A stretch of DNA of 64,000 nt from an uncultured virus (IMG/VR IMGVR_UViG_3300046167_000912) (lineage: Duplodnaviria > Heunggongvirae > Uroviricota > Caudoviricetes): the IMG/VR virus record IMGVR_UViG_3300046167_000912. One strand, 5' to 3'. A program made the translations under genes and the position numbers. Numbering within the stretch: position 1 is the stretch's first letter; each line of letters opens with the position of its first letter. Shown piece by piece: positions 1 through 64,000 of this stretch. The notes below the pieces were generated by a model, which made no database searches, had not been told where the DNA came from, and was given only the letters and a program-made list of their open reading frames with translations.

Positions 1-803
1 GCTACGCGGAGTTGAGAAGCCCTGCGGCTCTTATCAAAGAGTCTCTTAATATATCTAATACCTTTATAACCCACAGAATACTTCTCCTCGATTTCAGCTT
101 GCAGGTCATCTAGGTCTTTCCCATACTCTTCTACATACTCAGGTTGAGCTTGTAGAGAACCCACTTCTTGAGCGAGAGATTCCAACTCTTTGTCTTTCTT
201 AGCTTTGGAGACACGTTTGGTGACATCTTGGATTGTCTCTCTTCGGGCTTTTTCCTCTACCGTCTCTCCTTTGTGGGGAAATGAATCAGAGATGGACAGA
301 GGTATACCTATCGCACCTGAAAGATCCGCCCCATTGAGTTTCGCTTTTCTGAGATCCGCGTCTGTTAGATCCGCGTCTGTTAGATCCGCATCCCTGAGAT
401 CCGTACTTGAGAGATCCGCACCTACAAGATCCGCATCTGTTAGATCCGCACCTACAAGATCCGTACTTGAGAGATCCGCATCAATGAGAATCGCTTTTCT
501 GAGCTTCGCATTAGTAAGAATAGCACCTATAAGTTTAGCATGAGAGAGATCCGCATTTGTGAGATCCGCACGTCTGAGATCCGCGAAACTCAGATTCGCA
601 CGTTTGAGCTTCGCACCTATGAATTTCGCACCGTTGAGCTTCGCACCTATGAATTTCGCACGCCAGAGATCCGCATTTGTGAGATCCGCACCTTGAAGTT
701 TCGCATCTGTCAGATCCGTACTTGAGAGATCCGCACCTACAAGATCCGCTCTGTAAACATCTTCTCCAGAGAGGACTCTCTCTACGTGTTTTGAGTTAGC
801 CAT
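1..803 (-). CDS. Pentapeptide-repeat protein with conserved C-terminal tag (3' end runs off window)
   Basis: Not in ORF track. Manual translation from ATG 803: MANSKHVERVLSGEDVYRADLVGADLSSTDL..., A(D/K/N)Lxx repeats, ending ...EEKYSVGYKGIRYIKRLFDKSRRASQLRV at the window edge. Confidence 0.9.
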   Translation of the reverse strand, partial: MANSKHVERVLSGEDVYRADLVGADLSSTDLTDAKLQGADLTNADLWRAKFIGAKLNGAKFIGAKLKRANLSFADLRRADLTNADLSHAKLIGAILTNAKLRKAILIDADLSSTDLVGADLTDADLVGADLSSTDLRDADLTDADLTDADLRKAKLNGADLSGAIGIPLSISDSFPHKGETVEEKARRETIQDVTKRVSKAKKDKELESLAQEVGSLQAQPEYVEEYGKDLDDLQAEIEEKYSVGYKGIRYIKRLFDKSRRASQLRV

Positions 804-874
804 TGTTTTCATCCTTAGTTGGTTTCATGTGTATCTCTATTATCAATTCTCTAAAAGACACCTATAAATAAACG

Positions 875-912
875 AAAAAAGCCCCACCCCCCCGAAGTGG
901 GGGAGCAGGGCT
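875..912 (-). terminator. Rho-independent terminator, repeated family copy 1
   Basis: Minus-strand AGCCCTGCTCCCC-loop-GGGGGGTGGGGCT stem with G:U pairs followed by a T-run; near-identical copies at 2870, 4439, 35541. Confidence 0.8.
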
Positions 913-1010
913 CATAAGTCTATCTCTATAACTCGTTTAGGTTCAGGTGGCGGAGGGGGCGGGTCGCGGGGAGGGGGTGGGGGTGGAGGCAACTCTAGGA
1001 AAGGACGCAT
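912..1010 (-). CDS. 32-aa proline-rich microprotein
   Basis: AAGGAG SD 7 nt upstream of ATG 1010; MRPFLELPPPPPPPRDPPPPPPEPKRVIEIDL*; stop abuts the terminator; tail duplicated at 2904-2950. Confidence 0.7.
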   Translation of the reverse strand: MRPFLELPPPPPPPRDPPPPPPEPKRVIEIDL

Positions 1011-1081
1011 ATCAAGTCTCCTTACGTCTTTCGGGGTACACACCCTTCATGGTATCTCGTTTAGGAGACTATCCTCAAGCT

Positions 1082-1438
1082 CTAATTTCTCATGCGAGAC
1101 TCCGCCTCCCATTTACTCCTGATCATATCAAGCAGACCCATTAAGTTGATCACAGGTTCAGGCTCTTGCTCAGAGTGACTGTAAGGGAAGACCAAACGAC
1201 CGTTTTCCCATCGGATCGTAATCGCAACCTTAGGTTCTTGTCCGTTGCTCGCTAGTATGAAGAACTGCTCACCACTCATGAATAAGAATCCTAACTCATC
1301 CACTAACAACTCACGAACCCATACATCGACGAAGTATTCCTTGCCTAAGTTCGGGTTGGCATAACATGCCTGGATCTCCTCGACATGACCCTTGTTCGCC
1401 CACTCTCGCCTGCCGTTCACTATCTTTGTCTTTTTCAT
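1082..1438 (-). CDS. Hypothetical protein
   Basis: 118-aa ORF with AAAGGAG SD, co-oriented with neighbours. Confidence 0.7.
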   Translation of the reverse strand: MKKTKIVNGRREWANKGHVEEIQACYANPNLGKEYFVDVWVRELLVDELGFLFMSGEQFFILASNGQEPKVAITIRWENGRLVFPYSHSEQEPEPVINLMGLLDMIRSKWEAESRMRN

Positions 1439-1492
1439 ATATATACTCCTTTGGATCTCTTATCGAATCAACTAGGGAAGTACAGAGATATG

Positions 1493-2812
1493 TTACTTGT
1501 TGAGGTCTCTTTTCAGAGCTCGGATCTCCCTCTGGATTTCTCTATTCATCTGACTAGCAATGCGGAGTTGAGAAGCCCTCCGACCTTTGCTGAAGAGTTT
1601 CTTCAGATCTTTAGGGTCGCCTTTTTTTGAGTACTTCCTCTCAATACTTTTTTGAATCTTGTCAAGGAGGTCTTTATGTTCCTTAGCATATTCAGGCTTG
1701 CCTCGTAGTTCTCCGATTTCTTGGGCTAGACTCTCCAGCCCTTCAACATTGAAAGTCTTAGTTCTGTTAACTCGTTCTTGAACTTTATTTACAATTACTT
1801 CCCGATCTGCTTTCTCTTTTTCATCTACAGTCGGTCCGCCCTTTCTTTTTCTCAGACCCCTAGTCAATTCTGGGTTTAACCCTTTACTTCCCTCAACATT
1901 TGAACCCGCTAGTTGTTTGAAATATACTATCTCTGTTGAGCCTGTAAAGTCTGCACCTTTGAGATCTGTATCAGAGAGATCTGTACCGTAATCAAAATCG
2001 GCTTCTCTGAGATCCGCACCTGTTAGAGTAGCACCTCTGAGATCCGCATCTTTGAGGTTCGATCCTTCAAGGATGGCCTTTGTGAGATCTGCACCTTTGA
2101 GTTTCGCTCCTTCAAGGATGGCCTTTTTAAGGTCTGCCTCTTTAAGACCTACACCTCTGAGATCCGCACCCTTCAGTTTCGCTCCTTCGAGTTTCGCTCC
2201 TCCTAGCTTCGCTCCTTTAAACTCCCCGCCTGAAAGATTAGCTCCCTGAGCTTCCACTCCTGTAAGGTCGGCTTCTCGAAAATCGCAGTCGTAAGCTTCT
2301 ACTCCTGTTAAAGTAGCTCCTTTAAGACTTGCTCCCTGAAGATTAGACCTATAGAATTCTGCCTTTGTGAGATTTGTGCCTGTCAAGTCCATCCCTTTCA
2401 GGTTAACTCTGTTGAGTTGAGCACCACTCAGATCCGCACCCTTCAGTTTCGCTCCTTCGAGTTTCGCTCCTGTGAGATCCGCACCCTTCAGTTTCGCTCC
2501 TTCGAGGTTCGTGTCGCGTAAGTCTACTCCTTCAAGATTTATTTTCGACAAATCCATTCCTGATAGATCGGCCCCTTTTAGAGCCCGACCCCCTTCTTTA
2601 TCTAAGGCGAGTATAATATCTTTTTTGCTCTTGAATTTCTTCTTCGCTCCCCCATCCTGTTTCTGTTTAACAGATTTGTCAAACTCTGCTCTAAGCTTCT
2701 CCTGTTCTTCTGGAGGCAGTGATCCGAAGAAGACTTCGTTTTTAGTAACAGGGTTTACAAACTTTCGGCCTTTGATAGCTTCTTCAAAGGTCATCGCTTT
2801 TATAAGTCTCAT
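1493..2812 (-). CDS. Pentapeptide-repeat protein with conserved C-terminal tag
   Basis: Long GA(D/K)L repeat array; ends KGRRASQLRIASQMNREIQREIRALKRDLNK. Confidence 0.92.
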   Translation of the reverse strand: MRLIKAMTFEEAIKGRKFVNPVTKNEVFFGSLPPEEQEKLRAEFDKSVKQKQDGGAKKKFKSKKDIILALDKEGGRALKGADLSGMDLSKINLEGVDLRDTNLEGAKLKGADLTGAKLEGAKLKGADLSGAQLNRVNLKGMDLTGTNLTKAEFYRSNLQGASLKGATLTGVEAYDCDFREADLTGVEAQGANLSGGEFKGAKLGGAKLEGAKLKGADLRGVGLKEADLKKAILEGAKLKGADLTKAILEGSNLKDADLRGATLTGADLREADFDYGTDLSDTDLKGADFTGSTEIVYFKQLAGSNVEGSKGLNPELTRGLRKRKGGPTVDEKEKADREVIVNKVQERVNRTKTFNVEGLESLAQEIGELRGKPEYAKEHKDLLDKIQKSIERKYSKKGDPKDLKKLFSKGRRASQLRIASQMNREIQREIRALKRDLNK

Positions 2813-2869
2813 GATTATTACACTTTCTAGTTATATCAGTCACAAAGGAATAAAGTATTGAACAATTAG

Positions 2870-2904
2870 AAAAAAGCCCCACCCCCCGAATGGGGAGCAG
2901 GGCT
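2870..2904 (-). terminator. Rho-independent terminator, repeated family copy 2
   Basis: Same GC/GU hairpin plus T-run as 875-912. Confidence 0.8.
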
Positions 2905-2968
2905 CATAAGTCTATCTCTATAACTCGTTCAAGTTCAGGCGGCGGGTCACACGTTTCGGGTTTTCCTT

Positions 2969-4357
2969 CTACTCTTCTCTGGAGGCTTTCTCTTCCTCTT
3001 CTCTGCGGAGTCTCTCTTCCTCTTCTCTGCGGGCTTTTTCCTCTACCGTCTCACCCTTGTGGGGGAATCTATCAGATATGGATAAAGGTATGCCTTTCGC
3101 ACCCGTCAGATCCGCACCCGTGAAATCCACATCCCTGAAATTCGCATCTGTCAGATCCGCACCTTTGAGATTCGCATCCCTGAAATTAGCATTTCTGAGA
3201 TCCGCATCTAGGAGCTTCGCACCTGTCAGACCCGCGTCATAGAGATCCGCATGATTGAGATCCGCACCTGAAAGATCCGCACCTGAAAGATCCGCACCTA
3301 CAAGATCCGCACCTAGGAGCTTCGCACCTTCAAGAATCGCACCTATAAGTTTCGCACCCCTGAGTTTCGCACTAGTAAGCTTCGCATTTATGAGATCCGC
3401 ACCGTCAAGATTCGCATCTAGGAGATTCGCACCCCTGAGATACGCACTGCTGAGATCCGCACCTGAAAGATCCGCATCTATAAGCTGAGCATTAATCAGA
3501 ATCGCCAATCCCAGATTCGCTTTTCTTAGATTCGCATCTATAAGCTTCGCACCCGTCAGATCCGCACCTTCAAGATTCGCACCTATAAGTTTCGCATTTA
3601 TGAGTTCCGCATTAGTAAGGATCGCATCTTCAAGTTCCGCATTGTTGAGTTTCGCATTAGTAAGGATCGCATCTTCAAGTTCCGCACCCGTGAGATCCGC
3701 ACCTGATAGATCCGCACCTATAAGATTCGCATTTATGAGTTCCGCATCTATGAGCTCCGCACCGTCAAGATTCGCATGATTGAGCTTCGTATGATTGAGC
3801 TTCGCACCTTTGAGTTTCGCATCTGTGAAACCCGCACTTCTGAGATCCGCACCGTCAAGAAACGCACTTCTGAGATCCGCACCTTCAAGAAACGCATTTC
3901 TGAGATCCGCACGTTCAAGATTCGCACCTATAAGATTTGCATCTGTCAGATCCGCACCGTCAAGATCCACACCTTCAAGATTCGCACCGTCAAGATTCGC
4001 TTTTCTTAGATTCGCATCTTCAAGATTCGCATCTTTAAGATTCGCACGAAAGAGATTCGCACCACTCAGATCCGCATCAATGAGAATCGCTTTTCTGAGC
4101 TTCGCATCTATAAGTTTCGCATCATAGAGATCCGCATTTGTGAGATCCGCACCTATAAGTTTCGCATTTCTGAGATCCGCTCCTAAAAGATCCGCTCCCG
4201 TGAGATCCGCACCTATAAGTTCCGCATTGTTGAGTTTCGCATTTGTGAGATCCGCTCCCGTGAGATCCGCATCCCTGAGATCCGCACCACTCAGATCCGC
4301 ATCCCTGAGGTCTTTGTTACCTGCGAGTGCTCTCTTTACGTGTTTTATATTAGCCAT
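2969..4357 (-). CDS. Pentapeptide-repeat protein, C-terminal tag domain lost
   Basis: About 400 aa of A(D/N/K)Lxx repeats; matches the 1..803 paralog up to FPHKGETVEEKARRE, then diverges into REEEE repeats and stops. Confidence 0.92.
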   Translation of the reverse strand: MANIKHVKRALAGNKDLRDADLSGADLRDADLTGADLTNAKLNNAELIGADLTGADLLGADLRNAKLIGADLTNADLYDAKLIDAKLRKAILIDADLSGANLFRANLKDANLEDANLRKANLDGANLEGVDLDGADLTDANLIGANLERADLRNAFLEGADLRSAFLDGADLRSAGFTDAKLKGAKLNHTKLNHANLDGAELIDAELINANLIGADLSGADLTGAELEDAILTNAKLNNAELEDAILTNAELINAKLIGANLEGADLTGAKLIDANLRKANLGLAILINAQLIDADLSGADLSSAYLRGANLLDANLDGADLINAKLTSAKLRGAKLIGAILEGAKLLGADLVGADLSGADLSGADLNHADLYDAGLTGAKLLDADLRNANFRDANLKGADLTDANFRDVDFTGADLTGAKGIPLSISDRFPHKGETVEEKARREEEERLRREEEEKASREE

Positions 4358-4438
4358 TTGTCTTATTTCCTTCTTAGTTGTCTTGTTTCTACTGTTGCCT
4401 CTATTATCAATTCTCTACAAGGACACCGATATATAAAC

Positions 4439-4474
4439 AAAAAAGCCCCACCCCCCGTTAGGGGGAGCAGGGCT
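4439..4474 (-). terminator. Rho-independent terminator, repeated family copy 3
   Basis: Same hairpin plus T-run, loop differs. Confidence 0.8.
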
Positions 4475-4506
4475 CTGTATCAGTCACCTAAACGCTTAGC
4501 CTTGTG

Positions 4507-5034
4507 CTATCTCTCGTTTAGAAGCCTCTGTTTCGCAAGCTCTCTGGCATAGTAATCTTTTTCATCTGTGCGTAGATAGCTTTCCGCATCCCTTTCAAAT
4601 ACATAAAAGCCGATATTAGCCGCATACGCGAGTGCACCAGGCCACAGCCAATCCTCAAAACCCAGAGTGGGGAACTTTACTTGGATGATAGCGATAAAAG
4701 TAAGAGGTACGATGTACTTCAATGAAGCCAGACCTAGCACAGCCGCCTTCTTTAAGTAAATCTTAAAGTAACTCCAGAGCTTCTTTATACTCCCCCTTCG
4801 AGGAGCGTTCTCCAAAACCTTTTGAAAATATGGATCTTTACGTAGTTTATCCATCTCTCTTTGAATCTCGCGGTTGTTCGCACCGTAGGTAATTTTTCTG
4901 AGACCCTCTGAAATAGTGGGTCCGAGCTCTCGCACTACCTTCACGATGGCTTGTTTAATCTTTTTTAACATTGCTTGTTTTTCCATCCTTGCCACTCTGC
5001 TCTCCAGACGGGCAAGTTTCATTTCCATTGACAT
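4507..5034 (-). CDS. Tagged putative membrane protein (paralog of 31780..32283)
   Basis: Start moved to ATG 5034 (SD AGGGAG); N-term MSMEMKLARLESRVARMEKQA; hydrophobic C-terminal half. Confidence 0.8.
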   Translation of the reverse strand: MSMEMKLARLESRVARMEKQAMLKKIKQAIVKVVRELGPTISEGLRKITYGANNREIQREMDKLRKDPYFQKVLENAPRRGSIKKLWSYFKIYLKKAAVLGLASLKYIVPLTFIAIIQVKFPTLGFEDWLWPGALAYAANIGFYVFERDAESYLRTDEKDYYARELAKQRLLNER

Positions 5035-5035
5035 C

Positions 5036-5091
5036 TTATATCTCCCTTGTTGGTCATGTGGTTGACACACAAGGGAGATATAAAAACTATA
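5036..5091 (-). promoter_or_regulatory. TA-N5-TYTAT promoter-like motif with 15-bp SD-occluding hairpin
   Basis: Perfect inverted repeat 5036-5050/5069-5083 containing the SD; motif at 5080-5091 overlaps the 5' arm. Confidence 0.75.
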
Positions 5092-5094
5092 AAT

Positions 5095-5634
5095 TCAGTC
5101 GTCCAAAGAAGAAGACTTCAATGCCTCCAGCTCCTTCTTCAACCTCTCTAACTCTAACTTCAATTGGCGATTGTCCTCATAGTAACCACGCAAGTCCACA
5201 GGTGTGCCGACTCCCTTCTTGGTCAAAGACAAATCCTGAAACAATACCGTCTGCCAAGTACCATTAGGATTACGCATCTCCGCAAAACAATAACTGCGGA
5301 TCACCTCGCCCTGCACTACACCACCCTCGTAACCCTTGTAGTAGTACAAGTCACCCTGCAACGGTAAGTCAGAACGACGGAGACTCTCGTCAAGCTGTAC
5401 CTCCACAGGATGAGGCTTCTTCACCTCTAAGAGAGATACCTGACGGTCTTCCTTCGGCGTCTTCTCAGGAGGCGGAGCGTCCTCTGAAGAAGAATCCCCA
5501 CCACAAACAACACCGCCCAATAAGACAAGACCCCTAGACTCCAGCTCCTTAAGAAATCTCTTAGATCCCATCCTCGTCACTCCAAGCTCTGCCTTGAGTG
5601 CCGTCTTCGCGTCTTCTAAACTTAAACCTATCAT
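5095..5634 (-). CDS. Hypothetical protein, C-terminal coiled coil
   Basis: 179-aa ORF, ATGA overlap with upstream gene. Confidence 0.7.
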   Translation of the reverse strand: MIGLSLEDAKTALKAELGVTRMGSKRFLKELESRGLVLLGGVVCGGDSSSEDAPPPEKTPKEDRQVSLLEVKKPHPVEVQLDESLRRSDLPLQGDLYYYKGYEGGVVQGEVIRSYCFAEMRNPNGTWQTVLFQDLSLTKKGVGTPVDLRGYYEDNRQLKLELERLKKELEALKSSSLDD

Positions 5635-5990
5635 TTGTCACCTCTCCACAAATCTCTAATCTGACTGCAAATCTCCGTGAGACAATAGACCGTCTCTGTG
5701 TGCTTCTTGTTCCTTAAAATAAATCTCGACTCTAAGTCCCAAAGAATCTCCACTCGACCTACAAGAGCTGAATCCTCTTCGTCAGACTCCCCTATCGCTA
5801 AAACATGATCGTACACCGTAGACTTGAAACCCATCTGCTTCAAGACCGAGTAGACCCTAGTCTGCATCTCTGAGCACTCCTCATCAGTAGCTTCGTGCAG
5901 GTTGAAATACCTGCCGATTAACTCGGAGTCTGCTCTCCATCTACGCTCACCCTCATAAATCTCTGTGTGCTTCTCTAATAAATCCGTCAT
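5631..5990 (-). CDS. Hypothetical protein (paralog of 5987..6370)
   Basis: Shared N-terminus MTDLLEKHTE.Y.GERRWRADSEL. Confidence 0.75.
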   Translation of the reverse strand: MTDLLEKHTEIYEGERRWRADSELIGRYFNLHEATDEECSEMQTRVYSVLKQMGFKSTVYDHVLAIGESDEEDSALVGRVEILWDLESRFILRNKKHTETVYCLTEICSQIRDLWRGDK

Positions 5991-6370
5991 ACCGAAGACC
6001 TCCTCCTACCTGTCATGCCCTCTAACATGTCGAGGATACTAGAGTCACCCCAATACAAACGAACCGTAGGACATAAGTCTCTCAATGAAGGAATCTCTCG
6101 AACTCGGTACTGATTTTTCACAGATAACCAACCGCTCTTCAAATCCCAAAGCACCTTCACATTCCCCAATGAAACAACATCAGGGTGTGAGGTCTCCTCA
6201 AAACCCATCTCCTTCAATACCGCGAAGAGGTCATCTCTGAAACTGCGGTCAGCCATTAAGACCTGAGAACCCTCATCAATCTTCTGATACCTCCTCTCTA
6301 ACTCAGAGTCCGCTCTCCATCTACGCTCTCCCTTATACATCTCTGTGTGCTTCTCTAATAAATCCGTCAT
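5987..6370 (-). CDS. Hypothetical protein (paralog of 5631..5990)
   Basis: Shared N-terminus, ATGA overlaps. Confidence 0.75.
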   Translation of the reverse strand: MTDLLEKHTEMYKGERRWRADSELERRYQKIDEGSQVLMADRSFRDDLFAVLKEMGFEETSHPDVVSLGNVKVLWDLKSGWLSVKNQYRVREIPSLRDLCPTVRLYWGDSSILDMLEGMTGRRRSSV

Positions 6371-6558
6371 ACAAAATATCCCTTAGCGACATAAGGTAAG
6401 ACGTAGAAGATCAACGCAAACACAATATTGGAGATCAACATGAACTTAAAGTTCCCCTTGCTCCAAAAACCGTACTTCTTAATACTCAACCCCAAAAGCC
6501 AGCCGTACAACAAGTACGACAACACAAACGTTACCGCATATAAAAATGGCATCCACAT
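6367..6558 (-). CDS. Small two-TM membrane protein
   Basis: 63 aa, two hydrophobic segments, AGGTGG SD. Confidence 0.65.
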   Translation of the reverse strand: MWMPFLYAVTFVLSYLLYGWLLGLSIKKYGFWSKGNFKFMLISNIVFALIFYVLPYVAKGYFV

Positions 6559-6836
6559 AAGCCACCTATCCCTTCGTTATCTAAATTGTTTAACATACGC
6601 TTCCTATTATCAAAGATACTAGAGGACACTCTCATCTTTCTGCGACACGCAAAGTAGACAAATTACTTAGACCATGCACCAGCGAAAGAGTATATGCATT
6701 CCTCAACGTGCCTGATCGGGTAAGCACCGAACCCACTCCACATTCTCATTGTCATATCTAATAAGTGACACCTCTCTCCCCTCTTCCTAACTAGGGTTTC
6801 AAAATCAAACCCGAAAATTTCAACTCAAAAAAATAA

Positions 6837-6891
6837 GGGGGGTCACATACGAAGAATCGCTTTTCAAAAACAATCTCGTATATGACCCCCC
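6837..6891. repeat. 16-bp inverted repeat in a long non-coding gap
   Basis: GGGGGGTCACATACGA (6837-6852) / TCGTATATGACCCCCC (6876-6891), one mismatch. Confidence 0.8.
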
Positions 6892-6909
6892 CCCTCTTGT
6901 GACAAACCC

Positions 6910-7119
6910 TTAAGGCTCACAAACTAGACTCGCTTCTTGAGCGATCTCTTCTACGCAAATCTTACTCTCATGGTCGTAATGTTTCATTTGAACTGCTGTC
7001 TCCAATAACGAAACAGACAATACTAATAAGCTGCATAGGCACACCTTGACCCCATACCATAAGATCACACTGCATAGAACTAGATCTAAAGTACTCTCTG
7101 CAACGTCTCTATAATTCAT
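6910..7119 (-). CDS. Small hypothetical membrane protein
   Basis: Likely start ATG 7119 (MNYRDVAES) after AAGGA; hydrophobic core. Confidence 0.45.
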   Translation of the reverse strand: MNYRDVAESTLDLVLCSVILWYGVKVCLCSLLVLSVSLLETAVQMKHYDHESKICVEEIAQEASLVCEP

Positions 7120-7312
7120 GTCTTCAATCCTTATTCGTACTAATAAAAAGCCCCTGAGCCGTAGGCTAAAAGGGCTTGGGAAACCATGCTTTAAACATGG
7201 TTCTGATTTCACTCTCTCATTTTCAATGCGTTTTCAATATGCTATTTTGGGACTCCCCGAACCGCCATGTGTTTTTTTGACGGGGTTCTGAGAGACCTGA
7301 CCCTCGCGGGCT

Positions 7313-7459
7313 TCACCCATGCATCCAGAACGCAACTGTGAAGAGGAAGAGGCAACCTGCCAAGACCCTTTCCCTTGGAGAGAAGATGTCTAGACAGTCC
7401 ACGCAAGTGAAGGCATAAGTGGTGGCACAGGTGAAGCAAAAAGCATCGAAGCTGTTCAT
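7313..7459 (-). CDS. 48-aa Cys-rich hydrophobic microprotein
   Basis: Manual translation MNSFDAFCFTCATTYAFTCVDCLDIFSPRERVLAGCLFLFTVAFWMHG*; ATGA overlap with 7456..7764; GGGAG SD. Confidence 0.5.
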   Translation of the reverse strand: MNSFDAFCFTCATTYAFTCVDCLDIFSPRERVLAGCLFLFTVAFWMHG

Positions 7460-7764
7460 GGCTCACTCCCACTAACGAGAGGCTTGGCGTCGAGCAATCC
7501 TGGCGGAGGTACATTCACACACTTGTCGTGGAAATCACGGCTGTGATAAGACTCACCGTTCGAGAGAGTCCAGCGACGCTTCGCTGTCTTCTGAACAGTC
7601 ACCACCCCCTTTGTGTCCTCACACAGATAAGTGCTGTAGCTCGGCGTACCCGCCGCGATAGCGAGACCCATCAACGCTATGCCGAAGAAGATTCGGATGT
7701 CATCGCGAGCGACTCCGTAAATAAAGGTCACTAGACCTAGTACCAAAAAGATCAAGCTTCCCAT
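7456..7764 (-). CDS. Hypothetical membrane protein
   Basis: Two N-terminal hydrophobic helices, GAGGAGG SD. Confidence 0.7.
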   Translation of the reverse strand: MGSLIFLVLGLVTFIYGVARDDIRIFFGIALMGLAIAAGTPSYSTYLCEDTKGVVTVQKTAKRRWTLSNGESYHSRDFHDKCVNVPPPGLLDAKPLVSGSEP

Positions 7765-8336
7765 TGGTCGGCCTCCTCTTCACGGATCGCTTGGATCTTC
7801 TGACCGGGCAGGGCGTATCCTCGGTAGAGGGGGTCTACCCCGTAGGTCGGTGAGATCTTATACTCGCCTTGCTTCTTCATCTTCAGGGTCGTGTCATAAG
7901 GGTCGCGACCTCTTGCGTAGCAAGATTGGCATTCTTCCTCGCCCTGACCCGTGATGAGGAAATCGGGCTCTTGAGCTGAGGCGTGGCAGTTACGACACGC
8001 TTTGGGGTGGAGGGTGTAGAGATCCTCGATGGCTTTTCTAACCATCGTAGACTCACCCTCAAGCAGATCCACAGTCACCGCAGAGGTCTTGCTGAAACAC
8101 CGCTTCATTACCATCCGACCAATCATGATGAGGATAATCATCATGATGAAGCCGTAACTCAATAGCCCGCCGTTCTCCACATGATGTGAATTTGAGGGCG
8201 AGAGGGGAAGGGGCGGGGGGCTTGAGGTCGAGCCGCCTGTGTAATCGGCGTCCATACTCAGAACTTGCTTCACTGCATCTGAGGTCTCGAAATTTCCCAA
8301 TCTCGGTTGGGCTGTACTGAAATTTTTCATCTTCAA
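7752..8336 (-). CDS. Membrane-anchored protein with CxxC...CxxC zinc-finger-like motif
   Basis: TM segment YGFIMMIILIMIG; CRNC...CQSC; AAAGGAG SD. Confidence 0.7.
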   Translation of the reverse strand: MKMKNFSTAQPRLGNFETSDAVKQVLSMDADYTGGSTSSPPPLPLSPSNSHHVENGGLLSYGFIMMIILIMIGRMVMKRCFSKTSAVTVDLLEGESTMVRKAIEDLYTLHPKACRNCHASAQEPDFLITGQGEEECQSCYARGRDPYDTTLKMKKQGEYKISPTYGVDPLYRGYALPGQKIQAIREEEADQWEA

Positions 8337-8388
8337 TTCTCCTTTAAAATAATGTATGTCCTTCTTATCAATGCCATCAGGGGGGCTC

Positions 8389-8853
8389 TTACTGAAAGAG
8401 TACTTTTAACAAGTAGAGTAGTGAAGCTACCCCTATTAGAGATTGAAAGGTCTTGCTGGATCTCTCTCCTCTGTTCTTGGCCTTGCTTTTACTCACCTCT
8501 TGGTTGACTTTCTGAGCTTCTATTGGGGTGAAGGTCTCCTCTTCGACATCCCCATTTGGAGAGACTCGGATAGTCCTACCTCTTGTATCTATAAAGCTAC
8601 GGTAGCCTTCCGACTCCTTCCGCCATGAGTAAGTCCCGACACCCTCTAGCTCGATAAAACCGACGGGAGACTCAGGCTGGACAGTTATGTGTGTTTCTGT
8701 CTCTACGCAGACTTCAGCCCCGCGAAGCGTGAAAGCGGGAGCGTTCTTCTTTCCCCAATACAGGATGAGGTCACCTCTCGCGGTGAGAGCCGCCGTGTGG
8801 GAGTTGGTCTTCCCCCAATAAACTATTACTTCTGTCTTGATGTCTTTAGACAT
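8389..8853 (-). CDS. Hypothetical protein with C-terminal TM anchor
   Basis: 154 aa, AAGGAGG SD, internal YWGK duplication. Confidence 0.7.
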   Translation of the reverse strand: MSKDIKTEVIVYWGKTNSHTAALTARGDLILYWGKKNAPAFTLRGAEVCVETETHITVQPESPVGFIELEGVGTYSWRKESEGYRSFIDTRGRTIRVSPNGDVEEETFTPIEAQKVNQEVSKSKAKNRGERSSKTFQSLIGVASLLYLLKVLFQ

Positions 8854-9922
8854 GGTTCACCTCCTTAGCCTTTCCGAGCCACACTTGGTTCACGGGGCAG
8901 TATCCTTCGCATCTCGACACCAAACCATCAAGAGGGTTCTGGTGGTTATGTGCGTCTTGGCAGACTAACAAAACTTGACAGACTCTCTCCGCCGCGTAAG
9001 ATGCCGTAGGTGCGTGTATAAAGTCCTCACATGCCTTAGTAAGAAATACCTGTACTGCATTGGGGTACTCCTCTCTAACAAGGTTGGTCATGGGTACGAG
9101 AACTGTCTTATCTCCTTTACTGATAAGAAGGAAGTCATCGCCTCGGGCGACGGAGAAACACCCAATGAGAGTGCCTCCCCTTTTAGGCGTCACTTGCAGG
9201 TTGAGCCTCTCAAAATCATAGTCCGAGGGATCTACATCCAACACCTCAATATCATCTAAGTAGAAGCTGTCCTCTAAGATCTCGTCGAGAGAAACCTCTT
9301 CATTGAGAGTCTCTACCGCCTCTTCAGTGAGAGTCTCTACCGCCTCTTCAGTGAGAGTCTCTACCGCTTCTTCAGTGAGAGTCTCTACCGCTTCTTCAGT
9401 GAGAGTCTCTACCTCTTCAGTGGGAGTCTCTACCTCTTCAGTGGGAGTCTCTACCGCTTCTTCAGTGGGAGTCTCTACCGCTTCTTCAGCAGGAGTCTCT
9501 ACCGCTTCTTCAGCAGGAGTCTCTACCGCTTCTTCAGCAGGAGTCTCTACCGCCCCCGACTTCCAAGAAATAGATCGGGTGATCGCTTGTACAAGTAGCA
9601 GGTTCTCCACCCCATGTTGAAGAAATGCTTCAGTGGGGGTATCCTTAGTCTGTACCCAACCGCCTTCTATAGCGGAGTAGAAGGCTCTGGAAGGGGATTC
9701 TACAAGCCCCTTCTTTTTCAAGGTAAATAAGGCTTGGGTGATGTTCGCATAGAGCTTGTCAGGGTCATGCTCATATACGGTAGATTTCGCTATTTCCGCT
9801 ACCTTTTTAGACATAGCGATGTACTCCTCAACCAATGCCTTCTTCTTGACGGGTTTGGGCGAACGGGTGAGGAGTAGGTAGGTGTTGTTTTTTACGTTCT
9901 TAAAGTAACTGAGGTTCTTCAT
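8846..9922 (-). CDS. Hypothetical protein with acidic tandem repeat (possible N-terminal winged helix)
   Basis: 358 aa; EEAVET(P/L)(A/T) repeats; QALFTLKKKGLVESPSRAFY resembles a wHTH end. Confidence 0.75.
   Translation of the reverse strand: MKNLSYFKNVKNNTYLLLTRSPKPVKKKALVEEYIAMSKKVAEIAKSTVYEHDPDKLYANITQALFTLKKKGLVESPSRAFYSAIEGGWVQTKDTPTEAFLQHGVENLLLVQAITRSISWKSGAVETPAEEAVETPAEEAVETPAEEAVETPTEEAVETPTEEVETPTEEVETLTEEAVETLTEEAVETLTEEAVETLTEEAVETLNEEVSLDEILEDSFYLDDIEVLDVDPSDYDFERLNLQVTPKRGGTLIGCFSVARGDDFLLISKGDKTVLVPMTNLVREEYPNAVQVFLTKACEDFIHAPTASYAAERVCQVLLVCQDAHNHQNPLDGLVSRCEGYCPVNQVWLGKAKEVNHV
9306..9553 (-). repeat. In-frame 24/21-nt tandem repeat
   Basis: About 10 units of GAGTCTCTACCGCTTCTTCAG(T/C)nn on the plus strand. 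Confidence 0.9.
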
Positions 9923-10458
9923 ACGGGGTTTCCTCCTGTGTCTCTACAGACGGTTTCGTCATAAGGGCGTACAAGGTGTCGGGTGTATATTGGTAAGTTA
10001 AGGTTTACTTCAATGCATCGGCGGATACATCCAAGCTGGTTATTCGGCTTGCGGAGAGGGTAATGTCCTTGGATCACTTCACCTCTGAGGTAGTATGTGC
10101 CTTCTTTGTCTAGGAAGAAGGGCGAACCGTTCTTCCTAGTCAGACGATTACTGCGGTTTGGGTTGTAGGGGTTGCCTTGAGGAGACAGTGACATCTTAGC
10201 TGTTGTCACCAAGCCGCGAGGCCCAAAGACGACCTTGTTGACTTCACGCGGTGTCGCATCTGGATAAGGGTAGTCTGATGAGTCCCGCAAGGTGTCATTG
10301 ATGAGCTGAGTTACACTCTCTAGTGATTGATGGTTAGCCCAATCCTCGAGGAGTGCGACCCGCCGTTGGAGAACGTCGCGATAAGAGGAGTTGATCCTCA
10401 AGGTGAACAGGTAATCTTCACGTAAGTTCCTGCACTCAACGATAGGGTGATTAAGCAC
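9919..10458 (-). CDS. Hypothetical protein
   Basis: 179-aa ORF, GGAGG SD, overlapping neighbours. Confidence 0.7.
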   Translation of the reverse strand: MLNHPIVECRNLREDYLFTLRINSSYRDVLQRRVALLEDWANHQSLESVTQLINDTLRDSSDYPYPDATPREVNKVVFGPRGLVTTAKMSLSPQGNPYNPNRSNRLTRKNGSPFFLDKEGTYYLRGEVIQGHYPLRKPNNQLGCIRRCIEVNLNLPIYTRHLVRPYDETVCRDTGGNPV

Positions 10459-11218
10459 GGAGCACCTCCACGATACGATCTACCATCTTAACGGAGATCT
10501 CTTCTGCAGAGTTGCCTTCGATCCCATTAGGTAATCCTCGACCATCCACCCCAAGTCCAATTCCTACGAGGGTGACACCTTCTCCTAAGGCTTGAAGTCG
10601 GAGTGATTCAAGGTACTGCTTCTCACGACACTGTCCATCAGTGAGGAAGAAGGCGATACGGTGTGTCACATCATCCATGCGAAGAGCCATGTCGATAGCA
10701 GACACAGCATACGAGATTAAGCTCGTACCTCCACGAGGTCTGTAGCTAAGGAGTGGTTCGAGGTAAGCGTCCTTCCAATGCATAGACTCATCAATCGCGA
10801 CTGAGACGTGAGGGCAGTTTGGGGAACTCGCTGAGTTATTTGAGTATACATGATTGAACCGAACAATGCCCGAAGACGACTTGATCCCAAGTGAGTCCGC
10901 GAGGCTATGTATACCTCCCAACAGGTAGCAGATCTCAGCCCAACAAGAGGTATGCCTACCTCCGTTTAATGATGTGCTATGGTCTGAGGCTAGGGCGAAG
11001 CCCGCTTTCACCTTTTTCTCAATACGCCTCTTCGTGAATAGGCGGTGGTCTAAATGACCTTTCTCTAAGCCCACATATCCCTGAGCGATTCTGCGGCGGT
11101 TGAGGGTTACGCCCTCACGCCAATACTGATTGCTCCTGTCTATGTCTTCTAGGGCTCGTCGTAGCTTGTTCTTAGTCTTTACCAAGTTTTGTTTTACTGT
11201 TCTCAATCTCGGATTCAC
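10451..11218 (-). CDS. vWA (MIDAS) domain protein, CobT C-terminal-like
   Basis: DHSTS (DxSxS), RGGT, FFLTDGQ, LVGIGLG. Confidence 0.85.
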   Translation of the reverse strand: MNPRLRTVKQNLVKTKNKLRRALEDIDRSNQYWREGVTLNRRRIAQGYVGLEKGHLDHRLFTKRRIEKKVKAGFALASDHSTSLNGGRHTSCWAEICYLLGGIHSLADSLGIKSSSGIVRFNHVYSNNSASSPNCPHVSVAIDESMHWKDAYLEPLLSYRPRGGTSLISYAVSAIDMALRMDDVTHRIAFFLTDGQCREKQYLESLRLQALGEGVTLVGIGLGVDGRGLPNGIEGNSAEEISVKMVDRIVEVLRA

Positions 11219-12507
11219 TTCAACACCAACTTCCTGTAACTGATATTTTCATTGTTGGGTACATATATCTTGTGCCCAAATTTCTTCTCCACTATCTTAA
11301 TGTTCTCCTCCATCGCAGAGGAGGGATCCATCGCTTCTCCATCTCCTTCGAGGAGGGATGCGATCTTTTCAAGACCCAGAGAACCGTCTTTACCTCCTTC
11401 AGAGGTGGCTTGGTCGGAATCCCCACTTGAGTTTCCCCCCTCTGAGTCTTCATCTGAGTCTTCATCTGAATCCTCACCTGAACCCCCACCTGAGTCTTCA
11501 TCTGAGTCTTCATCTGAATCCTCGCCTGAATCCTCGCCTGAACCCCCGCTTGAGTCTTCATCTGAATCCTCACCTGAACCCCCACCTGAGCCTTCATCTG
11601 AGCCTTCATCTGAGCCTTCATCTGAATCCTCGCCTGAACCCCCACCTGACTCCTCGCCAGACTCTTCGCCTGACTTTTTATTTTTACGATTTGCATTCTT
11701 GTCTTCGGGGTCTTTAACAAGGTCTGCAATTTCATTGAGAAGCTTTAGTCCGCAAGCGAGAGGGAGGTGTGCGGTGTCTTCGAGAGCACCCTCCTTCAAA
11801 ACCTGTGACCAGATGGGCTCTAGTTTTTCTACGAGGTCGCGTGCCTCTTGGCTATACTCTTGATAAACTTTCTCAGCCGCCTCATCTCTCCAGCCCTTCC
11901 CTTTATCTCGAAGAGCCATGAGGAAGTCACCCGCGAAGGAAGTCCCCCTCCCCTCACTTTCGAGTTTATGCACCCAGCGTTGGATAGCAAAGAAGTCAGG
12001 GACAGAGGCTGGGTACTCCTTACCAACCCAACGCTCAAGGCGGATGTCGGCGAGGAGGTTGACCCATTTGTGTAAGTTTGCTCTGCTGTAAACTTGAGGC
12101 TTTAGCTTGATGTGCTTCACAATCTTCTTATTGAATTCGAACTCGGGGGGATTGGGGTGACCTGCTCGATCTGCGATGGCGTGACCTACTTCGTGGCGAC
12201 CTCCGCCACGCGACGCCGCGAGTGATAGGTCACAGATCTTCAAAACTGACTCCGAAGGAGTGTATAGAGTGACATCGCGGAGGTCTGCGGATCTATGCCA
12301 AGGCTGAGAGCCTCGTTGTCTCCAGACGTTGTCTGCTGGAGTAGACATTATGTGTCGGGTGTATCCCAACCACGGAAACTCGGCTAAGATTGCAAAGCCC
12401 GACCCTTGCTGCATTCGGTACGTGAAATTTTCGGGGAGTGTGCTGAGCAACCCTAAGAACGCCCCCTTCATCGAGGCGTACTTTTTTCTACTTTCATATG
12501 GGTTCAT
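11215..12507 (-). CDS. CobT N-terminal-like protein (HExxH motif + acidic linker)
   Basis: RHEVGH, NLLADIRLER, long G/S/E/D linker; start moved to ATG 12507 after AAGGA. Confidence 0.8.
   Translation of the reverse strand: MNPYESRKKYASMKGAFLGLLSTLPENFTYRMQQGSGFAILAEFPWLGYTRHIMSTPADNVWRQRGSQPWHRSADLRDVTLYTPSESVLKICDLSLAASRGGGRHEVGHAIADRAGHPNPPEFEFNKKIVKHIKLKPQVYSRANLHKWVNLLADIRLERWVGKEYPASVPDFFAIQRWVHKLESEGRGTSFAGDFLMALRDKGKGWRDEAAEKVYQEYSQEARDLVEKLEPIWSQVLKEGALEDTAHLPLACGLKLLNEIADLVKDPEDKNANRKNKKSGEESGEESGGGSGEDSDEGSDEGSDEGSGGGSGEDSDEDSSGGSGEDSGEDSDEDSDEDSGGGSGEDSDEDSDEDSEGGNSSGDSDQATSEGGKDGSLGLEKIASLLEGDGEAMDPSSAMEENIKIVEKKFGHKIYVPNNENISYRKLVLK
11441..11672 (-). repeat. In-frame 12-nt-based acidic repeat (GGSGEDSDEDS)
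   Basis: Reiterated CTGAGTCTTCAT / CTGAATCCTC units on the plus strand. Confidence 0.85.
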
Positions 12508-12532
12508 TTTTTTCCTTTCTTTAATATTAACA

Positions 12533-12607
12533 CTTATCGAAAGGAGCGAGGGTACACCTGTTTTTTTTAACAAGATAAAGAGGCGACCGTGACCTTGTTT
12601 TGATAAG
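12533..12607. promoter_or_regulatory. Back-to-back promoter-like motifs GTGWC-N14-GATAAG
   Basis: Minus GTGTA-N14-GATAAG (12533-12557) and plus GCGAC-N14-GATAAG (12583-12607) between divergent operons; similar motifs elsewhere. Confidence 0.5.
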
Positions 12608-12648
12608 TGGGGTATCAAAAAGAATTAACATCAAAGGAACAAGAGAAC

Positions 12649-13794
12649 ATGAAGACAGATATTACCCAACACTTAGCGATGACATCCTACTATGGTGTAC
12701 CCGTAGTAAAAGTTCCAGCCACCAAACAAGAACTCATAAATGGGGGATCTGCAGTGATCGAACACAGCCCTTATTATGTAGAGGATGAAAAGCCGTATAA
12801 CGCCTTACAGAAGGCTACGCTCATCATCAAAGACAATCATATTCAAGTGATTGGGCCTACGGGGGCAGGTAAAGATGAATGGGGTCGTCAGCTCGCCGCG
12901 AAGACAAGTCGTCCCATCGCACTCTTCAACTTTAACGACGAGGGTGACACCAGCGGGTGGGTGACTCGCACCACACTTGTAAAAGAGGATGGTGTCACAA
13001 TCACCGCTGAAGTTGATGGATCTCTGAGACGAGCCTGTCAGGGCTTAGTGATCTACCGAAGACTCGGTAATATACTCCCAGGCGTGGATACAGAGATAGA
13101 CCTCGACGCACTCATCGCTGAAATGCAGAGTCACGATTGGAGGGTAGAGCATATTGAGGAAGATGTGTATAAGATCACTATCCCCTTCATCATTCAGATC
13201 CAAGACGCAGACCGAGCTTGCCTTGAGCCTCTTCGTCAAGCTTGCGAGTTGAACAAGGAGATGTTGACAGATCCTGTGACAGGAGAAGCTTTCCCTGTTC
13301 TTCGAGGCACACGCTTTATCTTCACAGGTAACTCGGGGGTTGATGGTGACGGAGGGCGAGGCATGATTGTGAAGCAGAAGGATGCTTCTATGGCAAACCG
13401 TATGTCCGCGATCCGCGTATCTCACCCCTCAGAGGATGTTGAGAAACAAGTTTACAGCCGACAATTCCCACAGCTCACTGATTACGAAATCGGGGTGGTC
13501 ACTCGGTGTACCATCGCACTGAGGGAGGTTTGCATTCAAGAGAATCTCGCTCTGGATGTATCTATGCGTCAGGGACTCGCATGGATCTCTCACGCAGTGA
13601 GTTTTCAGAAATTCTACGGATGTAAGTTCATGAGGGCTCTCAAGGAGAGTCTCGACTCAATTACGGGTCACTTCATGGAGGTTGAGAACGCTCAACTCTT
13701 TAAGTCTGCAGTCGCTGTCTTCCTCGTCAATGAGGATCAGGCTCAATCAAACCCGGATCCTAAGATCCAATCTTGCCCTATCGACAACACTTGA
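12649..13794 (+). CDS. MoxR/CobS-like AAA+ ATPase
   Basis: Walker A GPTGAGKD, Walker B-like IIQIQDADRA, sensor FIFTGN, DASMANR, SMR; adjacent vWA partner; start ATG 12649. Confidence 0.85.
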   Translation: MKTDITQHLAMTSYYGVPVVKVPATKQELINGGSAVIEHSPYYVEDEKPYNALQKATLIIKDNHIQVIGPTGAGKDEWGRQLAAKTSRPIALFNFNDEGDTSGWVTRTTLVKEDGVTITAEVDGSLRRACQGLVIYRRLGNILPGVDTEIDLDALIAEMQSHDWRVEHIEEDVYKITIPFIIQIQDADRACLEPLRQACELNKEMLTDPVTGEAFPVLRGTRFIFTGNSGVDGDGGRGMIVKQKDASMANRMSAIRVSHPSEDVEKQVYSRQFPQLTDYEIGVVTRCTIALREVCIQENLALDVSMRQGLAWISHAVSFQKFYGCKFMRALKESLDSITGHFMEVENAQLFKSAVAVFLVNEDQAQSNPDPKIQSCPIDNT

Positions 13795-13807
13795 GACAAG
13801 GAAGACA

Positions 13808-14395
13808 ATGTTTGACTTTGATTGCACCAGAATACCTGACACGCTCTACGTCAAAGAGGTCGGAGACCCTGTCGAGGTTGCCACAACTAGCCAAGTCCGA
13901 GATGTAGATGCCCCACAAGGACTCTACATCTCGGACACTCCAGAAAAGGAATCGGTCGTCGAAGACACCGCCTCGTACCCAGCGACAGTAACAACCACCC
14001 TATATAGCTCAATCACCCCTATAATGATTGAGGGGTGGGTCAAAACCACTACTTGCTACAAGAAGCATAGTACCAAATCATCAATCTGTAAGACCTGTCC
14101 CATTCAAGCACAGTGTCGAACAGTAAAAACTGTGTCTCTCAATGCAAAGAACAAGAAGAAGAGAGAAATTAAGCAACTTGAAGAGAGAGCCTCGAAGGTT
14201 GGGTTCTCTCTCAAAGGGGTTAAACTCCCAGATCTAGAAAACAATATAACTTTCTATGATTGCAAGTTTGAGATCCCCTGTGTGTTATCGGGGAAGCCCA
14301 TTGTACTAGGTGAGTCCTTCGTACATATCAAAGGCTTCGGGGCTGTGAAGGCAGATACCCTAGATATACTCAAAGACTATAAGGAAATGAAATGA
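13808..14395 (+). CDS. Cys-rich hypothetical protein
   Basis: C-x10-CKTC-x5-C motif; start ATG 13808 after AAGGA. Confidence 0.7.
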   Translation: MFDFDCTRIPDTLYVKEVGDPVEVATTSQVRDVDAPQGLYISDTPEKESVVEDTASYPATVTTTLYSSITPIMIEGWVKTTTCYKKHSTKSSICKTCPIQAQCRTVKTVSLNAKNKKKREIKQLEERASKVGFSLKGVKLPDLENNITFYDCKFEIPCVLSGKPIVLGESFVHIKGFGAVKADTLDILKDYKEMK

Positions 14396-15093
14396 AAGAC
14401 TTAGTACAACAAGCGATTGACACTCATAAAGCAATCTACGGCGTAGAACCTCCCTATGAACCATATAGAGGGGCGAGTGACCACCCTTTTGAAGGGATTC
14501 ATCCAACCCTCATGCAAGAGCTAACGAACGCGACAGTAGCAAAGTCCTTTGAGAGGAAATTCAAAAGAGAACTCAACAGAAGTCACAAGGCAGAGGGAGA
14601 CTTCAAAGTTGGCGACTTTGTTAGAATAAAGAGAATGAGTCGAGTGTCCTCTCCTATGAAATCAGGGAAGATCTTATTTATAGAAGGTGAGTACTACGGC
14701 GTAGTTGACCTGAATAGTATAAAAAAACCTTGCCTTACAGTGGTTCGAGCCAGCGGGGAGGTTCTCGCGAAAAGAACTCCCGCTCACGGTGAGAGAGACG
14801 CATGGGATGAGGCACTTTCGTTAAGCCAATCTAATCTCCAATCCGAAGTTGAAGTCACGAAGTGGAAAAAAAGGTCAGATATCCATCACCACTCCGAAGA
14901 AGACCTCGCCATATATGTACACCATGAGATTTCAAACCTAAAATACCTGTGGGTAACTCATATCTACCCTAGTAATATTCTCAAGGTGAGGCTAAACTCA
15001 TCTAAAGACAGAAAAGATGGGTGGAATGCAGAAAAGTACATCTGGGCAAGTAAAGTGCGGATTGCAGAAGAGTCTAGTACAACAAGCGATTGA
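14392..15093 (+). CDS. Hypothetical protein (shares N-terminus with next gene)
   Basis: LVQQAIDTHKAIYGVEPPYEPYRGASDHPFEG; SH3/KOW-like FKVGDFVRI. Confidence 0.75.
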   Translation: MKDLVQQAIDTHKAIYGVEPPYEPYRGASDHPFEGIHPTLMQELTNATVAKSFERKFKRELNRSHKAEGDFKVGDFVRIKRMSRVSSPMKSGKILFIEGEYYGVVDLNSIKKPCLTVVRASGEVLAKRTPAHGERDAWDEALSLSQSNLQSEVEVTKWKKRSDIHHHSEEDLAIYVHHEISNLKYLWVTHIYPSNILKVRLNSSKDRKDGWNAEKYIWASKVRIAEESSTTSD

Positions 15094-15661
15094 CACTCAT
15101 AAAGCAATCTACGGCGTAGAACCTCCCTATGAACCATATAGAGGAGCGAGTGACCACCCTTTTGAAGGGGTGCCTGAAGAGCTCATAAAAGATCTCCTCA
15201 ATCGAGACAAGGTCGATAGACACCTCAAACAGTATAAGAAGGGACTAGCCGAGAAATATAAAGCAATCGGCGTGTACTCCTATGTGACTATCAGAGGCGA
15301 CACACAAGAAGGACTTATGTCTCTACAGTGTACGGCAAAGTGGGTTCTTGTTTTTAGCCTTCCACAAGGATGGGTTAAATTCTACCCCAGATCAAAGATC
15401 GTATCCCGTGTACCAGAGCCTAGTGAAAGAGACCGATTCTCTGACACACTCGATAAGACCATACATCATGGTCATGAATACTTAAGTGGGAAAAGAGTCC
15501 TTGACATCCATAGCTTCAACGAGGGTGTCATCATAGAGTCCTTCTCTAACCCTCTAGGTTATACAGATCCAAGCCTCCCCATAATCCCCCTCTCTGGAGT
15601 CGTCGATTTCAACACTCATACTGAGCTGAGGTCAATTAACGCAGTTAAACTCTTACCCTGA
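15062..15661 (+). CDS. Hypothetical protein (duplicated N-terminus)
   Basis: 95-nt near-perfect repeat 14402-14496 / 15075-15169; start uncertain (TTG 15062). Confidence 0.65.
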   Translation: MQKSLVQQAIDTHKAIYGVEPPYEPYRGASDHPFEGVPEELIKDLLNRDKVDRHLKQYKKGLAEKYKAIGVYSYVTIRGDTQEGLMSLQCTAKWVLVFSLPQGWVKFYPRSKIVSRVPEPSERDRFSDTLDKTIHHGHEYLSGKRVLDIHSFNEGVIIESFSNPLGYTDPSLPIIPLSGVVDFNTHTELRSINAVKLLP

Positions 15662-15702
15662 GCCTGACATTCACATTAAAAGTGAGTTTCAGGCTCTTTT
15701 TT
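15660..15702 (+). terminator. Rho-independent terminator
   Basis: GAGCCTGA...TCAGGCTC stem followed by a T-run. Confidence 0.75.
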
Positions 15703-15725
15703 GTGTGCGGGTTTAACATTATTTG

Positions 15726-15822
15726 TAGTTTATTTATGCCTAAGCCTATACGGTTTCCTTTTATGGTGTTAAGGTGTTGGTTTCACGCCAATACAGCTTA
15801 GACAACCTGAAAGATAGGCTTA
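15726..15822 (+). promoter_or_regulatory. TA-N5-TYTAT motif and structured leader before putative structural operon
   Basis: TAGTTTATTTAT 15726-15737; TAAGCCTAT 15741-15749 pairs with ATAGGCTTA 15814-15822. Confidence 0.6.
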
Positions 15823-15828
15823 ATCACT

Positions 15829-16380
15829 ATGATCAAGGAAAAAATAGCGACGGGGTTTCCGCATAAGACCGCAGTCTCAACGCCACACCAAGTCGCCATA
15901 GCGAGGGGTGTAGATAAGGGTATTAGGAGCTGGCTAAAGACCTTTGTTTTTGTAGGTCGGGGGGTAGGTCTCATAGGTTCAGGTGTGGCTTCTGGTATCT
16001 ATGCAGTTCCTTACAATGCAGGCTTAATGGAAGTGGGTTTAAAGGCGGGGGGGATGAGGGGATCTTTACTGAGTGATCTAACAGTGAGCTTAACGAGAGG
16101 TGTGAGTGGTGTGTACCAACTGAGTGGTGTGAGCTCTGTTGTGGGTTCAGGTAGTTTCACGGGTAGCGGTCAAGGTATGGGGTCGGAGGAGCTTCTATAT
16201 GTGAGCATCAGGGGATGTTTATTGAGCGAGGGGGTAGTGGGTAGTTTTGATATGAGCAGGGGTATTAGTAAAGGTGTAATTAACCTAATGAGGTCAGGTA
16301 TAGTCAAACAGGGTTTAATCAAGGGTGCGGTAGGATCTGCGTCCTCATCAGGTCGTGTGGCCTTGAGCATAGGAGTATAG
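15829..16380 (+). CDS. Gly-rich putative virion protein
   Basis: 183 aa, first gene of the operon containing the 2983-aa ORF. Confidence 0.55.
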   Translation: MIKEKIATGFPHKTAVSTPHQVAIARGVDKGIRSWLKTFVFVGRGVGLIGSGVASGIYAVPYNAGLMEVGLKAGGMRGSLLSDLTVSLTRGVSGVYQLSGVSSVVGSGSFTGSGQGMGSEELLYVSIRGCLLSEGVVGSFDMSRGISKGVINLMRSGIVKQGLIKGAVGSASSSGRVALSIGV

Positions 16381-16382
16381 AG

Positions 16383-19300
16383 ATGATACTTGATGTACGT
16401 AGCGGAGAAGACAACAGTAAGGATACGGGTCTCAGTCTTAGGCGTGTGGATGGTCATGTGAGCTTTATTGGGGGAGAGCCTGTACGTATGGGGAGAGTAT
16501 CTCACGCGGCGGTAGGGGATTTAGGGGACGTGTTATTTTTGGCTTCGGGAGATGGTGATATTGGGGTTACTTCTAGGCCTGTGACTTTTAAGAAGCTTTT
16601 TACTCTTGGTGTTAAGCATTATTACGGCACGGGTTTAAGGGATGGTATTGTTAATGAGGTTCGGGGAGAGGGGGGGCAAGTTCTGAGGTTATTATATGGG
16701 GGGAGTGTAGTGGAGAGTGAGACTGATGATTTGGTGCTGGGGGTTGGAGATGTGGGGTTGGGGTTTTGGTGGACTCGTAATGATGTTGAGCGAGTCCGTT
16801 TTGAGCATAGGGGAGCGTCTTGGTCTTTACTGAAGGGAGGGGCAGGTGAGGACGTAGGTGTTGTAGGAGGGGAGCTAGAGTCTTTAAACAGTCTGGATGG
16901 AGTATTGAGGGTTGGAGATCGGGTATATGACATTGGGGTTGATATACCTGTAGAGGAGGATGACAGTAGGCTTTCAGAGTTTGTAGCCATTGTGTTGTCA
17001 GGTACGGGTGAGTTGTTGTTTTCGGGTTCTGAGGTTGATCTTGGGGATCGGGTGATTCACCTTAGAGGTTCAGGGGCAGTTAATGGTTGGGGGGGGTTGG
17101 TGAGCGGTGATTATTTATCGCCTAGACCTTCACCTTGTGAGCGTCCGTTATTGAGGGATGGACACAGGGGGTACATGGAGGTACGCCGTGTAGTTGATTT
17201 CAGTGCAGAGGTTGATTTTGGTGTTGTGGAGTTGAAGGCGAGTGGTGAGATTAAGGTAAGTTCCTTGTTGAGCGGTGAGTTATCCTACGACGGTCTAGTG
17301 CTGGGTCATCTTGTATTGGATGATGGTCACGACTTGGGGGGTGCGATAGGGTCTGTGGACATACCTGTTGACATGTTGCCTGACGGTACGGGTTTGAAGC
17401 CTGTGGGATCAGCTACGAGCTTCAGGAATGACGGTAGTGGTCTTGTGTATGCCTATAGGAACAGTCGTCATTGGGTATCGGTAGGCGGTGAGTTATTGGA
17501 GGTTTTGTTTGTTGACGAGTTGCCGCGTAGATTAGACCGTAACTTTGGTTATGTTGAGCGTGGTAGTCGTCGGGTCATACTGAACGCATCTTGGTCGGGT
17601 GAGGTAATTTCGGGAGGACACAGGTTATATTTAGGAGAGGTGTCTTGTGTTCTTAATCGTGTTGTATCTCACTTGTCCTCTAAGAATTGGGGTGTAGATT
17701 CAGGTGTCTTCACTTTAACGAATGGTGAGGAGATCAGCTTTGACAAGGTGTCTGTGACAGGTGCTGGAGTTAGCCTTGAGGTCGGGCATCTTGTATTGGA
17801 TGAGGGTTTAGAGGTCTCAGCCTTGAGTGATATCTCTGTACTGAAGGGTGTGGGTTTGATTGCGGGGTCATCGACGGGCTTAGTTTTGGAGCTTGGCGGT
17901 GGTACGGTGTCGGGTTATTACTCTTACGAGGAAGAGTCTGTAGGAGATGTGAGTGGTACAGACTATCAGCTTTTAACCTTTGACCCGCGTCAGGATTTCT
18001 CTAACAGTTTCAAGGTTGGAGACAAGGTGCTTATAGAGAACGAGGACTACATTTATGTCTCTGACCCTAGAGGTTTTCGTTGGGTTGTGTCTCAGCAGTT
18101 ATCTGGAGAAATCCGAGAACCCACCTCGAGGTTGTTCTTAGGTCACGGGGTGATGTCGAACACAAGTTCTTTGACATTGAAGCGTGAGTTGGTTGAGGGT
18201 GGGATAGAGAGTGTGGATTACACAGAGGGTGTTGGCTATAACCTAGAAGGTAGTCAACTCACCTTGAAGAGAGATGTAGGTGAGGAGTTGACCCGCGGTG
18301 TTGGTGTTGGTGAGGGTATGGAGTTGATAGGGGGCGACGTAAGTCTTATCTCTAGTGGGGATTGGATCAATTGGCAAGGTTACTTCTACAAGGTTGAGTC
18401 TTTGAATGGGGTTGTGGTATCTCTCAGCGGGTCTGTGAGCCGAGGTTCGGGTATTTGGATTGCATATAAGGGCTATCGTGAGGGTGTTCTAGGGTTGGAG
18501 ACCCCAGACTCTTCTAGGCTATGTGGCGAGGTGTTTTCGGAGATTCGAGCTGGGGGTGAGGTTGTCGTTTACAAGGTATACAACAATCTTGCACTTGGGT
18601 CATCGGGGCTGGGTTCAAGTCATATTTTAAGGAGCGGTGACATAGACGTTCCGCTTTATATATTGAGGGAAGAGAATGTAGAAGCTCCTCAATATGTTTT
18701 CGCGGAGGGTGACGCTCATGTCACTTCTGGCAGTTACGTCTTGAGGGTTGGGGGGGTTGATTATCAGCAGGGGGTAGCACAGGGGATCTACCGCTTTGTA
18801 GTTGAAGGGGATCGCTTTGTATTTCAAGTAGAGGACTCAGGTATTTGGTCAGAGGATGCTTCTTGGGTAGAGGGGGATGTGATCCTGAGACGTGTTCCGA
18901 GGGTTGGTTTGCAGGATTGGGCGGAGGTTAGTCTTACAGGAGATGATCTTTCTAGTCCTTTTGAGAGCTTTGATCAGTTTTTAACTTCAGAGGAGGGTGT
19001 TACTTTTAACAAGAGTTCAGGGGCGATTAGTTTCGCAGAGCCTTTAGAGAGAGGTCTGGGTGTTGAGGTCTCTTATGTCGGTTTAGACGGTGTGCGTGTA
19101 CTAGAGACTTTGATCTTTTCGGTGCTTGGTGAGGTGATGACGAGAGAGTCGGAACGATCCTATGTGTTTAATGGTGTAGGTCTAGAGGTAGAGCTAGAGG
19201 TGACACCTAGTGTCTACGTCAACAGCGAGTTGATCTCTGGTCACCTGTACAGCTTTGGGCCTTCAGAGGTGATCTTTAAGTTTGACGTTGAGGCAGAGGC

Positions 19301-22300
19301 TCAGGTTAAGATTTCCTATGGTGTTTTGAATACGCTTGGGGGCGAACAGGCGGTTCGTCTCTCAGGGTCAATCTTGAACACCGCCTTTAAGATTGGTCGG
19401 GGAGAAGGAGACATTGTAACACCGAAGGATTTGCGTGGTGAGGTTGAAGTGGGAGACATTGTTAAGGTGGGCAACCACATCTTTAACATTACCTCTGTAT
19501 CATCGAACCTGCTGGGAGTGAGCCCACCCGCGAGATTTGGTGTCGAGAGTAGTCGTCTGCAACTCTTAGCCGTGCCTGTGTTGACTTATGATGGGCAGGC
19601 ATATACAAACAGCTTCCTGTCTTTGATCGGTTGTGAGTTGAGATCTGCTCCGAATAGCTCAGATATCTATATCAAGGGTGACTTCAGAGATCACTTTTTA
19701 GCAAAATCTATCCTCATAGTGAGTGGTGTTCCTTATCAGGTCTTCCAAGTCAGCCTCACGGATGAGGGCTATACACAAATCACGATAGATGGATTCTCTA
19801 AAGGTCACTCAATAACCTCTACCGCAGAGGGGGAGTTGGCGGTGTCTTATCGCCCGATCTATGAAGGGGGGGAGACTGAGTTATCCTTAACTACAGGTGT
19901 GATTTCCAACTCTGATTTCACTCTTATGAGGTTTGACCATACTGTTGGTCGCGGTCAACAACTCTATTTTAATAAGGACTTCAAGATAGATCTAGAGTCA
20001 GGTCTGATCTCTCTCCTTACGAGTCGGGTGAGTGCTTATGTCTCTTACTACCTATACCACACAGCAATATCCACCCTGAGTCCTCAATCTTTGTATGGGG
20101 GTAGAGTCTCGTACCCTTCTTATAATATAACCTACAAGCGAGCGACACCGCCAACTCAGTACGAGGGGCTTGAGTTGTTGAGTTCTGCTGTTGTGTATGC
20201 ACCCGATTCCTTTTATGTGAGGTCTGTTGAAGTAGGGGAGTATGCCTCTGAAATATCATCTCGCCTATTAGATCGCCTCAAGAGTGTGAATGGCAACGGT
20301 GCTAAGCGAGAGTTCACAGACACGAACCCTAGAGGGAATTCTATAGGGTTCTTTGATTTGATCGCGGAAGACGCCGTATCTAGGGAACGGATCTCACTTT
20401 ACGAAGGGTATATAAAGCCTGTAGAAGATCTTGTTTCTACGAGCACGGGTCATGTAGTGGGAGACTTGGATGGGCGTTTTAAGTTTGAGGTTGAACAGAG
20501 TGGTGATTGGGGCGGTGCTGGCCTAGAAGATCCTGTGACGAAAGAGATACAGCCTCGCTTTATCTTCCAAGAGATACTCGACCCTTTGAATCCGCTAGAC
20601 ATTTACCCCGATCCTCTTGGCGTGATCAAAGTAAACGGGCTGACACCAGATATAGGTCGGCTTCAAGACTTGATGAGGAAGCAGTCTTCTCTAGTGAGGA
20701 ATGAGATCGACGACTATGTTTTAACAAAAACGAACACCGTCGCTGTGGTCAACTCTTTTTTTGAATATGCCGTTGAACTCTTACCTGTGTACCAGCAACT
20801 TTGGAAACCTTCTAGGTTTAGTAGGTTGTTCCCGACTCAGACAAGGGTTCAGACTCTTCGATTAGGAGGTGATCTTTTTGCGGATCGAGATGGTAGAAGT
20901 ACAAACGGCCAGCCTATAGCCTATGTAGAGAATGGGTCTTTAGGTCAGATCGAGAATGTCACCTCTCTCACACTGAAGAAGAGACCTGCTCGCTTCCGAG
21001 TGGTTGACTATTCTTCAAAAGGCTTCGGCGACATTAGTGGTTTGAGTATAGGGAAGCCTACCTTCTTGGTGTCCGCAACCCCCCTCGACGAATTCCCTTT
21101 GACGGCACAAGGACTACCAGACACCGCAAGGTTCTTATCTCAAGGCGGTGATCTTCCTGATGCTTCTTTTGGTTCTTTAGACCTCACATTCAGAGGCTTG
21201 AGTATAGGGTCACACGTAGCCTTGAGTGTAGAATCCGACTTGTACCCTTTAATGGATGTGTCCTCAGACTCAGAGTTACCCGATTCGTTTGGACTCGTAG
21301 TGAACCCTGCCCCTCGATATGTGAAAGTTGAGGCTGTCGTATTAGGGTGTCTTGTCATCCTAGAGGGGAGCTCATTCAATATAGAGGTAAACTCTGTGTC
21401 TTTGAATGACCTGAAAATCAAGAGAGGTGATACCTTAGTGGAGTCTCTTGAGAAAGACTTAGACGATGACTCTGCTTCACTCTCTTACAGGGTAGGCTCA
21501 GATGTCGGTCTTAACTATGCCACGGGTGAAATCATAGACATCAGTCTCCCTAGCTTGAGTGATCCGAGTTTCCCTTTCCAAGAGATCTCAGGTCAAAACG
21601 TACCTCCACCCCTTACCGCTCTCGAAGGTATCGCGGGCTTCACATATGGATCAGTTGAACCTTTCACATACCCTGCACTTGAAGGGTTAGCCTTAGACGA
21701 CGCTGGGGATGAGGGTATTCCTTATCTTCGTAGGTTGAGTGAGAGAGTCATTCTTGCGGAAACCCCTAAGCTACAGGCAGAGTTGGTTAGAGAGGCTCTG
21801 AATGCATCCTCTGGTCTTGAAGAGTCTGTGTACCCTGATGAGGTGAGAGACTCTTCAAGCACCATTTCTCAAGGTGTAATAAATATCAGTACAGATGTCT
21901 CTAGTTTAACAGGTCTTGCAGAACAAGTGCCTAGACAGGGAGACCTCATCCTCATCTCTCCTGACACAACCAACACACAAGGAGCTTCTTCTACGGGAGT
22001 GTTAGAACTCGCCTTATGTAATGAAACAGAGATCTCACCTCCTCACTTTCAGGCTTCTACTGTAGGCAACTCTTTTTCTTTAACAAACCTAGCCGTCGAT
22101 CTTGAGGGAGACCCTTCAAAGGGTGTGACTGTAAGAGAATCCCTCATCTTCAATGCTGTAACAAATGAGTGGGACTCTTCACAGTCTGTCTTTACCTTTG
22201 CGGGATACTCGAAGGTAGATAGCATTATTGATAAGATACTTAATGACGGAGGCTCTCTGACGATCCACCTTCATGACTACAACGACACCTCTGAGGTATT

Positions 22301-25300
22301 TAAGGTTATCCTCTCATATGACGGTTCTTGGTCTATGAAGACGGTGAATAAGAGCGGCGTAGAGGTCATCGCCGCGAATACGACAGTGACAGGCTATGCC
22401 TTAGATTCCATCGAGATCACACAAGACCCAATACCTAACCCTTTGACGGTTGTGGAAGAACCTTTATGGCCTGCAAACACACATGAAACTTGGTTATATA
22501 ACGGAGTTTCGATTTCTCACTTCTGGGGTGCGATGGTTGGTTTTAGGTTCTTCACGTCGCAAGGCAGTGACAGAGTCGCGGAGATCTCCTTGTCTGGAAC
22601 CTACCCTGCACTTTACCTAGACTATAGGCTTGATGTTGAGTTCGGGCTTTCGTCTTCAAATTACATCAACTCGAACCGTTTAGACTTTCACACGGACTTG
22701 AACTTCAACACTTGGGTGTACAGTTCAACGAGCCCTTCAGTTCTCCTAGAAGCTGGAGGTGGTGTGATACCTCTTAACGTATCTTCTTTAATAGACATAC
22801 TGTCTTCAAAGATGCAAGTGAACGAGATCAATGGGGTGAATACGCATTTTGTATCCTCCGATATAAACACCAACCAGATTATGGGCTACAGTCCTTACTC
22901 TCTCGAAGGTGACTCGAACATGATACTAGGAGATCATGTGTTAAGGTTCAAGAGCCTACATGGAGTCAATAGACCCTCTGACTCACTCTCTTTATTTGTA
23001 GGCTCAGAAGTCAATACAGACGGGAATATCTGTTCAGGTTTAGGTTCTCTAGGTAGTTACACTCAGTTCAACACGGAGGATAAAAAGAAAGGTGTTGTCC
23101 AAGGACTCACTTTGTCTCAAGGGTCGATTTCTCATGTGGAAGAAGGTGACGTTATCTATTTGAACTCAGGGCATAGCTCTGGAACACACCGAGTGAAAGC
23201 CGTGATAAAAGAGGCGGTAGACGAGACTGTTAGTTTAGTATTAGGTGACGCGGTGCTCCCTGTCATTTTCCCGAAGGTAGTCAGCAGCTCTCTGAATCTA
23301 GACGGGTCTGTTACGATTCTAACAGACTCCGACAACCTGTCTAACCTGTTCTTCTCTACAGGCTTAAACCTAATCTCTATCATATTGAACAGCAACTACT
23401 TAACCGCACCCTCTTCTAGTCAAGTAGGTGTGTACGACCAAGCCTTCAGTACCTCATTTGTCCGTGTCTCTTATGACTCGATCTCCTCTGACTCTTTTAC
23501 CGTGTCATTAGACGCAGAGTATGCTGACGGCACCGCCGTTTCGGTTACGGATCTTCCAAGTTTGCTGGGTGCTGGAGGGCAGTTGATAGCGGGCATTCAC
23601 AAAGTCCTTTTCCGTCCGCTGAAAACAGGGTTGTTTAGATCAGAACACCCCATAGACGTAGACTCTAACTTTGAGTTCAGCCTACAGGTCGCGGGCGGGA
23701 TCGCAGGCAACTCTGCAGAATTGCAAACAGGTGAAGACTTTGATGGTAATGCAGTTCTCCTTGTACCTAACTCCTTCAATATTGGGGGTCAATGGTTTAC
23801 CTCATACCCTGAGATACTAGATGGTGTAGGCAACTCATACGGTCTGTCTTTTCTACTTCCTCAAGATGCCTTTCAACTGAGGCTGTCTTGTGATCAAGGT
23901 ATTGTGTTGGATAGGGCTTTCCCTCGTCTCTGGAGAAACTATCAGGGTACGACCCCGACGCTCTTTAACGACGGGAGTTCACAAGTTATCTCCCTTGAAG
24001 ATTACACCCTCACAGACACCCCAGCTTGGCCATACTATGAAGAAGTCACTTTCGTTGTGCGAAGACTGAGGAGGTTCACTGACCTCTTCAGCAAGCTGAT
24101 CTATAACCTAGAGGGATATAGGTACTTGTACGAGAAGAGATCTGGGCAGGTTGAGTCAGTGACAAGAGATGGGGATCTGATCACAGTTACACCTCTTAAG
24201 ATAGAGGGTCAAGCAACCAACGTAGGCGAGATACCTGAAACAATCTCTGTGGGGGATGATGTTGTTTGTTACACCGCATTGGGGGAGGAGAGCCTGAAAA
24301 TCAGAGTTTCTGAAACTTTGGATAACTCCTTTAAGGGTAGGGTAGTCTATGGTGAGGCAAACGCTTCTACCTCTTGGTTTGAAGTGATTGTTAAAGAAAA
24401 CCTTGTACCTCAGATACAGTCTTTTGATTCTCTGGTCTCACATGGGTTTGAAGTCTCCTATGCCACTCAAGCTGTGCTGGGTATTGAAGTCTCTGCGGAA
24501 AATGTCCTTACAGATAACAACACAGACTTCACCCAGATCCTATCGGGGGATGATTTGTATTACCTAGTGATAGACCCTCAAGGGCTGTTACAAGGAACTG
24601 CGACAGAGTACGGTCAGCCCGCGATGGGAGATCCTGACTCTTTGAGTCTTCTAGACGACAACAGAGGTTCTTATCTTGTTACCTCTTTTACTACGAACAC
24701 TCTGACTGTGGCATTCAAAGGTAGAACCGACTTCTTACCCGATGTTAATGGACTTAAAGATAATCCTTTACGAGTCACTTCGGGGGTCGATAATGGAAGC
24801 TATCTCGGCTCATCTAACTCGGTACACCCTTTTTCTTATCGGTTATTAAAGAAGAAGTCTTACCTAGATCAGGGACTTGCTGAAGATATCTTGTTCTTCC
24901 GAGAGAGGACACTCTCTTGGGTAGAGAAGATCCGCAAGTTTAATGATCTTCCCTCAGAGGCATTGTCTTGGACGGACTATGAGCAAGGGGATTACATAGA
25001 GGTTGTAGGTGAATACGACCACACGCACCCTTCTAATGACTTATTAGTCTCCACCTTGCTGGGGGACGGTTCTTATCCTTTCAGCTCGGATCTCCTATCT
25101 GTAAATGATCGTAGGTTGCTCATTGAAGACCCCCAGATGGTAATGGAAGGTCACTCGTCACTTGAGGGTATGCCTTCCTTGCTAGAGAGTGGTATTTCTT
25201 CTATGGGAGCTAGGGGCAAGAGAGACTCTTGGATAAATGCCCGCACTAACCAGATTGAAGGCACGTTATCTAGGCTGAGTAGAGTAGACCTCGAAACCCT

Positions 25301-25334
25301 GAAGACACAATCTTTGGAGGATATTAATGAGTGA
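16383..25334 (+). CDS. Very large (2983 aa) putative virion/tail-baseplate structural protein
   Basis: Uninterrupted ORF, AGGAG SD, acidic beta-rich composition, recurrent motifs such as DFKIDLESGLI / FNKSSGAISF typical of tail proteins. Confidence 0.7.
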   Translation: MILDVRSGEDNSKDTGLSLRRVDGHVSFIGGEPVRMGRVSHAAVGDLGDVLFLASGDGDIGVTSRPVTFKKLFTLGVKHYYGTGLRDGIVNEVRGEGGQVLRLLYGGSVVESETDDLVLGVGDVGLGFWWTRNDVERVRFEHRGASWSLLKGGAGEDVGVVGGELESLNSLDGVLRVGDRVYDIGVDIPVEEDDSRLSEFVAIVLSGTGELLFSGSEVDLGDRVIHLRGSGAVNGWGGLVSGDYLSPRPSPCERPLLRDGHRGYMEVRRVVDFSAEVDFGVVELKASGEIKVSSLLSGELSYDGLVLGHLVLDDGHDLGGAIGSVDIPVDMLPDGTGLKPVGSATSFRNDGSGLVYAYRNSRHWVSVGGELLEVLFVDELPRRLDRNFGYVERGSRRVILNASWSGEVISGGHRLYLGEVSCVLNRVVSHLSSKNWGVDSGVFTLTNGEEISFDKVSVTGAGVSLEVGHLVLDEGLEVSALSDISVLKGVGLIAGSSTGLVLELGGGTVSGYYSYEEESVGDVSGTDYQLLTFDPRQDFSNSFKVGDKVLIENEDYIYVSDPRGFRWVVSQQLSGEIREPTSRLFLGHGVMSNTSSLTLKRELVEGGIESVDYTEGVGYNLEGSQLTLKRDVGEELTRGVGVGEGMELIGGDVSLISSGDWINWQGYFYKVESLNGVVVSLSGSVSRGSGIWIAYKGYREGVLGLETPDSSRLCGEVFSEIRAGGEVVVYKVYNNLALGSSGLGSSHILRSGDIDVPLYILREENVEAPQYVFAEGDAHVTSGSYVLRVGGVDYQQGVAQGIYRFVVEGDRFVFQVEDSGIWSEDASWVEGDVILRRVPRVGLQDWAEVSLTGDDLSSPFESFDQFLTSEEGVTFNKSSGAISFAEPLERGLGVEVSYVGLDGVRVLETLIFSVLGEVMTRESERSYVFNGVGLEVELEVTPSVYVNSELISGHLYSFGPSEVIFKFDVEAEAQVKISYGVLNTLGGEQAVRLSGSILNTAFKIGRGEGDIVTPKDLRGEVEVGDIVKVGNHIFNITSVSSNLLGVSPPARFGVESSRLQLLAVPVLTYDGQAYTNSFLSLIGCELRSAPNSSDIYIKGDFRDHFLAKSILIVSGVPYQVFQVSLTDEGYTQITIDGFSKGHSITSTAEGELAVSYRPIYEGGETELSLTTGVISNSDFTLMRFDHTVGRGQQLYFNKDFKIDLESGLISLLTSRVSAYVSYYLYHTAISTLSPQSLYGGRVSYPSYNITYKRATPPTQYEGLELLSSAVVYAPDSFYVRSVEVGEYASEISSRLLDRLKSVNGNGAKREFTDTNPRGNSIGFFDLIAEDAVSRERISLYEGYIKPVEDLVSTSTGHVVGDLDGRFKFEVEQSGDWGGAGLEDPVTKEIQPRFIFQEILDPLNPLDIYPDPLGVIKVNGLTPDIGRLQDLMRKQSSLVRNEIDDYVLTKTNTVAVVNSFFEYAVELLPVYQQLWKPSRFSRLFPTQTRVQTLRLGGDLFADRDGRSTNGQPIAYVENGSLGQIENVTSLTLKKRPARFRVVDYSSKGFGDISGLSIGKPTFLVSATPLDEFPLTAQGLPDTARFLSQGGDLPDASFGSLDLTFRGLSIGSHVALSVESDLYPLMDVSSDSELPDSFGLVVNPAPRYVKVEAVVLGCLVILEGSSFNIEVNSVSLNDLKIKRGDTLVESLEKDLDDDSASLSYRVGSDVGLNYATGEIIDISLPSLSDPSFPFQEISGQNVPPPLTALEGIAGFTYGSVEPFTYPALEGLALDDAGDEGIPYLRRLSERVILAETPKLQAELVREALNASSGLEESVYPDEVRDSSSTISQGVINISTDVSSLTGLAEQVPRQGDLILISPDTTNTQGASSTGVLELALCNETEISPPHFQASTVGNSFSLTNLAVDLEGDPSKGVTVRESLIFNAVTNEWDSSQSVFTFAGYSKVDSIIDKILNDGGSLTIHLHDYNDTSEVFKVILSYDGSWSMKTVNKSGVEVIAANTTVTGYALDSIEITQDPIPNPLTVVEEPLWPANTHETWLYNGVSISHFWGAMVGFRFFTSQGSDRVAEISLSGTYPALYLDYRLDVEFGLSSSNYINSNRLDFHTDLNFNTWVYSSTSPSVLLEAGGGVIPLNVSSLIDILSSKMQVNEINGVNTHFVSSDINTNQIMGYSPYSLEGDSNMILGDHVLRFKSLHGVNRPSDSLSLFVGSEVNTDGNICSGLGSLGSYTQFNTEDKKKGVVQGLTLSQGSISHVEEGDVIYLNSGHSSGTHRVKAVIKEAVDETVSLVLGDAVLPVIFPKVVSSSLNLDGSVTILTDSDNLSNLFFSTGLNLISIILNSNYLTAPSSSQVGVYDQAFSTSFVRVSYDSISSDSFTVSLDAEYADGTAVSVTDLPSLLGAGGQLIAGIHKVLFRPLKTGLFRSEHPIDVDSNFEFSLQVAGGIAGNSAELQTGEDFDGNAVLLVPNSFNIGGQWFTSYPEILDGVGNSYGLSFLLPQDAFQLRLSCDQGIVLDRAFPRLWRNYQGTTPTLFNDGSSQVISLEDYTLTDTPAWPYYEEVTFVVRRLRRFTDLFSKLIYNLEGYRYLYEKRSGQVESVTRDGDLITVTPLKIEGQATNVGEIPETISVGDDVVCYTALGEESLKIRVSETLDNSFKGRVVYGEANASTSWFEVIVKENLVPQIQSFDSLVSHGFEVSYATQAVLGIEVSAENVLTDNNTDFTQILSGDDLYYLVIDPQGLLQGTATEYGQPAMGDPDSLSLLDDNRGSYLVTSFTTNTLTVAFKGRTDFLPDVNGLKDNPLRVTSGVDNGSYLGSSNSVHPFSYRLLKKKSYLDQGLAEDILFFRERTLSWVEKIRKFNDLPSEALSWTDYEQGDYIEVVGEYDHTHPSNDLLVSTLLGDGSYPFSSDLLSVNDRRLLIEDPQMVMEGHSSLEGMPSLLESGISSMGARGKRDSWINARTNQIEGTLSRLSRVDLETLKTQSLEDINE

Positions 25335-25536
25335 AGGTAAGTGGAAAGAATCTAATCAGAACCCCAACCTTGAGGGGACTCAAGTGGGAGACCTTGCAGG
25401 ACAGCTTGGGTTGTTAAAGGCATACTTCGAAGCAGAGATGGCGAAAGAGATGCAGAAACTCTCCTACCTTGAGCGTAAGAAGCAGGCCCTTGAAACCCAG
25501 AAGAGAAAGCAAAGGAAGGTGGACGAAAATGGCTGA
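25327..25536 (+). CDS. Small coiled-coil protein
   Basis: GGAGG SD, overlaps both neighbours. Confidence 0.7.
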   Translation: MSEGKWKESNQNPNLEGTQVGDLAGQLGLLKAYFEAEMAKEMQKLSYLERKKQALETQKRKQRKVDENG

Positions 25537-27961
25537 TCAAGATCCTAGAGCTTACATAGTTGACGCGAGGAGAGACAGTTGGGGCTTTGTCGGCATGCCC
25601 AAAGAAAATGGGGTTTATGACACACTAAGCTCTCTGAAAAAGTCATCGGATTCCTTTTTTGAAGTGGTCTTGCTAGGTTTCGAGTTAGTGAACGCCGTGT
25701 TGGATTTGGTTGCGTCCTTTCTCGCTGATGTCACAAACCCAATCAAGATCATCGTAGATGCAATTGTCTCAGTCCTCAACTCTTTCATTGAGGACTTGAG
25801 GAACGCTGGCTTCTATTGGACGTGGGATAGACCTCTCAATGACCTCTCTAAGCTATTTGGGGGGTATCCTAGCTATGAGATTCGGACTGTCCAGAAGTTG
25901 CTGAACAAAGGCGACTCTTCGAGACCCGATTTTGGAGCAGACACAAAGGTCTTTGCGATGAATTTCTTCGCAGGAGTTGGAGCGGAGGGCATAGAGGGGA
26001 TTTACCTGAATGTCATTAAGCCGATACAAGAGTTAATTAATGTAGTCAAGACAGACTACAAAGCAGACATTAAAGCTCCTATCGACACCGAAGTTAGCTT
26101 CTTTAAAGACTTTGGGTTCAATGCAGAGATAGACCCGAAAGACGGATCGGGAGACAGCTTACCTGATGGTATTCGAGTTAAGTGGAAGCTACCTGTCACC
26201 AAGTCCACTAACCCATACTTCCCTAGAACATTCTTCGCCCCAGACACCTTTGTGGTATGTGTGAGTTGTAGAGAACAAGGTGACCTAATAGGGGTGGGTG
26301 TTACGAGGCCGCGAGAGGAGTCTGAGGTTACAGACATCAACAACTCTCCCTCGATCACTTTACCTCAACTGATAGAATCCCCTCGTCCAATACCTGCAAG
26401 GCTCTTACCTCTGCTCATAAACAGGGAGGGCATTTACCAAGACATACTTGAGGCAGGAGATCTGAGACAAGGAGAGATTATAAATGTGAGCCCGCCCCAA
26501 GCTCTGAGCGACATTGAGGGTGTACCTCTTCTAGCTTATGGTAGGGGTGAAATTTATACTCGGAGCATAGAGGGCAAGCCGATCAAGGAGGTCTATAAGG
26601 CTTTCTCCTTTAAGCCTGAGGTGACAGGCTCAGGAGAACCTAGCTTCTTCTTAGATATACCTTTTGATGCTTTGAAGATTGATAGGAGTCTTCAAGAGGA
26701 TTACTATGTCACGATCTACTCTTGCACTGACGGGTCAAGCCTGAAAGTTTCTGAAGTCCCAAATATGGAGGCTAAAAAAATCGTGGGTGGGAGAACCATA
26801 ACAGACGTGTTCACAAAGCCGACAGAGGTGGATGTCGCTAACCTTTCAAACCCCTCCGCTACAGTTCATGTGGATATACCTATAAGAGCAAAGGTTGATT
26901 ACCACTTTGCGATGCGAGAGTTCTTCTGCTGGTTCTTATTGGCAAGGCTCTCTGAGCCCTCTGCTAGGGCAAAAACTTCGATCTCTATAAGCACAGAGTT
27001 ATTGGTCAACCTGCTTAAATTAATGAGCCTCAAAACACCTCTCGACGTAAGTCAGAGACTATACGCGAGGTCTGGTTTGAATAGGGAGTCTTTCGCAGAG
27101 AGGGTCATTGCTTTGGTCGATCATATGATGAAGAAACTGCCTTCCCCCCCTTCAAGTTTTCTAGCACAGTCAAACCAAGAGATCCAGACCCTGATTAACT
27201 CAGGTTATCCTATGTATGAGTTACTTGAGAAGACAACGGAGGGTGGTAATGCAGAGGGCTACTTCCCGATGGGTACTCTACGAGGTAGGGGGTCGGAGGG
27301 AATCATCTATAACCACACCTATGATAGGACGACTGAGGTTCGATGGGAAGATCTCGCAAGCGATTTTGGAATCCCTGTTGAGGATAAGTTTATCAGCGGA
27401 TCTCTTTACAGCTACTCCCCTTTCTTGCGTCAGCTAGGTAATGGGAGAAGAGTACAAGCTACCGTCGCCTCTCTCACTAAGTTGCCTGCTGTCATGAAAG
27501 CAGGGATTAAGTTGATGAGTGCCGTACCCTCAAATGAAGAAAGTTCTGGGGCATGGGTAAACGTCAGACCTTTTCAAGATACAGACCTCTCTGTGTTCCT
27601 ACAGGGCGTAGAGGACTTTAAGAGGTACATAGAAGCGTACCAAAAGGGGTTGGAGGGCGTGATCTCTGAGATCTTGAAGTATATCCGTCTCGTTCAACAG
27701 AGGATATTGGAACTCAAGCAGATAATCCTCAAGTTAAAGGCTATCATAGACGCCATCTTGAACTTCAGGCTTCCAATAGGCTTACATGGAGCTTACCACA
27801 TAACTAATGGAACAGGCGGGTTGGTGAGTGCTGTAATCAACTCTCAAAACAAGCCGCCTATTGGCTCTACGGGATATGGAGCAGGTTCCATGATGGTGGC
27901 TGGTGGTTTACCTTCTATCTTAGTTGAGCTGTTCATTGCTTTGATCGGGGGTGAAGAATGA
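25529..27961 (+). CDS. Large hypothetical, probable virion protein
   Basis: Start ATG 25529 (MADQDP); helical N- and C-terminal regions; operonic with the giant ORF. Confidence 0.7.
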   Translation: MADQDPRAYIVDARRDSWGFVGMPKENGVYDTLSSLKKSSDSFFEVVLLGFELVNAVLDLVASFLADVTNPIKIIVDAIVSVLNSFIEDLRNAGFYWTWDRPLNDLSKLFGGYPSYEIRTVQKLLNKGDSSRPDFGADTKVFAMNFFAGVGAEGIEGIYLNVIKPIQELINVVKTDYKADIKAPIDTEVSFFKDFGFNAEIDPKDGSGDSLPDGIRVKWKLPVTKSTNPYFPRTFFAPDTFVVCVSCREQGDLIGVGVTRPREESEVTDINNSPSITLPQLIESPRPIPARLLPLLINREGIYQDILEAGDLRQGEIINVSPPQALSDIEGVPLLAYGRGEIYTRSIEGKPIKEVYKAFSFKPEVTGSGEPSFFLDIPFDALKIDRSLQEDYYVTIYSCTDGSSLKVSEVPNMEAKKIVGGRTITDVFTKPTEVDVANLSNPSATVHVDIPIRAKVDYHFAMREFFCWFLLARLSEPSARAKTSISISTELLVNLLKLMSLKTPLDVSQRLYARSGLNRESFAERVIALVDHMMKKLPSPPSSFLAQSNQEIQTLINSGYPMYELLEKTTEGGNAEGYFPMGTLRGRGSEGIIYNHTYDRTTEVRWEDLASDFGIPVEDKFISGSLYSYSPFLRQLGNGRRVQATVASLTKLPAVMKAGIKLMSAVPSNEESSGAWVNVRPFQDTDLSVFLQGVEDFKRYIEAYQKGLEGVISEILKYIRLVQQRILELKQIILKLKAIIDAILNFRLPIGLHGAYHITNGTGGLVSAVINSQNKPPIGSTGYGAGSMMVAGGLPSILVELFIALIGGEE

Positions 27962-28842
27962 GCTTTGGTTGGAACTGTATGTTTAGGAGAGGGTCTTGGG
28001 TCGAGTTCAGGAGATTCGTTCTTTTACAGAGGAAGAATGTGCCTGACAGGATTTTACATATCAACAAAGAGCTCAGTAAGATTGGTCAGATCGAAATTGA
28101 GTACGAGAAGTCTGAGGGGAGGGTGACAGAGAAGAGGTCGGGCTTCTTTGTCGAGAGGAACACCACTCTAGGGAAGCTACTTGTTGCCTATATTGCCCAA
28201 GGAGGCAACCCTTTCGACATCTCGATGTTCCTGATACCAGATTCCTACAGAATAACGGACACGGGGGATACTGAGATTTCAGAGTATTCCGCTGGAGGTA
28301 AGTCCGTCAGTTTCACTCAACCTTATGGTGGTGTCCTATACCCTCAATCACAAGAAGAAGATGAATTCAAAGGTCAAGACCAAAGAGGCTGGTTGCCGTT
28401 ATGGAAGTTCCCGCCCCGAAAGCTTGGGGGGAATGAAACAAACATATACCCTGAGGCAGATGAGATCGGGGGTCAGATCACAGAAGCGAGACGTTGGGTA
28501 AGACAAGAGATCGCACAACTAAGAAATGATCTTGAAGCAAGGATAATAAAAATCTGTGACTTGAGGGAGGAACTTATAAAGGAGAGAGACGTGGTGCTGT
28601 ACAACGCATTGGTCGGGTCTGTCGCTGCCCTAGAAGATTTCGACCCTAACGAAGTCTTAGAGGAGAACCATCTTAGTTATATCGTGACGAATATCGACCT
28701 GAATTTCTTTGAAAAGCGAGAAGGTTCTGAGACCAGAACGGCAGACATCTCTAAGCCCTTACCCTTAAAAACTCCTTTATCACTTTACCAATGTTTGCTC
28801 GACGACGAACCCTCTGGGGAAGAGGAAAATACCGCTTTATGA
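27958..28842 (+). CDS. Hypothetical, probable virion protein with coiled coil
   Basis: 294 aa, ATGA overlap. Confidence 0.7.
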   Translation: MSFGWNCMFRRGSWVEFRRFVLLQRKNVPDRILHINKELSKIGQIEIEYEKSEGRVTEKRSGFFVERNTTLGKLLVAYIAQGGNPFDISMFLIPDSYRITDTGDTEISEYSAGGKSVSFTQPYGGVLYPQSQEEDEFKGQDQRGWLPLWKFPPRKLGGNETNIYPEADEIGGQITEARRWVRQEIAQLRNDLEARIIKICDLREELIKERDVVLYNALVGSVAALEDFDPNEVLEENHLSYIVTNIDLNFFEKREGSETRTADISKPLPLKTPLSLYQCLLDDEPSGEEENTAL

Positions 28843-29198
28843 AAACTCTACTGTTCGCTCTACTCATCTCTCTAGTGCCTTTAAAGTCTCACTCTCAAGA
28901 GCCTTGCATAGACCCATATTACTCAGAAGTCCATGTCACGGGTCATCTCTCAACAAAGTCTAGGGATCTCATCACCTTAGAAGTGTATGTTCCGTCTTTC
29001 TTAGATCACTATAAAGACGGCAACAAAATTGTCATCCTAAACTCCTATGTAGAGGGTGCAGGCATCTTTATCATTGAAGAAATGGTTCAGCTCACACAGG
29101 TAGGTGGAGACTTACAGGTCAGCCCCAGAGATGAAGGTCTTCAGTTAGTGAGGGTCGTTAAAGGCAACGACAAACTTACCATCACTTACAAGAAATAG
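28839..29198 (+). CDS. Hypothetical protein with signal peptide
   Basis: Start ATG 28839: MKTLLFALLISLVPLKSHSQE. Confidence 0.7.
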   Translation: MKTLLFALLISLVPLKSHSQEPCIDPYYSEVHVTGHLSTKSRDLITLEVYVPSFLDHYKDGNKIVILNSYVEGAGIFIIEEMVQLTQVGGDLQVSPRDEGLQLVRVVKGNDKLTITYKK

Positions 29199-29206
29199 GA
29201 TTTGAT

Positions 29207-29653
29207 TTGACACAAGACATTCAATCAACAAACATTAAGAATATTCGTTCAGGTTTTGTAGGCGGAGAGACCCGAGACGGTTATGTAGAACCTTCGGGAG
29301 ACTCTATCGTTTATGTGTACACTAACAACATTTCAGTGTACGTGCCTCTCACTCAACTACCTGACGACGCAGAGTCTTTGAACGAGAGCGTTCTTGACAC
29401 CATTAAGGATCAGGTTAAAGACTCCTCTCTAGTAGGGCCTCATTGGTCTGATTTCATGCAAGAAGCAGAGCATGGCTTGTACTATAGCAGAGAGCTACGA
29501 GATGAGTTAACAATTTTCGGGTCTGCTGAGATAGCACACCCCAGCACTAGCGGTTACCGCCTCGCTCTGAGAAATTCTAAGGGCTTCATCGAGGATGAAG
29601 GCGACAACCCTTGCTTTCACTACTCAGTTAAGCTGAGTGCAAAAGATGTCTAA
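29207..29653 (+). CDS. Hypothetical protein
   Basis: 148 aa, TTG start after AGGA. Confidence 0.65.
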   Translation: MTQDIQSTNIKNIRSGFVGGETRDGYVEPSGDSIVYVYTNNISVYVPLTQLPDDAESLNESVLDTIKDQVKDSSLVGPHWSDFMQEAEHGLYYSRELRDELTIFGSAEIAHPSTSGYRLALRNSKGFIEDEGDNPCFHYSVKLSAKDV

Positions 29654-30236
29654 GAAGTGGACTGAAGAGGACATCAGGCTTCTCAAAGCATCTCTCCTTG
29701 TACACCCGATACCTGATGCGGCCAAAGTTTTGGGGCGGACTGTTCTTGCCGTGAAGAAAAAAATGACCCAGATGGGTTTCAAAACCACCAAGAGAGTAGA
29801 GACGATCCGTTCAGATTGGTGGACAGATCGGGAAGTAGAGACCCTTAAAACGTGGTCGGCTAAAGGCTGGTCTGCTAGAAGAATTGCTCGGAAGATAGGT
29901 AAGACTGAAAAAGCGGTCAATGTGAAAGCCTCAAACCTGAGAGTCTCTTTGAACCACCAATCATGGTCAGAGAGCGAGGTTGAACTACTCATACAGATGT
30001 ATAACGAAGGTGCGTCTATGAGAGATATCTCAGGTCACTTCGAAAGGTCTGTGTCTGCTTGTGAAAACAAAGTTAAGAGACTCTGTCTAAAAAGGTCTTC
30101 CGAGTGGTCTAGGGAAGATGTCGAGACGCTTTTCAGACTAAAAGCTGGAGGTGAGTCTTGGGACAAGATCGCTTCAGAACTAGGTCGTAAGAGACACGCG
30201 GTCATGAAAAAGTACCACCGAGAAAAACAGGCGTAA
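29646..30236 (+). CDS. Protein with four Myb/GcrA-like HTH repeats
   Basis: KWTEEDIRLL, WWTDREVETL, SWSESEVELL, EWSREDVETL, each followed by an IA..LGR-like turn. Confidence 0.8.
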   Translation: MSKKWTEEDIRLLKASLLVHPIPDAAKVLGRTVLAVKKKMTQMGFKTTKRVETIRSDWWTDREVETLKTWSAKGWSARRIARKIGKTEKAVNVKASNLRVSLNHQSWSESEVELLIQMYNEGASMRDISGHFERSVSACENKVKRLCLKRSSEWSREDVETLFRLKAGGESWDKIASELGRKRHAVMKKYHREKQA

Positions 30237-30253
30237 GTTTGCTTTCTTGTGCC

Positions 30254-31258
30254 TTAAGTCGCGAAGCCCTCGACTACGGGGAACATAGGGTCGTCAGGGT
30301 CTAAAGCTCCACCTGCCCCCAAGAGTGATTCTTTAATGTGGCGGTAAAGCTTACTCGAAATCTTCAGAGTTCCCTCGTAAATCTTCTTAAGGATATAGTA
30401 GATAGCCTTAAGAGGAAACTCAATAAGAATCTTACCAGGTAATCTCAGGGTTTGGAAGCTAAGCCATGCCATTGCTACGGCTGTATAATAGACAGCTACG
30501 CCAATACCTAAGACTTTGATTACTGCCATCAGCCCGAAGGTTGCTGTGCTTTTAACAAGGGCGGCCTTCAAGAGCCCCAAAGCCATGCCCCCTGCGTAGG
30601 TAATCAAACCCCAAGCCTTGTTTAAAGTAAAGTAGATCGCAGTCCAGAGTTTACCTGTCGGCAAGTTCGGTGTGATAAAAGACCAAACCCAAGATAAGCC
30701 GACGCCAATATAATGGGAGAGTTGAGAGAGGACACTCCCTGAAAGGCTCAGAGCTTTCTCTAACACCAGAGCTTGCCCTGCCGAGGATTCTCTTGAGTGT
30801 GATGCCTTTCTTACAGCAAGGCTTCTATTGTCTCTGACGTACCAAAGGAGGACAAGAGCCATTGTCTCGGTCTCGACACCGACGACCCTCGCCATTTTTG
30901 CGACATCTTGTTTTTGGTAAGCCTTCGAGAACCTGCCAAGTATGTCCCCAGCCTCCCCTACAGACTTTGCCCTTGAGCAAGCTTCTGCGACCATCTTTTG
31001 TATGGGGTCTTTGGGGTCATATTTAGATTGACCGAGAGCTTTGGCAAAAGAGTCAATTGTTTTCAGACCGAGCTTCTTTTGAAGGAAAGCCAGACCTGCT
31101 AGGCCCTCATTGGAGATATCTTTCTTCTCTTTCTCTGCCTGACTTTGAAGGAAAGCTTTCGCCACAGGCTCTTTAGCCTTGTCGAATAAGGCTGACCTTT
31201 TCTGCATACGTCCAAGATGGGTATTCGCAACCCTATTTATACTTGCTTGCCTGTTCAT
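30254..31258 (-). CDS. Tagged multi-TM protein (paralog of 42608..44014)
   Basis: MNRQASINRVANTHL...KRSA; shared block MARVVGV...LLWYVRD. Confidence 0.8.
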   Translation of the reverse strand: MNRQASINRVANTHLGRMQKRSALFDKAKEPVAKAFLQSQAEKEKKDISNEGLAGLAFLQKKLGLKTIDSFAKALGQSKYDPKDPIQKMVAEACSRAKSVGEAGDILGRFSKAYQKQDVAKMARVVGVETETMALVLLWYVRDNRSLAVRKASHSRESSAGQALVLEKALSLSGSVLSQLSHYIGVGLSWVWSFITPNLPTGKLWTAIYFTLNKAWGLITYAGGMALGLLKAALVKSTATFGLMAVIKVLGIGVAVYYTAVAMAWLSFQTLRLPGKILIEFPLKAIYYILKKIYEGTLKISSKLYRHIKESLLGAGGALDPDDPMFPVVEGFAT

Positions 31259-31263
31259 TTTTC

Positions 31264-31776
31264 TTATCTCAACTTTCGTTCTACCATCAAAACAACATCA
31301 CCAGAACTATTCGGGTTTGATCTTGTTAAGGATCTCCAAACCCTTAGAGCTGAATCGCTTGTAGTCCTAGTATTGCAGTAGTTAGGGATAAAAAACATTG
31401 GTGTTCTAGACTCTTTCCTAACTAAGTTGGCGAGTTCTTTGTACATTTGAAGACCTAGCTTTTTTGAACGATACTCCTCATCAACACTGCTCTCTAATAT
31501 TTCAAATACAGGGATCTCATCGTGCCATTCAGCATCCTGATACCATAGCTCATAAAGAGCTAACATATCTTCAGAACAGGCATAGCCTGAGAGTTCTTCT
31601 AAAGTATGGATTCCGTACCTGCCCTCTACAAAACCAATCAGTTCAACCGAAGCCGATTGCTTGATTATAATCTCTATCGAATGAGTTGCGTCATGATTCT
31701 CAAAGTCTTCCGTTTCTACGAACTCAATCTTTGGACTAGCATATCTTAAAGCTACTCTTTGTGCTTGCTTGTTCAT
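31264..31776 (-). CDS. Tagged GNAT-fold-like protein
   Basis: MNKQAQRVALRYAS; motif A-like VDEEYRSKKLGLQMY; SDSALRVWRSL. Confidence 0.7.
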   Translation of the reverse strand: MNKQAQRVALRYASPKIEFVETEDFENHDATHSIEIIIKQSASVELIGFVEGRYGIHTLEELSGYACSEDMLALYELWYQDAEWHDEIPVFEILESSVDEEYRSKKLGLQMYKELANLVRKESRTPMFFIPNYCNTRTTSDSALRVWRSLTRSNPNSSGDVVLMVERKLR

Positions 31777-31779
31777 CGT

Positions 31780-32283
31780 TTACCCCCTATTGCGGATTCT
31801 GTTTTTAGCGATCTCTCTCGCATTACTATCTTGCCTTTTTCGGGTTGACTTAGGATCATCAAACTCAAATTCAAGAGCTGGTGCAAATACGAATCCGACT
31901 AAAAGGTATACGATATCACCCCCCATTAAGAGATAACCGACAGCACCTAATAGAGCGAGAAGAATGCCTAAGATTATGGCTAAGATTAGGACGGATTTGC
32001 CAAACTTGTAGACTCGCTTTATGGAGAACGAGAAGTAGCCCCAAAGTTTCCTAATAGAAGATTTCTCAGGGGCATCTTCAACGAGCTTCATAAACTCTTT
32101 ATCTTTTTTTAGACGCTTGACCTGCGTGGCGATTTGATCCTCGGTAGCACCTTGAAGTAATGCCTGTGCTGAACGAGGTAAATAAGACATGATCTCAGTC
32201 ATTATCTTCTTGGCCTTGAAGAATGCCCCTTCTTCCATTTTAGCGATCTTAAGACTTGCTACTCTTTGTGCTTGCTTGTTCAC
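31780..32283 (-). CDS. Tagged membrane protein (paralog of 4507..5034)
   Basis: MNKQAQRVAS; SIRKLWGYF; long hydrophobic segment; NAREIAKNR. Confidence 0.8.
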   Translation of the reverse strand: MNKQAQRVASLKIAKMEEGAFFKAKKIMTEIMSYLPRSAQALLQGATEDQIATQVKRLKKDKEFMKLVEDAPEKSSIRKLWGYFSFSIKRVYKFGKSVLILAIILGILLALLGAVGYLLMGGDIVYLLVGFVFAPALEFEFDDPKSTRKRQDSNAREIAKNRIRNRG

Positions 32284-32651
32284 CGCTTACCCCCATCATA
32301 GGCTTTAGCATGACCCATACGAATCATCTCGTCATTAAGTGATTCACCTAGATCACTCATGTGGTCTTCATAAGACCATAGAACACCTAGCCATCGACCA
32401 AACTTGCCTTTTTTAACAGTGTGTACGACCACTGTTTTCCCCTCTATTCGTGACTTTAGGTAGTCTTTGGCTTCGTATCCACGCTTCTTTTCTTCAAGGT
32501 CTTTAGTTCGTATTTCTGGTGTATCAATACCAATCATCCTCACCTTGACTCTAGCAAAGTGCTTCATGCCTTGGTCAATCATTAAGGTAACTGTATCTCC
32601 GTCATAAACGGATAGGACTTCTGCTTTGTAGTGGTAGAGATTGAGTGACAT
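32280..32651 (-). CDS. Thermonuclease (staphylococcal nuclease-like)
   Basis: VYDGDTV, RMIGIDTPE, KFGRWLG, LNDEMIRMGHA. Confidence 0.92.
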   Translation of the reverse strand: MSLNLYHYKAEVLSVYDGDTVTLMIDQGMKHFARVKVRMIGIDTPEIRTKDLEEKKRGYEAKDYLKSRIEGKTVVVHTVKKGKFGRWLGVLWSYEDHMSDLGESLNDEMIRMGHAKAYDGGKR

Positions 32652-33070
32652 TACTCTTCCTCCTCTGCGTTGGGGGTTTCATCAACACCTAGAGATTTCT
32701 TGACTTTAGCCTTGAACATCTTGATAACAAAGGCATTCAAAGCCCCCGCAGAAGCTCCAAGGTAGACATCAATCATCTCAAATGGGTCTGATAGGGTATA
32801 CGCGATCATGGCTCCTGTAAGTACAGCAAAGAGTCGGACTACCGCGTCAGATTTCTCGGTGTAATTTTTCCAAATGAACGGCTTGACGGTCTGTGTGAGA
32901 GCCAAGCTCAAGATCGCAGAAATCACTACAAGGTAGGCGTGTCCTAGAAAGATGTCTGATTCGCTGTGGAAGTTAACAAGGGTCTCAGATTTAACCTCAC
33001 AGATAGTTTGACCCTCAATCACTTCACACTCTTCTGGCTCTGGCCCGATTCGCACAACTTTAGCCATCAT
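32651..33070 (-). CDS. Small multi-TM protein, possible holin
   Basis: 2-3 hydrophobic helices and a charged C-terminus. Confidence 0.5.
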   Translation of the reverse strand: MMAKVVRIGPEPEECEVIEGQTICEVKSETLVNFHSESDIFLGHAYLVVISAILSLALTQTVKPFIWKNYTEKSDAVVRLFAVLTGAMIAYTLSDPFEMIDVYLGASAGALNAFVIKMFKAKVKKSLGVDETPNAEEEE

Positions 33071-33579
33071 GAGTTAACGGGGCTTTCTAATACGGCGATA
33101 CAGTCTCCAGATGAAGGGTACTTCCTTGCTAATGATGTCCATACCCGCTTAGCATCGCCTGATGTCTTACCCGAGATGCAGTAGTGCGGGACAAATATGA
33201 ACGGCTTACGTCCATTATCTTCCCAGCCCTCTCTCATACACTCTAGATATAGGCGTTTACCTATCCCTCGACCATGAAATTCTGGACTTAGGTCACTTTC
33301 GTGCATGATAAGAATAGACACCCTCTCTCTTTTTTCAAGTGAAGGGAAATACCTGATCAAATTCTTAACGTCGGTGATGCAAGAAGCGTTCGTCAGAGCG
33401 TTCGGCTTGGAGAGATCGAAAGATTTCAGTCTAGCATTGATGAAACCAAGCTCTGATTGAAGATTAGAGCCTCTGTATAGCACCACGTAGAAGTGGTCTT
33501 TGTCGTCGTCTTCTCGAACATAAACAAAGTCCGAAGACCTTTTTAGATATCGGGGAGACACTCTAGGGTGAGGTTTCAT
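33067..33579 (-). CDS. GNAT-fold-like protein (paralog of 31264..31776)
   Basis: LSPEFHGRGIGKRLY; FVPHYC; TSGDAKRVWTSL; SSGD. Confidence 0.75.
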   Translation of the reverse strand: MKPHPRVSPRYLKRSSDFVYVREDDDKDHFYVVLYRGSNLQSELGFINARLKSFDLSKPNALTNASCITDVKNLIRYFPSLEKRERVSILIMHESDLSPEFHGRGIGKRLYLECMREGWEDNGRKPFIFVPHYCISGKTSGDAKRVWTSLARKYPSSGDCIAVLESPVNS

Positions 33580-33950
33580 GGCTTCTTGACCTTCTTTACA
33601 GGTCGCATCCTCGCCTTTCTCTCATAGAATGTTAGAAAGGCGAGGAGGTTTTCGTGGCTCATCTCTTCATCTGCACCCGTGGCGAATGCATACACAAAGA
33701 AGTCCTGCATAGGATCTTTTTTAGGATCCCTATAGATTCCTACCTCTACAAGGTATCTTTCACCTCGCCACTCTACCGTGTTCGTAATACCTCGACCTTT
33801 TATGTCGAAGACCTCTCGCAAAGAACCTGGCTGACTGCCGAAAAGACCACCTCTGTAGAAGTGGGTGATCGAAGGGAATCTAGTCTTAAGACTATTAGCC
33901 TGCTCTTTTTTGTCGAGCCAATTGTAAATTGCTTGTTTTCTGCGACTCAT
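33576..33950 (-). CDS. Hypothetical protein with short basic leader
   Basis: MSRRKQA; AAGGAG SD; TA-N5-TYTAT motif at 33980-33991. Confidence 0.7.
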   Translation of the reverse strand: MSRRKQAIYNWLDKKEQANSLKTRFPSITHFYRGGLFGSQPGSLREVFDIKGRGITNTVEWRGERYLVEVGIYRDPKKDPMQDFFVYAFATGADEEMSHENLLAFLTFYERKARMRPVKKVKKP

Positions 33951-33998
33951 ATACGCTCTCCTTTTTTTTGCGGGGAGCTATAAAAAGACTATCGAATA

Positions 33999-34397
33999 TC
34001 AGTAAGGCAAGGCTTTCTTGACTTTACGGACGAAGTCTCGGTCAGGGATCTTGCTGTCGCAACCGCTTTCTTGTTTATGTAGAATGTGAAAGACCCTGAC
34101 TCATATAAATCGCCGATACCGTACTCAAAGGGGTCGCGGTAAATGTCATTCTCTAGGAATGTGATCTCGTAGCTCACCGTCGCCCCCCCGAAGACCATAG
34201 CCTGTGAATGTTGCTTTCACTTGGTTTGACTTTCGATTTAACTTCTCAGGGGGGCTTAGTGAAGCTCCTGTTTTATTGATCTCGTTGATGATATCAATAG
34301 CCCTGCTCTGTGAGCTTTTGAAGAAGTCCATAGTAGTGGAGGATCTTCTCTCTAAACGGGCTAGTCTCATGCTCAACTATCTTATTTTCTTGTTCAT
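33999..34397 (-). pseudogene. Disrupted tagged gene
   Basis: MNKKIR*LSMRLARLERRSS (TAG 34377-34379); G7 frameshift at 34183-34189; probable further shift before DFVRKVKKALPY* (TGA 33999). Confidence 0.65.
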
Positions 34398-34485
34398 TCT
34401 TTCTCTTTCTTGGGCATCTATTATCAGACAGCCGTGTAGAACCGAGATGTAAATAAACAAACAAAAACCCCGCCCCCTTTAGTGC

Positions 34486-35488
34486 CTACTTGCGAAGGTC
34501 TCTCTTCAGCTCTCGGATCTCTCTCTGGAGTTCTCTATTCATCTGAGAAGCGACGCGGACCTGTGAAGCTCTGCGACCCCTACTGAAGAGTCTCTTCAGA
34601 TAATTAAGACCCTTACCTACAACAGAGTACTTCTCTTCGATCTTGGCCTGCAGGCCGTTGAGGACTTTCCCGTACTCTTTAACATATTCAGGTTGAGCCT
34701 GTAGTGTGCCGACATCGTGAGCGAGAGCTTCCAGCTCTTTGTCTTTCTTAGCTCTGGAGACACGTTTGGTGATGTCTTGGGTTGCCTTGAGTCTCGCCTT
34801 CTCAAGAAGGGAGAAGAAGATATCAAATTTTCCTTCGCTTTCATCAGGCTTCACGGTCTCCCACAGGTGGTCTTTCCGCACTTTTATGATGTCTTCGATC
34901 ACTTCCTCGATGTGCTCAAGATCTGAAGCTCTAAGAATCTCTCCCTTTAATCTCTTGAGTTGTTCTTTTTCTAATATGTTCCCGTACTTCCTTTTTTGAG
35001 AACTTAAATATTTGCGAAGATCGTCTGCTCTAGGTACATACAGGTAATCGTTTGAGAAGAGAAAAGAGAGAAGACGGTCAAGGATTCGTCCTTGTTCCTC
35101 AAAGCTCTTGGCCTCGGCTAAGTCTTGATTGTATTTATCAATATGCTCGTTTACCCAACTGTGTTCGCCTTTGTATTTCATTTTATAGATCCTTCTTGAG
35201 ATCAGAGATCTCTTTGAAATTTGTGTTTTTTAGTTTAGCTTGGAAAAAAGTAGAGTCCTCAAGATCCGCACCCGTGAAATCCGCACCATTACAAGTCGCG
35301 TCATTGAAGCTAGATTCTCTGAGATCTGCTTCGGTAAAGTCGGTATTTGTGAGGTTAGCCATTGTTGCTCTAAAATACCGCAGTACCTTCCCGCTCAAAT
35401 CAGCGTTTGAAAGATCAGGTTTGCGGATATTACGAAGCGACCAAGGACCTTCTTCAAGGAGGGCTTTTACATGATTGGGGTCTGCCAT
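34486..35488 (-). pseudogene. Split pentapeptide-repeat/C-terminal-tag gene (ORFs 35183..35488 and 34486..35181)
   Basis: N-part MADPNHVK + pentapeptides; C-part matches the tail of 1..803; junction CTA TAA A ATG. Confidence 0.7.
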
Positions 35489-35540
35489 AATTATTTTCCT
35501 TATGTTTTTAGATACTAGGTTAAGAAGATATATAAAAACA

Positions 35541-35580
35541 AAAAAAAAAAGCCCCACCCCCCGAATGGGGAGCAGGGCTT
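35541..35580 (-). terminator. Rho-independent terminator, repeated family copy 4
   Basis: Same hairpin as 2870-2904 plus a long T-run. Confidence 0.8.
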
Positions 35581-35666
35581 TCTTTTAGCTGGTCGCGATC
35601 TCTACCCAATAGCAGAGACACATCAGTAACTCCTCAGAGTAAACGCACTCTAGCACTTCAAAACGA

Positions 35667-35855
35667 TTAAGATTCAGTGTTACGGAGATCAAGGACTTCC
35701 TTGCGGATCTCTTTGCTTGAGTTGATTACGCTCTGAAGAGTTTTGCGGACACGGGTTCCAGCAGACTTATTGCCATTCTGCGTCTTGACCGCGTCGTCGT
35801 TGAGTTCGTTGAGTGTAGTTACGAGTGTTGCGATCTTGTCTGATATGTTATCCAT
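35667..35855 (-). CDS. Histone H1-like Hc1 family small protein
   Basis: DAVKTQNGNKSAGTRVRKTLQ...KEIRKEV signature; start ATG 35855 after AAAGGA; TATAAT upstream. Confidence 0.8.
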   Translation of the reverse strand: MDNISDKIATLVTTLNELNDDAVKTQNGNKSAGTRVRKTLQSVINSSKEIRKEVLDLRNTES

Positions 35856-35906
35856 CGGTCGATTCCTTTTCATTCGGGGTTGTTGACGGACATATTATAC
35901 CAAGCC

Positions 35907-36251
35907 CTAGAATGAAATCTCACGTTCCGAATATTTTTTAAACATCTGAGATCGCTCCCAAGATGCCACTTCACTAATCAGCTCGGGGTGACTGAGTGCC
36001 AACCACCTCTTAAGGCTTTCCTTACGAGGCAGTTGAGTCCAGCCTATGTAAATATGACCGTCAGGGTCTAACCAGACTTCCTCCTGGCCATACGCCCTGT
36101 GATTAGTGAAGAGAATAATCAGTCCGTTTCTCTTGACCCAAGACTCAGCATCTTTTAGAGCTTCAGGGTCTCGGTTATAAAAACCTTTAATCAAGTCTGA
36201 GGGCAAGACACAAGAAGGCTTTACCTTACACTTGTAACGGACTTTATTCAT
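35907..36251 (-). CDS. Hypothetical protein
   Basis: 114-aa ORF in a minus-strand operon. Confidence 0.65.
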   Translation of the reverse strand: MNKVRYKCKVKPSCVLPSDLIKGFYNRDPEALKDAESWVKRNGLIILFTNHRAYGQEEVWLDPDGHIYIGWTQLPRKESLKRWLALSHPELISEVASWERSQMFKKYSEREISF

Positions 36252-36254
36252 GTC

Positions 36255-37097
36255 TTAGCAGTACTGCTCAAGCTGGCGAGCAAAGCGAGCTGTATGAGGG
36301 TAAAGAGAAGCCTGCTTCCCAAAGGCGAGCTGGTCAAACTCTTTGATATTGCTATTGTCTCTCCTCAGAGATCCTTCTATGATATTTAACAAGCCCTTCC
36401 CTAAACGACTAAAGATAAAGGGTTTAAAGACGGACATTGCGACGATTGCTACTCCTAAGGGGTTCAAGACGAGAGAAGCCGCGATCGTAGAGAAGCTGAT
36501 CAGCTTCTCAAAGAAATAATAAGTATAATTAAAGTCCATAAGTGTCTTGACCACTCGATAAAGGAGCTTGCTGAACCTCTTGATCTTCTGAAGGAATGTC
36601 ACTTTATCTTTCTCGGAAATCTGACCGTCTTTAAGAATTCTGATAGTGTCTTTAAAATCTTTGTGCCATGAGACATAAGCACCCTTTACGTCTTTACTTG
36701 CTCTTGAGTGACCCAACTTAATTAGGAAAGAAGGAACGTCGCGTAGAGCCATCTCATGTCCACCTACTGAAACTTCCGTAAGCTCAGGAGCACTTGTGTT
36801 GTAATCCCCAACAGACAACACAAATAAAGGGTCGTCGAAAACTATGTTAGAACCAAAAGCAAGGTCAAGCCTAGCCTGTAAGTTGTCCCTTAAAGCAGTT
36901 TTTACGAGCTCTTCCTTCTTTCGGGCGTCACTCGGAGAGATCTTGAAGTAACTTGACACATCTGACCCAATCATTTTAAGTTTGTTGATAAAGGTCTTCG
37001 GGATGTTCTTGATTTGCTGGAATATTCCAGCTTCGCGTTCGAGATGAGCTATCCTCGTCTCGAGTCTTCTGATTTCTTGTGCTGATGTTTTGTTCAT
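36255..37097 (-). CDS. Tagged putative membrane protein
   Basis: MNKTSAQEIRRLETRIAHLEREA; C-terminal KQAS; similarity to 37109..38389. Confidence 0.8.
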   Translation of the reverse strand: MNKTSAQEIRRLETRIAHLEREAGIFQQIKNIPKTFINKLKMIGSDVSSYFKISPSDARKKEELVKTALRDNLQARLDLAFGSNIVFDDPLFVLSVGDYNTSAPELTEVSVGGHEMALRDVPSFLIKLGHSRASKDVKGAYVSWHKDFKDTIRILKDGQISEKDKVTFLQKIKRFSKLLYRVVKTLMDFNYTYYFFEKLISFSTIAASLVLNPLGVAIVAMSVFKPFIFSRLGKGLLNIIEGSLRRDNSNIKEFDQLAFGKQASLYPHTARFARQLEQYC

Positions 37098-37108
37098 AGT
37101 GATTCCTT

Positions 37109-38389
37109 TTAGTGTCGAGGAGAGGGGGAAGGGTTTGAGAGCCGAAACTCTGCGGAGTAGAAAGCTTGGTTTAACCTATCTAAAGATAGTTTCATGCGGA
37201 TGTCGTCGCGGAAATCAGAATGGACAGACTTCTGACTTGGGTTGACGTAGACCCGCAAGGGTCGAAGTCCTTTTACGGGAGCTATACCCATTTTATTGTA
37301 GTTAGGGAGGAACTCGATAATTACTGAGTTCTTATCTCGGGGATTCATGCCTCTCGAAAGGTTATTCCTCAAATGCCGACCGAATAAAATAGAACTCAAG
37401 GAAGCAGATCTGACTTTCTCCTTATTCTGGGAAATATGCCCCTTGAAAAAATAAGTCCTCTTTCTAGCCTTGAAGGAAAGCTGTATGTCGTTTACAGAAC
37501 GGACATCCACATTAGCTTTTTTATGGTGGTTCTTAAGGAGATCTTCGACCTCTCCTAGATCTATCTTCCCTGTCAAGAAGTCAAATACCTTTGCTTGCTT
37601 CGCTAGGCCTCTCTCTTCGTGAGACACTAAAAACCTATTGACTTCGGGGAACTCCGCAGAGGTCTTTGAAATGCTGTCAAACTTATCAATGTTAACCTTT
37701 CTCTTAGAGAAGGCCGACTCGACGAGCTTTAAGATCTTGTAGGCAAGAACAGGCATCGTTAGCGTGAGTAAGGTGCCTGTTAATTGGGAGTTACTCACCA
37801 TATAAGACATAGTACCAAACTTAGAGAGGTTGTAGAAGATACCTGAGATCTCTTGGAGGATGACGGCGACAGCCGCAAAGTTAGCCGCTGTGCTTAAGAG
37901 CCTCCAGAGTAACTTGTAAGTACGAATCTTACCCATCATATAAAGAAAAGTTCTTTTGTTCCCTTTGGTCTTCCCAGATCCTTTGTTCAACAGGTCAAGA
38001 TCTTTAGCGTAGTCTTTCAGCCAAGAGATATACCCTGCTTTGATATCCTGAACAATGCCAGCTCTACCTTTTAGACGAAGTTCAGGTGTGTCATACACAG
38101 AAGGTAGCTCTCTCAAAGTGTAGAGCGTGTTCTCCACCTTAAATGCGGTTTCCATAGGATCTTTGGGGTCAAACTCTACCAATCGAGGGTAGTTGATTGA
38201 GTCCGCGAACACGCTCTTATCCATAGCACTTGTAATTCGATCTTCTAGTTGACCTGCTAAGACACGATAAGCCAACTCTCTATCCGCGTCTAAAGACATA
38301 GTCAAGTGAGCGAGAACATCTTTGAATGCGACCCTCAATTTCCGAACTAAGTTGAAAGGGTTACTTGCTTTTCTGTGTTGTTTACGCAT
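37109..38389 (-). CDS. Tagged putative membrane protein with internal K/R-x-A(S) sites
   Basis: MRKQHRKAS; KTSA, KQA, RSAS; AAGGAGG SD; promoter motif 38420-38431. Confidence 0.8.
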   Translation of the reverse strand: MRKQHRKASNPFNLVRKLRVAFKDVLAHLTMSLDADRELAYRVLAGQLEDRITSAMDKSVFADSINYPRLVEFDPKDPMETAFKVENTLYTLRELPSVYDTPELRLKGRAGIVQDIKAGYISWLKDYAKDLDLLNKGSGKTKGNKRTFLYMMGKIRTYKLLWRLLSTAANFAAVAVILQEISGIFYNLSKFGTMSYMVSNSQLTGTLLTLTMPVLAYKILKLVESAFSKRKVNIDKFDSISKTSAEFPEVNRFLVSHEERGLAKQAKVFDFLTGKIDLGEVEDLLKNHHKKANVDVRSVNDIQLSFKARKRTYFFKGHISQNKEKVRSASLSSILFGRHLRNNLSRGMNPRDKNSVIIEFLPNYNKMGIAPVKGLRPLRVYVNPSQKSVHSDFRDDIRMKLSLDRLNQAFYSAEFRLSNPSPSPRH

Positions 38390-38431
38390 GGTGTGCCTCC
38401 TTTTTTCACCTCGTCACATATAAAAAGACTA

Positions 38432-38983
38432 TTAACCCCCCATCTTGAACTTCCCCCCGACAGAGACTTCTGACGTAACCGCCCAGGGATCTATTTTAAC
38501 GGCAGGCTTTGCTGGAACACCACCTCCCAAAGAGATTGAGTGTGGTGCGGTATTGAATGGACTGCTCTCTATTATCGGGGATGTCGGTATTGGAGATGTC
38601 GGTATTGGAGAGGGTTCAAGGTTAACAATCGTAGCATCAGACTGAGAAGGCTTAGGCTCTTCAATCAAGACGAGAGGCTCAGGCTCTTTCGCCTGACCCC
38701 AGACTTCAATCGTTTGAGGCTCATGGAAGACCTCGAAGTCTGAGACCCCCTCCCACTTACTTGAGTCCTGTTGCCTAACTAGGTTAGGGTTGAGGAGTAA
38801 TCTATCTACTTGAGTGAGTATTCTCTTGTCCCAAGTAGAGAATGCCCAGCTTGCCCGAACACACTCTCTATTTTTACACTGCTGACAGAATACTTCTTCA
38901 AATTGCTCTGCTGTCATTCCAGAAGAGCCATCGTTACACTGTAGATATAAATCTTTGTTAGGCTTCATGCTCACACCTCTCAT
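38432..38983 (-). CDS. Cys-rich hypothetical protein
   Basis: C...FCQQCKNREC; Pro-rich tail. Confidence 0.7.
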   Translation of the reverse strand: MRGVSMKPNKDLYLQCNDGSSGMTAEQFEEVFCQQCKNRECVRASWAFSTWDKRILTQVDRLLLNPNLVRQQDSSKWEGVSDFEVFHEPQTIEVWGQAKEPEPLVLIEEPKPSQSDATIVNLEPSPIPTSPIPTSPIIESSPFNTAPHSISLGGGVPAKPAVKIDPWAVTSEVSVGGKFKMGG

Positions 38984-39042
38984 TCTTTGTAGGGTATCTA
39001 TACCTCGCTAATAAAAGTACAACTACACAAAGGAGAATAACA

Positions 39043-39561
39043 GTGAGAAGATCAGCAAGCGAGGTCATCAGAGACCTTGAAGTGCGAATAGCCAGTCTTG
39101 AGAAGCACAAAGAACAGAAGATTCTCGAATCGGTAGAAAAGTTTAAGAGCCTCTACAAAGATGGCTTTCTCGATAGACCTACCTATCAGATCCAAATGGT
39201 AAAAATGAGAGAGAAGCTCAAGAAGGTCAGGGAGGCTGACCCCTCTTGGCCTGTGGTCGGGGATATTCTCTACTCTTCATGGGGATACAACATGACACAT
39301 GTAGACTTCTACAAGGTTATAAAAGTGAGCCCTAGTGGAAAAACTATATCTCTACAGGAGCTCCATAGTGAAATTGTAGAGGGAAACGCGGGCTACAGAG
39401 GTTATGTCATGCCTTCAAATAAGGAGAACCGCTCGGAGAAGCCCATCCTGAATAAGAGAGTCTCCCCTACAGGCCTGCTTGGTTACTCTATTAAAGTTGA
39501 CGGTCATGTTAATGCTTATAAGTGGGACGGTAAGAAGAAATACTTCAATCGCATGGATTGA
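39043..39561 (+). CDS. Tagged phage hypothetical protein
   Basis: MRRSASEVIRDLEVRIASLEK; VGDILYSSWGYNMTHVDFYKV block; AAGGAG SD. Confidence 0.8.
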   Translation: MRRSASEVIRDLEVRIASLEKHKEQKILESVEKFKSLYKDGFLDRPTYQIQMVKMREKLKKVREADPSWPVVGDILYSSWGYNMTHVDFYKVIKVSPSGKTISLQELHSEIVEGNAGYRGYVMPSNKENRSEKPILNKRVSPTGLLGYSIKVDGHVNAYKWDGKKKYFNRMD

Positions 39562-39737
39562 ACTCCAAGAAAGGCTTAAAGTGAGAAGGCTATCTAAAGT
39601 AGAGCGTGTACAATTTGAAGGCAGAAACTTGTCTCTTAATACTATCAAGTCATATGCAGGGAACAAGAAGCCCCTCGAAGTCTTTCGCTGAAGGCTTTAA
39701 TCAAGCCGCAGACTTCGAGCCAGAGAAGCTCAAAAAC

Positions 39738-39805
39738 AAAAAAAGCCTCTACTACGAGAGTTGCATATCTTCATTACAGAAGGGTTATGTCTCGTAGTAG
39801 AGGCT
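39738..39805 (-). terminator. Long hairpin terminator
   Basis: Perfect 16-bp IR 39744-39759/39790-39805 followed by a T-run on the minus strand. Confidence 0.75.
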
Positions 39806-39827
39806 ATTAAGTGGGCGGGAGGGGTTC

Positions 39828-40718
39828 TCAGTATCCGAGTTTCTCTTTGTTGATCATAATGAGCTTCTCGATGTGGGCGATCTGGTGCTTGAGTTTTGAG
39901 AGGGTGACACCCCTGCTCTCTGCCCATGCCTCAAGGTTTTCAAAGCCTCCACGACCTTCCACCATCTGCTTGTAAAGCTCATACCTGTTCGGTGCAATCT
40001 CTTCTCCGTAACTCCGTGCGAGTATTTTGTAGATTGCTTGATTGAGGGACTTTATCTCGAGCTGGTCTGATTCTTCGCCCTCGACGTAGTAGTCTGGCTC
40101 ACTCACCGTCTGACCACTCGCTTCCTCTATCTTATAAACCACCTTAGCTTGCTGGAAGCCGTGACGGTTCATGTTCTTGAAGTTATGTTGAGGGTCTTTG
40201 TTGTGTGTGATCTCGCTTTGGGTGCGAGCCCCGTAAGACCTTGCGAGAACGTCTTGAGCAGACTTCATGCAAGACCTTTGGATGAACTGTCTGTACCACC
40301 AATACAGAACTGACTTTTGAACTTTCTCTCCAACTTTTATCTTGGCTTGGAGAGTGTCTCGCTTTGCGAGACTCGCAACCCATGACATAAAGAAGTCCTC
40401 ATATTGAGGCTGTCCCAGATCACCTGTTGCGGGGTCTTGAGAGGCTGTCTTGATGCAGTATTCTCTCAAATCTTCGAATCGGTTCTTAAGAGGGTCGAAC
40501 AGCCATCTTTGAGTGAGATTCCACTCAGGGTTTGTCGCAGTTTTCTTCTCTGCTCGGCGACGTTTGCGTTCGTGCCTAAAAGAGGAAGTCTTTCTGTTAA
40601 GCTGTTCTAACTCAGACAAAAAGCAGAACTCTTCCACTGTATAGTGAGAGTGTTGTAACATAAAATGTCTCCACTGAGGGGTTAGGGTGTGTGCCGTGAA
40701 CATAGCGTCTTTGCACAC
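39828..40718 (-). CDS. Possible sigma-factor-like / C-terminal HTH protein
   Basis: About 290 aa, C-terminal WAESRGVTLSKLKHQI HTH-like; sigma70-type TTGCGT-N16-TATAAT upstream; function tentative. Confidence 0.45.
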   Translation of the reverse strand: MCKDAMFTAHTLTPQWRHFMLQHSHYTVEEFCFLSELEQLNRKTSSFRHERKRRRAEKKTATNPEWNLTQRWLFDPLKNRFEDLREYCIKTASQDPATGDLGQPQYEDFFMSWVASLAKRDTLQAKIKVGEKVQKSVLYWWYRQFIQRSCMKSAQDVLARSYGARTQSEITHNKDPQHNFKNMNRHGFQQAKVVYKIEEASGQTVSEPDYYVEGEESDQLEIKSLNQAIYKILARSYGEEIAPNRYELYKQMVEGRGGFENLEAWAESRGVTLSKLKHQIAHIEKLIMINKEKLGY

Positions 40719-40802
40719 TATGTATTATAGTTAGTTATCAAAAAAACGCAAGGGGGTTTGATAGTTTTTCTATCTCCCCTAATAGAAAAAAGGATCGGTA
40801 GT

Positions 40803-42611
40803 ATGAACTCACACGTCAAGCTGGCAGGGCTAATTTACCACAAAGGTGGAGAGAGCAGGCGGTTAGCCTTTGAGCTCCTTAAATATGCGGGTGGGGTCTC
40901 TAAAGAGGCATTCTTCGATAGCCTCACCAAAGGTATGAATAAGAAAGAGTCTCTCCCCTTCTTCTACTACACAGCTTGGGCGGCACTTTACGCTAAAGGG
41001 GAGATTGAAATAGAGCCTGAAGAATCCACTCTCCCTAGTAAGCTCAGGGAACTTCGCAAACAGCTTCGTAAAACAGACCCGAAAGCTGACCGCAAGATAT
41101 TAGCCTCATGGGAAAATGAGGGCAGTGTTGAATGGATTAACCTAGTGCAGAAGATGGGCTTTACCTTCAAGGGTACGTTTGAAGACTTGGGTACTGACCT
41201 CTTCGCGAGATACTTTTTGACAAGCCACCTCCAAAACAAAAGTAAGCCCGCCGCTTCTCGGTCTTCTGCGGGCAAGACCCAGAGCGAACTCAACGGAGGG
41301 GCGTGGTATAGGCTCAACAAAGACCCTAGTAAGTTTGATGATATCGCAAGTGCGATTAAATACTTGGGTAACTATATTAAGAGGGTATATGACCCTAAGA
41401 GTCCTCACTTCACGAAGAGGGAGGTTATACCTGGGGAACTCAAGGAAAAGAGATATCTTGTTGACATCGAATCGGGAGAGAACCCATACGGGGCTAACCT
41501 AGAAAACATCGAAGACACGAGAGAGTACGCGACACTCTCGGATGAGATGGAGATCCTTAACGGCATTGACCCCGTCAAAGCAGAGAAGCAACTTGAAGAC
41601 CTCATATCAAGAGCAATGGAGGGCAAGGTTCTCAAAGAGAACAAGCTATACACCTTAACTAAAGAGACTGTTGAAGCTAAGAAAGACCTGTTCTTCTTGT
41701 CGGCCACCGTGTGGAAAATGCTAGGAGAAGATTGGGCGATGCTCGTTGCGAAGAGGTGGGATGAAGACCTCGCCAGAGATATCATGATGACTTGTAGTGA
41801 GGTTTCTTCGATGAATCTGGCTCCTATGATGATCAAGCGTTACAAGTTCATGAACATATCTCAGCTTAAACTCTTTGCTAAGTTTGTAGATGACTGCATG
41901 AATGAAGATGCCGTTATCTACAGCCCTAAAGTCAAGACTGAGGTGAAGAAGGGTAAGTCTATATTCGGCAAAAAAATGAGACGGAAAACGAAGTCTATCC
42001 CCCAATGGGTCAATCTCTTCCTCGCGGTAAACGGAGGGTTTACTCATCAAGGTATCACGATTGAAGGCGACCTTCATAGTAGTGCTAAGAAGTGGGGGTC
42101 TTCCCTCGCAAAGGTTGCCGAAAATGCACTCAGCCCACGGGAGTATATGGCAGCACTATGGAATTCCTGTAAAGAATGTATTCCAACAAGCACTATACGA
42201 GTCAATAAGACGGACTTTGTTAAAACGATGATGGTTTATATTGAAGCGTACAACCAGATCCGTATAGAGAAGCAGGACGTGAGAGAAGCACAAGAGCTCT
42301 TCAAAAACAAGATGAAAACCTACTTCAAAGATTCAGATAAGAAGTATCCTTATTCTATCATAGCAACCCCGATGGCGGAAGGTGTACGCATGAGCCTAAT
42401 CCTCTCCGTGTTGCCTGATGAATTCAGGGGCAACTTAACCACTAATAACTATGTAGTATGTGCAGATGTACTTGAGAAGCTATTCAACATACCTCAGAAC
42501 ATAATCAACAGAGTAAGAGATTTGTCTTCCGAGCTAGTTGTCGATGATATCATCGACATTGTTGAGGGGGAAGTCCGCAATTCTAAATCAATACCCGTAT
42601 CCAAGCAGTGA
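40803..42611 (+). CDS. Large hypothetical protein with leader ending SKEA
   Basis: Start moved to ATG 40803; promoter motif 40762-40773. Confidence 0.75.
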   Translation: MNSHVKLAGLIYHKGGESRRLAFELLKYAGGVSKEAFFDSLTKGMNKKESLPFFYYTAWAALYAKGEIEIEPEESTLPSKLRELRKQLRKTDPKADRKILASWENEGSVEWINLVQKMGFTFKGTFEDLGTDLFARYFLTSHLQNKSKPAASRSSAGKTQSELNGGAWYRLNKDPSKFDDIASAIKYLGNYIKRVYDPKSPHFTKREVIPGELKEKRYLVDIESGENPYGANLENIEDTREYATLSDEMEILNGIDPVKAEKQLEDLISRAMEGKVLKENKLYTLTKETVEAKKDLFFLSATVWKMLGEDWAMLVAKRWDEDLARDIMMTCSEVSSMNLAPMMIKRYKFMNISQLKLFAKFVDDCMNEDAVIYSPKVKTEVKKGKSIFGKKMRRKTKSIPQWVNLFLAVNGGFTHQGITIEGDLHSSAKKWGSSLAKVAENALSPREYMAALWNSCKECIPTSTIRVNKTDFVKTMMVYIEAYNQIRIEKQDVREAQELFKNKMKTYFKDSDKKYPYSIIATPMAEGVRMSLILSVLPDEFRGNLTTNNYVVCADVLEKLFNIPQNIINRVRDLSSELVVDDIIDIVEGEVRNSKSIPVSKQ

Positions 42612-44014
42612 GAATGACTATGAATGTATCAACAGAGAGAATCGCAAGCCTGCACCTCGCACACCTACAGAAAGAAGCTTCAGTTACGAGGGGGATTGAA
42701 GATCTCGCGAAGAGGGCTGTCGTAGAAGACTTCAGACAGAAGGTTGTGGCTGTAGGCAAAAAGAAAGCGACTAAAGCATCAAACAAAGGTTGGGCTTGGG
42801 TTCTTAAGAATGAAGGCACAGACCTTGTTCAAGTAATCCGAGACGCGAAGAATTCTAAGTCTTCCTTTAACTCGAAAGACCCTCTAACTCGACTTCTGCA
42901 TATGACCTTGAGCAAGGTCTCTGATCCTTTTGAGAAGAACCGTATTGTCGGCGAGTTCTCTGAGAAGTACGCGAAGAAAGACATTGAGGGCATGGCCGAT
43001 GTCTTAGGTGTTGATCGTGATGTAGTCACGATCACTTTGCTATGGTACATGAGAGATGTCAAAGTGGCTAGTAAAGAAGCTAGGTCAAAAGTAAAAAATA
43101 GAGGCAAGTCTAAAAATAAGAGAAACAGGTCTAAGGGCAAAGCAAGACCTCGACAGAGAGATCCCGCACCCTCTTCAAGAAGAGATCCCGCACCCTCTTC
43201 AAGAAGAGATCCCGCACCCTCTTCAAGAAGAGATCCCGCACCCTCTTCAAGAAGAGATCCCGCACCGAAAGCTCAAGGGAAGCCGAGCCAAAAGCCCAAG
43301 GGTAAGAATCCTGTGTCGCCTGAGACAGGGAGGCCTCACTCACTTGATGGGAAAGATTATTTAGATAAGCAAGAGTATGAAGAGGTGAAAGAAGATATTC
43401 GAGAAGAGTTTGAAAGGTATTCTGGATTTACTTCGAAAGCATTGCGTCTCGCAAGCTATATCACAGGAGGGCCTGCTGTAGAGTGGTTAATCGACCTTCT
43501 CCCTAGAGGAGAGGTTCTCGCTAAACCAGCTAAGTGGGCTTGGTGGGCTTACTTAATTAAAAACAGTTGGACTGTGATATCGACAGTGGCAAATTGGTCT
43601 TCTGTCGCTTACAATTGGCTGATTAGTATCTCAGCTAAAAGCCTCCCTATGGTGTCTGGATTCTTGAAGGGGCTCATAGGAGGCTCATTTGGGACATGGT
43701 TTGCAGTCGCCTTCGTCGTACTTGGTTGCCTTGTCTTTGTGGCCAAAAAGGTAATACAGAAGTCAAGAACTTTCTCTGACGTAATGGGGCGGGCGACGGG
43801 TTGGCAGAAAGCTAAGTTAGGCTTCTTCTGGGTTTGGAATACTATTAAGTCCGCGATATCAGGCGTTTTGAACGCTGGTAATTACGTCAGAGATGAAATA
43901 CTAGACTATGTCCGCGATAACGCAAGTATGTTCAACTACCTAATAAGAAAGCATGACGTAGACGAAGACTCTGCACCTCCAGAAATTAATGAAGCTTTAG
44001 CAGAGGCTAGTTGA
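42608..44014 (+). CDS. Tagged multi-TM protein with RDPAPSSR repeats
   Basis: ERIASLHLAHLQKEAS; paralog block with 30254..31258. Confidence 0.8.
   Translation: MRMTMNVSTERIASLHLAHLQKEASVTRGIEDLAKRAVVEDFRQKVVAVGKKKATKASNKGWAWVLKNEGTDLVQVIRDAKNSKSSFNSKDPLTRLLHMTLSKVSDPFEKNRIVGEFSEKYAKKDIEGMADVLGVDRDVVTITLLWYMRDVKVASKEARSKVKNRGKSKNKRNRSKGKARPRQRDPAPSSRRDPAPSSRRDPAPSSRRDPAPSSRRDPAPKAQGKPSQKPKGKNPVSPETGRPHSLDGKDYLDKQEYEEVKEDIREEFERYSGFTSKALRLASYITGGPAVEWLIDLLPRGEVLAKPAKWAWWAYLIKNSWTVISTVANWSSVAYNWLISISAKSLPMVSGFLKGLIGGSFGTWFAVAFVVLGCLVFVAKKVIQKSRTFSDVMGRATGWQKAKLGFFWVWNTIKSAISGVLNAGNYVRDEILDYVRDNASMFNYLIRKHDVDEDSAPPEINEALAEAS
43157..43266 (+). repeat. Perfect in-frame 24-nt tandem repeat x4.6
   Basis: AGAGATCCCGCACCCTCTTCAAGA. 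Confidence 0.95.
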
Positions 44015-44088
44015 TGCTAAGAAATTAATCGTTTTATACTCCTTTTATACCTTATCTCACTTGACTAAAGTGGGAGTGTATAAAAACT

Positions 44089-44718
44089 ATGAGACAACTA
44101 ACAGCATCACAGAAAATCGCGATTCTTGAAAACAAGGTTGCCCAGCTTGAAAAGCAAGCTATGTTCAATAAGATAAGATCTTTGTTCTCTAGACTGAAGC
44201 CCCTCAAAGAAGCAAGCCGTGCTTTAGAAGACCTCGGCCTTAAGCCTCAAGAGCTTATGCGTAAGCAAAGCAAGGTTTCAAGGACAAAGATGTACAGGCA
44301 ACTTGACAAGAGTCTTCGAGGGAAGTCTCATGAACAAAAGATAAAGACCCTCTCAGGTATGCTTATGGACAGAGACAATCTTGAAGTTCTCGAGTCCAAG
44401 TATGGTGTTAAGTATCTAGGGCCAAGCAAGCAGGCATCTGTTACCCTAGCATTGGGTATGGCGACACCTGAAGAATTCATTATTGGACTAGGACTGTGTC
44501 TAGGATTAATTTTAATAGGGACTTGCTCTGCTTATCTTGCAGACGTGGTGAAAGACCTCATATCAAAGGTAGATAGGAATCTCCTCGGTAAAGGATTTCT
44601 ATCTAACTTGACGGGTTCTTGGGCGTTGCTCGTACTCAAAATCCTCTATTACCCACTAAAAGGGATAAGTACCTTGGCAAAAGCCATTGCCTCCCTGATC
44701 GGTCAGGGTATTTCGTGA
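44089..44718 (+). CDS. MRQLTAS-tagged membrane protein
   Basis: MRQLTASQKIAILENKVAQLEKQA; KQAS followed by hydrophobic helices. Confidence 0.85.
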   Translation: MRQLTASQKIAILENKVAQLEKQAMFNKIRSLFSRLKPLKEASRALEDLGLKPQELMRKQSKVSRTKMYRQLDKSLRGKSHEQKIKTLSGMLMDRDNLEVLESKYGVKYLGPSKQASVTLALGMATPEEFIIGLGLCLGLILIGTCSAYLADVVKDLISKVDRNLLGKGFLSNLTGSWALLVLKILYYPLKGISTLAKAIASLIGQGIS

Positions 44719-44906
44719 CGGCACCCTCCAGATCACATAAGAGAATAAAGACAACTTCTTTACTGAGACGATGAAGTGAACACCCCATTTTGGGAGGGTT
44801 CTCGAACAGCAAACACATTAAACCTAGCAGTGAAATATGACCCCCTAATAACCTCTTTATTAAGAGAAGAGGGGTTAGGGATCACGTTTACTAAGAAAGA
44901 CCAAAA

Positions 44907-45674
44907 ATGAAGTACGATCAAAAAGAATATGAAGACATCATAAAGGGATCAGGGCCTGTGTTGGACTTCAAGGATGCTGACCTGAGGAGAATCACAGACT
45001 TAGCCCCTGATTCTTTGCTAGACAACCAATCCATCGAGGAAATAACGTTTGAAAACGCACGGCTTCCTAAATACTTCATTAAAAAGATTGTGTCCCAACG
45101 GGGTGCTTATGATGAAGTCTTCGCTGATATGTTTGGCGGAAAAGACCTTGAAGTAGACTTTACGGGGGCGGATTTCTCCTCTGCCCAACTCAACACACCA
45201 TTAGCTAGAGGCAACTTCTATCATGCAGGCTTTATCATCAAAAGAGCCAAGTTCATGTGGGATAACGGTAAGATTGACCCCGTAGAGCATAGAGCTTGGA
45301 GGTCTGACGCTCAGAGAAAAGATCTTGAAGAAAAGGTAGACGCTCTCCTTGAAGAGTCCGCAATCAATGAGGGGAACGACTCTAAGATCGAGAGGATAGC
45401 TGTCGATTTAAGTGAACTATTTGAGACCCACCCTTTCATCGCAGAGAAATATTACTTCACCTATGACGAAAGGGAGGGTCTCAAAGACTTAAGTGCCGCT
45501 CTTGAAGCGTACAAAAGTAGAGCCTATAAGACTCTCGCCTCCGACTATTCTCTGGGCAGAAAAATTAAAAGGTTTTTCAAGGGTAAGAGAGCATCTCAAG
45601 TACGTGTTGCGTCTCAGATGCTTAATGAGCTGAAGTCTGAAATCCGAGATCTTAAAAGAGACCTAGAAGATTAG
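44907..45674 (+). CDS. Degenerate pentapeptide protein with C-terminal tag
   Basis: DFTGADFSSAQLN; ends GKRASQVRVASQMLNELKSEIRDLKRDLED. Confidence 0.85.
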   Translation: MKYDQKEYEDIIKGSGPVLDFKDADLRRITDLAPDSLLDNQSIEEITFENARLPKYFIKKIVSQRGAYDEVFADMFGGKDLEVDFTGADFSSAQLNTPLARGNFYHAGFIIKRAKFMWDNGKIDPVEHRAWRSDAQRKDLEEKVDALLEESAINEGNDSKIERIAVDLSELFETHPFIAEKYYFTYDEREGLKDLSAALEAYKSRAYKTLASDYSLGRKIKRFFKGKRASQVRVASQMLNELKSEIRDLKRDLED

Positions 45675-46063
45675 ACGAAGTATTCATTTTCTTGATTGGT
45701 ATTAGGGTAAAGATTCTTCATAGAGACAACGAAGTTCTCACCTGTCTGATAGAGCCAATCTCTGTCGTCGATGACAATCTCTGCCTGCCACAAAACTTGG
45801 CTCTCGCCCTCTTCCAAAGAAAAGTGTGTGACAGGGAAGATCACTTTCACTTCAGGTTTACCTGCGAGTGTCTTGCGGGGGATCAAGGCCATGCGACCCA
45901 AAACCTTACCGCCCCGTATCTTCCTATATAGGCACACGTTTTCCTTAAGCTCTTTTAGGGTGTCCCTGATTAAGCTTCCAATTTCTTTGTCCGAATACCT
46001 GTAAGCCACCTTCTCGGCTCGTAGGGTGTCGGGGGTGTGTGTAAAACTGATGTTAATATCCAT
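45671..46063 (-). CDS. Hypothetical protein
   Basis: 130 aa, AAAGGA SD. Confidence 0.65.
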   Translation of the reverse strand: MDINISFTHTPDTLRAEKVAYRYSDKEIGSLIRDTLKELKENVCLYRKIRGGKVLGRMALIPRKTLAGKPEVKVIFPVTHFSLEEGESQVLWQAEIVIDDRDWLYQTGENFVVSMKNLYPNTNQENEYFV

Positions 46064-46171
46064 GTTGTAAAGTCCTTTCTGTCCCCCTCTTATAGGAAAG
46101 TGGCTTGCAATGTAATATTTCTTTTATAGTCAGCCCTCCTTTGTTAGAAAATAGCGAAGGAGAAGCCTACT

Positions 46172-46813
46172 ATGAGACAACTCACAGCATCACAGAAAAT
46201 CGCTGTTCTTGAGAACAGAGTCGCCCAACTTGAGAAGCAGGCTCGTGCCACAGAGTATAATGTATCCTTCGGATACACTATACACAAATCTCCTAAACAT
46301 GATATTGAGGACATGGCAGAGATCGTAGATGCCAAGATTAAGAATTTCCTCACATCCAAAGGGGCGAAGGTAAAAGAACCCCTCAAGTATTCGCATGATG
46401 TTTACAAACCAGAGTTTGGAGGGTCTTATATCGTCGATGCAAAGCCCGACTTTGACTTCAAAGAAGAATTTGAAAAGCTATTCAATATTGAAGGTGAGGT
46501 AGTAGAGGTCTATTTCTCCGTTGTCAGAAATACTATAGATCTTGAGATCCTCGCACAAGTCCGTAAGCCGAGAAGTATTACACCTGATGTCTGGAATGCA
46601 ATGATACACGACCCCTTGACTCTTGAGATTCAAGAGACTTTGATTGAAAACGGATTTAATGAGGACGTGGCTTTCTACCTCCCTATAGCGAGAAGTCCTC
46701 AGAAATTTACTTGGAGATGGTCTGGTTCAATTAGGGTTGAACAATTCCATAAGCTCAAAAAACGCAAGAAGTTGCCTTCAGGTAACATAGTGACTTTCAG
46801 ATACAAAAAATAA
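46172..46813 (+). CDS. MRQLTAS-tagged soluble protein
   Basis: MRQLTASQKIAVLENRVAQLEKQA; AAGGAG SD. Confidence 0.85.
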   Translation: MRQLTASQKIAVLENRVAQLEKQARATEYNVSFGYTIHKSPKHDIEDMAEIVDAKIKNFLTSKGAKVKEPLKYSHDVYKPEFGGSYIVDAKPDFDFKEEFEKLFNIEGEVVEVYFSVVRNTIDLEILAQVRKPRSITPDVWNAMIHDPLTLEIQETLIENGFNEDVAFYLPIARSPQKFTWRWSGSIRVEQFHKLKKRKKLPSGNIVTFRYKK

Positions 46814-46834
46814 TAAAAAAAGGAGAATCCTACT

Positions 46835-47752
46835 ATGAGACAACTCACAGCATCACAGAAAATCGCGACCCTTGAGAACAGGGTAGCCCATCTTGAAAAA
46901 CAAGCTATGCTTGACAGCCTTAAGGCTAAGGCCGTTGAAGCGATGGAGCCTTTTAAGAGACTCTTCCCTGAAACCAAGAAGATCATTAAAGACACCAGAA
47001 AGAACCCAAAGCAGATCGCTAAAGACTACATGAAGGTGAGAAATAACTCGGACTTCAAGAAGGCGGTCAAACAGGTTCAAAAAGAAGCAGGTAGCTCTCC
47101 TGTTAAACAAGTCGCTTATGTTATTGATGTTTACAAGAGTGGGGAGCTTGAGTCTTCAAGAAGAGCATCCATGAGAAGAAGAGGTAGTGCTTTACTTGCA
47201 TTAACTATTCTAGCTAAATCCGCAGGTATAGCAGGGTCTCTGATTGCGATACTTTGTATCGCAGACATCTGTTATCAGTGGGTTGTGAGCAAGATACCTT
47301 TTAGAAAAGCTTCAATGAGTAAAGAAGCGTCAGGTCTTTTATATACCTTCGCATTAATATCAATTATTGTGAGTTCGTTCTATTTTGTAAACTTGGGTCA
47401 CCGACACTTTTTGGAGTATCTTGAGAGGGATGAAAAGGAAAAAAAGGATTATTTACACAAGACTCTCGAATCTCTTTTTGAGGATTTTTTCGAGAGTGTA
47501 GATTTCAGCAATGTAAATTATTTCCCATCCGTATCTTCAGCTGCTAAATTTCAGGGTTATGCTTATTTCGGATCGGAAGAAAGAGGAGTATCGGGTTTCA
47601 TTTTTTCTGATTATAATAAATTCAGTGTGAACATAGATGGTTTAATTGTCTACTTTGATCGTATGGATCCTCCTTTACTTAATAAAAAAAATAGACGTAC
47701 TATGAGTTTCCAACTTCGTAGTTTAGACCTTCACCCTCTTGTTAAGAGATAA
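46835..47752 (+). CDS. MRQLTAS-tagged membrane protein with internal RRAS/RKAS/KEAS sites
   Basis: MRQLTASQKIATLENRVAHLEKQA; AT-rich 3' part. Confidence 0.85.
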   Translation: MRQLTASQKIATLENRVAHLEKQAMLDSLKAKAVEAMEPFKRLFPETKKIIKDTRKNPKQIAKDYMKVRNNSDFKKAVKQVQKEAGSSPVKQVAYVIDVYKSGELESSRRASMRRRGSALLALTILAKSAGIAGSLIAILCIADICYQWVVSKIPFRKASMSKEASGLLYTFALISIIVSSFYFVNLGHRHFLEYLERDEKEKKDYLHKTLESLFEDFFESVDFSNVNYFPSVSSAAKFQGYAYFGSEERGVSGFIFSDYNKFSVNIDGLIVYFDRMDPPLLNKKNRRTMSFQLRSLDLHPLVKR

Positions 47753-47763
47753 AGGAGGGTCGC

Positions 47764-48729
47764 ATGGCTGTAGCTTTCAAGAGAAATCAAATATTAGGTA
47801 GGGGTGATCTTGACATCTTCCTCACCAACTCAAATGGGAACGTGGCGAACGCGGCTGAGATCACATATGCTCTCTACTTCGTTGAACCAGGTCCTCCAGA
47901 GGCAGATGTCCTCATAGGTGACCCGCAACGTGTACCTGAGAACCCCTCTGTAGGTGAATACTACGCCTCTGTTCGCATACCCAATACCGCGACTTATGGC
48001 AGATACCGTATAAGGTGGACTCTCAAAGAGTTTGTGAACAGTAACCCTCAGACCGTGGTGCAAGAGTTCGGAGCGGTCGCCGAGAACGCTGTTTTAGGTC
48101 TACAGCTCACAGAGGCACAGAAGTCTATGATCTATAAGTTGCGTATGCTCCTCAGAGACCAGAACCCTGATAAATATTACCATTTTCGACCACCAGAGCA
48201 TGAAGCTAACATAGGTTCTTACAATCGTGTCTTTGGTCAAGTGTGGGAAGATGAAGAGATGCTTGAGTATCTTGAGAGGGCTTTAGATTGGTGGAACATG
48301 CAACCTCCTGAGACAGAGGATCTCGCTACACTAGACCGACTCGTATCTAGTAAGCCTGCATGGAGAACTCCAATAATTCAGGGAGCTATTCAGTTTGCGG
48401 CTATGGCTCTACAAGCGAATTGGATCGTGGATGAGTTTGACTACAGTATAGGAGGCATCTCTCTTAACATAGACCGTAGCTCAAAGTATGAAAGCCTCAA
48501 GTCTTCTGCAGAACAGATGTGGTCTCAGTCTGTTGAAGCAAAGACTCGAACCACCAAATTCATTAGGGGTCTACGTCAACCCAAATATGGCGTGGGGATA
48601 AGGAGTGCCTTCGGACCGCATGTCGGTCGGGGCGTTCTTTCACCCAGAAACTTTCTGGTTTTCCCTTTATTTCTAGGTACTTACGAGATGATTTCGGAGT
48701 TTTTGAGTGTGGCTCAAGGGGTCATCTAA
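47764..48729 (+). CDS. Putative neck/head-tail connector protein
   Basis: Ig-like N-terminus then LRMLLRD...WEDEEMLEYLERAL...DYSIGGISLNIDRS, adaptor-like pattern; AAGGAGG SD. Confidence 0.55.
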   Translation: MAVAFKRNQILGRGDLDIFLTNSNGNVANAAEITYALYFVEPGPPEADVLIGDPQRVPENPSVGEYYASVRIPNTATYGRYRIRWTLKEFVNSNPQTVVQEFGAVAENAVLGLQLTEAQKSMIYKLRMLLRDQNPDKYYHFRPPEHEANIGSYNRVFGQVWEDEEMLEYLERALDWWNMQPPETEDLATLDRLVSSKPAWRTPIIQGAIQFAAMALQANWIVDEFDYSIGGISLNIDRSSKYESLKSSAEQMWSQSVEAKTRTTKFIRGLRQPKYGVGIRSAFGPHVGRGVLSPRNFLVFPLFLGTYEMISEFLSVAQGVI

Positions 48730-48793
48730 GAACCTAATAATATGAGGAGGTGCTTTAGACAGCACTTTAACCCTTAATTTCGACTGCTACCAT

Positions 48794-48826
48794 GCACATA
48801 TTCCAGCTTTGGGTATGTGCTTTTTT
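48794..48826 (+). terminator. Rho-independent terminator
   Basis: GCACATATTCC...GGGTATGTGC followed by T6. Confidence 0.75.
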
Positions 48827-48898
48827 GTCGTGGCACGCCTTTATCTTATAATACCGACTTCTAAACAAGGGATGTCACAAGATAAAGGTGTATAGCAA

Positions 48899-51406
48899 TT
48901 GAGAAAAGAACAAGATGTAAATGCGTTCCTAAGAGGCATTCTTGAAAAAGAGGTCGGGAATAGCTTCAAGACCTACTCTGGTCGAAATTGGGCTACTGAT
49001 GGAGTCTTAGATTGGGAAACACCAAGTAAGACCCCTGTAAGGGTTTTACTTGAGGCTAAGTATGGCACTGACCTCACTATAGAAACAGCTCGATCAAGTG
49101 TTCTTGCTCAAGCTCTCTATTACTGCAAGAGGTTTGAAGTAGAGGGGGAGCATCTACCTAGCGTCATTTTCATTGGAGATGAAAAGTTTTGCTTTGTGGT
49201 GGGTTTTGATTCTATCAAAAGTTTCTTAGACGCTAACATAGATTGGGGTAGACGACCTAGTTCACCAGACCCTAGTCTAAAAGTGTCCGTCGATGTGCAG
49301 CTTGAGTCTGTTTTTGAAGTAGACGGAAAGAAGCTCAAACAACTTTGTGAGCAACTATCAGAAGGGGCTATTGTTAAGGTAAAGCCTTCGGAGAAGAACA
49401 TCAGTGCGATGTATCAGTATTGGGTTGATCATATCTTCCCTTCTGATCGCTATCAGCCTGTAGAGATGATAGACCTTTTCTTCGGGTGTGTGTTCTATTC
49501 GGAGGAAGATGACAACTATGCTTATGAACACCCCTCAAAAAAGAACACCGTCATCTTAGGAGGCAAAGAGTATACTCTAAACCTTTCCTCTATGCGAGCA
49601 TTCTTTGAGCGTAGAGAGCGTGGTTTATCTGCAAAAGACATTGATAATCTATTATCAATGAGAGATCGCATTATTGAAGATGACACACGCAGGAGGCAAG
49701 GTGCGTTCTATACACCTACTTTATGGGTAGGTGAAGCACATTCTGAGATGGACAAAGTGCTTGGTGAAACATGGAGAGATGACTGTATCGTTTGGGATTG
49801 TTGTGCAGGTACAGGCAACTTGACTAGAGACTATGATTTTAAGAATCTGATCTTATCTACTGCGGAGCAACCAGATGTAAAGGCAATGAAAAGAGAAGAG
49901 TATAATAATGGAGCAGAAATATTTCAGTATGACTTTCTAAATCCCGAATCTGAGAGTCCATTCTTTGAGGGAACTGACAATGTGCTTCCACTTTCAGTGA
50001 AGAAGATCTTAAAAGAAGGGGCAGAGAGTGGAAAGCGATTAGTATTTCTTATCAACCCCCCTTATGCTACCGCAGCAGCGGTAAATGGTGCAGAATCTCG
50101 AAAGGGAGTAGCGAGTACCATTGTAAACCAAGAGATGAAGGGGGCTAAGTTAGGGGCTTGCTCTCAACAGCTTTATGCTCAGTTCTTATTTCAATGCGAA
50201 CAAGTAGCTTCAGGGTATGGCTTCAAACAAAAGAGCGTAGGTGTGTTTTCACCTATTCTTTATATGGTGAGTGGTTCTTTTTCCAAGTTTCGCCCCTTTT
50301 GGTATAGAAAGTATTCTTATCAGTCGGGCTTCATGTTCCAAGCCTCTCATTTTGCAGATGTTAAAGGGTCTTGGGCTATCAGTTTTACTCTTTGGAACGA
50401 GGGCAAGACAGAGGTCACTCAAGACCTTCCTATTACTCTGAAAGACATGAGTGATCTTGAAGAGGTTGTTTCCCTGAGAGAGAAAGAACTTTACAACGCA
50501 GACAATAGAAGGGCTTCTGATTGGGTTCGATTTCCTGTCAAGAGTCTTAAAGGTAGAGATGCTCCGCAGATGAGATCGGGACTCTCTATCGCTCCGAAAG
50601 GTAGAGGAAAGCTAGTAGAGCACTCACTTCTTTACTTAACTAACAACGCTAACTGCCCTCAGCAAAATCAAGTTGTGTTTTTCACTTCTTCTTGTGGTTC
50701 TGCTTCTAACGGATTGTCAGTTTTAGAAGGAGACGGTTGGCGTAGGGCAATCTCGCTCTACTCAGCTCGTAAATTAAGTAAGGATACATGGATCACACAT
50801 AATGACGAGTACCTAGCTCCTCAGACTGAGAAAGAGGGCTATGAGCAGTGGGTTGATGACTGCCATGTCTACACTCTGCTTGAAAACAAGAATAACATGA
50901 CCTCTATGAGGGGTGTCGAATACAAAGGTAAGACTTATAATATTCACAATCACTTCTTCTGGCTGACTCGTAAAGAAGCTCTTGATCTTTATGGCTCACA
51001 TAATAGTGCTAGAAGCGTTTTTCGAGATGCTAAAAATAACCCTATCCCATATCACCATGCGGGCGGTCTCGTAGACGCATCAGAATGGGCTAAGGATGGA
51101 GATCCTTACTTTTCCCGTGTATTGCCCTCGCTTAACCTTTCACGTCTCGCACAAGAGATCATGAGCGACCTTAACGTTCTTTTTGTTGAGAGCTTTGAGT
51201 TGAGATCTAAGACATCAAAAGTGATTGAGAAGGGTAAAGAGATTGATCTGCACCTCAACGCTTGGGACGCAGGTATCTATCAACACAAAAAGATGTGGTA
51301 CACCGACCCAACACTTAAATCTAAGTGGGAGTCCTTAAGGGTAAAACATCAACAGCTTGCTAAAAGCCTTGAGCATGGTGTCTACGCCTTCGGGTTCTTG
51401 AAGTAA
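48899..51406 (+). CDS. Fused PD-(D/E)xK nuclease / amino-methyltransferase (Type IIG-like R-M protein)
   Basis: TDG...LLEAK nuclease motif; GAFYTP, WDCCAGTGNL (motif I), NPPY (motif IV); long TRD-like C-terminus. Confidence 0.85.
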   Translation: MRKEQDVNAFLRGILEKEVGNSFKTYSGRNWATDGVLDWETPSKTPVRVLLEAKYGTDLTIETARSSVLAQALYYCKRFEVEGEHLPSVIFIGDEKFCFVVGFDSIKSFLDANIDWGRRPSSPDPSLKVSVDVQLESVFEVDGKKLKQLCEQLSEGAIVKVKPSEKNISAMYQYWVDHIFPSDRYQPVEMIDLFFGCVFYSEEDDNYAYEHPSKKNTVILGGKEYTLNLSSMRAFFERRERGLSAKDIDNLLSMRDRIIEDDTRRRQGAFYTPTLWVGEAHSEMDKVLGETWRDDCIVWDCCAGTGNLTRDYDFKNLILSTAEQPDVKAMKREEYNNGAEIFQYDFLNPESESPFFEGTDNVLPLSVKKILKEGAESGKRLVFLINPPYATAAAVNGAESRKGVASTIVNQEMKGAKLGACSQQLYAQFLFQCEQVASGYGFKQKSVGVFSPILYMVSGSFSKFRPFWYRKYSYQSGFMFQASHFADVKGSWAISFTLWNEGKTEVTQDLPITLKDMSDLEEVVSLREKELYNADNRRASDWVRFPVKSLKGRDAPQMRSGLSIAPKGRGKLVEHSLLYLTNNANCPQQNQVVFFTSSCGSASNGLSVLEGDGWRRAISLYSARKLSKDTWITHNDEYLAPQTEKEGYEQWVDDCHVYTLLENKNNMTSMRGVEYKGKTYNIHNHFFWLTRKEALDLYGSHNSARSVFRDAKNNPIPYHHAGGLVDASEWAKDGDPYFSRVLPSLNLSRLAQEIMSDLNVLFVESFELRSKTSKVIEKGKEIDLHLNAWDAGIYQHKKMWYTDPTLKSKWESLRVKHQQLAKSLEHGVYAFGFLK

Positions 51407-51471
51407 GATCCTTATAACTGTTTTATATCCTTGTTTTAGTGCGGTAAGTCCTAAAGACAAGGAGATTTGAC

Positions 51472-52839
51472 ATGAATAAGAATGCGTGCGTGATAGCCCT
51501 TACCCATCTTGGGGATCGGAAAGTCATATTCAAAAACAGAGATAGGAATTACCTGCCTCGTTTCAAAATTATTCACCGCATAGCAGATAATGGCACGGAG
51601 ATTTTGTACTTTCAAGATACCGTCTCAGGGTGGATTGAGGGCATTAATGAGTATGGCATCTGTATTACCAACTCCGCTCTCGCGGTTAAGCTCGATGAGA
51701 AAGAGGGGAAAAAGCGAGCACCGCTGTATTCTGCAGACTCATGGAAATTCCTCGAAGCATTGGAGTGCAAATCTCTCCTCGAAGCCTTAAATAAGATAAC
51801 AAACTACAGGAAGGGTATTCGAGGCCATACTATTCTCACGGACCAAAAGAATACCTTTGTTGTGGAGCAGACCAGCGACCACAAAGCAAAAGTTGAAGAG
51901 ATCGTAGATCGGAATTTCGTGAGGTCAAATCATGGGATAAGACATCAGGATGCAGGTTACACACAAGGGGAGGACTTAGAGTCTTCAAGGCGGAGGCGAG
52001 ATAAAACATTAGAGGTGTTAGAATCAAAAATCCGATACCCTATGGATATTGTTAAGAAATTATATCAGCAAAGAATGAAAGACATAAGTAGCCCTTTCAA
52101 TGTAGTTCGCAGAGCAGATATGTTCACCAGCAACCAATTTATTTTTGAGCCCTCAAAAAAGAAGATGACTATCATTACTATTGATGACGATAGCGTCTAC
52201 GAAGGTTATGAAAAGCAATTCAGAGGACCTGCCAAGTGCAAAGTTTGTGTGAAGAAGGTCTTTCGGAACAAAAAAGGTGACTTAGAAGTCAGAAACGAAG
52301 ACCTAAAGAAGTTAGTCTCAAAACCGAGAGACCCGCGTCAAGACACACTCAAAGTTTTCGCTTATGGGTCTTTGATGTCCGACCCAATTGAACCAGAAAG
52401 CATCTGTAATGAGAGAAGAGCTTTCATAAATGGGGTTTCAAGGGAGCTGAATATGCAACACAAGGGTAGAAACCATCTCGTTTTTGGCACTACTCCTTGT
52501 GGGAGAATTGAAGGGGTTCTATACGAGTACCCTCAAGAAGTATCAGGAAAAGTCTTAACACTCCTAGACAAGAGAAGGGGCTACGCAGGGAAGGGGTCAA
52601 ATCTCTACCTCAGAACAGAGATGAGGGCTTTCACCAAACAAGACAGTCAAGGTGTACTCTGCTTTGTTTACATCACGAATGAAGAGAGCGATGCCTATCA
52701 GGGATCTTTAAGTGTAAATGAGGCTGAGGGCCTCTTGTCTCAAGACCCCAAATTTAGAGAATACTTTGAAACCACACTCTTCGCCTTATCCGCGATTGGC
52801 GGTCAAGATACATACATGAACAAGATAAAAGGTATCTGA
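51472..52839 (+). CDS. Ntn-hydrolase-like domain fused to GGCT/ChaC-like domain
   Basis: C6...KNRDR...EGINEYG...TNSAL...RSNHG; C-terminal VFAYGSLM...IEGVLY. Confidence 0.75.
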   Translation: MNKNACVIALTHLGDRKVIFKNRDRNYLPRFKIIHRIADNGTEILYFQDTVSGWIEGINEYGICITNSALAVKLDEKEGKKRAPLYSADSWKFLEALECKSLLEALNKITNYRKGIRGHTILTDQKNTFVVEQTSDHKAKVEEIVDRNFVRSNHGIRHQDAGYTQGEDLESSRRRRDKTLEVLESKIRYPMDIVKKLYQQRMKDISSPFNVVRRADMFTSNQFIFEPSKKKMTIITIDDDSVYEGYEKQFRGPAKCKVCVKKVFRNKKGDLEVRNEDLKKLVSKPRDPRQDTLKVFAYGSLMSDPIEPESICNERRAFINGVSRELNMQHKGRNHLVFGTTPCGRIEGVLYEYPQEVSGKVLTLLDKRRGYAGKGSNLYLRTEMRAFTKQDSQGVLCFVYITNEESDAYQGSLSVNEAEGLLSQDPKFREYFETTLFALSAIGGQDTYMNKIKGI

Positions 52840-53025
52840 AAAAGGTGTCCCGTTCTACTTTCTATAATAGGGTTACAGAAGCTACGAAAGAGCATCTGTG
52901 TAACTCTAATGGAAAGTAAAGATGATGACACCAGAACAAAGACAAACACTCTTGATCGCAAAAGCCTTCACTGTTACCCTCGCGGGGTTTACGATCTATG
53001 GATTATTCTTATAGAAAGAAAGACT

Positions 53026-53688
53026 ATGAACACAGAACCTACCTATAACGTGCTCACGTACAAATATAACCTCGAAAGATATGCGTTTTCATTTTATGAA
53101 GCAAAGGAAATGTCTAAAATAGTCGAGAGAAGTATACGCACTAGGCTCAAGTTAAAGCACAAGGCACTTCGAGAGGGCTCTTTCTCGAATGGATATCAAA
53201 AGGTCACGATCTTTGCTCTCCCTTCCACCTATCAGGTCACGATACCAAAGAATATTCGGGTTACTTTGACTCGCAGGATACGAAAATATGTGACGCTGGA
53301 AGTTCAAGAGATGACTCACACGGACCTGAACAGGCATCTAGATCGCTACGGAGCAAAGAAGCTACCAAAGCCAGCATATAAGAAAACCCCAAAAATAACG
53401 CTCGAAGATGTTAAGGCCTCTTTTAGAGGCCTAGAGGATATTCAATATCGTGACGAGGATGGAGGGTACGTGTATCTGGACTCTAGTCTCATAACTATCA
53501 TCCTCCGAGAAGTGTTACGGGCGGCTAAGGATAACCATGATGACTATGATGGCTTCATGGGAGAGATGGTTGAATACATTGACTTATGGTTCTCTACAAG
53601 AAGAGGACCAGACCTCAATGCTCAAGAGAAGTTCTTCGACATGTGCGACGATTTTGCAAGCGAATTTATCAAAGAGAGGTCACTATGA
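53026..53688 (+). CDS. Hypothetical protein
   Basis: Likely start ATG 53026 (track start 52909). Confidence 0.65.
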   Translation: MNTEPTYNVLTYKYNLERYAFSFYEAKEMSKIVERSIRTRLKLKHKALREGSFSNGYQKVTIFALPSTYQVTIPKNIRVTLTRRIRKYVTLEVQEMTHTDLNRHLDRYGAKKLPKPAYKKTPKITLEDVKASFRGLEDIQYRDEDGGYVYLDSSLITIILREVLRAAKDNHDDYDGFMGEMVEYIDLWFSTRRGPDLNAQEKFFDMCDDFASEFIKERSL

Positions 53689-54302
53689 AAGTACCACACG
53701 TTATAGAAGTAGATTGGGATCTCGAAGATGTCGAGATTGATGATGTCATTGACATCGAGACCCTCTCTGAAGATGAGATCCGAACTGAGCTGGGATTACC
53801 TCTGAGAGTTAAGTTGCCTTCTGGACTAATGAAAAAGCTAGTAGAAGCAGAGATAGAAGGCTTTGAAGAAAAAAGATATGAGATCGTATCAGACTACCTG
53901 TCTGATACCTACGGTTACACCTTATATGGTTGGAAGATTATAAAGTCGATGCCTGCGGACAGGATACCTCTGGAGTTCAAGGTGACTGTCAGGTCAGCGA
54001 GGCTACCTCAAGAATTATTCACAGGTATGAGCTCATATGACAGTAAGAGAGTCCTTCATTCAGAACTAAGAGTCTGGCTTGAGGAATATTACGGATTACC
54101 GAAGAATGTTTCAATCAGACCTAGCTCTTTCAATCTAGGTTTTGGTAGATCTTGGTGGAGGACTCTTGATGCAGTGTTCTACCTAGAGAAGAACGCGACG
54201 CTCACCAAGAAGATGAAGAAGAAAATCAACAAGACTGTGAAGACTAGGACGTTCCATAAGGATACAACCTTAGTCGTAAAACTAGAGTTGAAAAGAGATT
54301 GA
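53685..54302 (+). CDS. Hypothetical protein
   Basis: Start ATG 53685 after GAGG, ATGA overlap; IVSDYLSDTYGY motif. Confidence 0.7.
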   Translation: MKVPHVIEVDWDLEDVEIDDVIDIETLSEDEIRTELGLPLRVKLPSGLMKKLVEAEIEGFEEKRYEIVSDYLSDTYGYTLYGWKIIKSMPADRIPLEFKVTVRSARLPQELFTGMSSYDSKRVLHSELRVWLEEYYGLPKNVSIRPSSFNLGFGRSWWRTLDAVFYLEKNATLTKKMKKKINKTVKTRTFHKDTTLVVKLELKRD

Positions 54303-54303
54303 C

Positions 54304-54645
54304 ATGAGACACCTAACAGCATCGCAAAGAATAGCTCAACTTGAACACCGTATCGCAAATCTGGAGCGTAAGGGAAAGTCCTCTTATATTATAGAGGTGG
54401 GTTACAGCCTGAGAGGAATCGCAAAAAGCAAAGCTCAAGCATTCAGGCTGTCAGATGATGTAGATCAGAAAGTGCTTCAAGCCCTCAATGTCTCTAACCC
54501 AGAAGTAGTGCGGGAGTCTGTTAGCGGATATGACTTCAAAAACACATATAAAGTAACGCAGGTACCCAATGTGCCTAAGTCCTCTTCCTATCTAACCTAC
54601 CGATATCCAACAGGCGAAGTGGACGTGCATGTAAAAGTTCGCTAA
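54304..54645 (+). CDS. MRHLTAS-tagged small protein
   Basis: MRHLTASQRIAQLEHRIANLERKG. Confidence 0.8.
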   Translation: MRHLTASQRIAQLEHRIANLERKGKSSYIIEVGYSLRGIAKSKAQAFRLSDDVDQKVLQALNVSNPEVVRESVSGYDFKNTYKVTQVPNVPKSSSYLTYRYPTGEVDVHVKVR

Positions 54646-54721
54646 AAAAATAGTGACCCCCCTAGAAAAACGATAAGTGAAGTGTCAAAAAACTTCACTT
54701 CACTTCAAAAGGATTTAAAAA

Positions 54722-55306
54722 ATGTTACAATTCAGAGGAACACTAATTTCTACTCTCTTATTCGTCCTCTTCGTAGGCCTTGCGGTTAACTCATACACCA
54801 ACCATGTGGTTGACGCAGTCAAGCACGAAGCCCAAATGGAATCGAAGGCGGTGGAGGCTGAAAACCTCCTCTATATTAAAGGGTTGACCTCTAAAGCTTC
54901 GCAGGCTGAGAGTACGCTAAGACAACTTTTAGCACAAGAAGTCTTGGTTCGTACTCAACAACACGCCATTCTCACTGAGACATTAAAGGAGCTTGAGGAT
55001 CTCAAATTCACCAACGGTCTCGAAGAGGCTTTCACTGACTCGGTGCATCTGACTCTGCGAGAGATCTCGTCGAGCAAAGATATAGCATTGGTGAAGGCGG
55101 TCAAGAGAGCGGGCAACCTTCAGAATGAGCTGACTCGATCAGAAGAAAAATTCGCTTTTGAGACAGATGTGCTTCGCCTCGACCTTATGAAAGCGAAACA
55201 CACCATTGCTTCTCTAAACAAAGGTGTGGGCAACCTCCTACGTCGCGAAATTGAACTCGCTGGCGAGTTGAAAAGCTGCACAATCCCGATGTTAACCCTG
55301 AAGTAA
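54722..55306 (+). CDS. N-anchored coiled-coil protein
   Basis: N-terminal TM helix, heptad-rich remainder. Confidence 0.7.
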   Translation: MLQFRGTLISTLLFVLFVGLAVNSYTNHVVDAVKHEAQMESKAVEAENLLYIKGLTSKASQAESTLRQLLAQEVLVRTQQHAILTETLKELEDLKFTNGLEEAFTDSVHLTLREISSSKDIALVKAVKRAGNLQNELTRSEEKFAFETDVLRLDLMKAKHTIASLNKGVGNLLRREIELAGELKSCTIPMLTLK

Positions 55307-55350
55307 ACCTAGTTGTACCTGAGTTTACCTCAAGGAGATCGCTCTTTAAG

Positions 55351-55389
55351 AAGCCCCGCTTCCCTACTATTGGGAGGGGGGGCTTTTTT
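55351..55389 (+). terminator. Rho-independent terminator
   Basis: AAGCCCC...GGGGCTT stem followed by a T-run. Confidence 0.75.
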
Positions 55390-55437
55390 CCGTTTGTAGT
55401 TTATCTATATGGGTGCTGGCTAAAAAAGGAGTAGGTC

Positions 55438-55779
55438 ATGAGACAACTAACCGCATCACAGAAAATCGCCCAGCTTGAGAACCGTATCGCTAGGCTTGAA
55501 AAGCATAACAAAACAGCACGCACATCAGAGTTCTTCAAGAAGTACGTACACGCAAGGAACCCTTCGATTGTTAAGATCGAGGTCATGCAAGAAGCTGTGA
55601 GTAAAAACGGTTCAGGCTACATCTATCTTGTAAGAGGTAAAGTCATCTTCGGGGGGTTTGATTTCTTCGTTTTCCGTAGCGGAGGGGGGCGTAATCCTGA
55701 GACCCTTGTCCATACGGGAGACTTCAAGAAAGCCTTGCTCACCTTCGATAAAGTCGCTTCAAGAGAGGACATCCACTGA
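55438..55779 (+). CDS. MRQLTAS-tagged small protein
   Basis: MRQLTASQKIAQLENRIARLEKHNKTA; AAGGAG SD; promoter motif 55397-55408. Confidence 0.85.
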   Translation: MRQLTASQKIAQLENRIARLEKHNKTARTSEFFKKYVHARNPSIVKIEVMQEAVSKNGSGYIYLVRGKVIFGGFDFFVFRSGGGRNPETLVHTGDFKKALLTFDKVASREDIH

Positions 55780-55783
55780 GACC

Positions 55784-56297
55784 CTAGAAGGGGTAATCAG
55801 GCTTCTTAGGCTCTTGGTTCTTTAGTACCCTGCTCCCGTCTCCTATGTACTCATGGGAATAACAAGAGCGGTGAGCATGGGTTGCCCTGCCTTTGTAATT
55901 CTTATCTTCTCCTTGAGTCAGGTAGTCTAACCTACGAATGCGGTTCTTTGAAGTGGGCTTCCAGAGGTCAGATCTCTCTCGATGCTCACCTAGCTTAGGG
56001 TGTGCTGAGGACATGGTATGGCCTACATAGTGAGGGGATAGAAGATAGACCTAGCCTCATGAGTAGGTCAGGGTCTACTTGAGAAGCGATTGCTTTGTCC
56101 ATATCCCAAGTGAAAGTGTCCTCAGACCCAAACTCCTTCAATAGGGTAGACTTACCAGAACCACTAGGCTCGTAGATGACCCCTAATGAGAAGTTGGGCG
56201 GGATCTCAAAATTCGGTACTTCAAATGAGCTAGCACCATCAAACTTGTAATCAGAGGTTCCAGCCAGCTTCTCTACTACAGGTTCCAGCTCAACCTT
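55784..56297 (-). pseudogene. Internally deleted ABC-type ATPase (probable ATPase-acetyltransferase fusion) remnant
   Basis: Startless frame 56297-55995: ...GVIYEPSGSGKSTLL...GLSSIPSLCRPYHVLSTP*; shifts into SAHPKLGEHRERSDLWKPTSKN. Confidence 0.7.
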
Positions 56298-56349
56298 TCG
56301 TTTTTGACCCTATTATACAAGAGAGCTTTTAGGGAGAGTCTGGCTTTTG

Positions 56350-56409
56350 TATATCTTCTATAATCCTCGATGTCACTGTGAGACAATATTAACAGTGACA
56401 TCGAGGATT
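56350..56409 (+). promoter_or_regulatory. TA-N5-TYTAT motif with perfect 18-bp SD-occluding hairpin
   Basis: Motif 56350-56361; AATCCTCGATGTCACTGT (56362-56379) / ACAGTGACATCGAGGATT (56392-56409). Confidence 0.8.
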
Positions 56410-56413
56410 TTTT

Positions 56414-57448
56414 ATGAGCTATGATCTGCACATAGCCCACGCTTGCCCACACCATATACGATATGAGCGAGTAGGGACGACTAACGGAAGACTAGTGTCG
56501 CCAAAGTCTCCTATTGGAGGCTCTGGTCTTCTAGAGATTAGGAGAGACGGAGTTCTACTCTCTTCAGAAGGTAACTTGAGAGAGGCATTCACAGTGACTC
56601 CTCAGTCTTCTCCATATAGAGTGAGGGGCAACAATACACTGACATTGACCACTTCAACAGGTATGGCCAAAGAGATCCACATACCCTCTAGGATCTACAC
56701 TGTTGAGTCTCTTCACAAGGTAATCACATCCCAGATAGAAGAGATCTCAGTAGTAGTTGAGGGCAAGAGCCTCAAATTCACGGACGGTCTGAAAGGCATC
56801 GGGTTTAACCTGACAGGTTCTGCACTCTCCTCTCTAGGCTATGCAAATCAGAAGGTAGTAGTTAAATCGAAGAGGGTGACACCCTCTTGGTCACTTGTTA
56901 AAAGACTCAACGGGTATGATATACTATTCTCTAAAGAGCTCTCCCCTGAAGGTCTGTTAGAGATCTCATACACCACACCTAAAGAGCATTGTCGAAGATG
57001 CAACAGCACAGGCGTTGAGAATGATATACGTTGGGGCGATGACGGGCAGTTAGGTAGATTAACGAGGACAGACCTGCTCTATCAGAATGTCGCGAAGACG
57101 ATCCTGACAGAGATAGGGTCTAACCCTTACCACCGCTTTTATGGGTCAAATGCACTTACCCTAGTAGGTCGCAAAGTCAACTCTGGAACCGCGATGTCTC
57201 TACGGGAGAGTGTCACTCAAGCTTTAAACAAAATCATAGATATACAGAGACTGCAAAAGCAGGTACAAGAACTCTCCCCTGAAGAGAAGCTCTTAGGGGT
57301 AGAATCCGTAAGAGTTGAGCAAATGAGAGGCGATGCTACTTCCATCCTCTGTAATGTGGTAGTAAGGAGCGGAGCAGGAAGACCTGTGAGTGTAAACGTA
57401 GTCTTTGCAGTACCTGGGTCGAATCCCCTTAACGGAGAACTAACATGA
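56414..57448 (+). CDS. Baseplate wedge protein with C-terminal gp25/GPW-like domain
   Basis: LYQNVAKTILTEIGSNPYHRFYGS motif; directly upstream of baseplate J-like gene. Confidence 0.75.
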   Translation: MSYDLHIAHACPHHIRYERVGTTNGRLVSPKSPIGGSGLLEIRRDGVLLSSEGNLREAFTVTPQSSPYRVRGNNTLTLTTSTGMAKEIHIPSRIYTVESLHKVITSQIEEISVVVEGKSLKFTDGLKGIGFNLTGSALSSLGYANQKVVVKSKRVTPSWSLVKRLNGYDILFSKELSPEGLLEISYTTPKEHCRRCNSTGVENDIRWGDDGQLGRLTRTDLLYQNVAKTILTEIGSNPYHRFYGSNALTLVGRKVNSGTAMSLRESVTQALNKIIDIQRLQKQVQELSPEEKLLGVESVRVEQMRGDATSILCNVVVRSGAGRPVSVNVVFAVPGSNPLNGELT

Positions 57449-60400
57449 GTAACAGCTTTAGCATAACTAGACCCGACGGGGTATCTTCTTCTACAGACCT
57501 CACCTACTCTGTCTCCGATGAAGAGATCAAGATCTATGGGAGAATTGAAGGATATACCTCAATTGAGGTGGGGTATGAGTCTCTTACTTTCACCTCCGTT
57601 GGTGCGGGAGCAGATATCACGATCAACCCTGATGGCACTTGGGTATTCCCCAACTCAAACGAAGGTCTAGATCTTGTTCAAGGATCAAATACCTTCGTTT
57701 TCTCTGCCACCGACGCGGCGGGCAACGGGGTTAAAGTTTCTGCTGTCGTGGTACTCCCGCGAGACACATTAGGTAACCCTCCAGCTCCTCCTACAGATAT
57801 CAAAGCAGAGAGATCACAAGACAGCGTCACACTCTCTTGGTTGCACTCAGACTCGAATGTTAAATACTACAACATCTACGCCTCGACTACCTCTGGGGGC
57901 GGAGCTAATGGTTATGTCAGGGTGAACGCCATACCCTTAGACTCAATCTCCTATGGCAGATCCGAGGAGAGGATCACTCAACTTTCGGAGATCTCTTCGG
58001 ACCTCTTGACCATAGATGCAGACCCGCTCATTGTAGAGATTCAAAGTGTGCAGGGCGAGACGCAAACTACCACCTTGGGAACAACAGAAATACCTGAAAA
58101 CGTGAGCAGGCTCAGGATCAACAGCACCATCAGTTCCTCTAGCTTGGAGACGAGGGTCTATTTCGAGCACGGCAGGTTAAACAACCTGTCTTCAACACCT
58201 CCTACGATACCAATAGGGTCTTTCAACACAATCCCAACCCGCGACCCTCTTTATTATGTAGTAACTGCGGTTAGCTTCATAGAAGGTCAGGAGCTCGAAT
58301 CCGTATTCGGTGTTGAAGTGTCTGGAAGCCCTATAGACATTAAAGAAGCCAATACAGGACTGCCCGTAACATCCGATGAAGAACTGACAGAAGAGCTTCT
58401 AACTTCAATATTTGACGCGGACCCTGACGCCAGCGTCCAAGCAGGTTCTGTAATACGAGACCTGTTTGTAGACCCTCTCGTCTCAGAGGTCAGCCGAACT
58501 AGATTTGTCCTTGATTTCACTTATCGAGCGACTAACTTCATAAGCCTACTAGGTATTGATGATCCTCTCAATTCAGGGGGGTCTATTCCAGTTGCCTCTT
58601 CTAGCTATAAGCAAACACTGAAGGACGCTCTCTTCCTCGACACAGACACCCAAGTTCAGAACTTGATAGACCAAGCCTTCCAAAGGTTGGCTCAGAACTT
58701 AGGTGTCACAAGAAGAGAAGGTTCTAAAGCAAGAGGGGAGGTGGTGTTCTTCACTACAAGTGCTCCCACCTTTGATTTAGACATCCCCCAAGGATTGATC
58801 CTTTCTAGTGGCGATGTTCAGTTTAGAACGGCGAGGTCAGCAAGCATACTCTCAAGCTCTGCAAGCAACTATTATAACCCTCTAACTAAGAGATATGAGG
58901 TCTCCGTTACCATCGAAGCTCAAGATCCAAGCTCTAGTGGCAACCTGACATCAGGTAAAATCACGCAGGGTGCTCCGTTAGGGTTAAGAGTCACGAACAC
59001 AGCTCCCACTTTTGGAGGGCAAGACCGAGAATCTAATAGGAAAATGGTCTCTAGGGCTTTATCTTATGTCTCCTCCGTAGACAATGGTACAAAGGCGGGG
59101 TACGAGAGAATATCGAGAGAGTCTGCTGGCGTAGAGAGCTACTCTGTTATTGGAGCAGGAGATCCTTATATGGTTCGAGATGAAGGTCTAGGGGGCAAGG
59201 TGGACATCTGGGTCAGAGGCGAGGTGTTGAATGAGGTGACCGATGTGTACGCACCCTCTTATCAAGCTACGCGAGGAGCTAAGTTTGTTCCGCTCTACGC
59301 TGAAGGAGCTTACGCCTTTCAAGCTACGACTGCAACAGGTGAAGACCCTCTCTATAGCATGATTGACAGAACAGGGAAGTTTGGGCTTCGGAATCAGACT
59401 TCGGGGGAGTTCTTTGACTTAACTAATGCGACTATTTCAGAAGGTAAGATCCTTACCTTAGACACTACCTTGAGCCAGCCTTCTTACCGTTTCACAGATA
59501 ATATACTCGGCGACTATAGGACTGATGTGACGAACAAGGTAATCTTAGACCGACAGCCTGTCAGGAGCGTCTCCTCTGTAGTCAAAGCAGATGGGGTTGC
59601 TATCTCATCTTACACGCTATATAAGAGTGAAGACCCTCTAAGGAATGGGCGATCTCCCTCTGCCCAAGACTATATTGTCATTGACAATGATGGTTCGTCT
59701 AAGATTTTAGATGTCACCGAAGAAGAGATTACATTCAACGCCCTATACCCCGAGTCTCTCTCCAATAGAGGTGTAGATATCACATCGGTTAGGGTATATA
59801 ATCAGACCTCTCTGCAAGACTATTCAAGTCAACTCACCGACTCATCTCCCGACTACAATATCTATACGGATGAGAACAACCTTGCGTACATACAAAGAAC
59901 CAGCTCATCAACCATCGGAAATACCGAAACGGTCTTGGTTGACTACGAGCATCTTGAAAACATTGTCGTCAGCTATAGTACAAACCTTGTACTTTCCACA
60001 CTGCAGGCTAAAATCGAGCAAGAAAAGCACATGGGGGCAGATGTTCTTGTTAAAGAAATCTCTCCCGCACCTGTGGATGTCAAAGCCCTTGTCTATATTG
60101 AGAAGGGGTCGAACCCAGCCAACATAGATGCTCTTGTGAGATCAAATCTCATTATCAGAATTGAAGCCGAAGGGCAAGGGGGCAGGATTTACTCCTCAGA
60201 CTTAATTAAAGAGATAGATTCTGTCGTGGGAGTTAGTCATGTTAGCGTCCCCTTATCTCAGGTGAGCCTCTCCCCAGATACTCTTATCTTGAGAGAGAAG
60301 GTTTTAACAACAGCCCCTACGGTTATCTCAGAGGTTGTTTCTTCGAGCCATCAAGTGTGGTCATGTGACATTCCCTTAAAGCAGATCCCCGCAACGGCGG

Positions 60401-60738
60401 GTGGTGATGGAGCGAGACTCTTCCTTAACAAAGAAGAATTCCCACTACTCAATGAGAGTCAGCGTCAAAATGCAGAGAGCTGGAATTACACATCAGGAAG
60501 CATTGTAGGGGTAGAGGGCTTCAAATTGAACCTTAATGGTGTGGTTCAAGATATCGAGGGGCAGACTCAGAGACTTCTAGTCTCCCTCCCGAAAGGCAAA
60601 CACCCATCTAACTATACGATTGAACTCAATTACAGAACAGGTGCGGCAGAAGGCTATGTTAGTTCGATTGTGTTGAACGACTTTTCATATCTGACAAGCG
60701 GGGACTTCAGCTTCACCTACGAGGAGACTGAAGGATGA
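57445..60738 (+). CDS. Baseplate J/gp6-like protein with N-terminal Ig/FN3 domains
   Basis: GSVIRDL, LAQNLGVTRR..ARGEVVF, GNLTSGKI, FGGQDRES, GTKAGY, GKVDIWV; FN3 PPAPPT...LSW...YNIY. Confidence 0.88.
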   Translation: MSNSFSITRPDGVSSSTDLTYSVSDEEIKIYGRIEGYTSIEVGYESLTFTSVGAGADITINPDGTWVFPNSNEGLDLVQGSNTFVFSATDAAGNGVKVSAVVVLPRDTLGNPPAPPTDIKAERSQDSVTLSWLHSDSNVKYYNIYASTTSGGGANGYVRVNAIPLDSISYGRSEERITQLSEISSDLLTIDADPLIVEIQSVQGETQTTTLGTTEIPENVSRLRINSTISSSSLETRVYFEHGRLNNLSSTPPTIPIGSFNTIPTRDPLYYVVTAVSFIEGQELESVFGVEVSGSPIDIKEANTGLPVTSDEELTEELLTSIFDADPDASVQAGSVIRDLFVDPLVSEVSRTRFVLDFTYRATNFISLLGIDDPLNSGGSIPVASSSYKQTLKDALFLDTDTQVQNLIDQAFQRLAQNLGVTRREGSKARGEVVFFTTSAPTFDLDIPQGLILSSGDVQFRTARSASILSSSASNYYNPLTKRYEVSVTIEAQDPSSSGNLTSGKITQGAPLGLRVTNTAPTFGGQDRESNRKMVSRALSYVSSVDNGTKAGYERISRESAGVESYSVIGAGDPYMVRDEGLGGKVDIWVRGEVLNEVTDVYAPSYQATRGAKFVPLYAEGAYAFQATTATGEDPLYSMIDRTGKFGLRNQTSGEFFDLTNATISEGKILTLDTTLSQPSYRFTDNILGDYRTDVTNKVILDRQPVRSVSSVVKADGVAISSYTLYKSEDPLRNGRSPSAQDYIVIDNDGSSKILDVTEEEITFNALYPESLSNRGVDITSVRVYNQTSLQDYSSQLTDSSPDYNIYTDENNLAYIQRTSSSTIGNTETVLVDYEHLENIVVSYSTNLVLSTLQAKIEQEKHMGADVLVKEISPAPVDVKALVYIEKGSNPANIDALVRSNLIIRIEAEGQGGRIYSSDLIKEIDSVVGVSHVSVPLSQVSLSPDTLILREKVLTTAPTVISEVVSSSHQVWSCDIPLKQIPATAGGDGARLFLNKEEFPLLNESQRQNAESWNYTSGSIVGVEGFKLNLNGVVQDIEGQTQRLLVSLPKGKHPSNYTIELNYRTGAAEGYVSSIVLNDFSYLTSGDFSFTYEETEG

Positions 60739-63700
60739 TTTTTGATTACGACCCCAGAGATATTAAAGGGGGTGTCAATTCAGAGTCTGCATCTTACAGG
60801 CTATTGAAAGACATCCTTGTAGAGCAAATCGTCAACTCTCTAAGCACAGGAACCGCTTCAAACTACATTACTAGGTCTTATGGGTCTAATCACAGAATCC
60901 TGTATGAAGGAGCGGCGAGGCTCTTTGCAGAGATCATACTAAAGTCGGCAGACAATATCGAAGACGTAGAGTACTCTCAGCTCCGTGCCGAATATATCTC
61001 TACGAGACTTCTTTACTCGGTCTTTCCTCGCGAAGACTCGATACCAGAGGGGGATAACGTGGAGGATGTCATACGCATCCTCTTACAGACATATGAATCT
61101 TTGCTTGCAGGAGCTACAAAGAAGAGTATAGATCAGACCCTCGAAGCAATAGCCTCAAACGCTGTCGTGTTCTCTGAGGTACAGGACTACATCCTTAATG
61201 TTAATACGTCCATCTTGGCTACGACTGAGACTAACACAGACGGAATAGTTGGAACTCACAGACACTATGCTTTCGCCAAGCCAACAGGGTATGGGGCAAC
61301 AAACAAGCCCATAGGATACCGCTGGGGGGACCTCCTACACCACCATGAGATTCTCGACGGCGTTGTGCAACCTCATATAGATGAAGATGGGGTTTCCCAC
61401 ACCCACGAAATATATTTCGGTCTGCCTGAAAACACACTCCAACTACAGAGCAACTTGTTAAAAACCCTGAGTGTCTTGAAGCCCGCCCACTTGAGAATAG
61501 GGGGCGTATCTTCCGTAATCTCGGAACGAGATAGAATCTCACCCAATGCAAACGATGTTATAGACGGCCTAGACTCAATCAGTCTTGGTCTAGGCTCTCT
61601 CTATCAAGAGGACTTAAGAAGAGCTCGGGTAGGTGTGCCTGAAGATGAGATATTCGGTTACGCCGAAGGTAATCAAATAAGATTCTGGAAGCACGACATA
61701 AGCATCGCAGATAACCTGTGTGCAGTGTGGGAAGACATAGACCCTAACACCTTGCAGAAGACGGTGTACTCTCAGAAACTGAGAGCAATCGACACTCAAG
61801 ACGAGATACCCAACGACCAAGTCGATTTCTCAACAGGGGACACTTTAACCTTTATTCGTGAAGTAGGTACACAATCAGCCTTCGCTACTGACGTGAGACT
61901 AAAGGGGGGAGCTATGCTGCCACCCGAGGCTGGCGAAGTCGGGTCTTTCAATTCTGTTTTTGCAAATGACGGAGAGCCACTCCTGTATAGCAGAGAGGGT
62001 AAAGTGTATTACCCTTCCTTGTTAGGCTATGAGGGGGATGCCGTAAATCCACCCCTGAAACCTTATGGGTACAGAGTCTCTCTCTCCGCCTCCGTGGTCA
62101 CAGTAGACTCTCAAGTGTTGAAACAAGGACTTGTTAAGTTTCGACTTACCTCAAACCCTTGGACTACCCGTCGAGAGATCTCCTACTTCACAGAATCTTT
62201 TGAAGCTATAGGTAACAATGCTGACGTACTAGACTTGCCTTCGAACTTCCAAAAGAAAGTTCTCAAGACTCACTCTGGTGTCCCTATCATTTCTTCCGAT
62301 TTCATACTCAAAGTGAACGGGGTCGTATTAGAGGACTTCTTCTTGGATGTGGGGAAGAACAAGATAAGCTCCACAGGTGCCTTCGCTCGGGGTGATGACA
62401 TCGAGATAACATACCCCAAAGCGAGTTCTGAAGTTAGGCTATTTCGAGAGTTGAACAACCTTGAAATAACCCTCAACGCCACAAGACCTGTGCGGAGTGT
62501 GAGTCTGTCTGGCAGGGGAGGTGACAGTCAAAGAGTCATTTCCACCACGCCACCCCTTTCTTATGTCTTAAACTCCGTTGCAGGCGTATTACCCCTGACC
62601 CAATCAGAGAAGACATCTACATATTCTGTTCAGAACTCTGACATCCTCAACACACGCAACCAAAATCTGAATAGTACGTTTACCTTGAACAGAGGGTCTC
62701 TGAATCAAAACTTATCTCAAGATCAAGTTTACGCCCCCGCAACAAAAACTTTAACCGCCACCAAGAGCGAGATCTTCTTCACTCAGCTAGGGTTCATCCC
62801 TTCTTTCGTCTATTCTGTAGTAGATCAGAATGCAATCAGTTACACCTTTAAGGTCACTCAAACTAGCCTCATCTTAGACGGTTACACAAGCCCCGTGACT
62901 TTAACTATATCTGCCGTCTCCTCGATGCCCCTTAATCTTGAGCAAGATTGGTTTAAAGGAGAGAGGCTAGCTGAGGGGCAAGCCTTTCTCGCTAAGAAAA
63001 GTACATTAGGTCTCCCCGACCTTCTGGAAGATCGCCCGCAGGATATTATTCAAAACCCACTAGGGATAGACCGAGACCGCAACATTATAGCTAATCGAGT
63101 AGTCAAGGAGCTAGGGCATCGAGGAGAGTACGCCTTTTATGAGGACGAGGTCGCGAGTTACAATCTTAACGGGTCTTCGGGGTTCTTAAATGACCTCAAC
63201 ATCATGTCTTACAAAGACGAGATGCTTCATCAAGACCCCTCCCTATATATCTTAGGCCCTAGAACCGAAACAGAGACCTCAACGGTAAACACGATCCCAA
63301 CCTACCTGTTCTTTAACTATTTATTCCTTAACACTTTTGGAGGAGACAGCCACTACTTCTCTATTTACAGGGTTGGACTTGACGGCGTTAAGTATTACCA
63401 GACTATCACGCCGAGGGCTGACTCTAATGGTTTCTCTGCTGTTGAAGAATACCCAAACCTGCCTGCCCCCAACGGAGCACCTCTAGCCTACCGATTTGTA
63501 GATGATGGGTCTGGTGGAGGTTTCAATCTCAACTACTCGAACGGGGATCTTGCAGACAACTTTTTGGCCGAGGTTAATGCTTCATTCAACCACATACCAA
63601 ATCAGACGTACTTCATAGAGCTATTCATGGAAGAGGATGGAGGAGGGGCAGACTCCTTGTTCTTTTTCTCAAGTGGGTCAGACGCCTCGATTGTGTTAGG

Positions 63701-64000
63701 GGCATCTTGGGATACCTCCAATGAAACCTACAGGTTAGATGATGCTTTTGGTGGCGGGCTAGGTGTGACCTATTATTATGAGGTCTTGTTCGCAACCAAT
63801 CCAGGTGAGGTCGTTTCTTTTGATATCACATTAGACGAATTTCCTGCATACCCCAAAGACCCTGAGAATATCGGTCTTACTCATGATATCCTAGAGGTCG
63901 CCTATTACGCAGAGGATGTCTTCCCTACCCCGACATTAGGGTTTGATTCTAACGTTAACTTCATGCCCTCCAGCCCTGACGGAAGCACCCCTTATTTCCG
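60735..64000 (+). CDS. Large baseplate wedge/tail protein (3' end runs off window)
   Basis: Not in ORF track. ATG 60735 overlaps the J stop; MIFDYDPRD...LLAGATKKSI...LKPAH; frame open at spot checks up to 64000. Confidence 0.8.
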   Translation, partial: MIFDYDPRDIKGGVNSESASYRLLKDILVEQIVNSLSTGTASNYITRSYGSNHRILYEGAARLFAEIILKSADNIEDVEYSQLRAEYISTRLLYSVFPREDSIPEGDNVEDVIRILLQTYESLLAGATKKSIDQTLEAIASNAVVFSEVQDYILNVNTSILATTETNTDGIVGTHRHYAFAKPTGYGATNKPIGYRWGDLLHHHEILDGVVQPHIDEDGVSHTHEIYFGLPENTLQLQSNLLKTLSVLKPAHLRIGGVSSVISERDRISPNANDVIDGLDSISLGLGSLYQEDLRRARVGVPEDEIFGYAEGNQIRFWKHDISIADNLCAVWEDIDPNTLQKTVYSQKLRAIDTQDEIPNDQVDFSTGDTLTFIREVGTQSAFATDVRLKGGAMLPPEAGEVGSFNSVFANDGEPLLYSREGKVYYPSLLGYEGDAVNPPLKPYGYRVSLSASVVTVDSQVLKQGLVKFRLTSNPWTTRREISYFTESFEAIGNNADVLDLPSNFQKKVLKTHSGVPIISSDFILKVNGVVLEDFFLDVGKNKISSTGAFARGDDIEITYPKASSEVRLFRELNNLEITLNATRPVRSVSLSGRGGDSQRVISTTPPLSYVLNSVAGVLPLTQSEKTSTYSVQNSDILNTRNQNLNSTFTLNRGSLNQNLSQDQVYAPATKTLTATKSEIFFTQLGFIPSFVYSVVDQNAISYTFKVTQTSLILDGYTSPVTLTISAVSSMPLNLEQDWFKGERLAEGQAFLAKKSTLGLPDLLEDRPQDIIQNPLGIDRDRNIIANRVVKELGHRGEYAFYEDEVASYNLNGSSGFLNDLNIMSYKDEMLHQDPSLYILGPRTETETSTVNTIPTYLFFNYLFLNTFGGDSHYFSIYRVGLDGVKYYQTITPRADSNGFSAVEEYPNLPAPNGAPLAYRFVDDGSGGGFNLNYSNGDLADNFLAEVNASFNHIPNQTYFIELFMEEDGGGADSLFFFSSGSDASIVLGASWDTSNETYRLDDAFGGGLGVTYYYEVLFATNPGEVVSFDITLDEFPAYPKDPENIGLTHDILEVAYYAEDVFPTPTLGFDSNVNFMPSSPDGSTPYF

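What the first reader, a model, noticed from the sequence alone, without database searches (positions are those of the whole stretch)
15900..19500. Abrupt, decaying G/T strand skew running into the giant ORF
Seen: near 15900 the plus strand flips from C/A-rich to strongly G/T-rich (hand count 16621-16740: 52 G vs 8 C). The bias fades within the same gene (23281-23340: 12 G vs 17 C), leaving the N-terminal part Gly/Val-rich. Gene orientation does not change across the flip. Inference: a local mutational or selective gradient marking a replication origin, packaging/terminase site or genome-end boundary.
Basis: partly seen in the sequence, partly recalled or inferred. Interest (0 to 1): 0.7.

Follow-up and report, generated by a model that had tools for sequence, protein, structure and literature searches.

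The report
Strand-bias scars at phage genome ends
In a family of giant bacteriophages, one DNA strand is loaded with G and T for a few kilobases on each side of what looks like a long repeat at the chromosome ends, enough to reshape a large protein; this may record how these viruses restart and duplicate their ends, and may let ends be found from sequence alone.

Summary
The skew is real: it starts at 15,903, fades by about 19,300-19,600 and is strongest at silent sites (4-fold G/C 119/39 versus 176/178, p=5e-8). It is half of a pair. A mirror patch runs leftward on the minus strand from about 6.9 kb. Four near-complete relatives (290-376 kb) carry the same divergent pair, 7.5-29 kb apart, each patch starting at a conserved non-coding element. 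Contig depth between the patches is 1.5-1.9-fold higher in 3 of 4 runs, pointing to a long direct terminal repeat of about 8.5 kb. In jumbo phage XacN1, whose 66-kb repeat is physically mapped, a blind scan puts the top two windows at the two repeat boundaries, with the same outward polarity. PA5oct fits partly and K weakly; T5, SPO1, phiCbK and CBB do not. Best reading (0.5): 3' ends made at the termini prime 3-5 kb of strand-asymmetric synthesis. The shift is GC-neutral, so cytosine deamination alone fits poorly. It has moved about 1,000 residues of a 2,983-aa protein toward Gly/Glu/Val. No raw reads were available, so the termini are inferred.

The parts
15903..19300 (+). Patch 1: G/T-rich, C-poor plus strand pointing away from the putative terminal repeat; fades between about 19.2 and 21 kb depending on the model
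   Evidence: same place in 11 of 11 loci at 34-50% protein identity (7 distinct) and in L106
15660..15806 (+). Boundary B element: terminator-like hairpin plus T-run (15660-15703), conserved GGTTTAA core (15710-15716), AT-rich box (15729-15737), long imperfect hairpin ending in ACAAC (15765-15806)
   Evidence: read from sequence; alignment of 7 genomes; stem before ACAAC in 8 of 8, z -0.9 to -3.5; no sigma-70 promoter or terminator called here; no Rfam match
15829..16380 (+). Conserved 183-aa Gly-rich ORF in which the skew begins; function unknown
   Evidence: tblastn-type match in 4 of 5 relatives, the fifth (G005) has a 190-aa ORF at the same place; no Pfam or PHROG hit; Atlas best 0.87, viral hypothetical, a lead only
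16383..25334 (+). 2,983-aa protein, probably a virion structural protein (inferred from size and clade conservation); N-terminal ~1,000 aa shifted toward Gly/Glu/Val and away from Ala/Thr/Pro/Asn/Gln
   Evidence: 13 full-length homologs at 39-54%; composition tests; no Pfam, PHROG or PDB-sequence hit
7200..15800 (.). Putative long direct terminal repeat, collapsed to one copy (limits uncertain: left 6.3-7.3 kb, right 15.1-15.9 kb); small variable genes in two divergent blocks, with a weak inward-pointing skew
   Evidence: contig depth 1.5-1.9x in 3 of 4 runs; inward slope -0.18+-0.033 over 108 ORFs of 5 genomes
7180..7300 (-). Boundary element A1, highly conserved non-coding motif with two ATTGAAAA copies 11 bp apart; read inward it resembles the B core in the same orientation
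   Evidence: alignment of 5 genomes; 9 exact viral-contig matches; a PWM from A1 ranks B 2nd in G003 and 8th in G002, and outside the top 8 in the window, G004 and G005
6795..6900 (-). Boundary element A2 (G-run hairpin, then GGGTTTGATTTTG), where patch 2 becomes strong
5100..6900 (-). Patch 2: mirror-image G/T-rich minus strand pointing away from the repeat; its tail toward 3 kb is confounded by pentapeptide-repeat genes
   Evidence: third-position G+T 0.62-0.71 in three ORFs; 1-kb bins z -3.3 to -4.4
10451..13794 (.). Divergent vWA-like (10451-11218,-), CobT-like (11215-12618,-) and MoxR/CobS-like AAA ATPase (12607-13794,+) genes inside the repeat
   Evidence: phrog_249 E 1.5e-6 and phrog_1576 E 2.5e-4; the vWA, CobT and MoxR labels are recalled from motifs and come from no call; same block in L005

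Best explanation
The window comes from a jumbo phage with a long direct terminal repeat of about 8.5 kb (about 7.2-15.8 kb), collapsed in the assembly. The two G/T patches are evolutionary footprints of DNA synthesis primed from 3' ends created at the two terminus positions. After infection, the 3' end of each chromosome end invades the other repeat copy (phage RecA) and extends outward into unique DNA. Over a 3-5 kb tract the outward-pointing strand is displaced and re-made before an ordinary coupled fork takes over. The partner 3' ends or nicks at the same sites prime inward synthesis that duplicates the repeat, giving the weaker inward skew. Because the ends are fixed, the same strand is hit every cycle, and a GC-neutral G-gain/C-loss builds up and alters the encoded protein. 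Shown: silent-site strand skew, pairing, polarity, conservation, independence from gene direction, protein drift, and the same signature at mapped ends of XacN1. Supported but indirect: the repeat in this phage. Inferred: 3'-end priming, the role of RecA, and the chemistry.
For: Divergent pair is the two strongest G+T clusters in 4 of 4 near-complete relatives. After correcting for gene orientation they rank 1-2 in G002-G004 and 1 and 3 in G005. Two partial records also hold both patches. Inside versus outside contig depth: X3 23.8/23.0/21.2/17.9 vs 12.5/13.2/12.1; X6 21.4/19.4/23.3/18.9 vs 13.0/13.8/13.3; X4 12.3/15.6/13.9 vs 7.6/8.1/9.5/9.2. X4 and X6 are not flagged as possible sources. Doubled coverage is the accepted sign of a packaged terminal repeat (PMC7111523, PMC3556154, passages). 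XacN1: top windows 65.5 kb (z 7.2) and 317.5 kb (z -5.3) against boundaries 65,875 and 318,796; antisense genes in the patch are reversed (GC3 skew -0.76, -0.59), and inside genes show inward skew. An antisense ORF in G005 patch 2 is also reversed (-0.45). Patch-1 length (step fit 3.1-4.8 kb) does not scale with repeat length (7.5-29 kb). Inward slope t=-5.5. RecA, PolA, DnaB, RecD-like, UvrD and clamp-loader domains found among 96 of 214 G002 ORFs scanned; RecA in G003. 3'-end-primed D-loop synthesis is established for T4 (PMC6337909, passages).
Against: Run X1 shows no doubling (inside 6-9, outside 4.7-11). Depth is one figure per contig, and the tool warns it is no copy number. The contig straddling B gives mixed values (12.6, 9.4, 19.8). 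No read-start piles, as only contigs were available. Of 7 phages with mapped or annotated long repeats, only XacN1 is clear. PA5oct only partly met a prediction written beforehand: its top window is the inward arm (z 4.7), the outward windows are weak (z 2.9; residual -0.04). K is weak; T5, SPO1, phiCbK and CBB show nothing, although CBB encodes RecA. A simple invasion D-loop would also expose the outward strand just inside the end, where the skew is reversed, so a second process must be added. 12 of 21 inward-pointing genes still have negative coding skew. C>T alone fits the patch poorly (deviance 164; C>T+A>G 52; C>G alone 20). SNP density is not raised in the patch (21/3,401 bp vs 46/5,735). 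L097/L099 are G-rich on the inner side of A1 too.
Confidence: 0.5

Rival explanations
1. RNA-primed origins at the repeat boundaries. A promoter and structured leader at each element make a persistent R-loop that primes outward leading-strand synthesis (T4 origin or T7 end-promoter style). The G-rich non-template strand is made by exposure, or selected because G-rich RNA holds the hybrid.
For: Patch 1 begins about 100 nt after an AT-rich box and a hairpin+ACAAC kept in 8 of 8 genomes. Most genes in both patches are transcribed outward. GC-neutral G-gain/C-loss with T/A unchanged suits selection for a G-rich strand.
Against: Antisense genes inside patches follow the strand, not their own transcript. 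The A elements show no matching hairpin+ACAAC. 3-5 kb is long for an R-loop (own knowledge). It does not predict the inward arms. No RNA run holds the region, so transcription is untested.
Confidence: 0.22
2. Packaging-coupled processing without strand invasion: terminase nicks or cuts at A and B, and displacement synthesis or resection plus gap filling re-makes the strands whose 5' ends lie at the cuts.
For: Explains the butterfly polarity at each boundary and the inward slope. In PA5oct the inward arm dominates. A1 and B share a same-orientation core in G003.
Against: Repeat duplication needs synthesis inside the repeat, yet the outward patches are the stronger ones in this clade. The A1/B likeness is weak or absent in 4 of 5 genomes.
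Confidence: 0.15
3. No terminal repeat: a pair of replication origins on a circular or permuted genome, with the raised depth coming from re-replication or from related phages sharing the region.
For: X1 is not doubled; contig depths sum over organisms. Polarity matches the leading-strand G>C rule (own knowledge).
Against: Depth changes as a step: contigs next to the region equal distant ones (13.2, 12.6, 12.1 in X3). There is no genome-wide skew. XacN1 ties the signature to mapped ends.
Confidence: 0.06
4. Transcription-associated mutation downstream of two strong promoters.
For: The coding strand is the G/T-rich one in most patch genes.
Against: Antisense genes are reversed. The patch ends inside one 9-kb gene. 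No other operon in 290-376 kb shows it as strongly, apart from G005 133.5 kb.
Confidence: 0.04
5. Selection on the protein for a Gly/Val-rich N-terminal domain.
For: All 13 close homologs share the Gly/Val-rich N-terminus; it is more conserved than the C-terminus among L006/L008/L009 (0.84-0.88 vs 0.69-0.77 nt identity).
Against: The skew is strongest at silent sites and spans unrelated genes. Distant homologs of the same region lack the drift (G+V 0.190 vs 0.249) and the DNA skew.
Confidence: 0.03

Closest known systems
Long direct-terminal-repeat phages (T5, SPO1, phiCbK, K, CBB, PA5oct, XacN1)
   Same: A block of small variable genes with about 1.5-1.9x depth. XacN1 has the same outward and inward G/T polarity at both mapped boundaries.
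   Different: The patches here are stronger and longer (first 2 kb: GC skew 0.32-0.69, G+T 0.59-0.73 at 10 of 10 boundaries, versus 0.18-0.22 and 0.56-0.58 in XacN1). T5, SPO1, phiCbK and CBB show none, K weak, PA5oct partial. Termini are not mapped here.
T4 recombination-dependent replication (UvsX-primed D-loop synthesis; PMC6337909, passages)
   Same: A 3' end invades a homologous duplex and primes synthesis with a displaced strand; this clade encodes RecA, DnaB and a clamp loader.
   Different: T4 ends are permuted (PMC3556154, passage), so no local scar is expected. This clade has a family A polymerase and apparently fixed ends.
Replication-linked GC skew in huge phages (PMC7162821, passages)
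   Same: The G-rich strand runs 5'->3' away from the start site.
   Different: That paper describes bidirectional or unidirectional replication patterns in about 30% of genomes each. Here the skew is confined to 2-5 kb tracts at two sites.
Mitochondrial displaced-strand gradient (recalled, no call)
   Same: Position-dependent C>T and A>G shift on one strand that alters protein composition.
   Different: GC-neutral here, and the best single-rate fit is C>G; two divergent tracts rather than one.
Huge phage LR745208.1 (485 kb)
   Same: Only hit in 50,697 annotated phages for the giant protein (27% identity); the giant gene is followed by an ORF of similar length.
   Different: No skew at its giant gene; only a weak flip near 42 kb.

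Membership tests
Long direct-terminal-repeat phage | About 2x virion DNA depth over one contiguous block | tested here: inconclusive
   1.5-1.9x in 3 of 4 runs, none in X1; contig-level depth only
Long direct-terminal-repeat phage | Fixed termini shown by read-start piles or end labelling | not testable with these tools
   all 24 listed runs are kept as contigs; table of begin/end places empty
Long direct-terminal-repeat phage | Conserved sequences at both repeat boundaries | tested here: met
   A1/A2 conserved in 5 of 5 and B core in 6 of 7 genomes aligned; that they are cut sites is inferred
Long direct-terminal-repeat phage | Repeat carries early/host-takeover genes | not testable with these tools
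   small variable ORFs seen; no RNA holder listed
T4-type recombination-dependent replication | Phage recombinase, helicase and clamp loader | tested here: met
   RecA E 2e-41, DnaB_C E 9e-18, clamp-loader subunit E 5e-27 in G002
T4-type recombination-dependent replication | Family B polymerase and circularly permuted ends | tested here: not met
   DNA_pol_A E 1.6e-63 and no family B hit among 96 of 214 ORFs scanned; patches at fixed conserved sites. Works like, not a member
Classical bidirectional theta origin | Genome-wide leading-strand G>C skew with one origin and one terminus | tested here: not met
R-loop-primed origin (T4 ori/ColE1 type) | Promoter and persistent RNA:DNA hybrid priming synthesis | not testable with these tools
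   AT-rich box and hairpin only; sigma-70 scan finds no site at the element
ssDNA cytosine-deamination gradient | C>T dominated shift with loss of G+C | tested here: not met
   4-fold (G+C)/(A+T) log2 odds -0.24 to +0.34 in 7 genomes; C>T-only deviance 164; equilibrium model on small counts

The most novel reading that the evidence does not exclude
A subset of long-repeat jumbo phages start replication and duplicate their terminal repeat by four short, 3'-end-primed, uncoupled synthesis tracts at fixed termini. This leaves a sequence-readable 'butterfly' of G/T strand bias, produced by an unrecognised GC-neutral mutational or selective process, that predicts physical genome ends and repeat length from an assembly alone and has rewritten about 1,000 residues of a virion protein.
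Probability: 0.4. Interest if true: 0.8.

Novelty: new variant of a known kind. Interest (0 to 1): 0.65.

Why it matters
How 10-66 kb phage terminal repeats are duplicated, and how replication starts from such ends, is to my knowledge still poorly understood. The four-arm polarity says which strand is displaced or re-made at each end and over what length (2-5 kb), which makes the question directly testable. It also gives a read-free predictor of termini for uncultured jumbo phages: it located both XacN1 boundaries blind, though it fails in four other long-repeat phages. And it is a clean within-gene case of mutation pressure reshaping a protein (Thr/Pro/Asn/Lys/Gln/His 0.149 versus 0.244 at aligned positions).

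Tried and rejected
No whole genome is held for the window; the nearest record G001 is a 41-kb fragment without the locus. Locus searches with the 830-aa neighbour and in prokaryote genomes found nothing. No RNA holder was listed, which is no evidence on expression. Terminase_6N found 0 of 3 records; TerL came from PHROGs. No tRNA, no Rfam match at the elements, no PDB sequence match. The MAFFT alignment of the hairpin is out of register, so no formal covariation count was made. The UNREST and parsimony spectra are saturated or tiny (7 C>T events) and only suggestive. Contig ends do not fall at A1 in the 9 matches. G007 lacks the giant gene, so its B side is unknown. The loose end at 10502 is, by eye, a short chance match to the giant gene near 23.7 kb. 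Four earlier-findings look-ups returned nothing. Nine paper searches listed no title or abstract describing this signature; most listed papers were not opened, and the library lacks most subscription papers. Supplements were not seen (Al-Shayeb skew notes, XacN1 Fig. S5, PA5oct PhageTerm report), and the first may bear on novelty. No structure prediction was run. T5, SPO1, phiCbK and K were examined only in 9-22 kb around each boundary.

Full report
OBSERVATION. The change point is 15,903, and the 16-19 kb bins stand 4-7 SD above 55 background bins. The skew affects all codon positions and is strongest at silent sites: 4-fold G/C 119/39 in codons 1-900 of the 2,983-aa ORF against 176/178 from codon 1201 (p=5e-8), and GAG/GAA 63/8 against 57/49. 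A linear fade to about 5 kb and a step at 3.1-4.8 kb fit about equally in 7 genomes. Upstream DNA is A-rich rather than C-rich.

WHAT THE WINDOW IS. It is part of a contractile-tailed jumbo phage: Baseplate_J is present, and the only hit among 50,697 annotated phages is the 485-kb LR745208.1. The giant protein has 13 full-length homologs at 39-54% and 5 distant ones at 24-27%. Relatives with DNA lie on IMG/VR contigs of up to 376 kb. No family or structure was found for the protein.

CONSERVATION. The patch sits at the same place in 11 of 11 loci at 34-50% identity (7 distinct) and in L106. It is absent from L001 and from the four near-identical loci L015/16/17/19 at 24%; L018 lacks the N-terminus and is uninformative. 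At aligned N-terminal positions the clade has G+V 0.249 and T/P/N/K/Q/H 0.149, against 0.190 and 0.244 in distant homologs. In the C-terminal part the values are 0.167/0.170 and 0.237/0.242 (P0016, G/V-rich throughout, was left out). The protein drift therefore follows the DNA bias.

IT IS A PAIR. The window holds a mirror patch on the minus strand from about 6.9 kb leftward. Whole-record profiles of G002 (312 kb), G003 (376 kb), G004 (297 kb) and G005 (290 kb) show no genome-wide skew. In 4 of 4 the two strongest G+T clusters are a divergent pair 7.5, 29, 12 and 24 kb apart, with the G/T strand running 5'->3' outward. With gene orientation removed they rank 1-2 in G002-G004 and 1 and 3 in G005. 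Partial records G006 and G009 hold both patches as well. An antisense ORF inside G005 patch 2 has reversed coding skew, -0.45. Inside the pair there is a weaker inward skew: over 108 heuristically called ORFs the plus-strand GC3 skew falls 0.18+-0.033 per half-interval after an orientation term. However, 12 of 21 inward-pointing genes remain negative.

BOUNDARY ELEMENTS. B (15660-15806) has a terminator-like hairpin, a GGTTTAA core, an AT-rich box and a long stem ending in ACAAC in 8 of 8 genomes (z -0.9 to -3.5). A has two conserved non-coding elements, A1 and A2; patch 2 strengthens after A2. A matrix built from A1 finds B in the same orientation at rank 2 in G003 and rank 8 in G002, but not in the top 8 of the other three genomes. 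L097/L099 are G-rich on the inner side too.

TERMINAL REPEAT. I laid 4 of 24 listed runs, all contigs. Depth between the patches is 1.5-1.9x the flanks in X3, X4 and X6, as a step; X1 shows none. X1 and X3 may be the source of this DNA. Packaged repeats give doubled coverage and replicating DNA flat coverage (PMC7111523, passages; PMC3556154, passages). The tool warns that contig depth is no copy number, and the contig straddling B is mixed, so the boundaries are loose.

CONTROLS. Seven phages with mapped or annotated long repeats were tested. For XacN1 (repeat mapped by coverage, PFGE and restriction; PMC5852040, passages), a blind scan of positions 1-320,000 gives top windows at 65.5 kb (z 7.2) and 317.5 kb (z -5.3), at boundaries 65,875 and 318,796; antisense genes are reversed and inward arms are present. 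For PA5oct (39,080-bp repeat; PMC7318152, passages) my prior prediction was only partly met: the top window is the inward arm (z 4.7) and the outward arms are weak. K shows a faint version. T5, SPO1, phiCbK and CBB show none.

MECHANISM. At each boundary the strands whose 5' end would lie at the terminus position are G/T-rich in both directions. This is what synthesis primed from the 3' ends made there would mark. Outward, a chromosome end invades the other repeat copy and extends into unique DNA; inward, the repeat is duplicated. G002 encodes RecA, PolA, DnaB, RecD-like, UvrD and clamp-loader proteins (96 of 214 ORFs scanned), and TerL lies about 110 kb away. 3'-end-primed D-loop synthesis is established for T4 (PMC6337909, passages; PMC7824862, passages). 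Tract length does not scale with repeat length, which suits invasion or displacement better than over-resection (inference). The chemistry is open. G/A and T/C both rise while G+C and T/A stay about level. An equilibrium model fits C>T alone badly (deviance 164), C>T+A>G better (52) and C>G best as a single change (20) (small counts). G.T mispairing on a re-made strand, or selection for a G-rich strand, remain possible. SNP density is not raised. Confidence: about 0.85 that the patches flank a terminal repeat, 0.5 for end-primed synthesis; R-loop origins 0.22; terminase-coupled processing 0.15.

KNOWN VERSUS NEW. Long repeats, recombination-primed replication and replication-linked phage skew (PMC7162821, passages) are known. 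Nine searches listed nothing describing local paired strand-bias tracts at phage termini; coverage of the library is partial and supplements were not seen. Four look-ups of earlier findings were empty. Verdict: real, conserved, a new variant of a known kind; interest 0.65.

Noticed in passing
window 14402-14522 and 15075-15195: 121-nt direct duplication (90%) giving two adjacent ORFs the same N-terminus; L005 has a similar paralog pair.
   Followed up: no
window 3-4357 and 35183-35557: Four pentapeptide-repeat genes, several with a shared upstream terminator and AT-rich box; G002 has at least seven such genes.
   Followed up: no
window 9246-9575 and 11423-11710: 24-nt and 12-nt tandem coding repeats inside the putative terminal repeat; strain L003 differs heavily in the second.
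   Followed up: no
L108-L130 (LR745208.1) near 42 kb and 349.5 kb: Weak strand flip near 42 kb (z -2.8 then +3.9) and a negative window at 349.5 kb, far from the giant gene; possibly this phage's ends or origin.
   Followed up: partly
G005 124-141 kb (L076, L077): A second, weaker divergent pair: 125 kb negative, 133.5 and 139.5 kb positive.
   Followed up: no
L012:8980-9300: In G005 the B element is expanded into degenerate tandem repeats that themselves turn from C/A-rich to G/T-rich across the boundary.
   Followed up: no
L097:4300-6000: Lineage in which the inner side of A1 is also G-rich, an exception to the polarity switch.
   Followed up: partly
G002 (L020, L021, L024, L027, L029, L032, L034): Methionyl-tRNA synthetase, actin-like Volactin domain, two type IB topoisomerases, UvdE, purine and pyrimidine synthesis genes, and an intein-containing TerL.
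   Followed up: no
window 46172-46813: Weak Cas1 profile match below the cut-off (E 0.0037); probably chance.
   Followed up: no
window 56414-60738: Sheath-initiator-like (below cut-off) and Baseplate_J genes, indicating a contractile tail.
   Followed up: no
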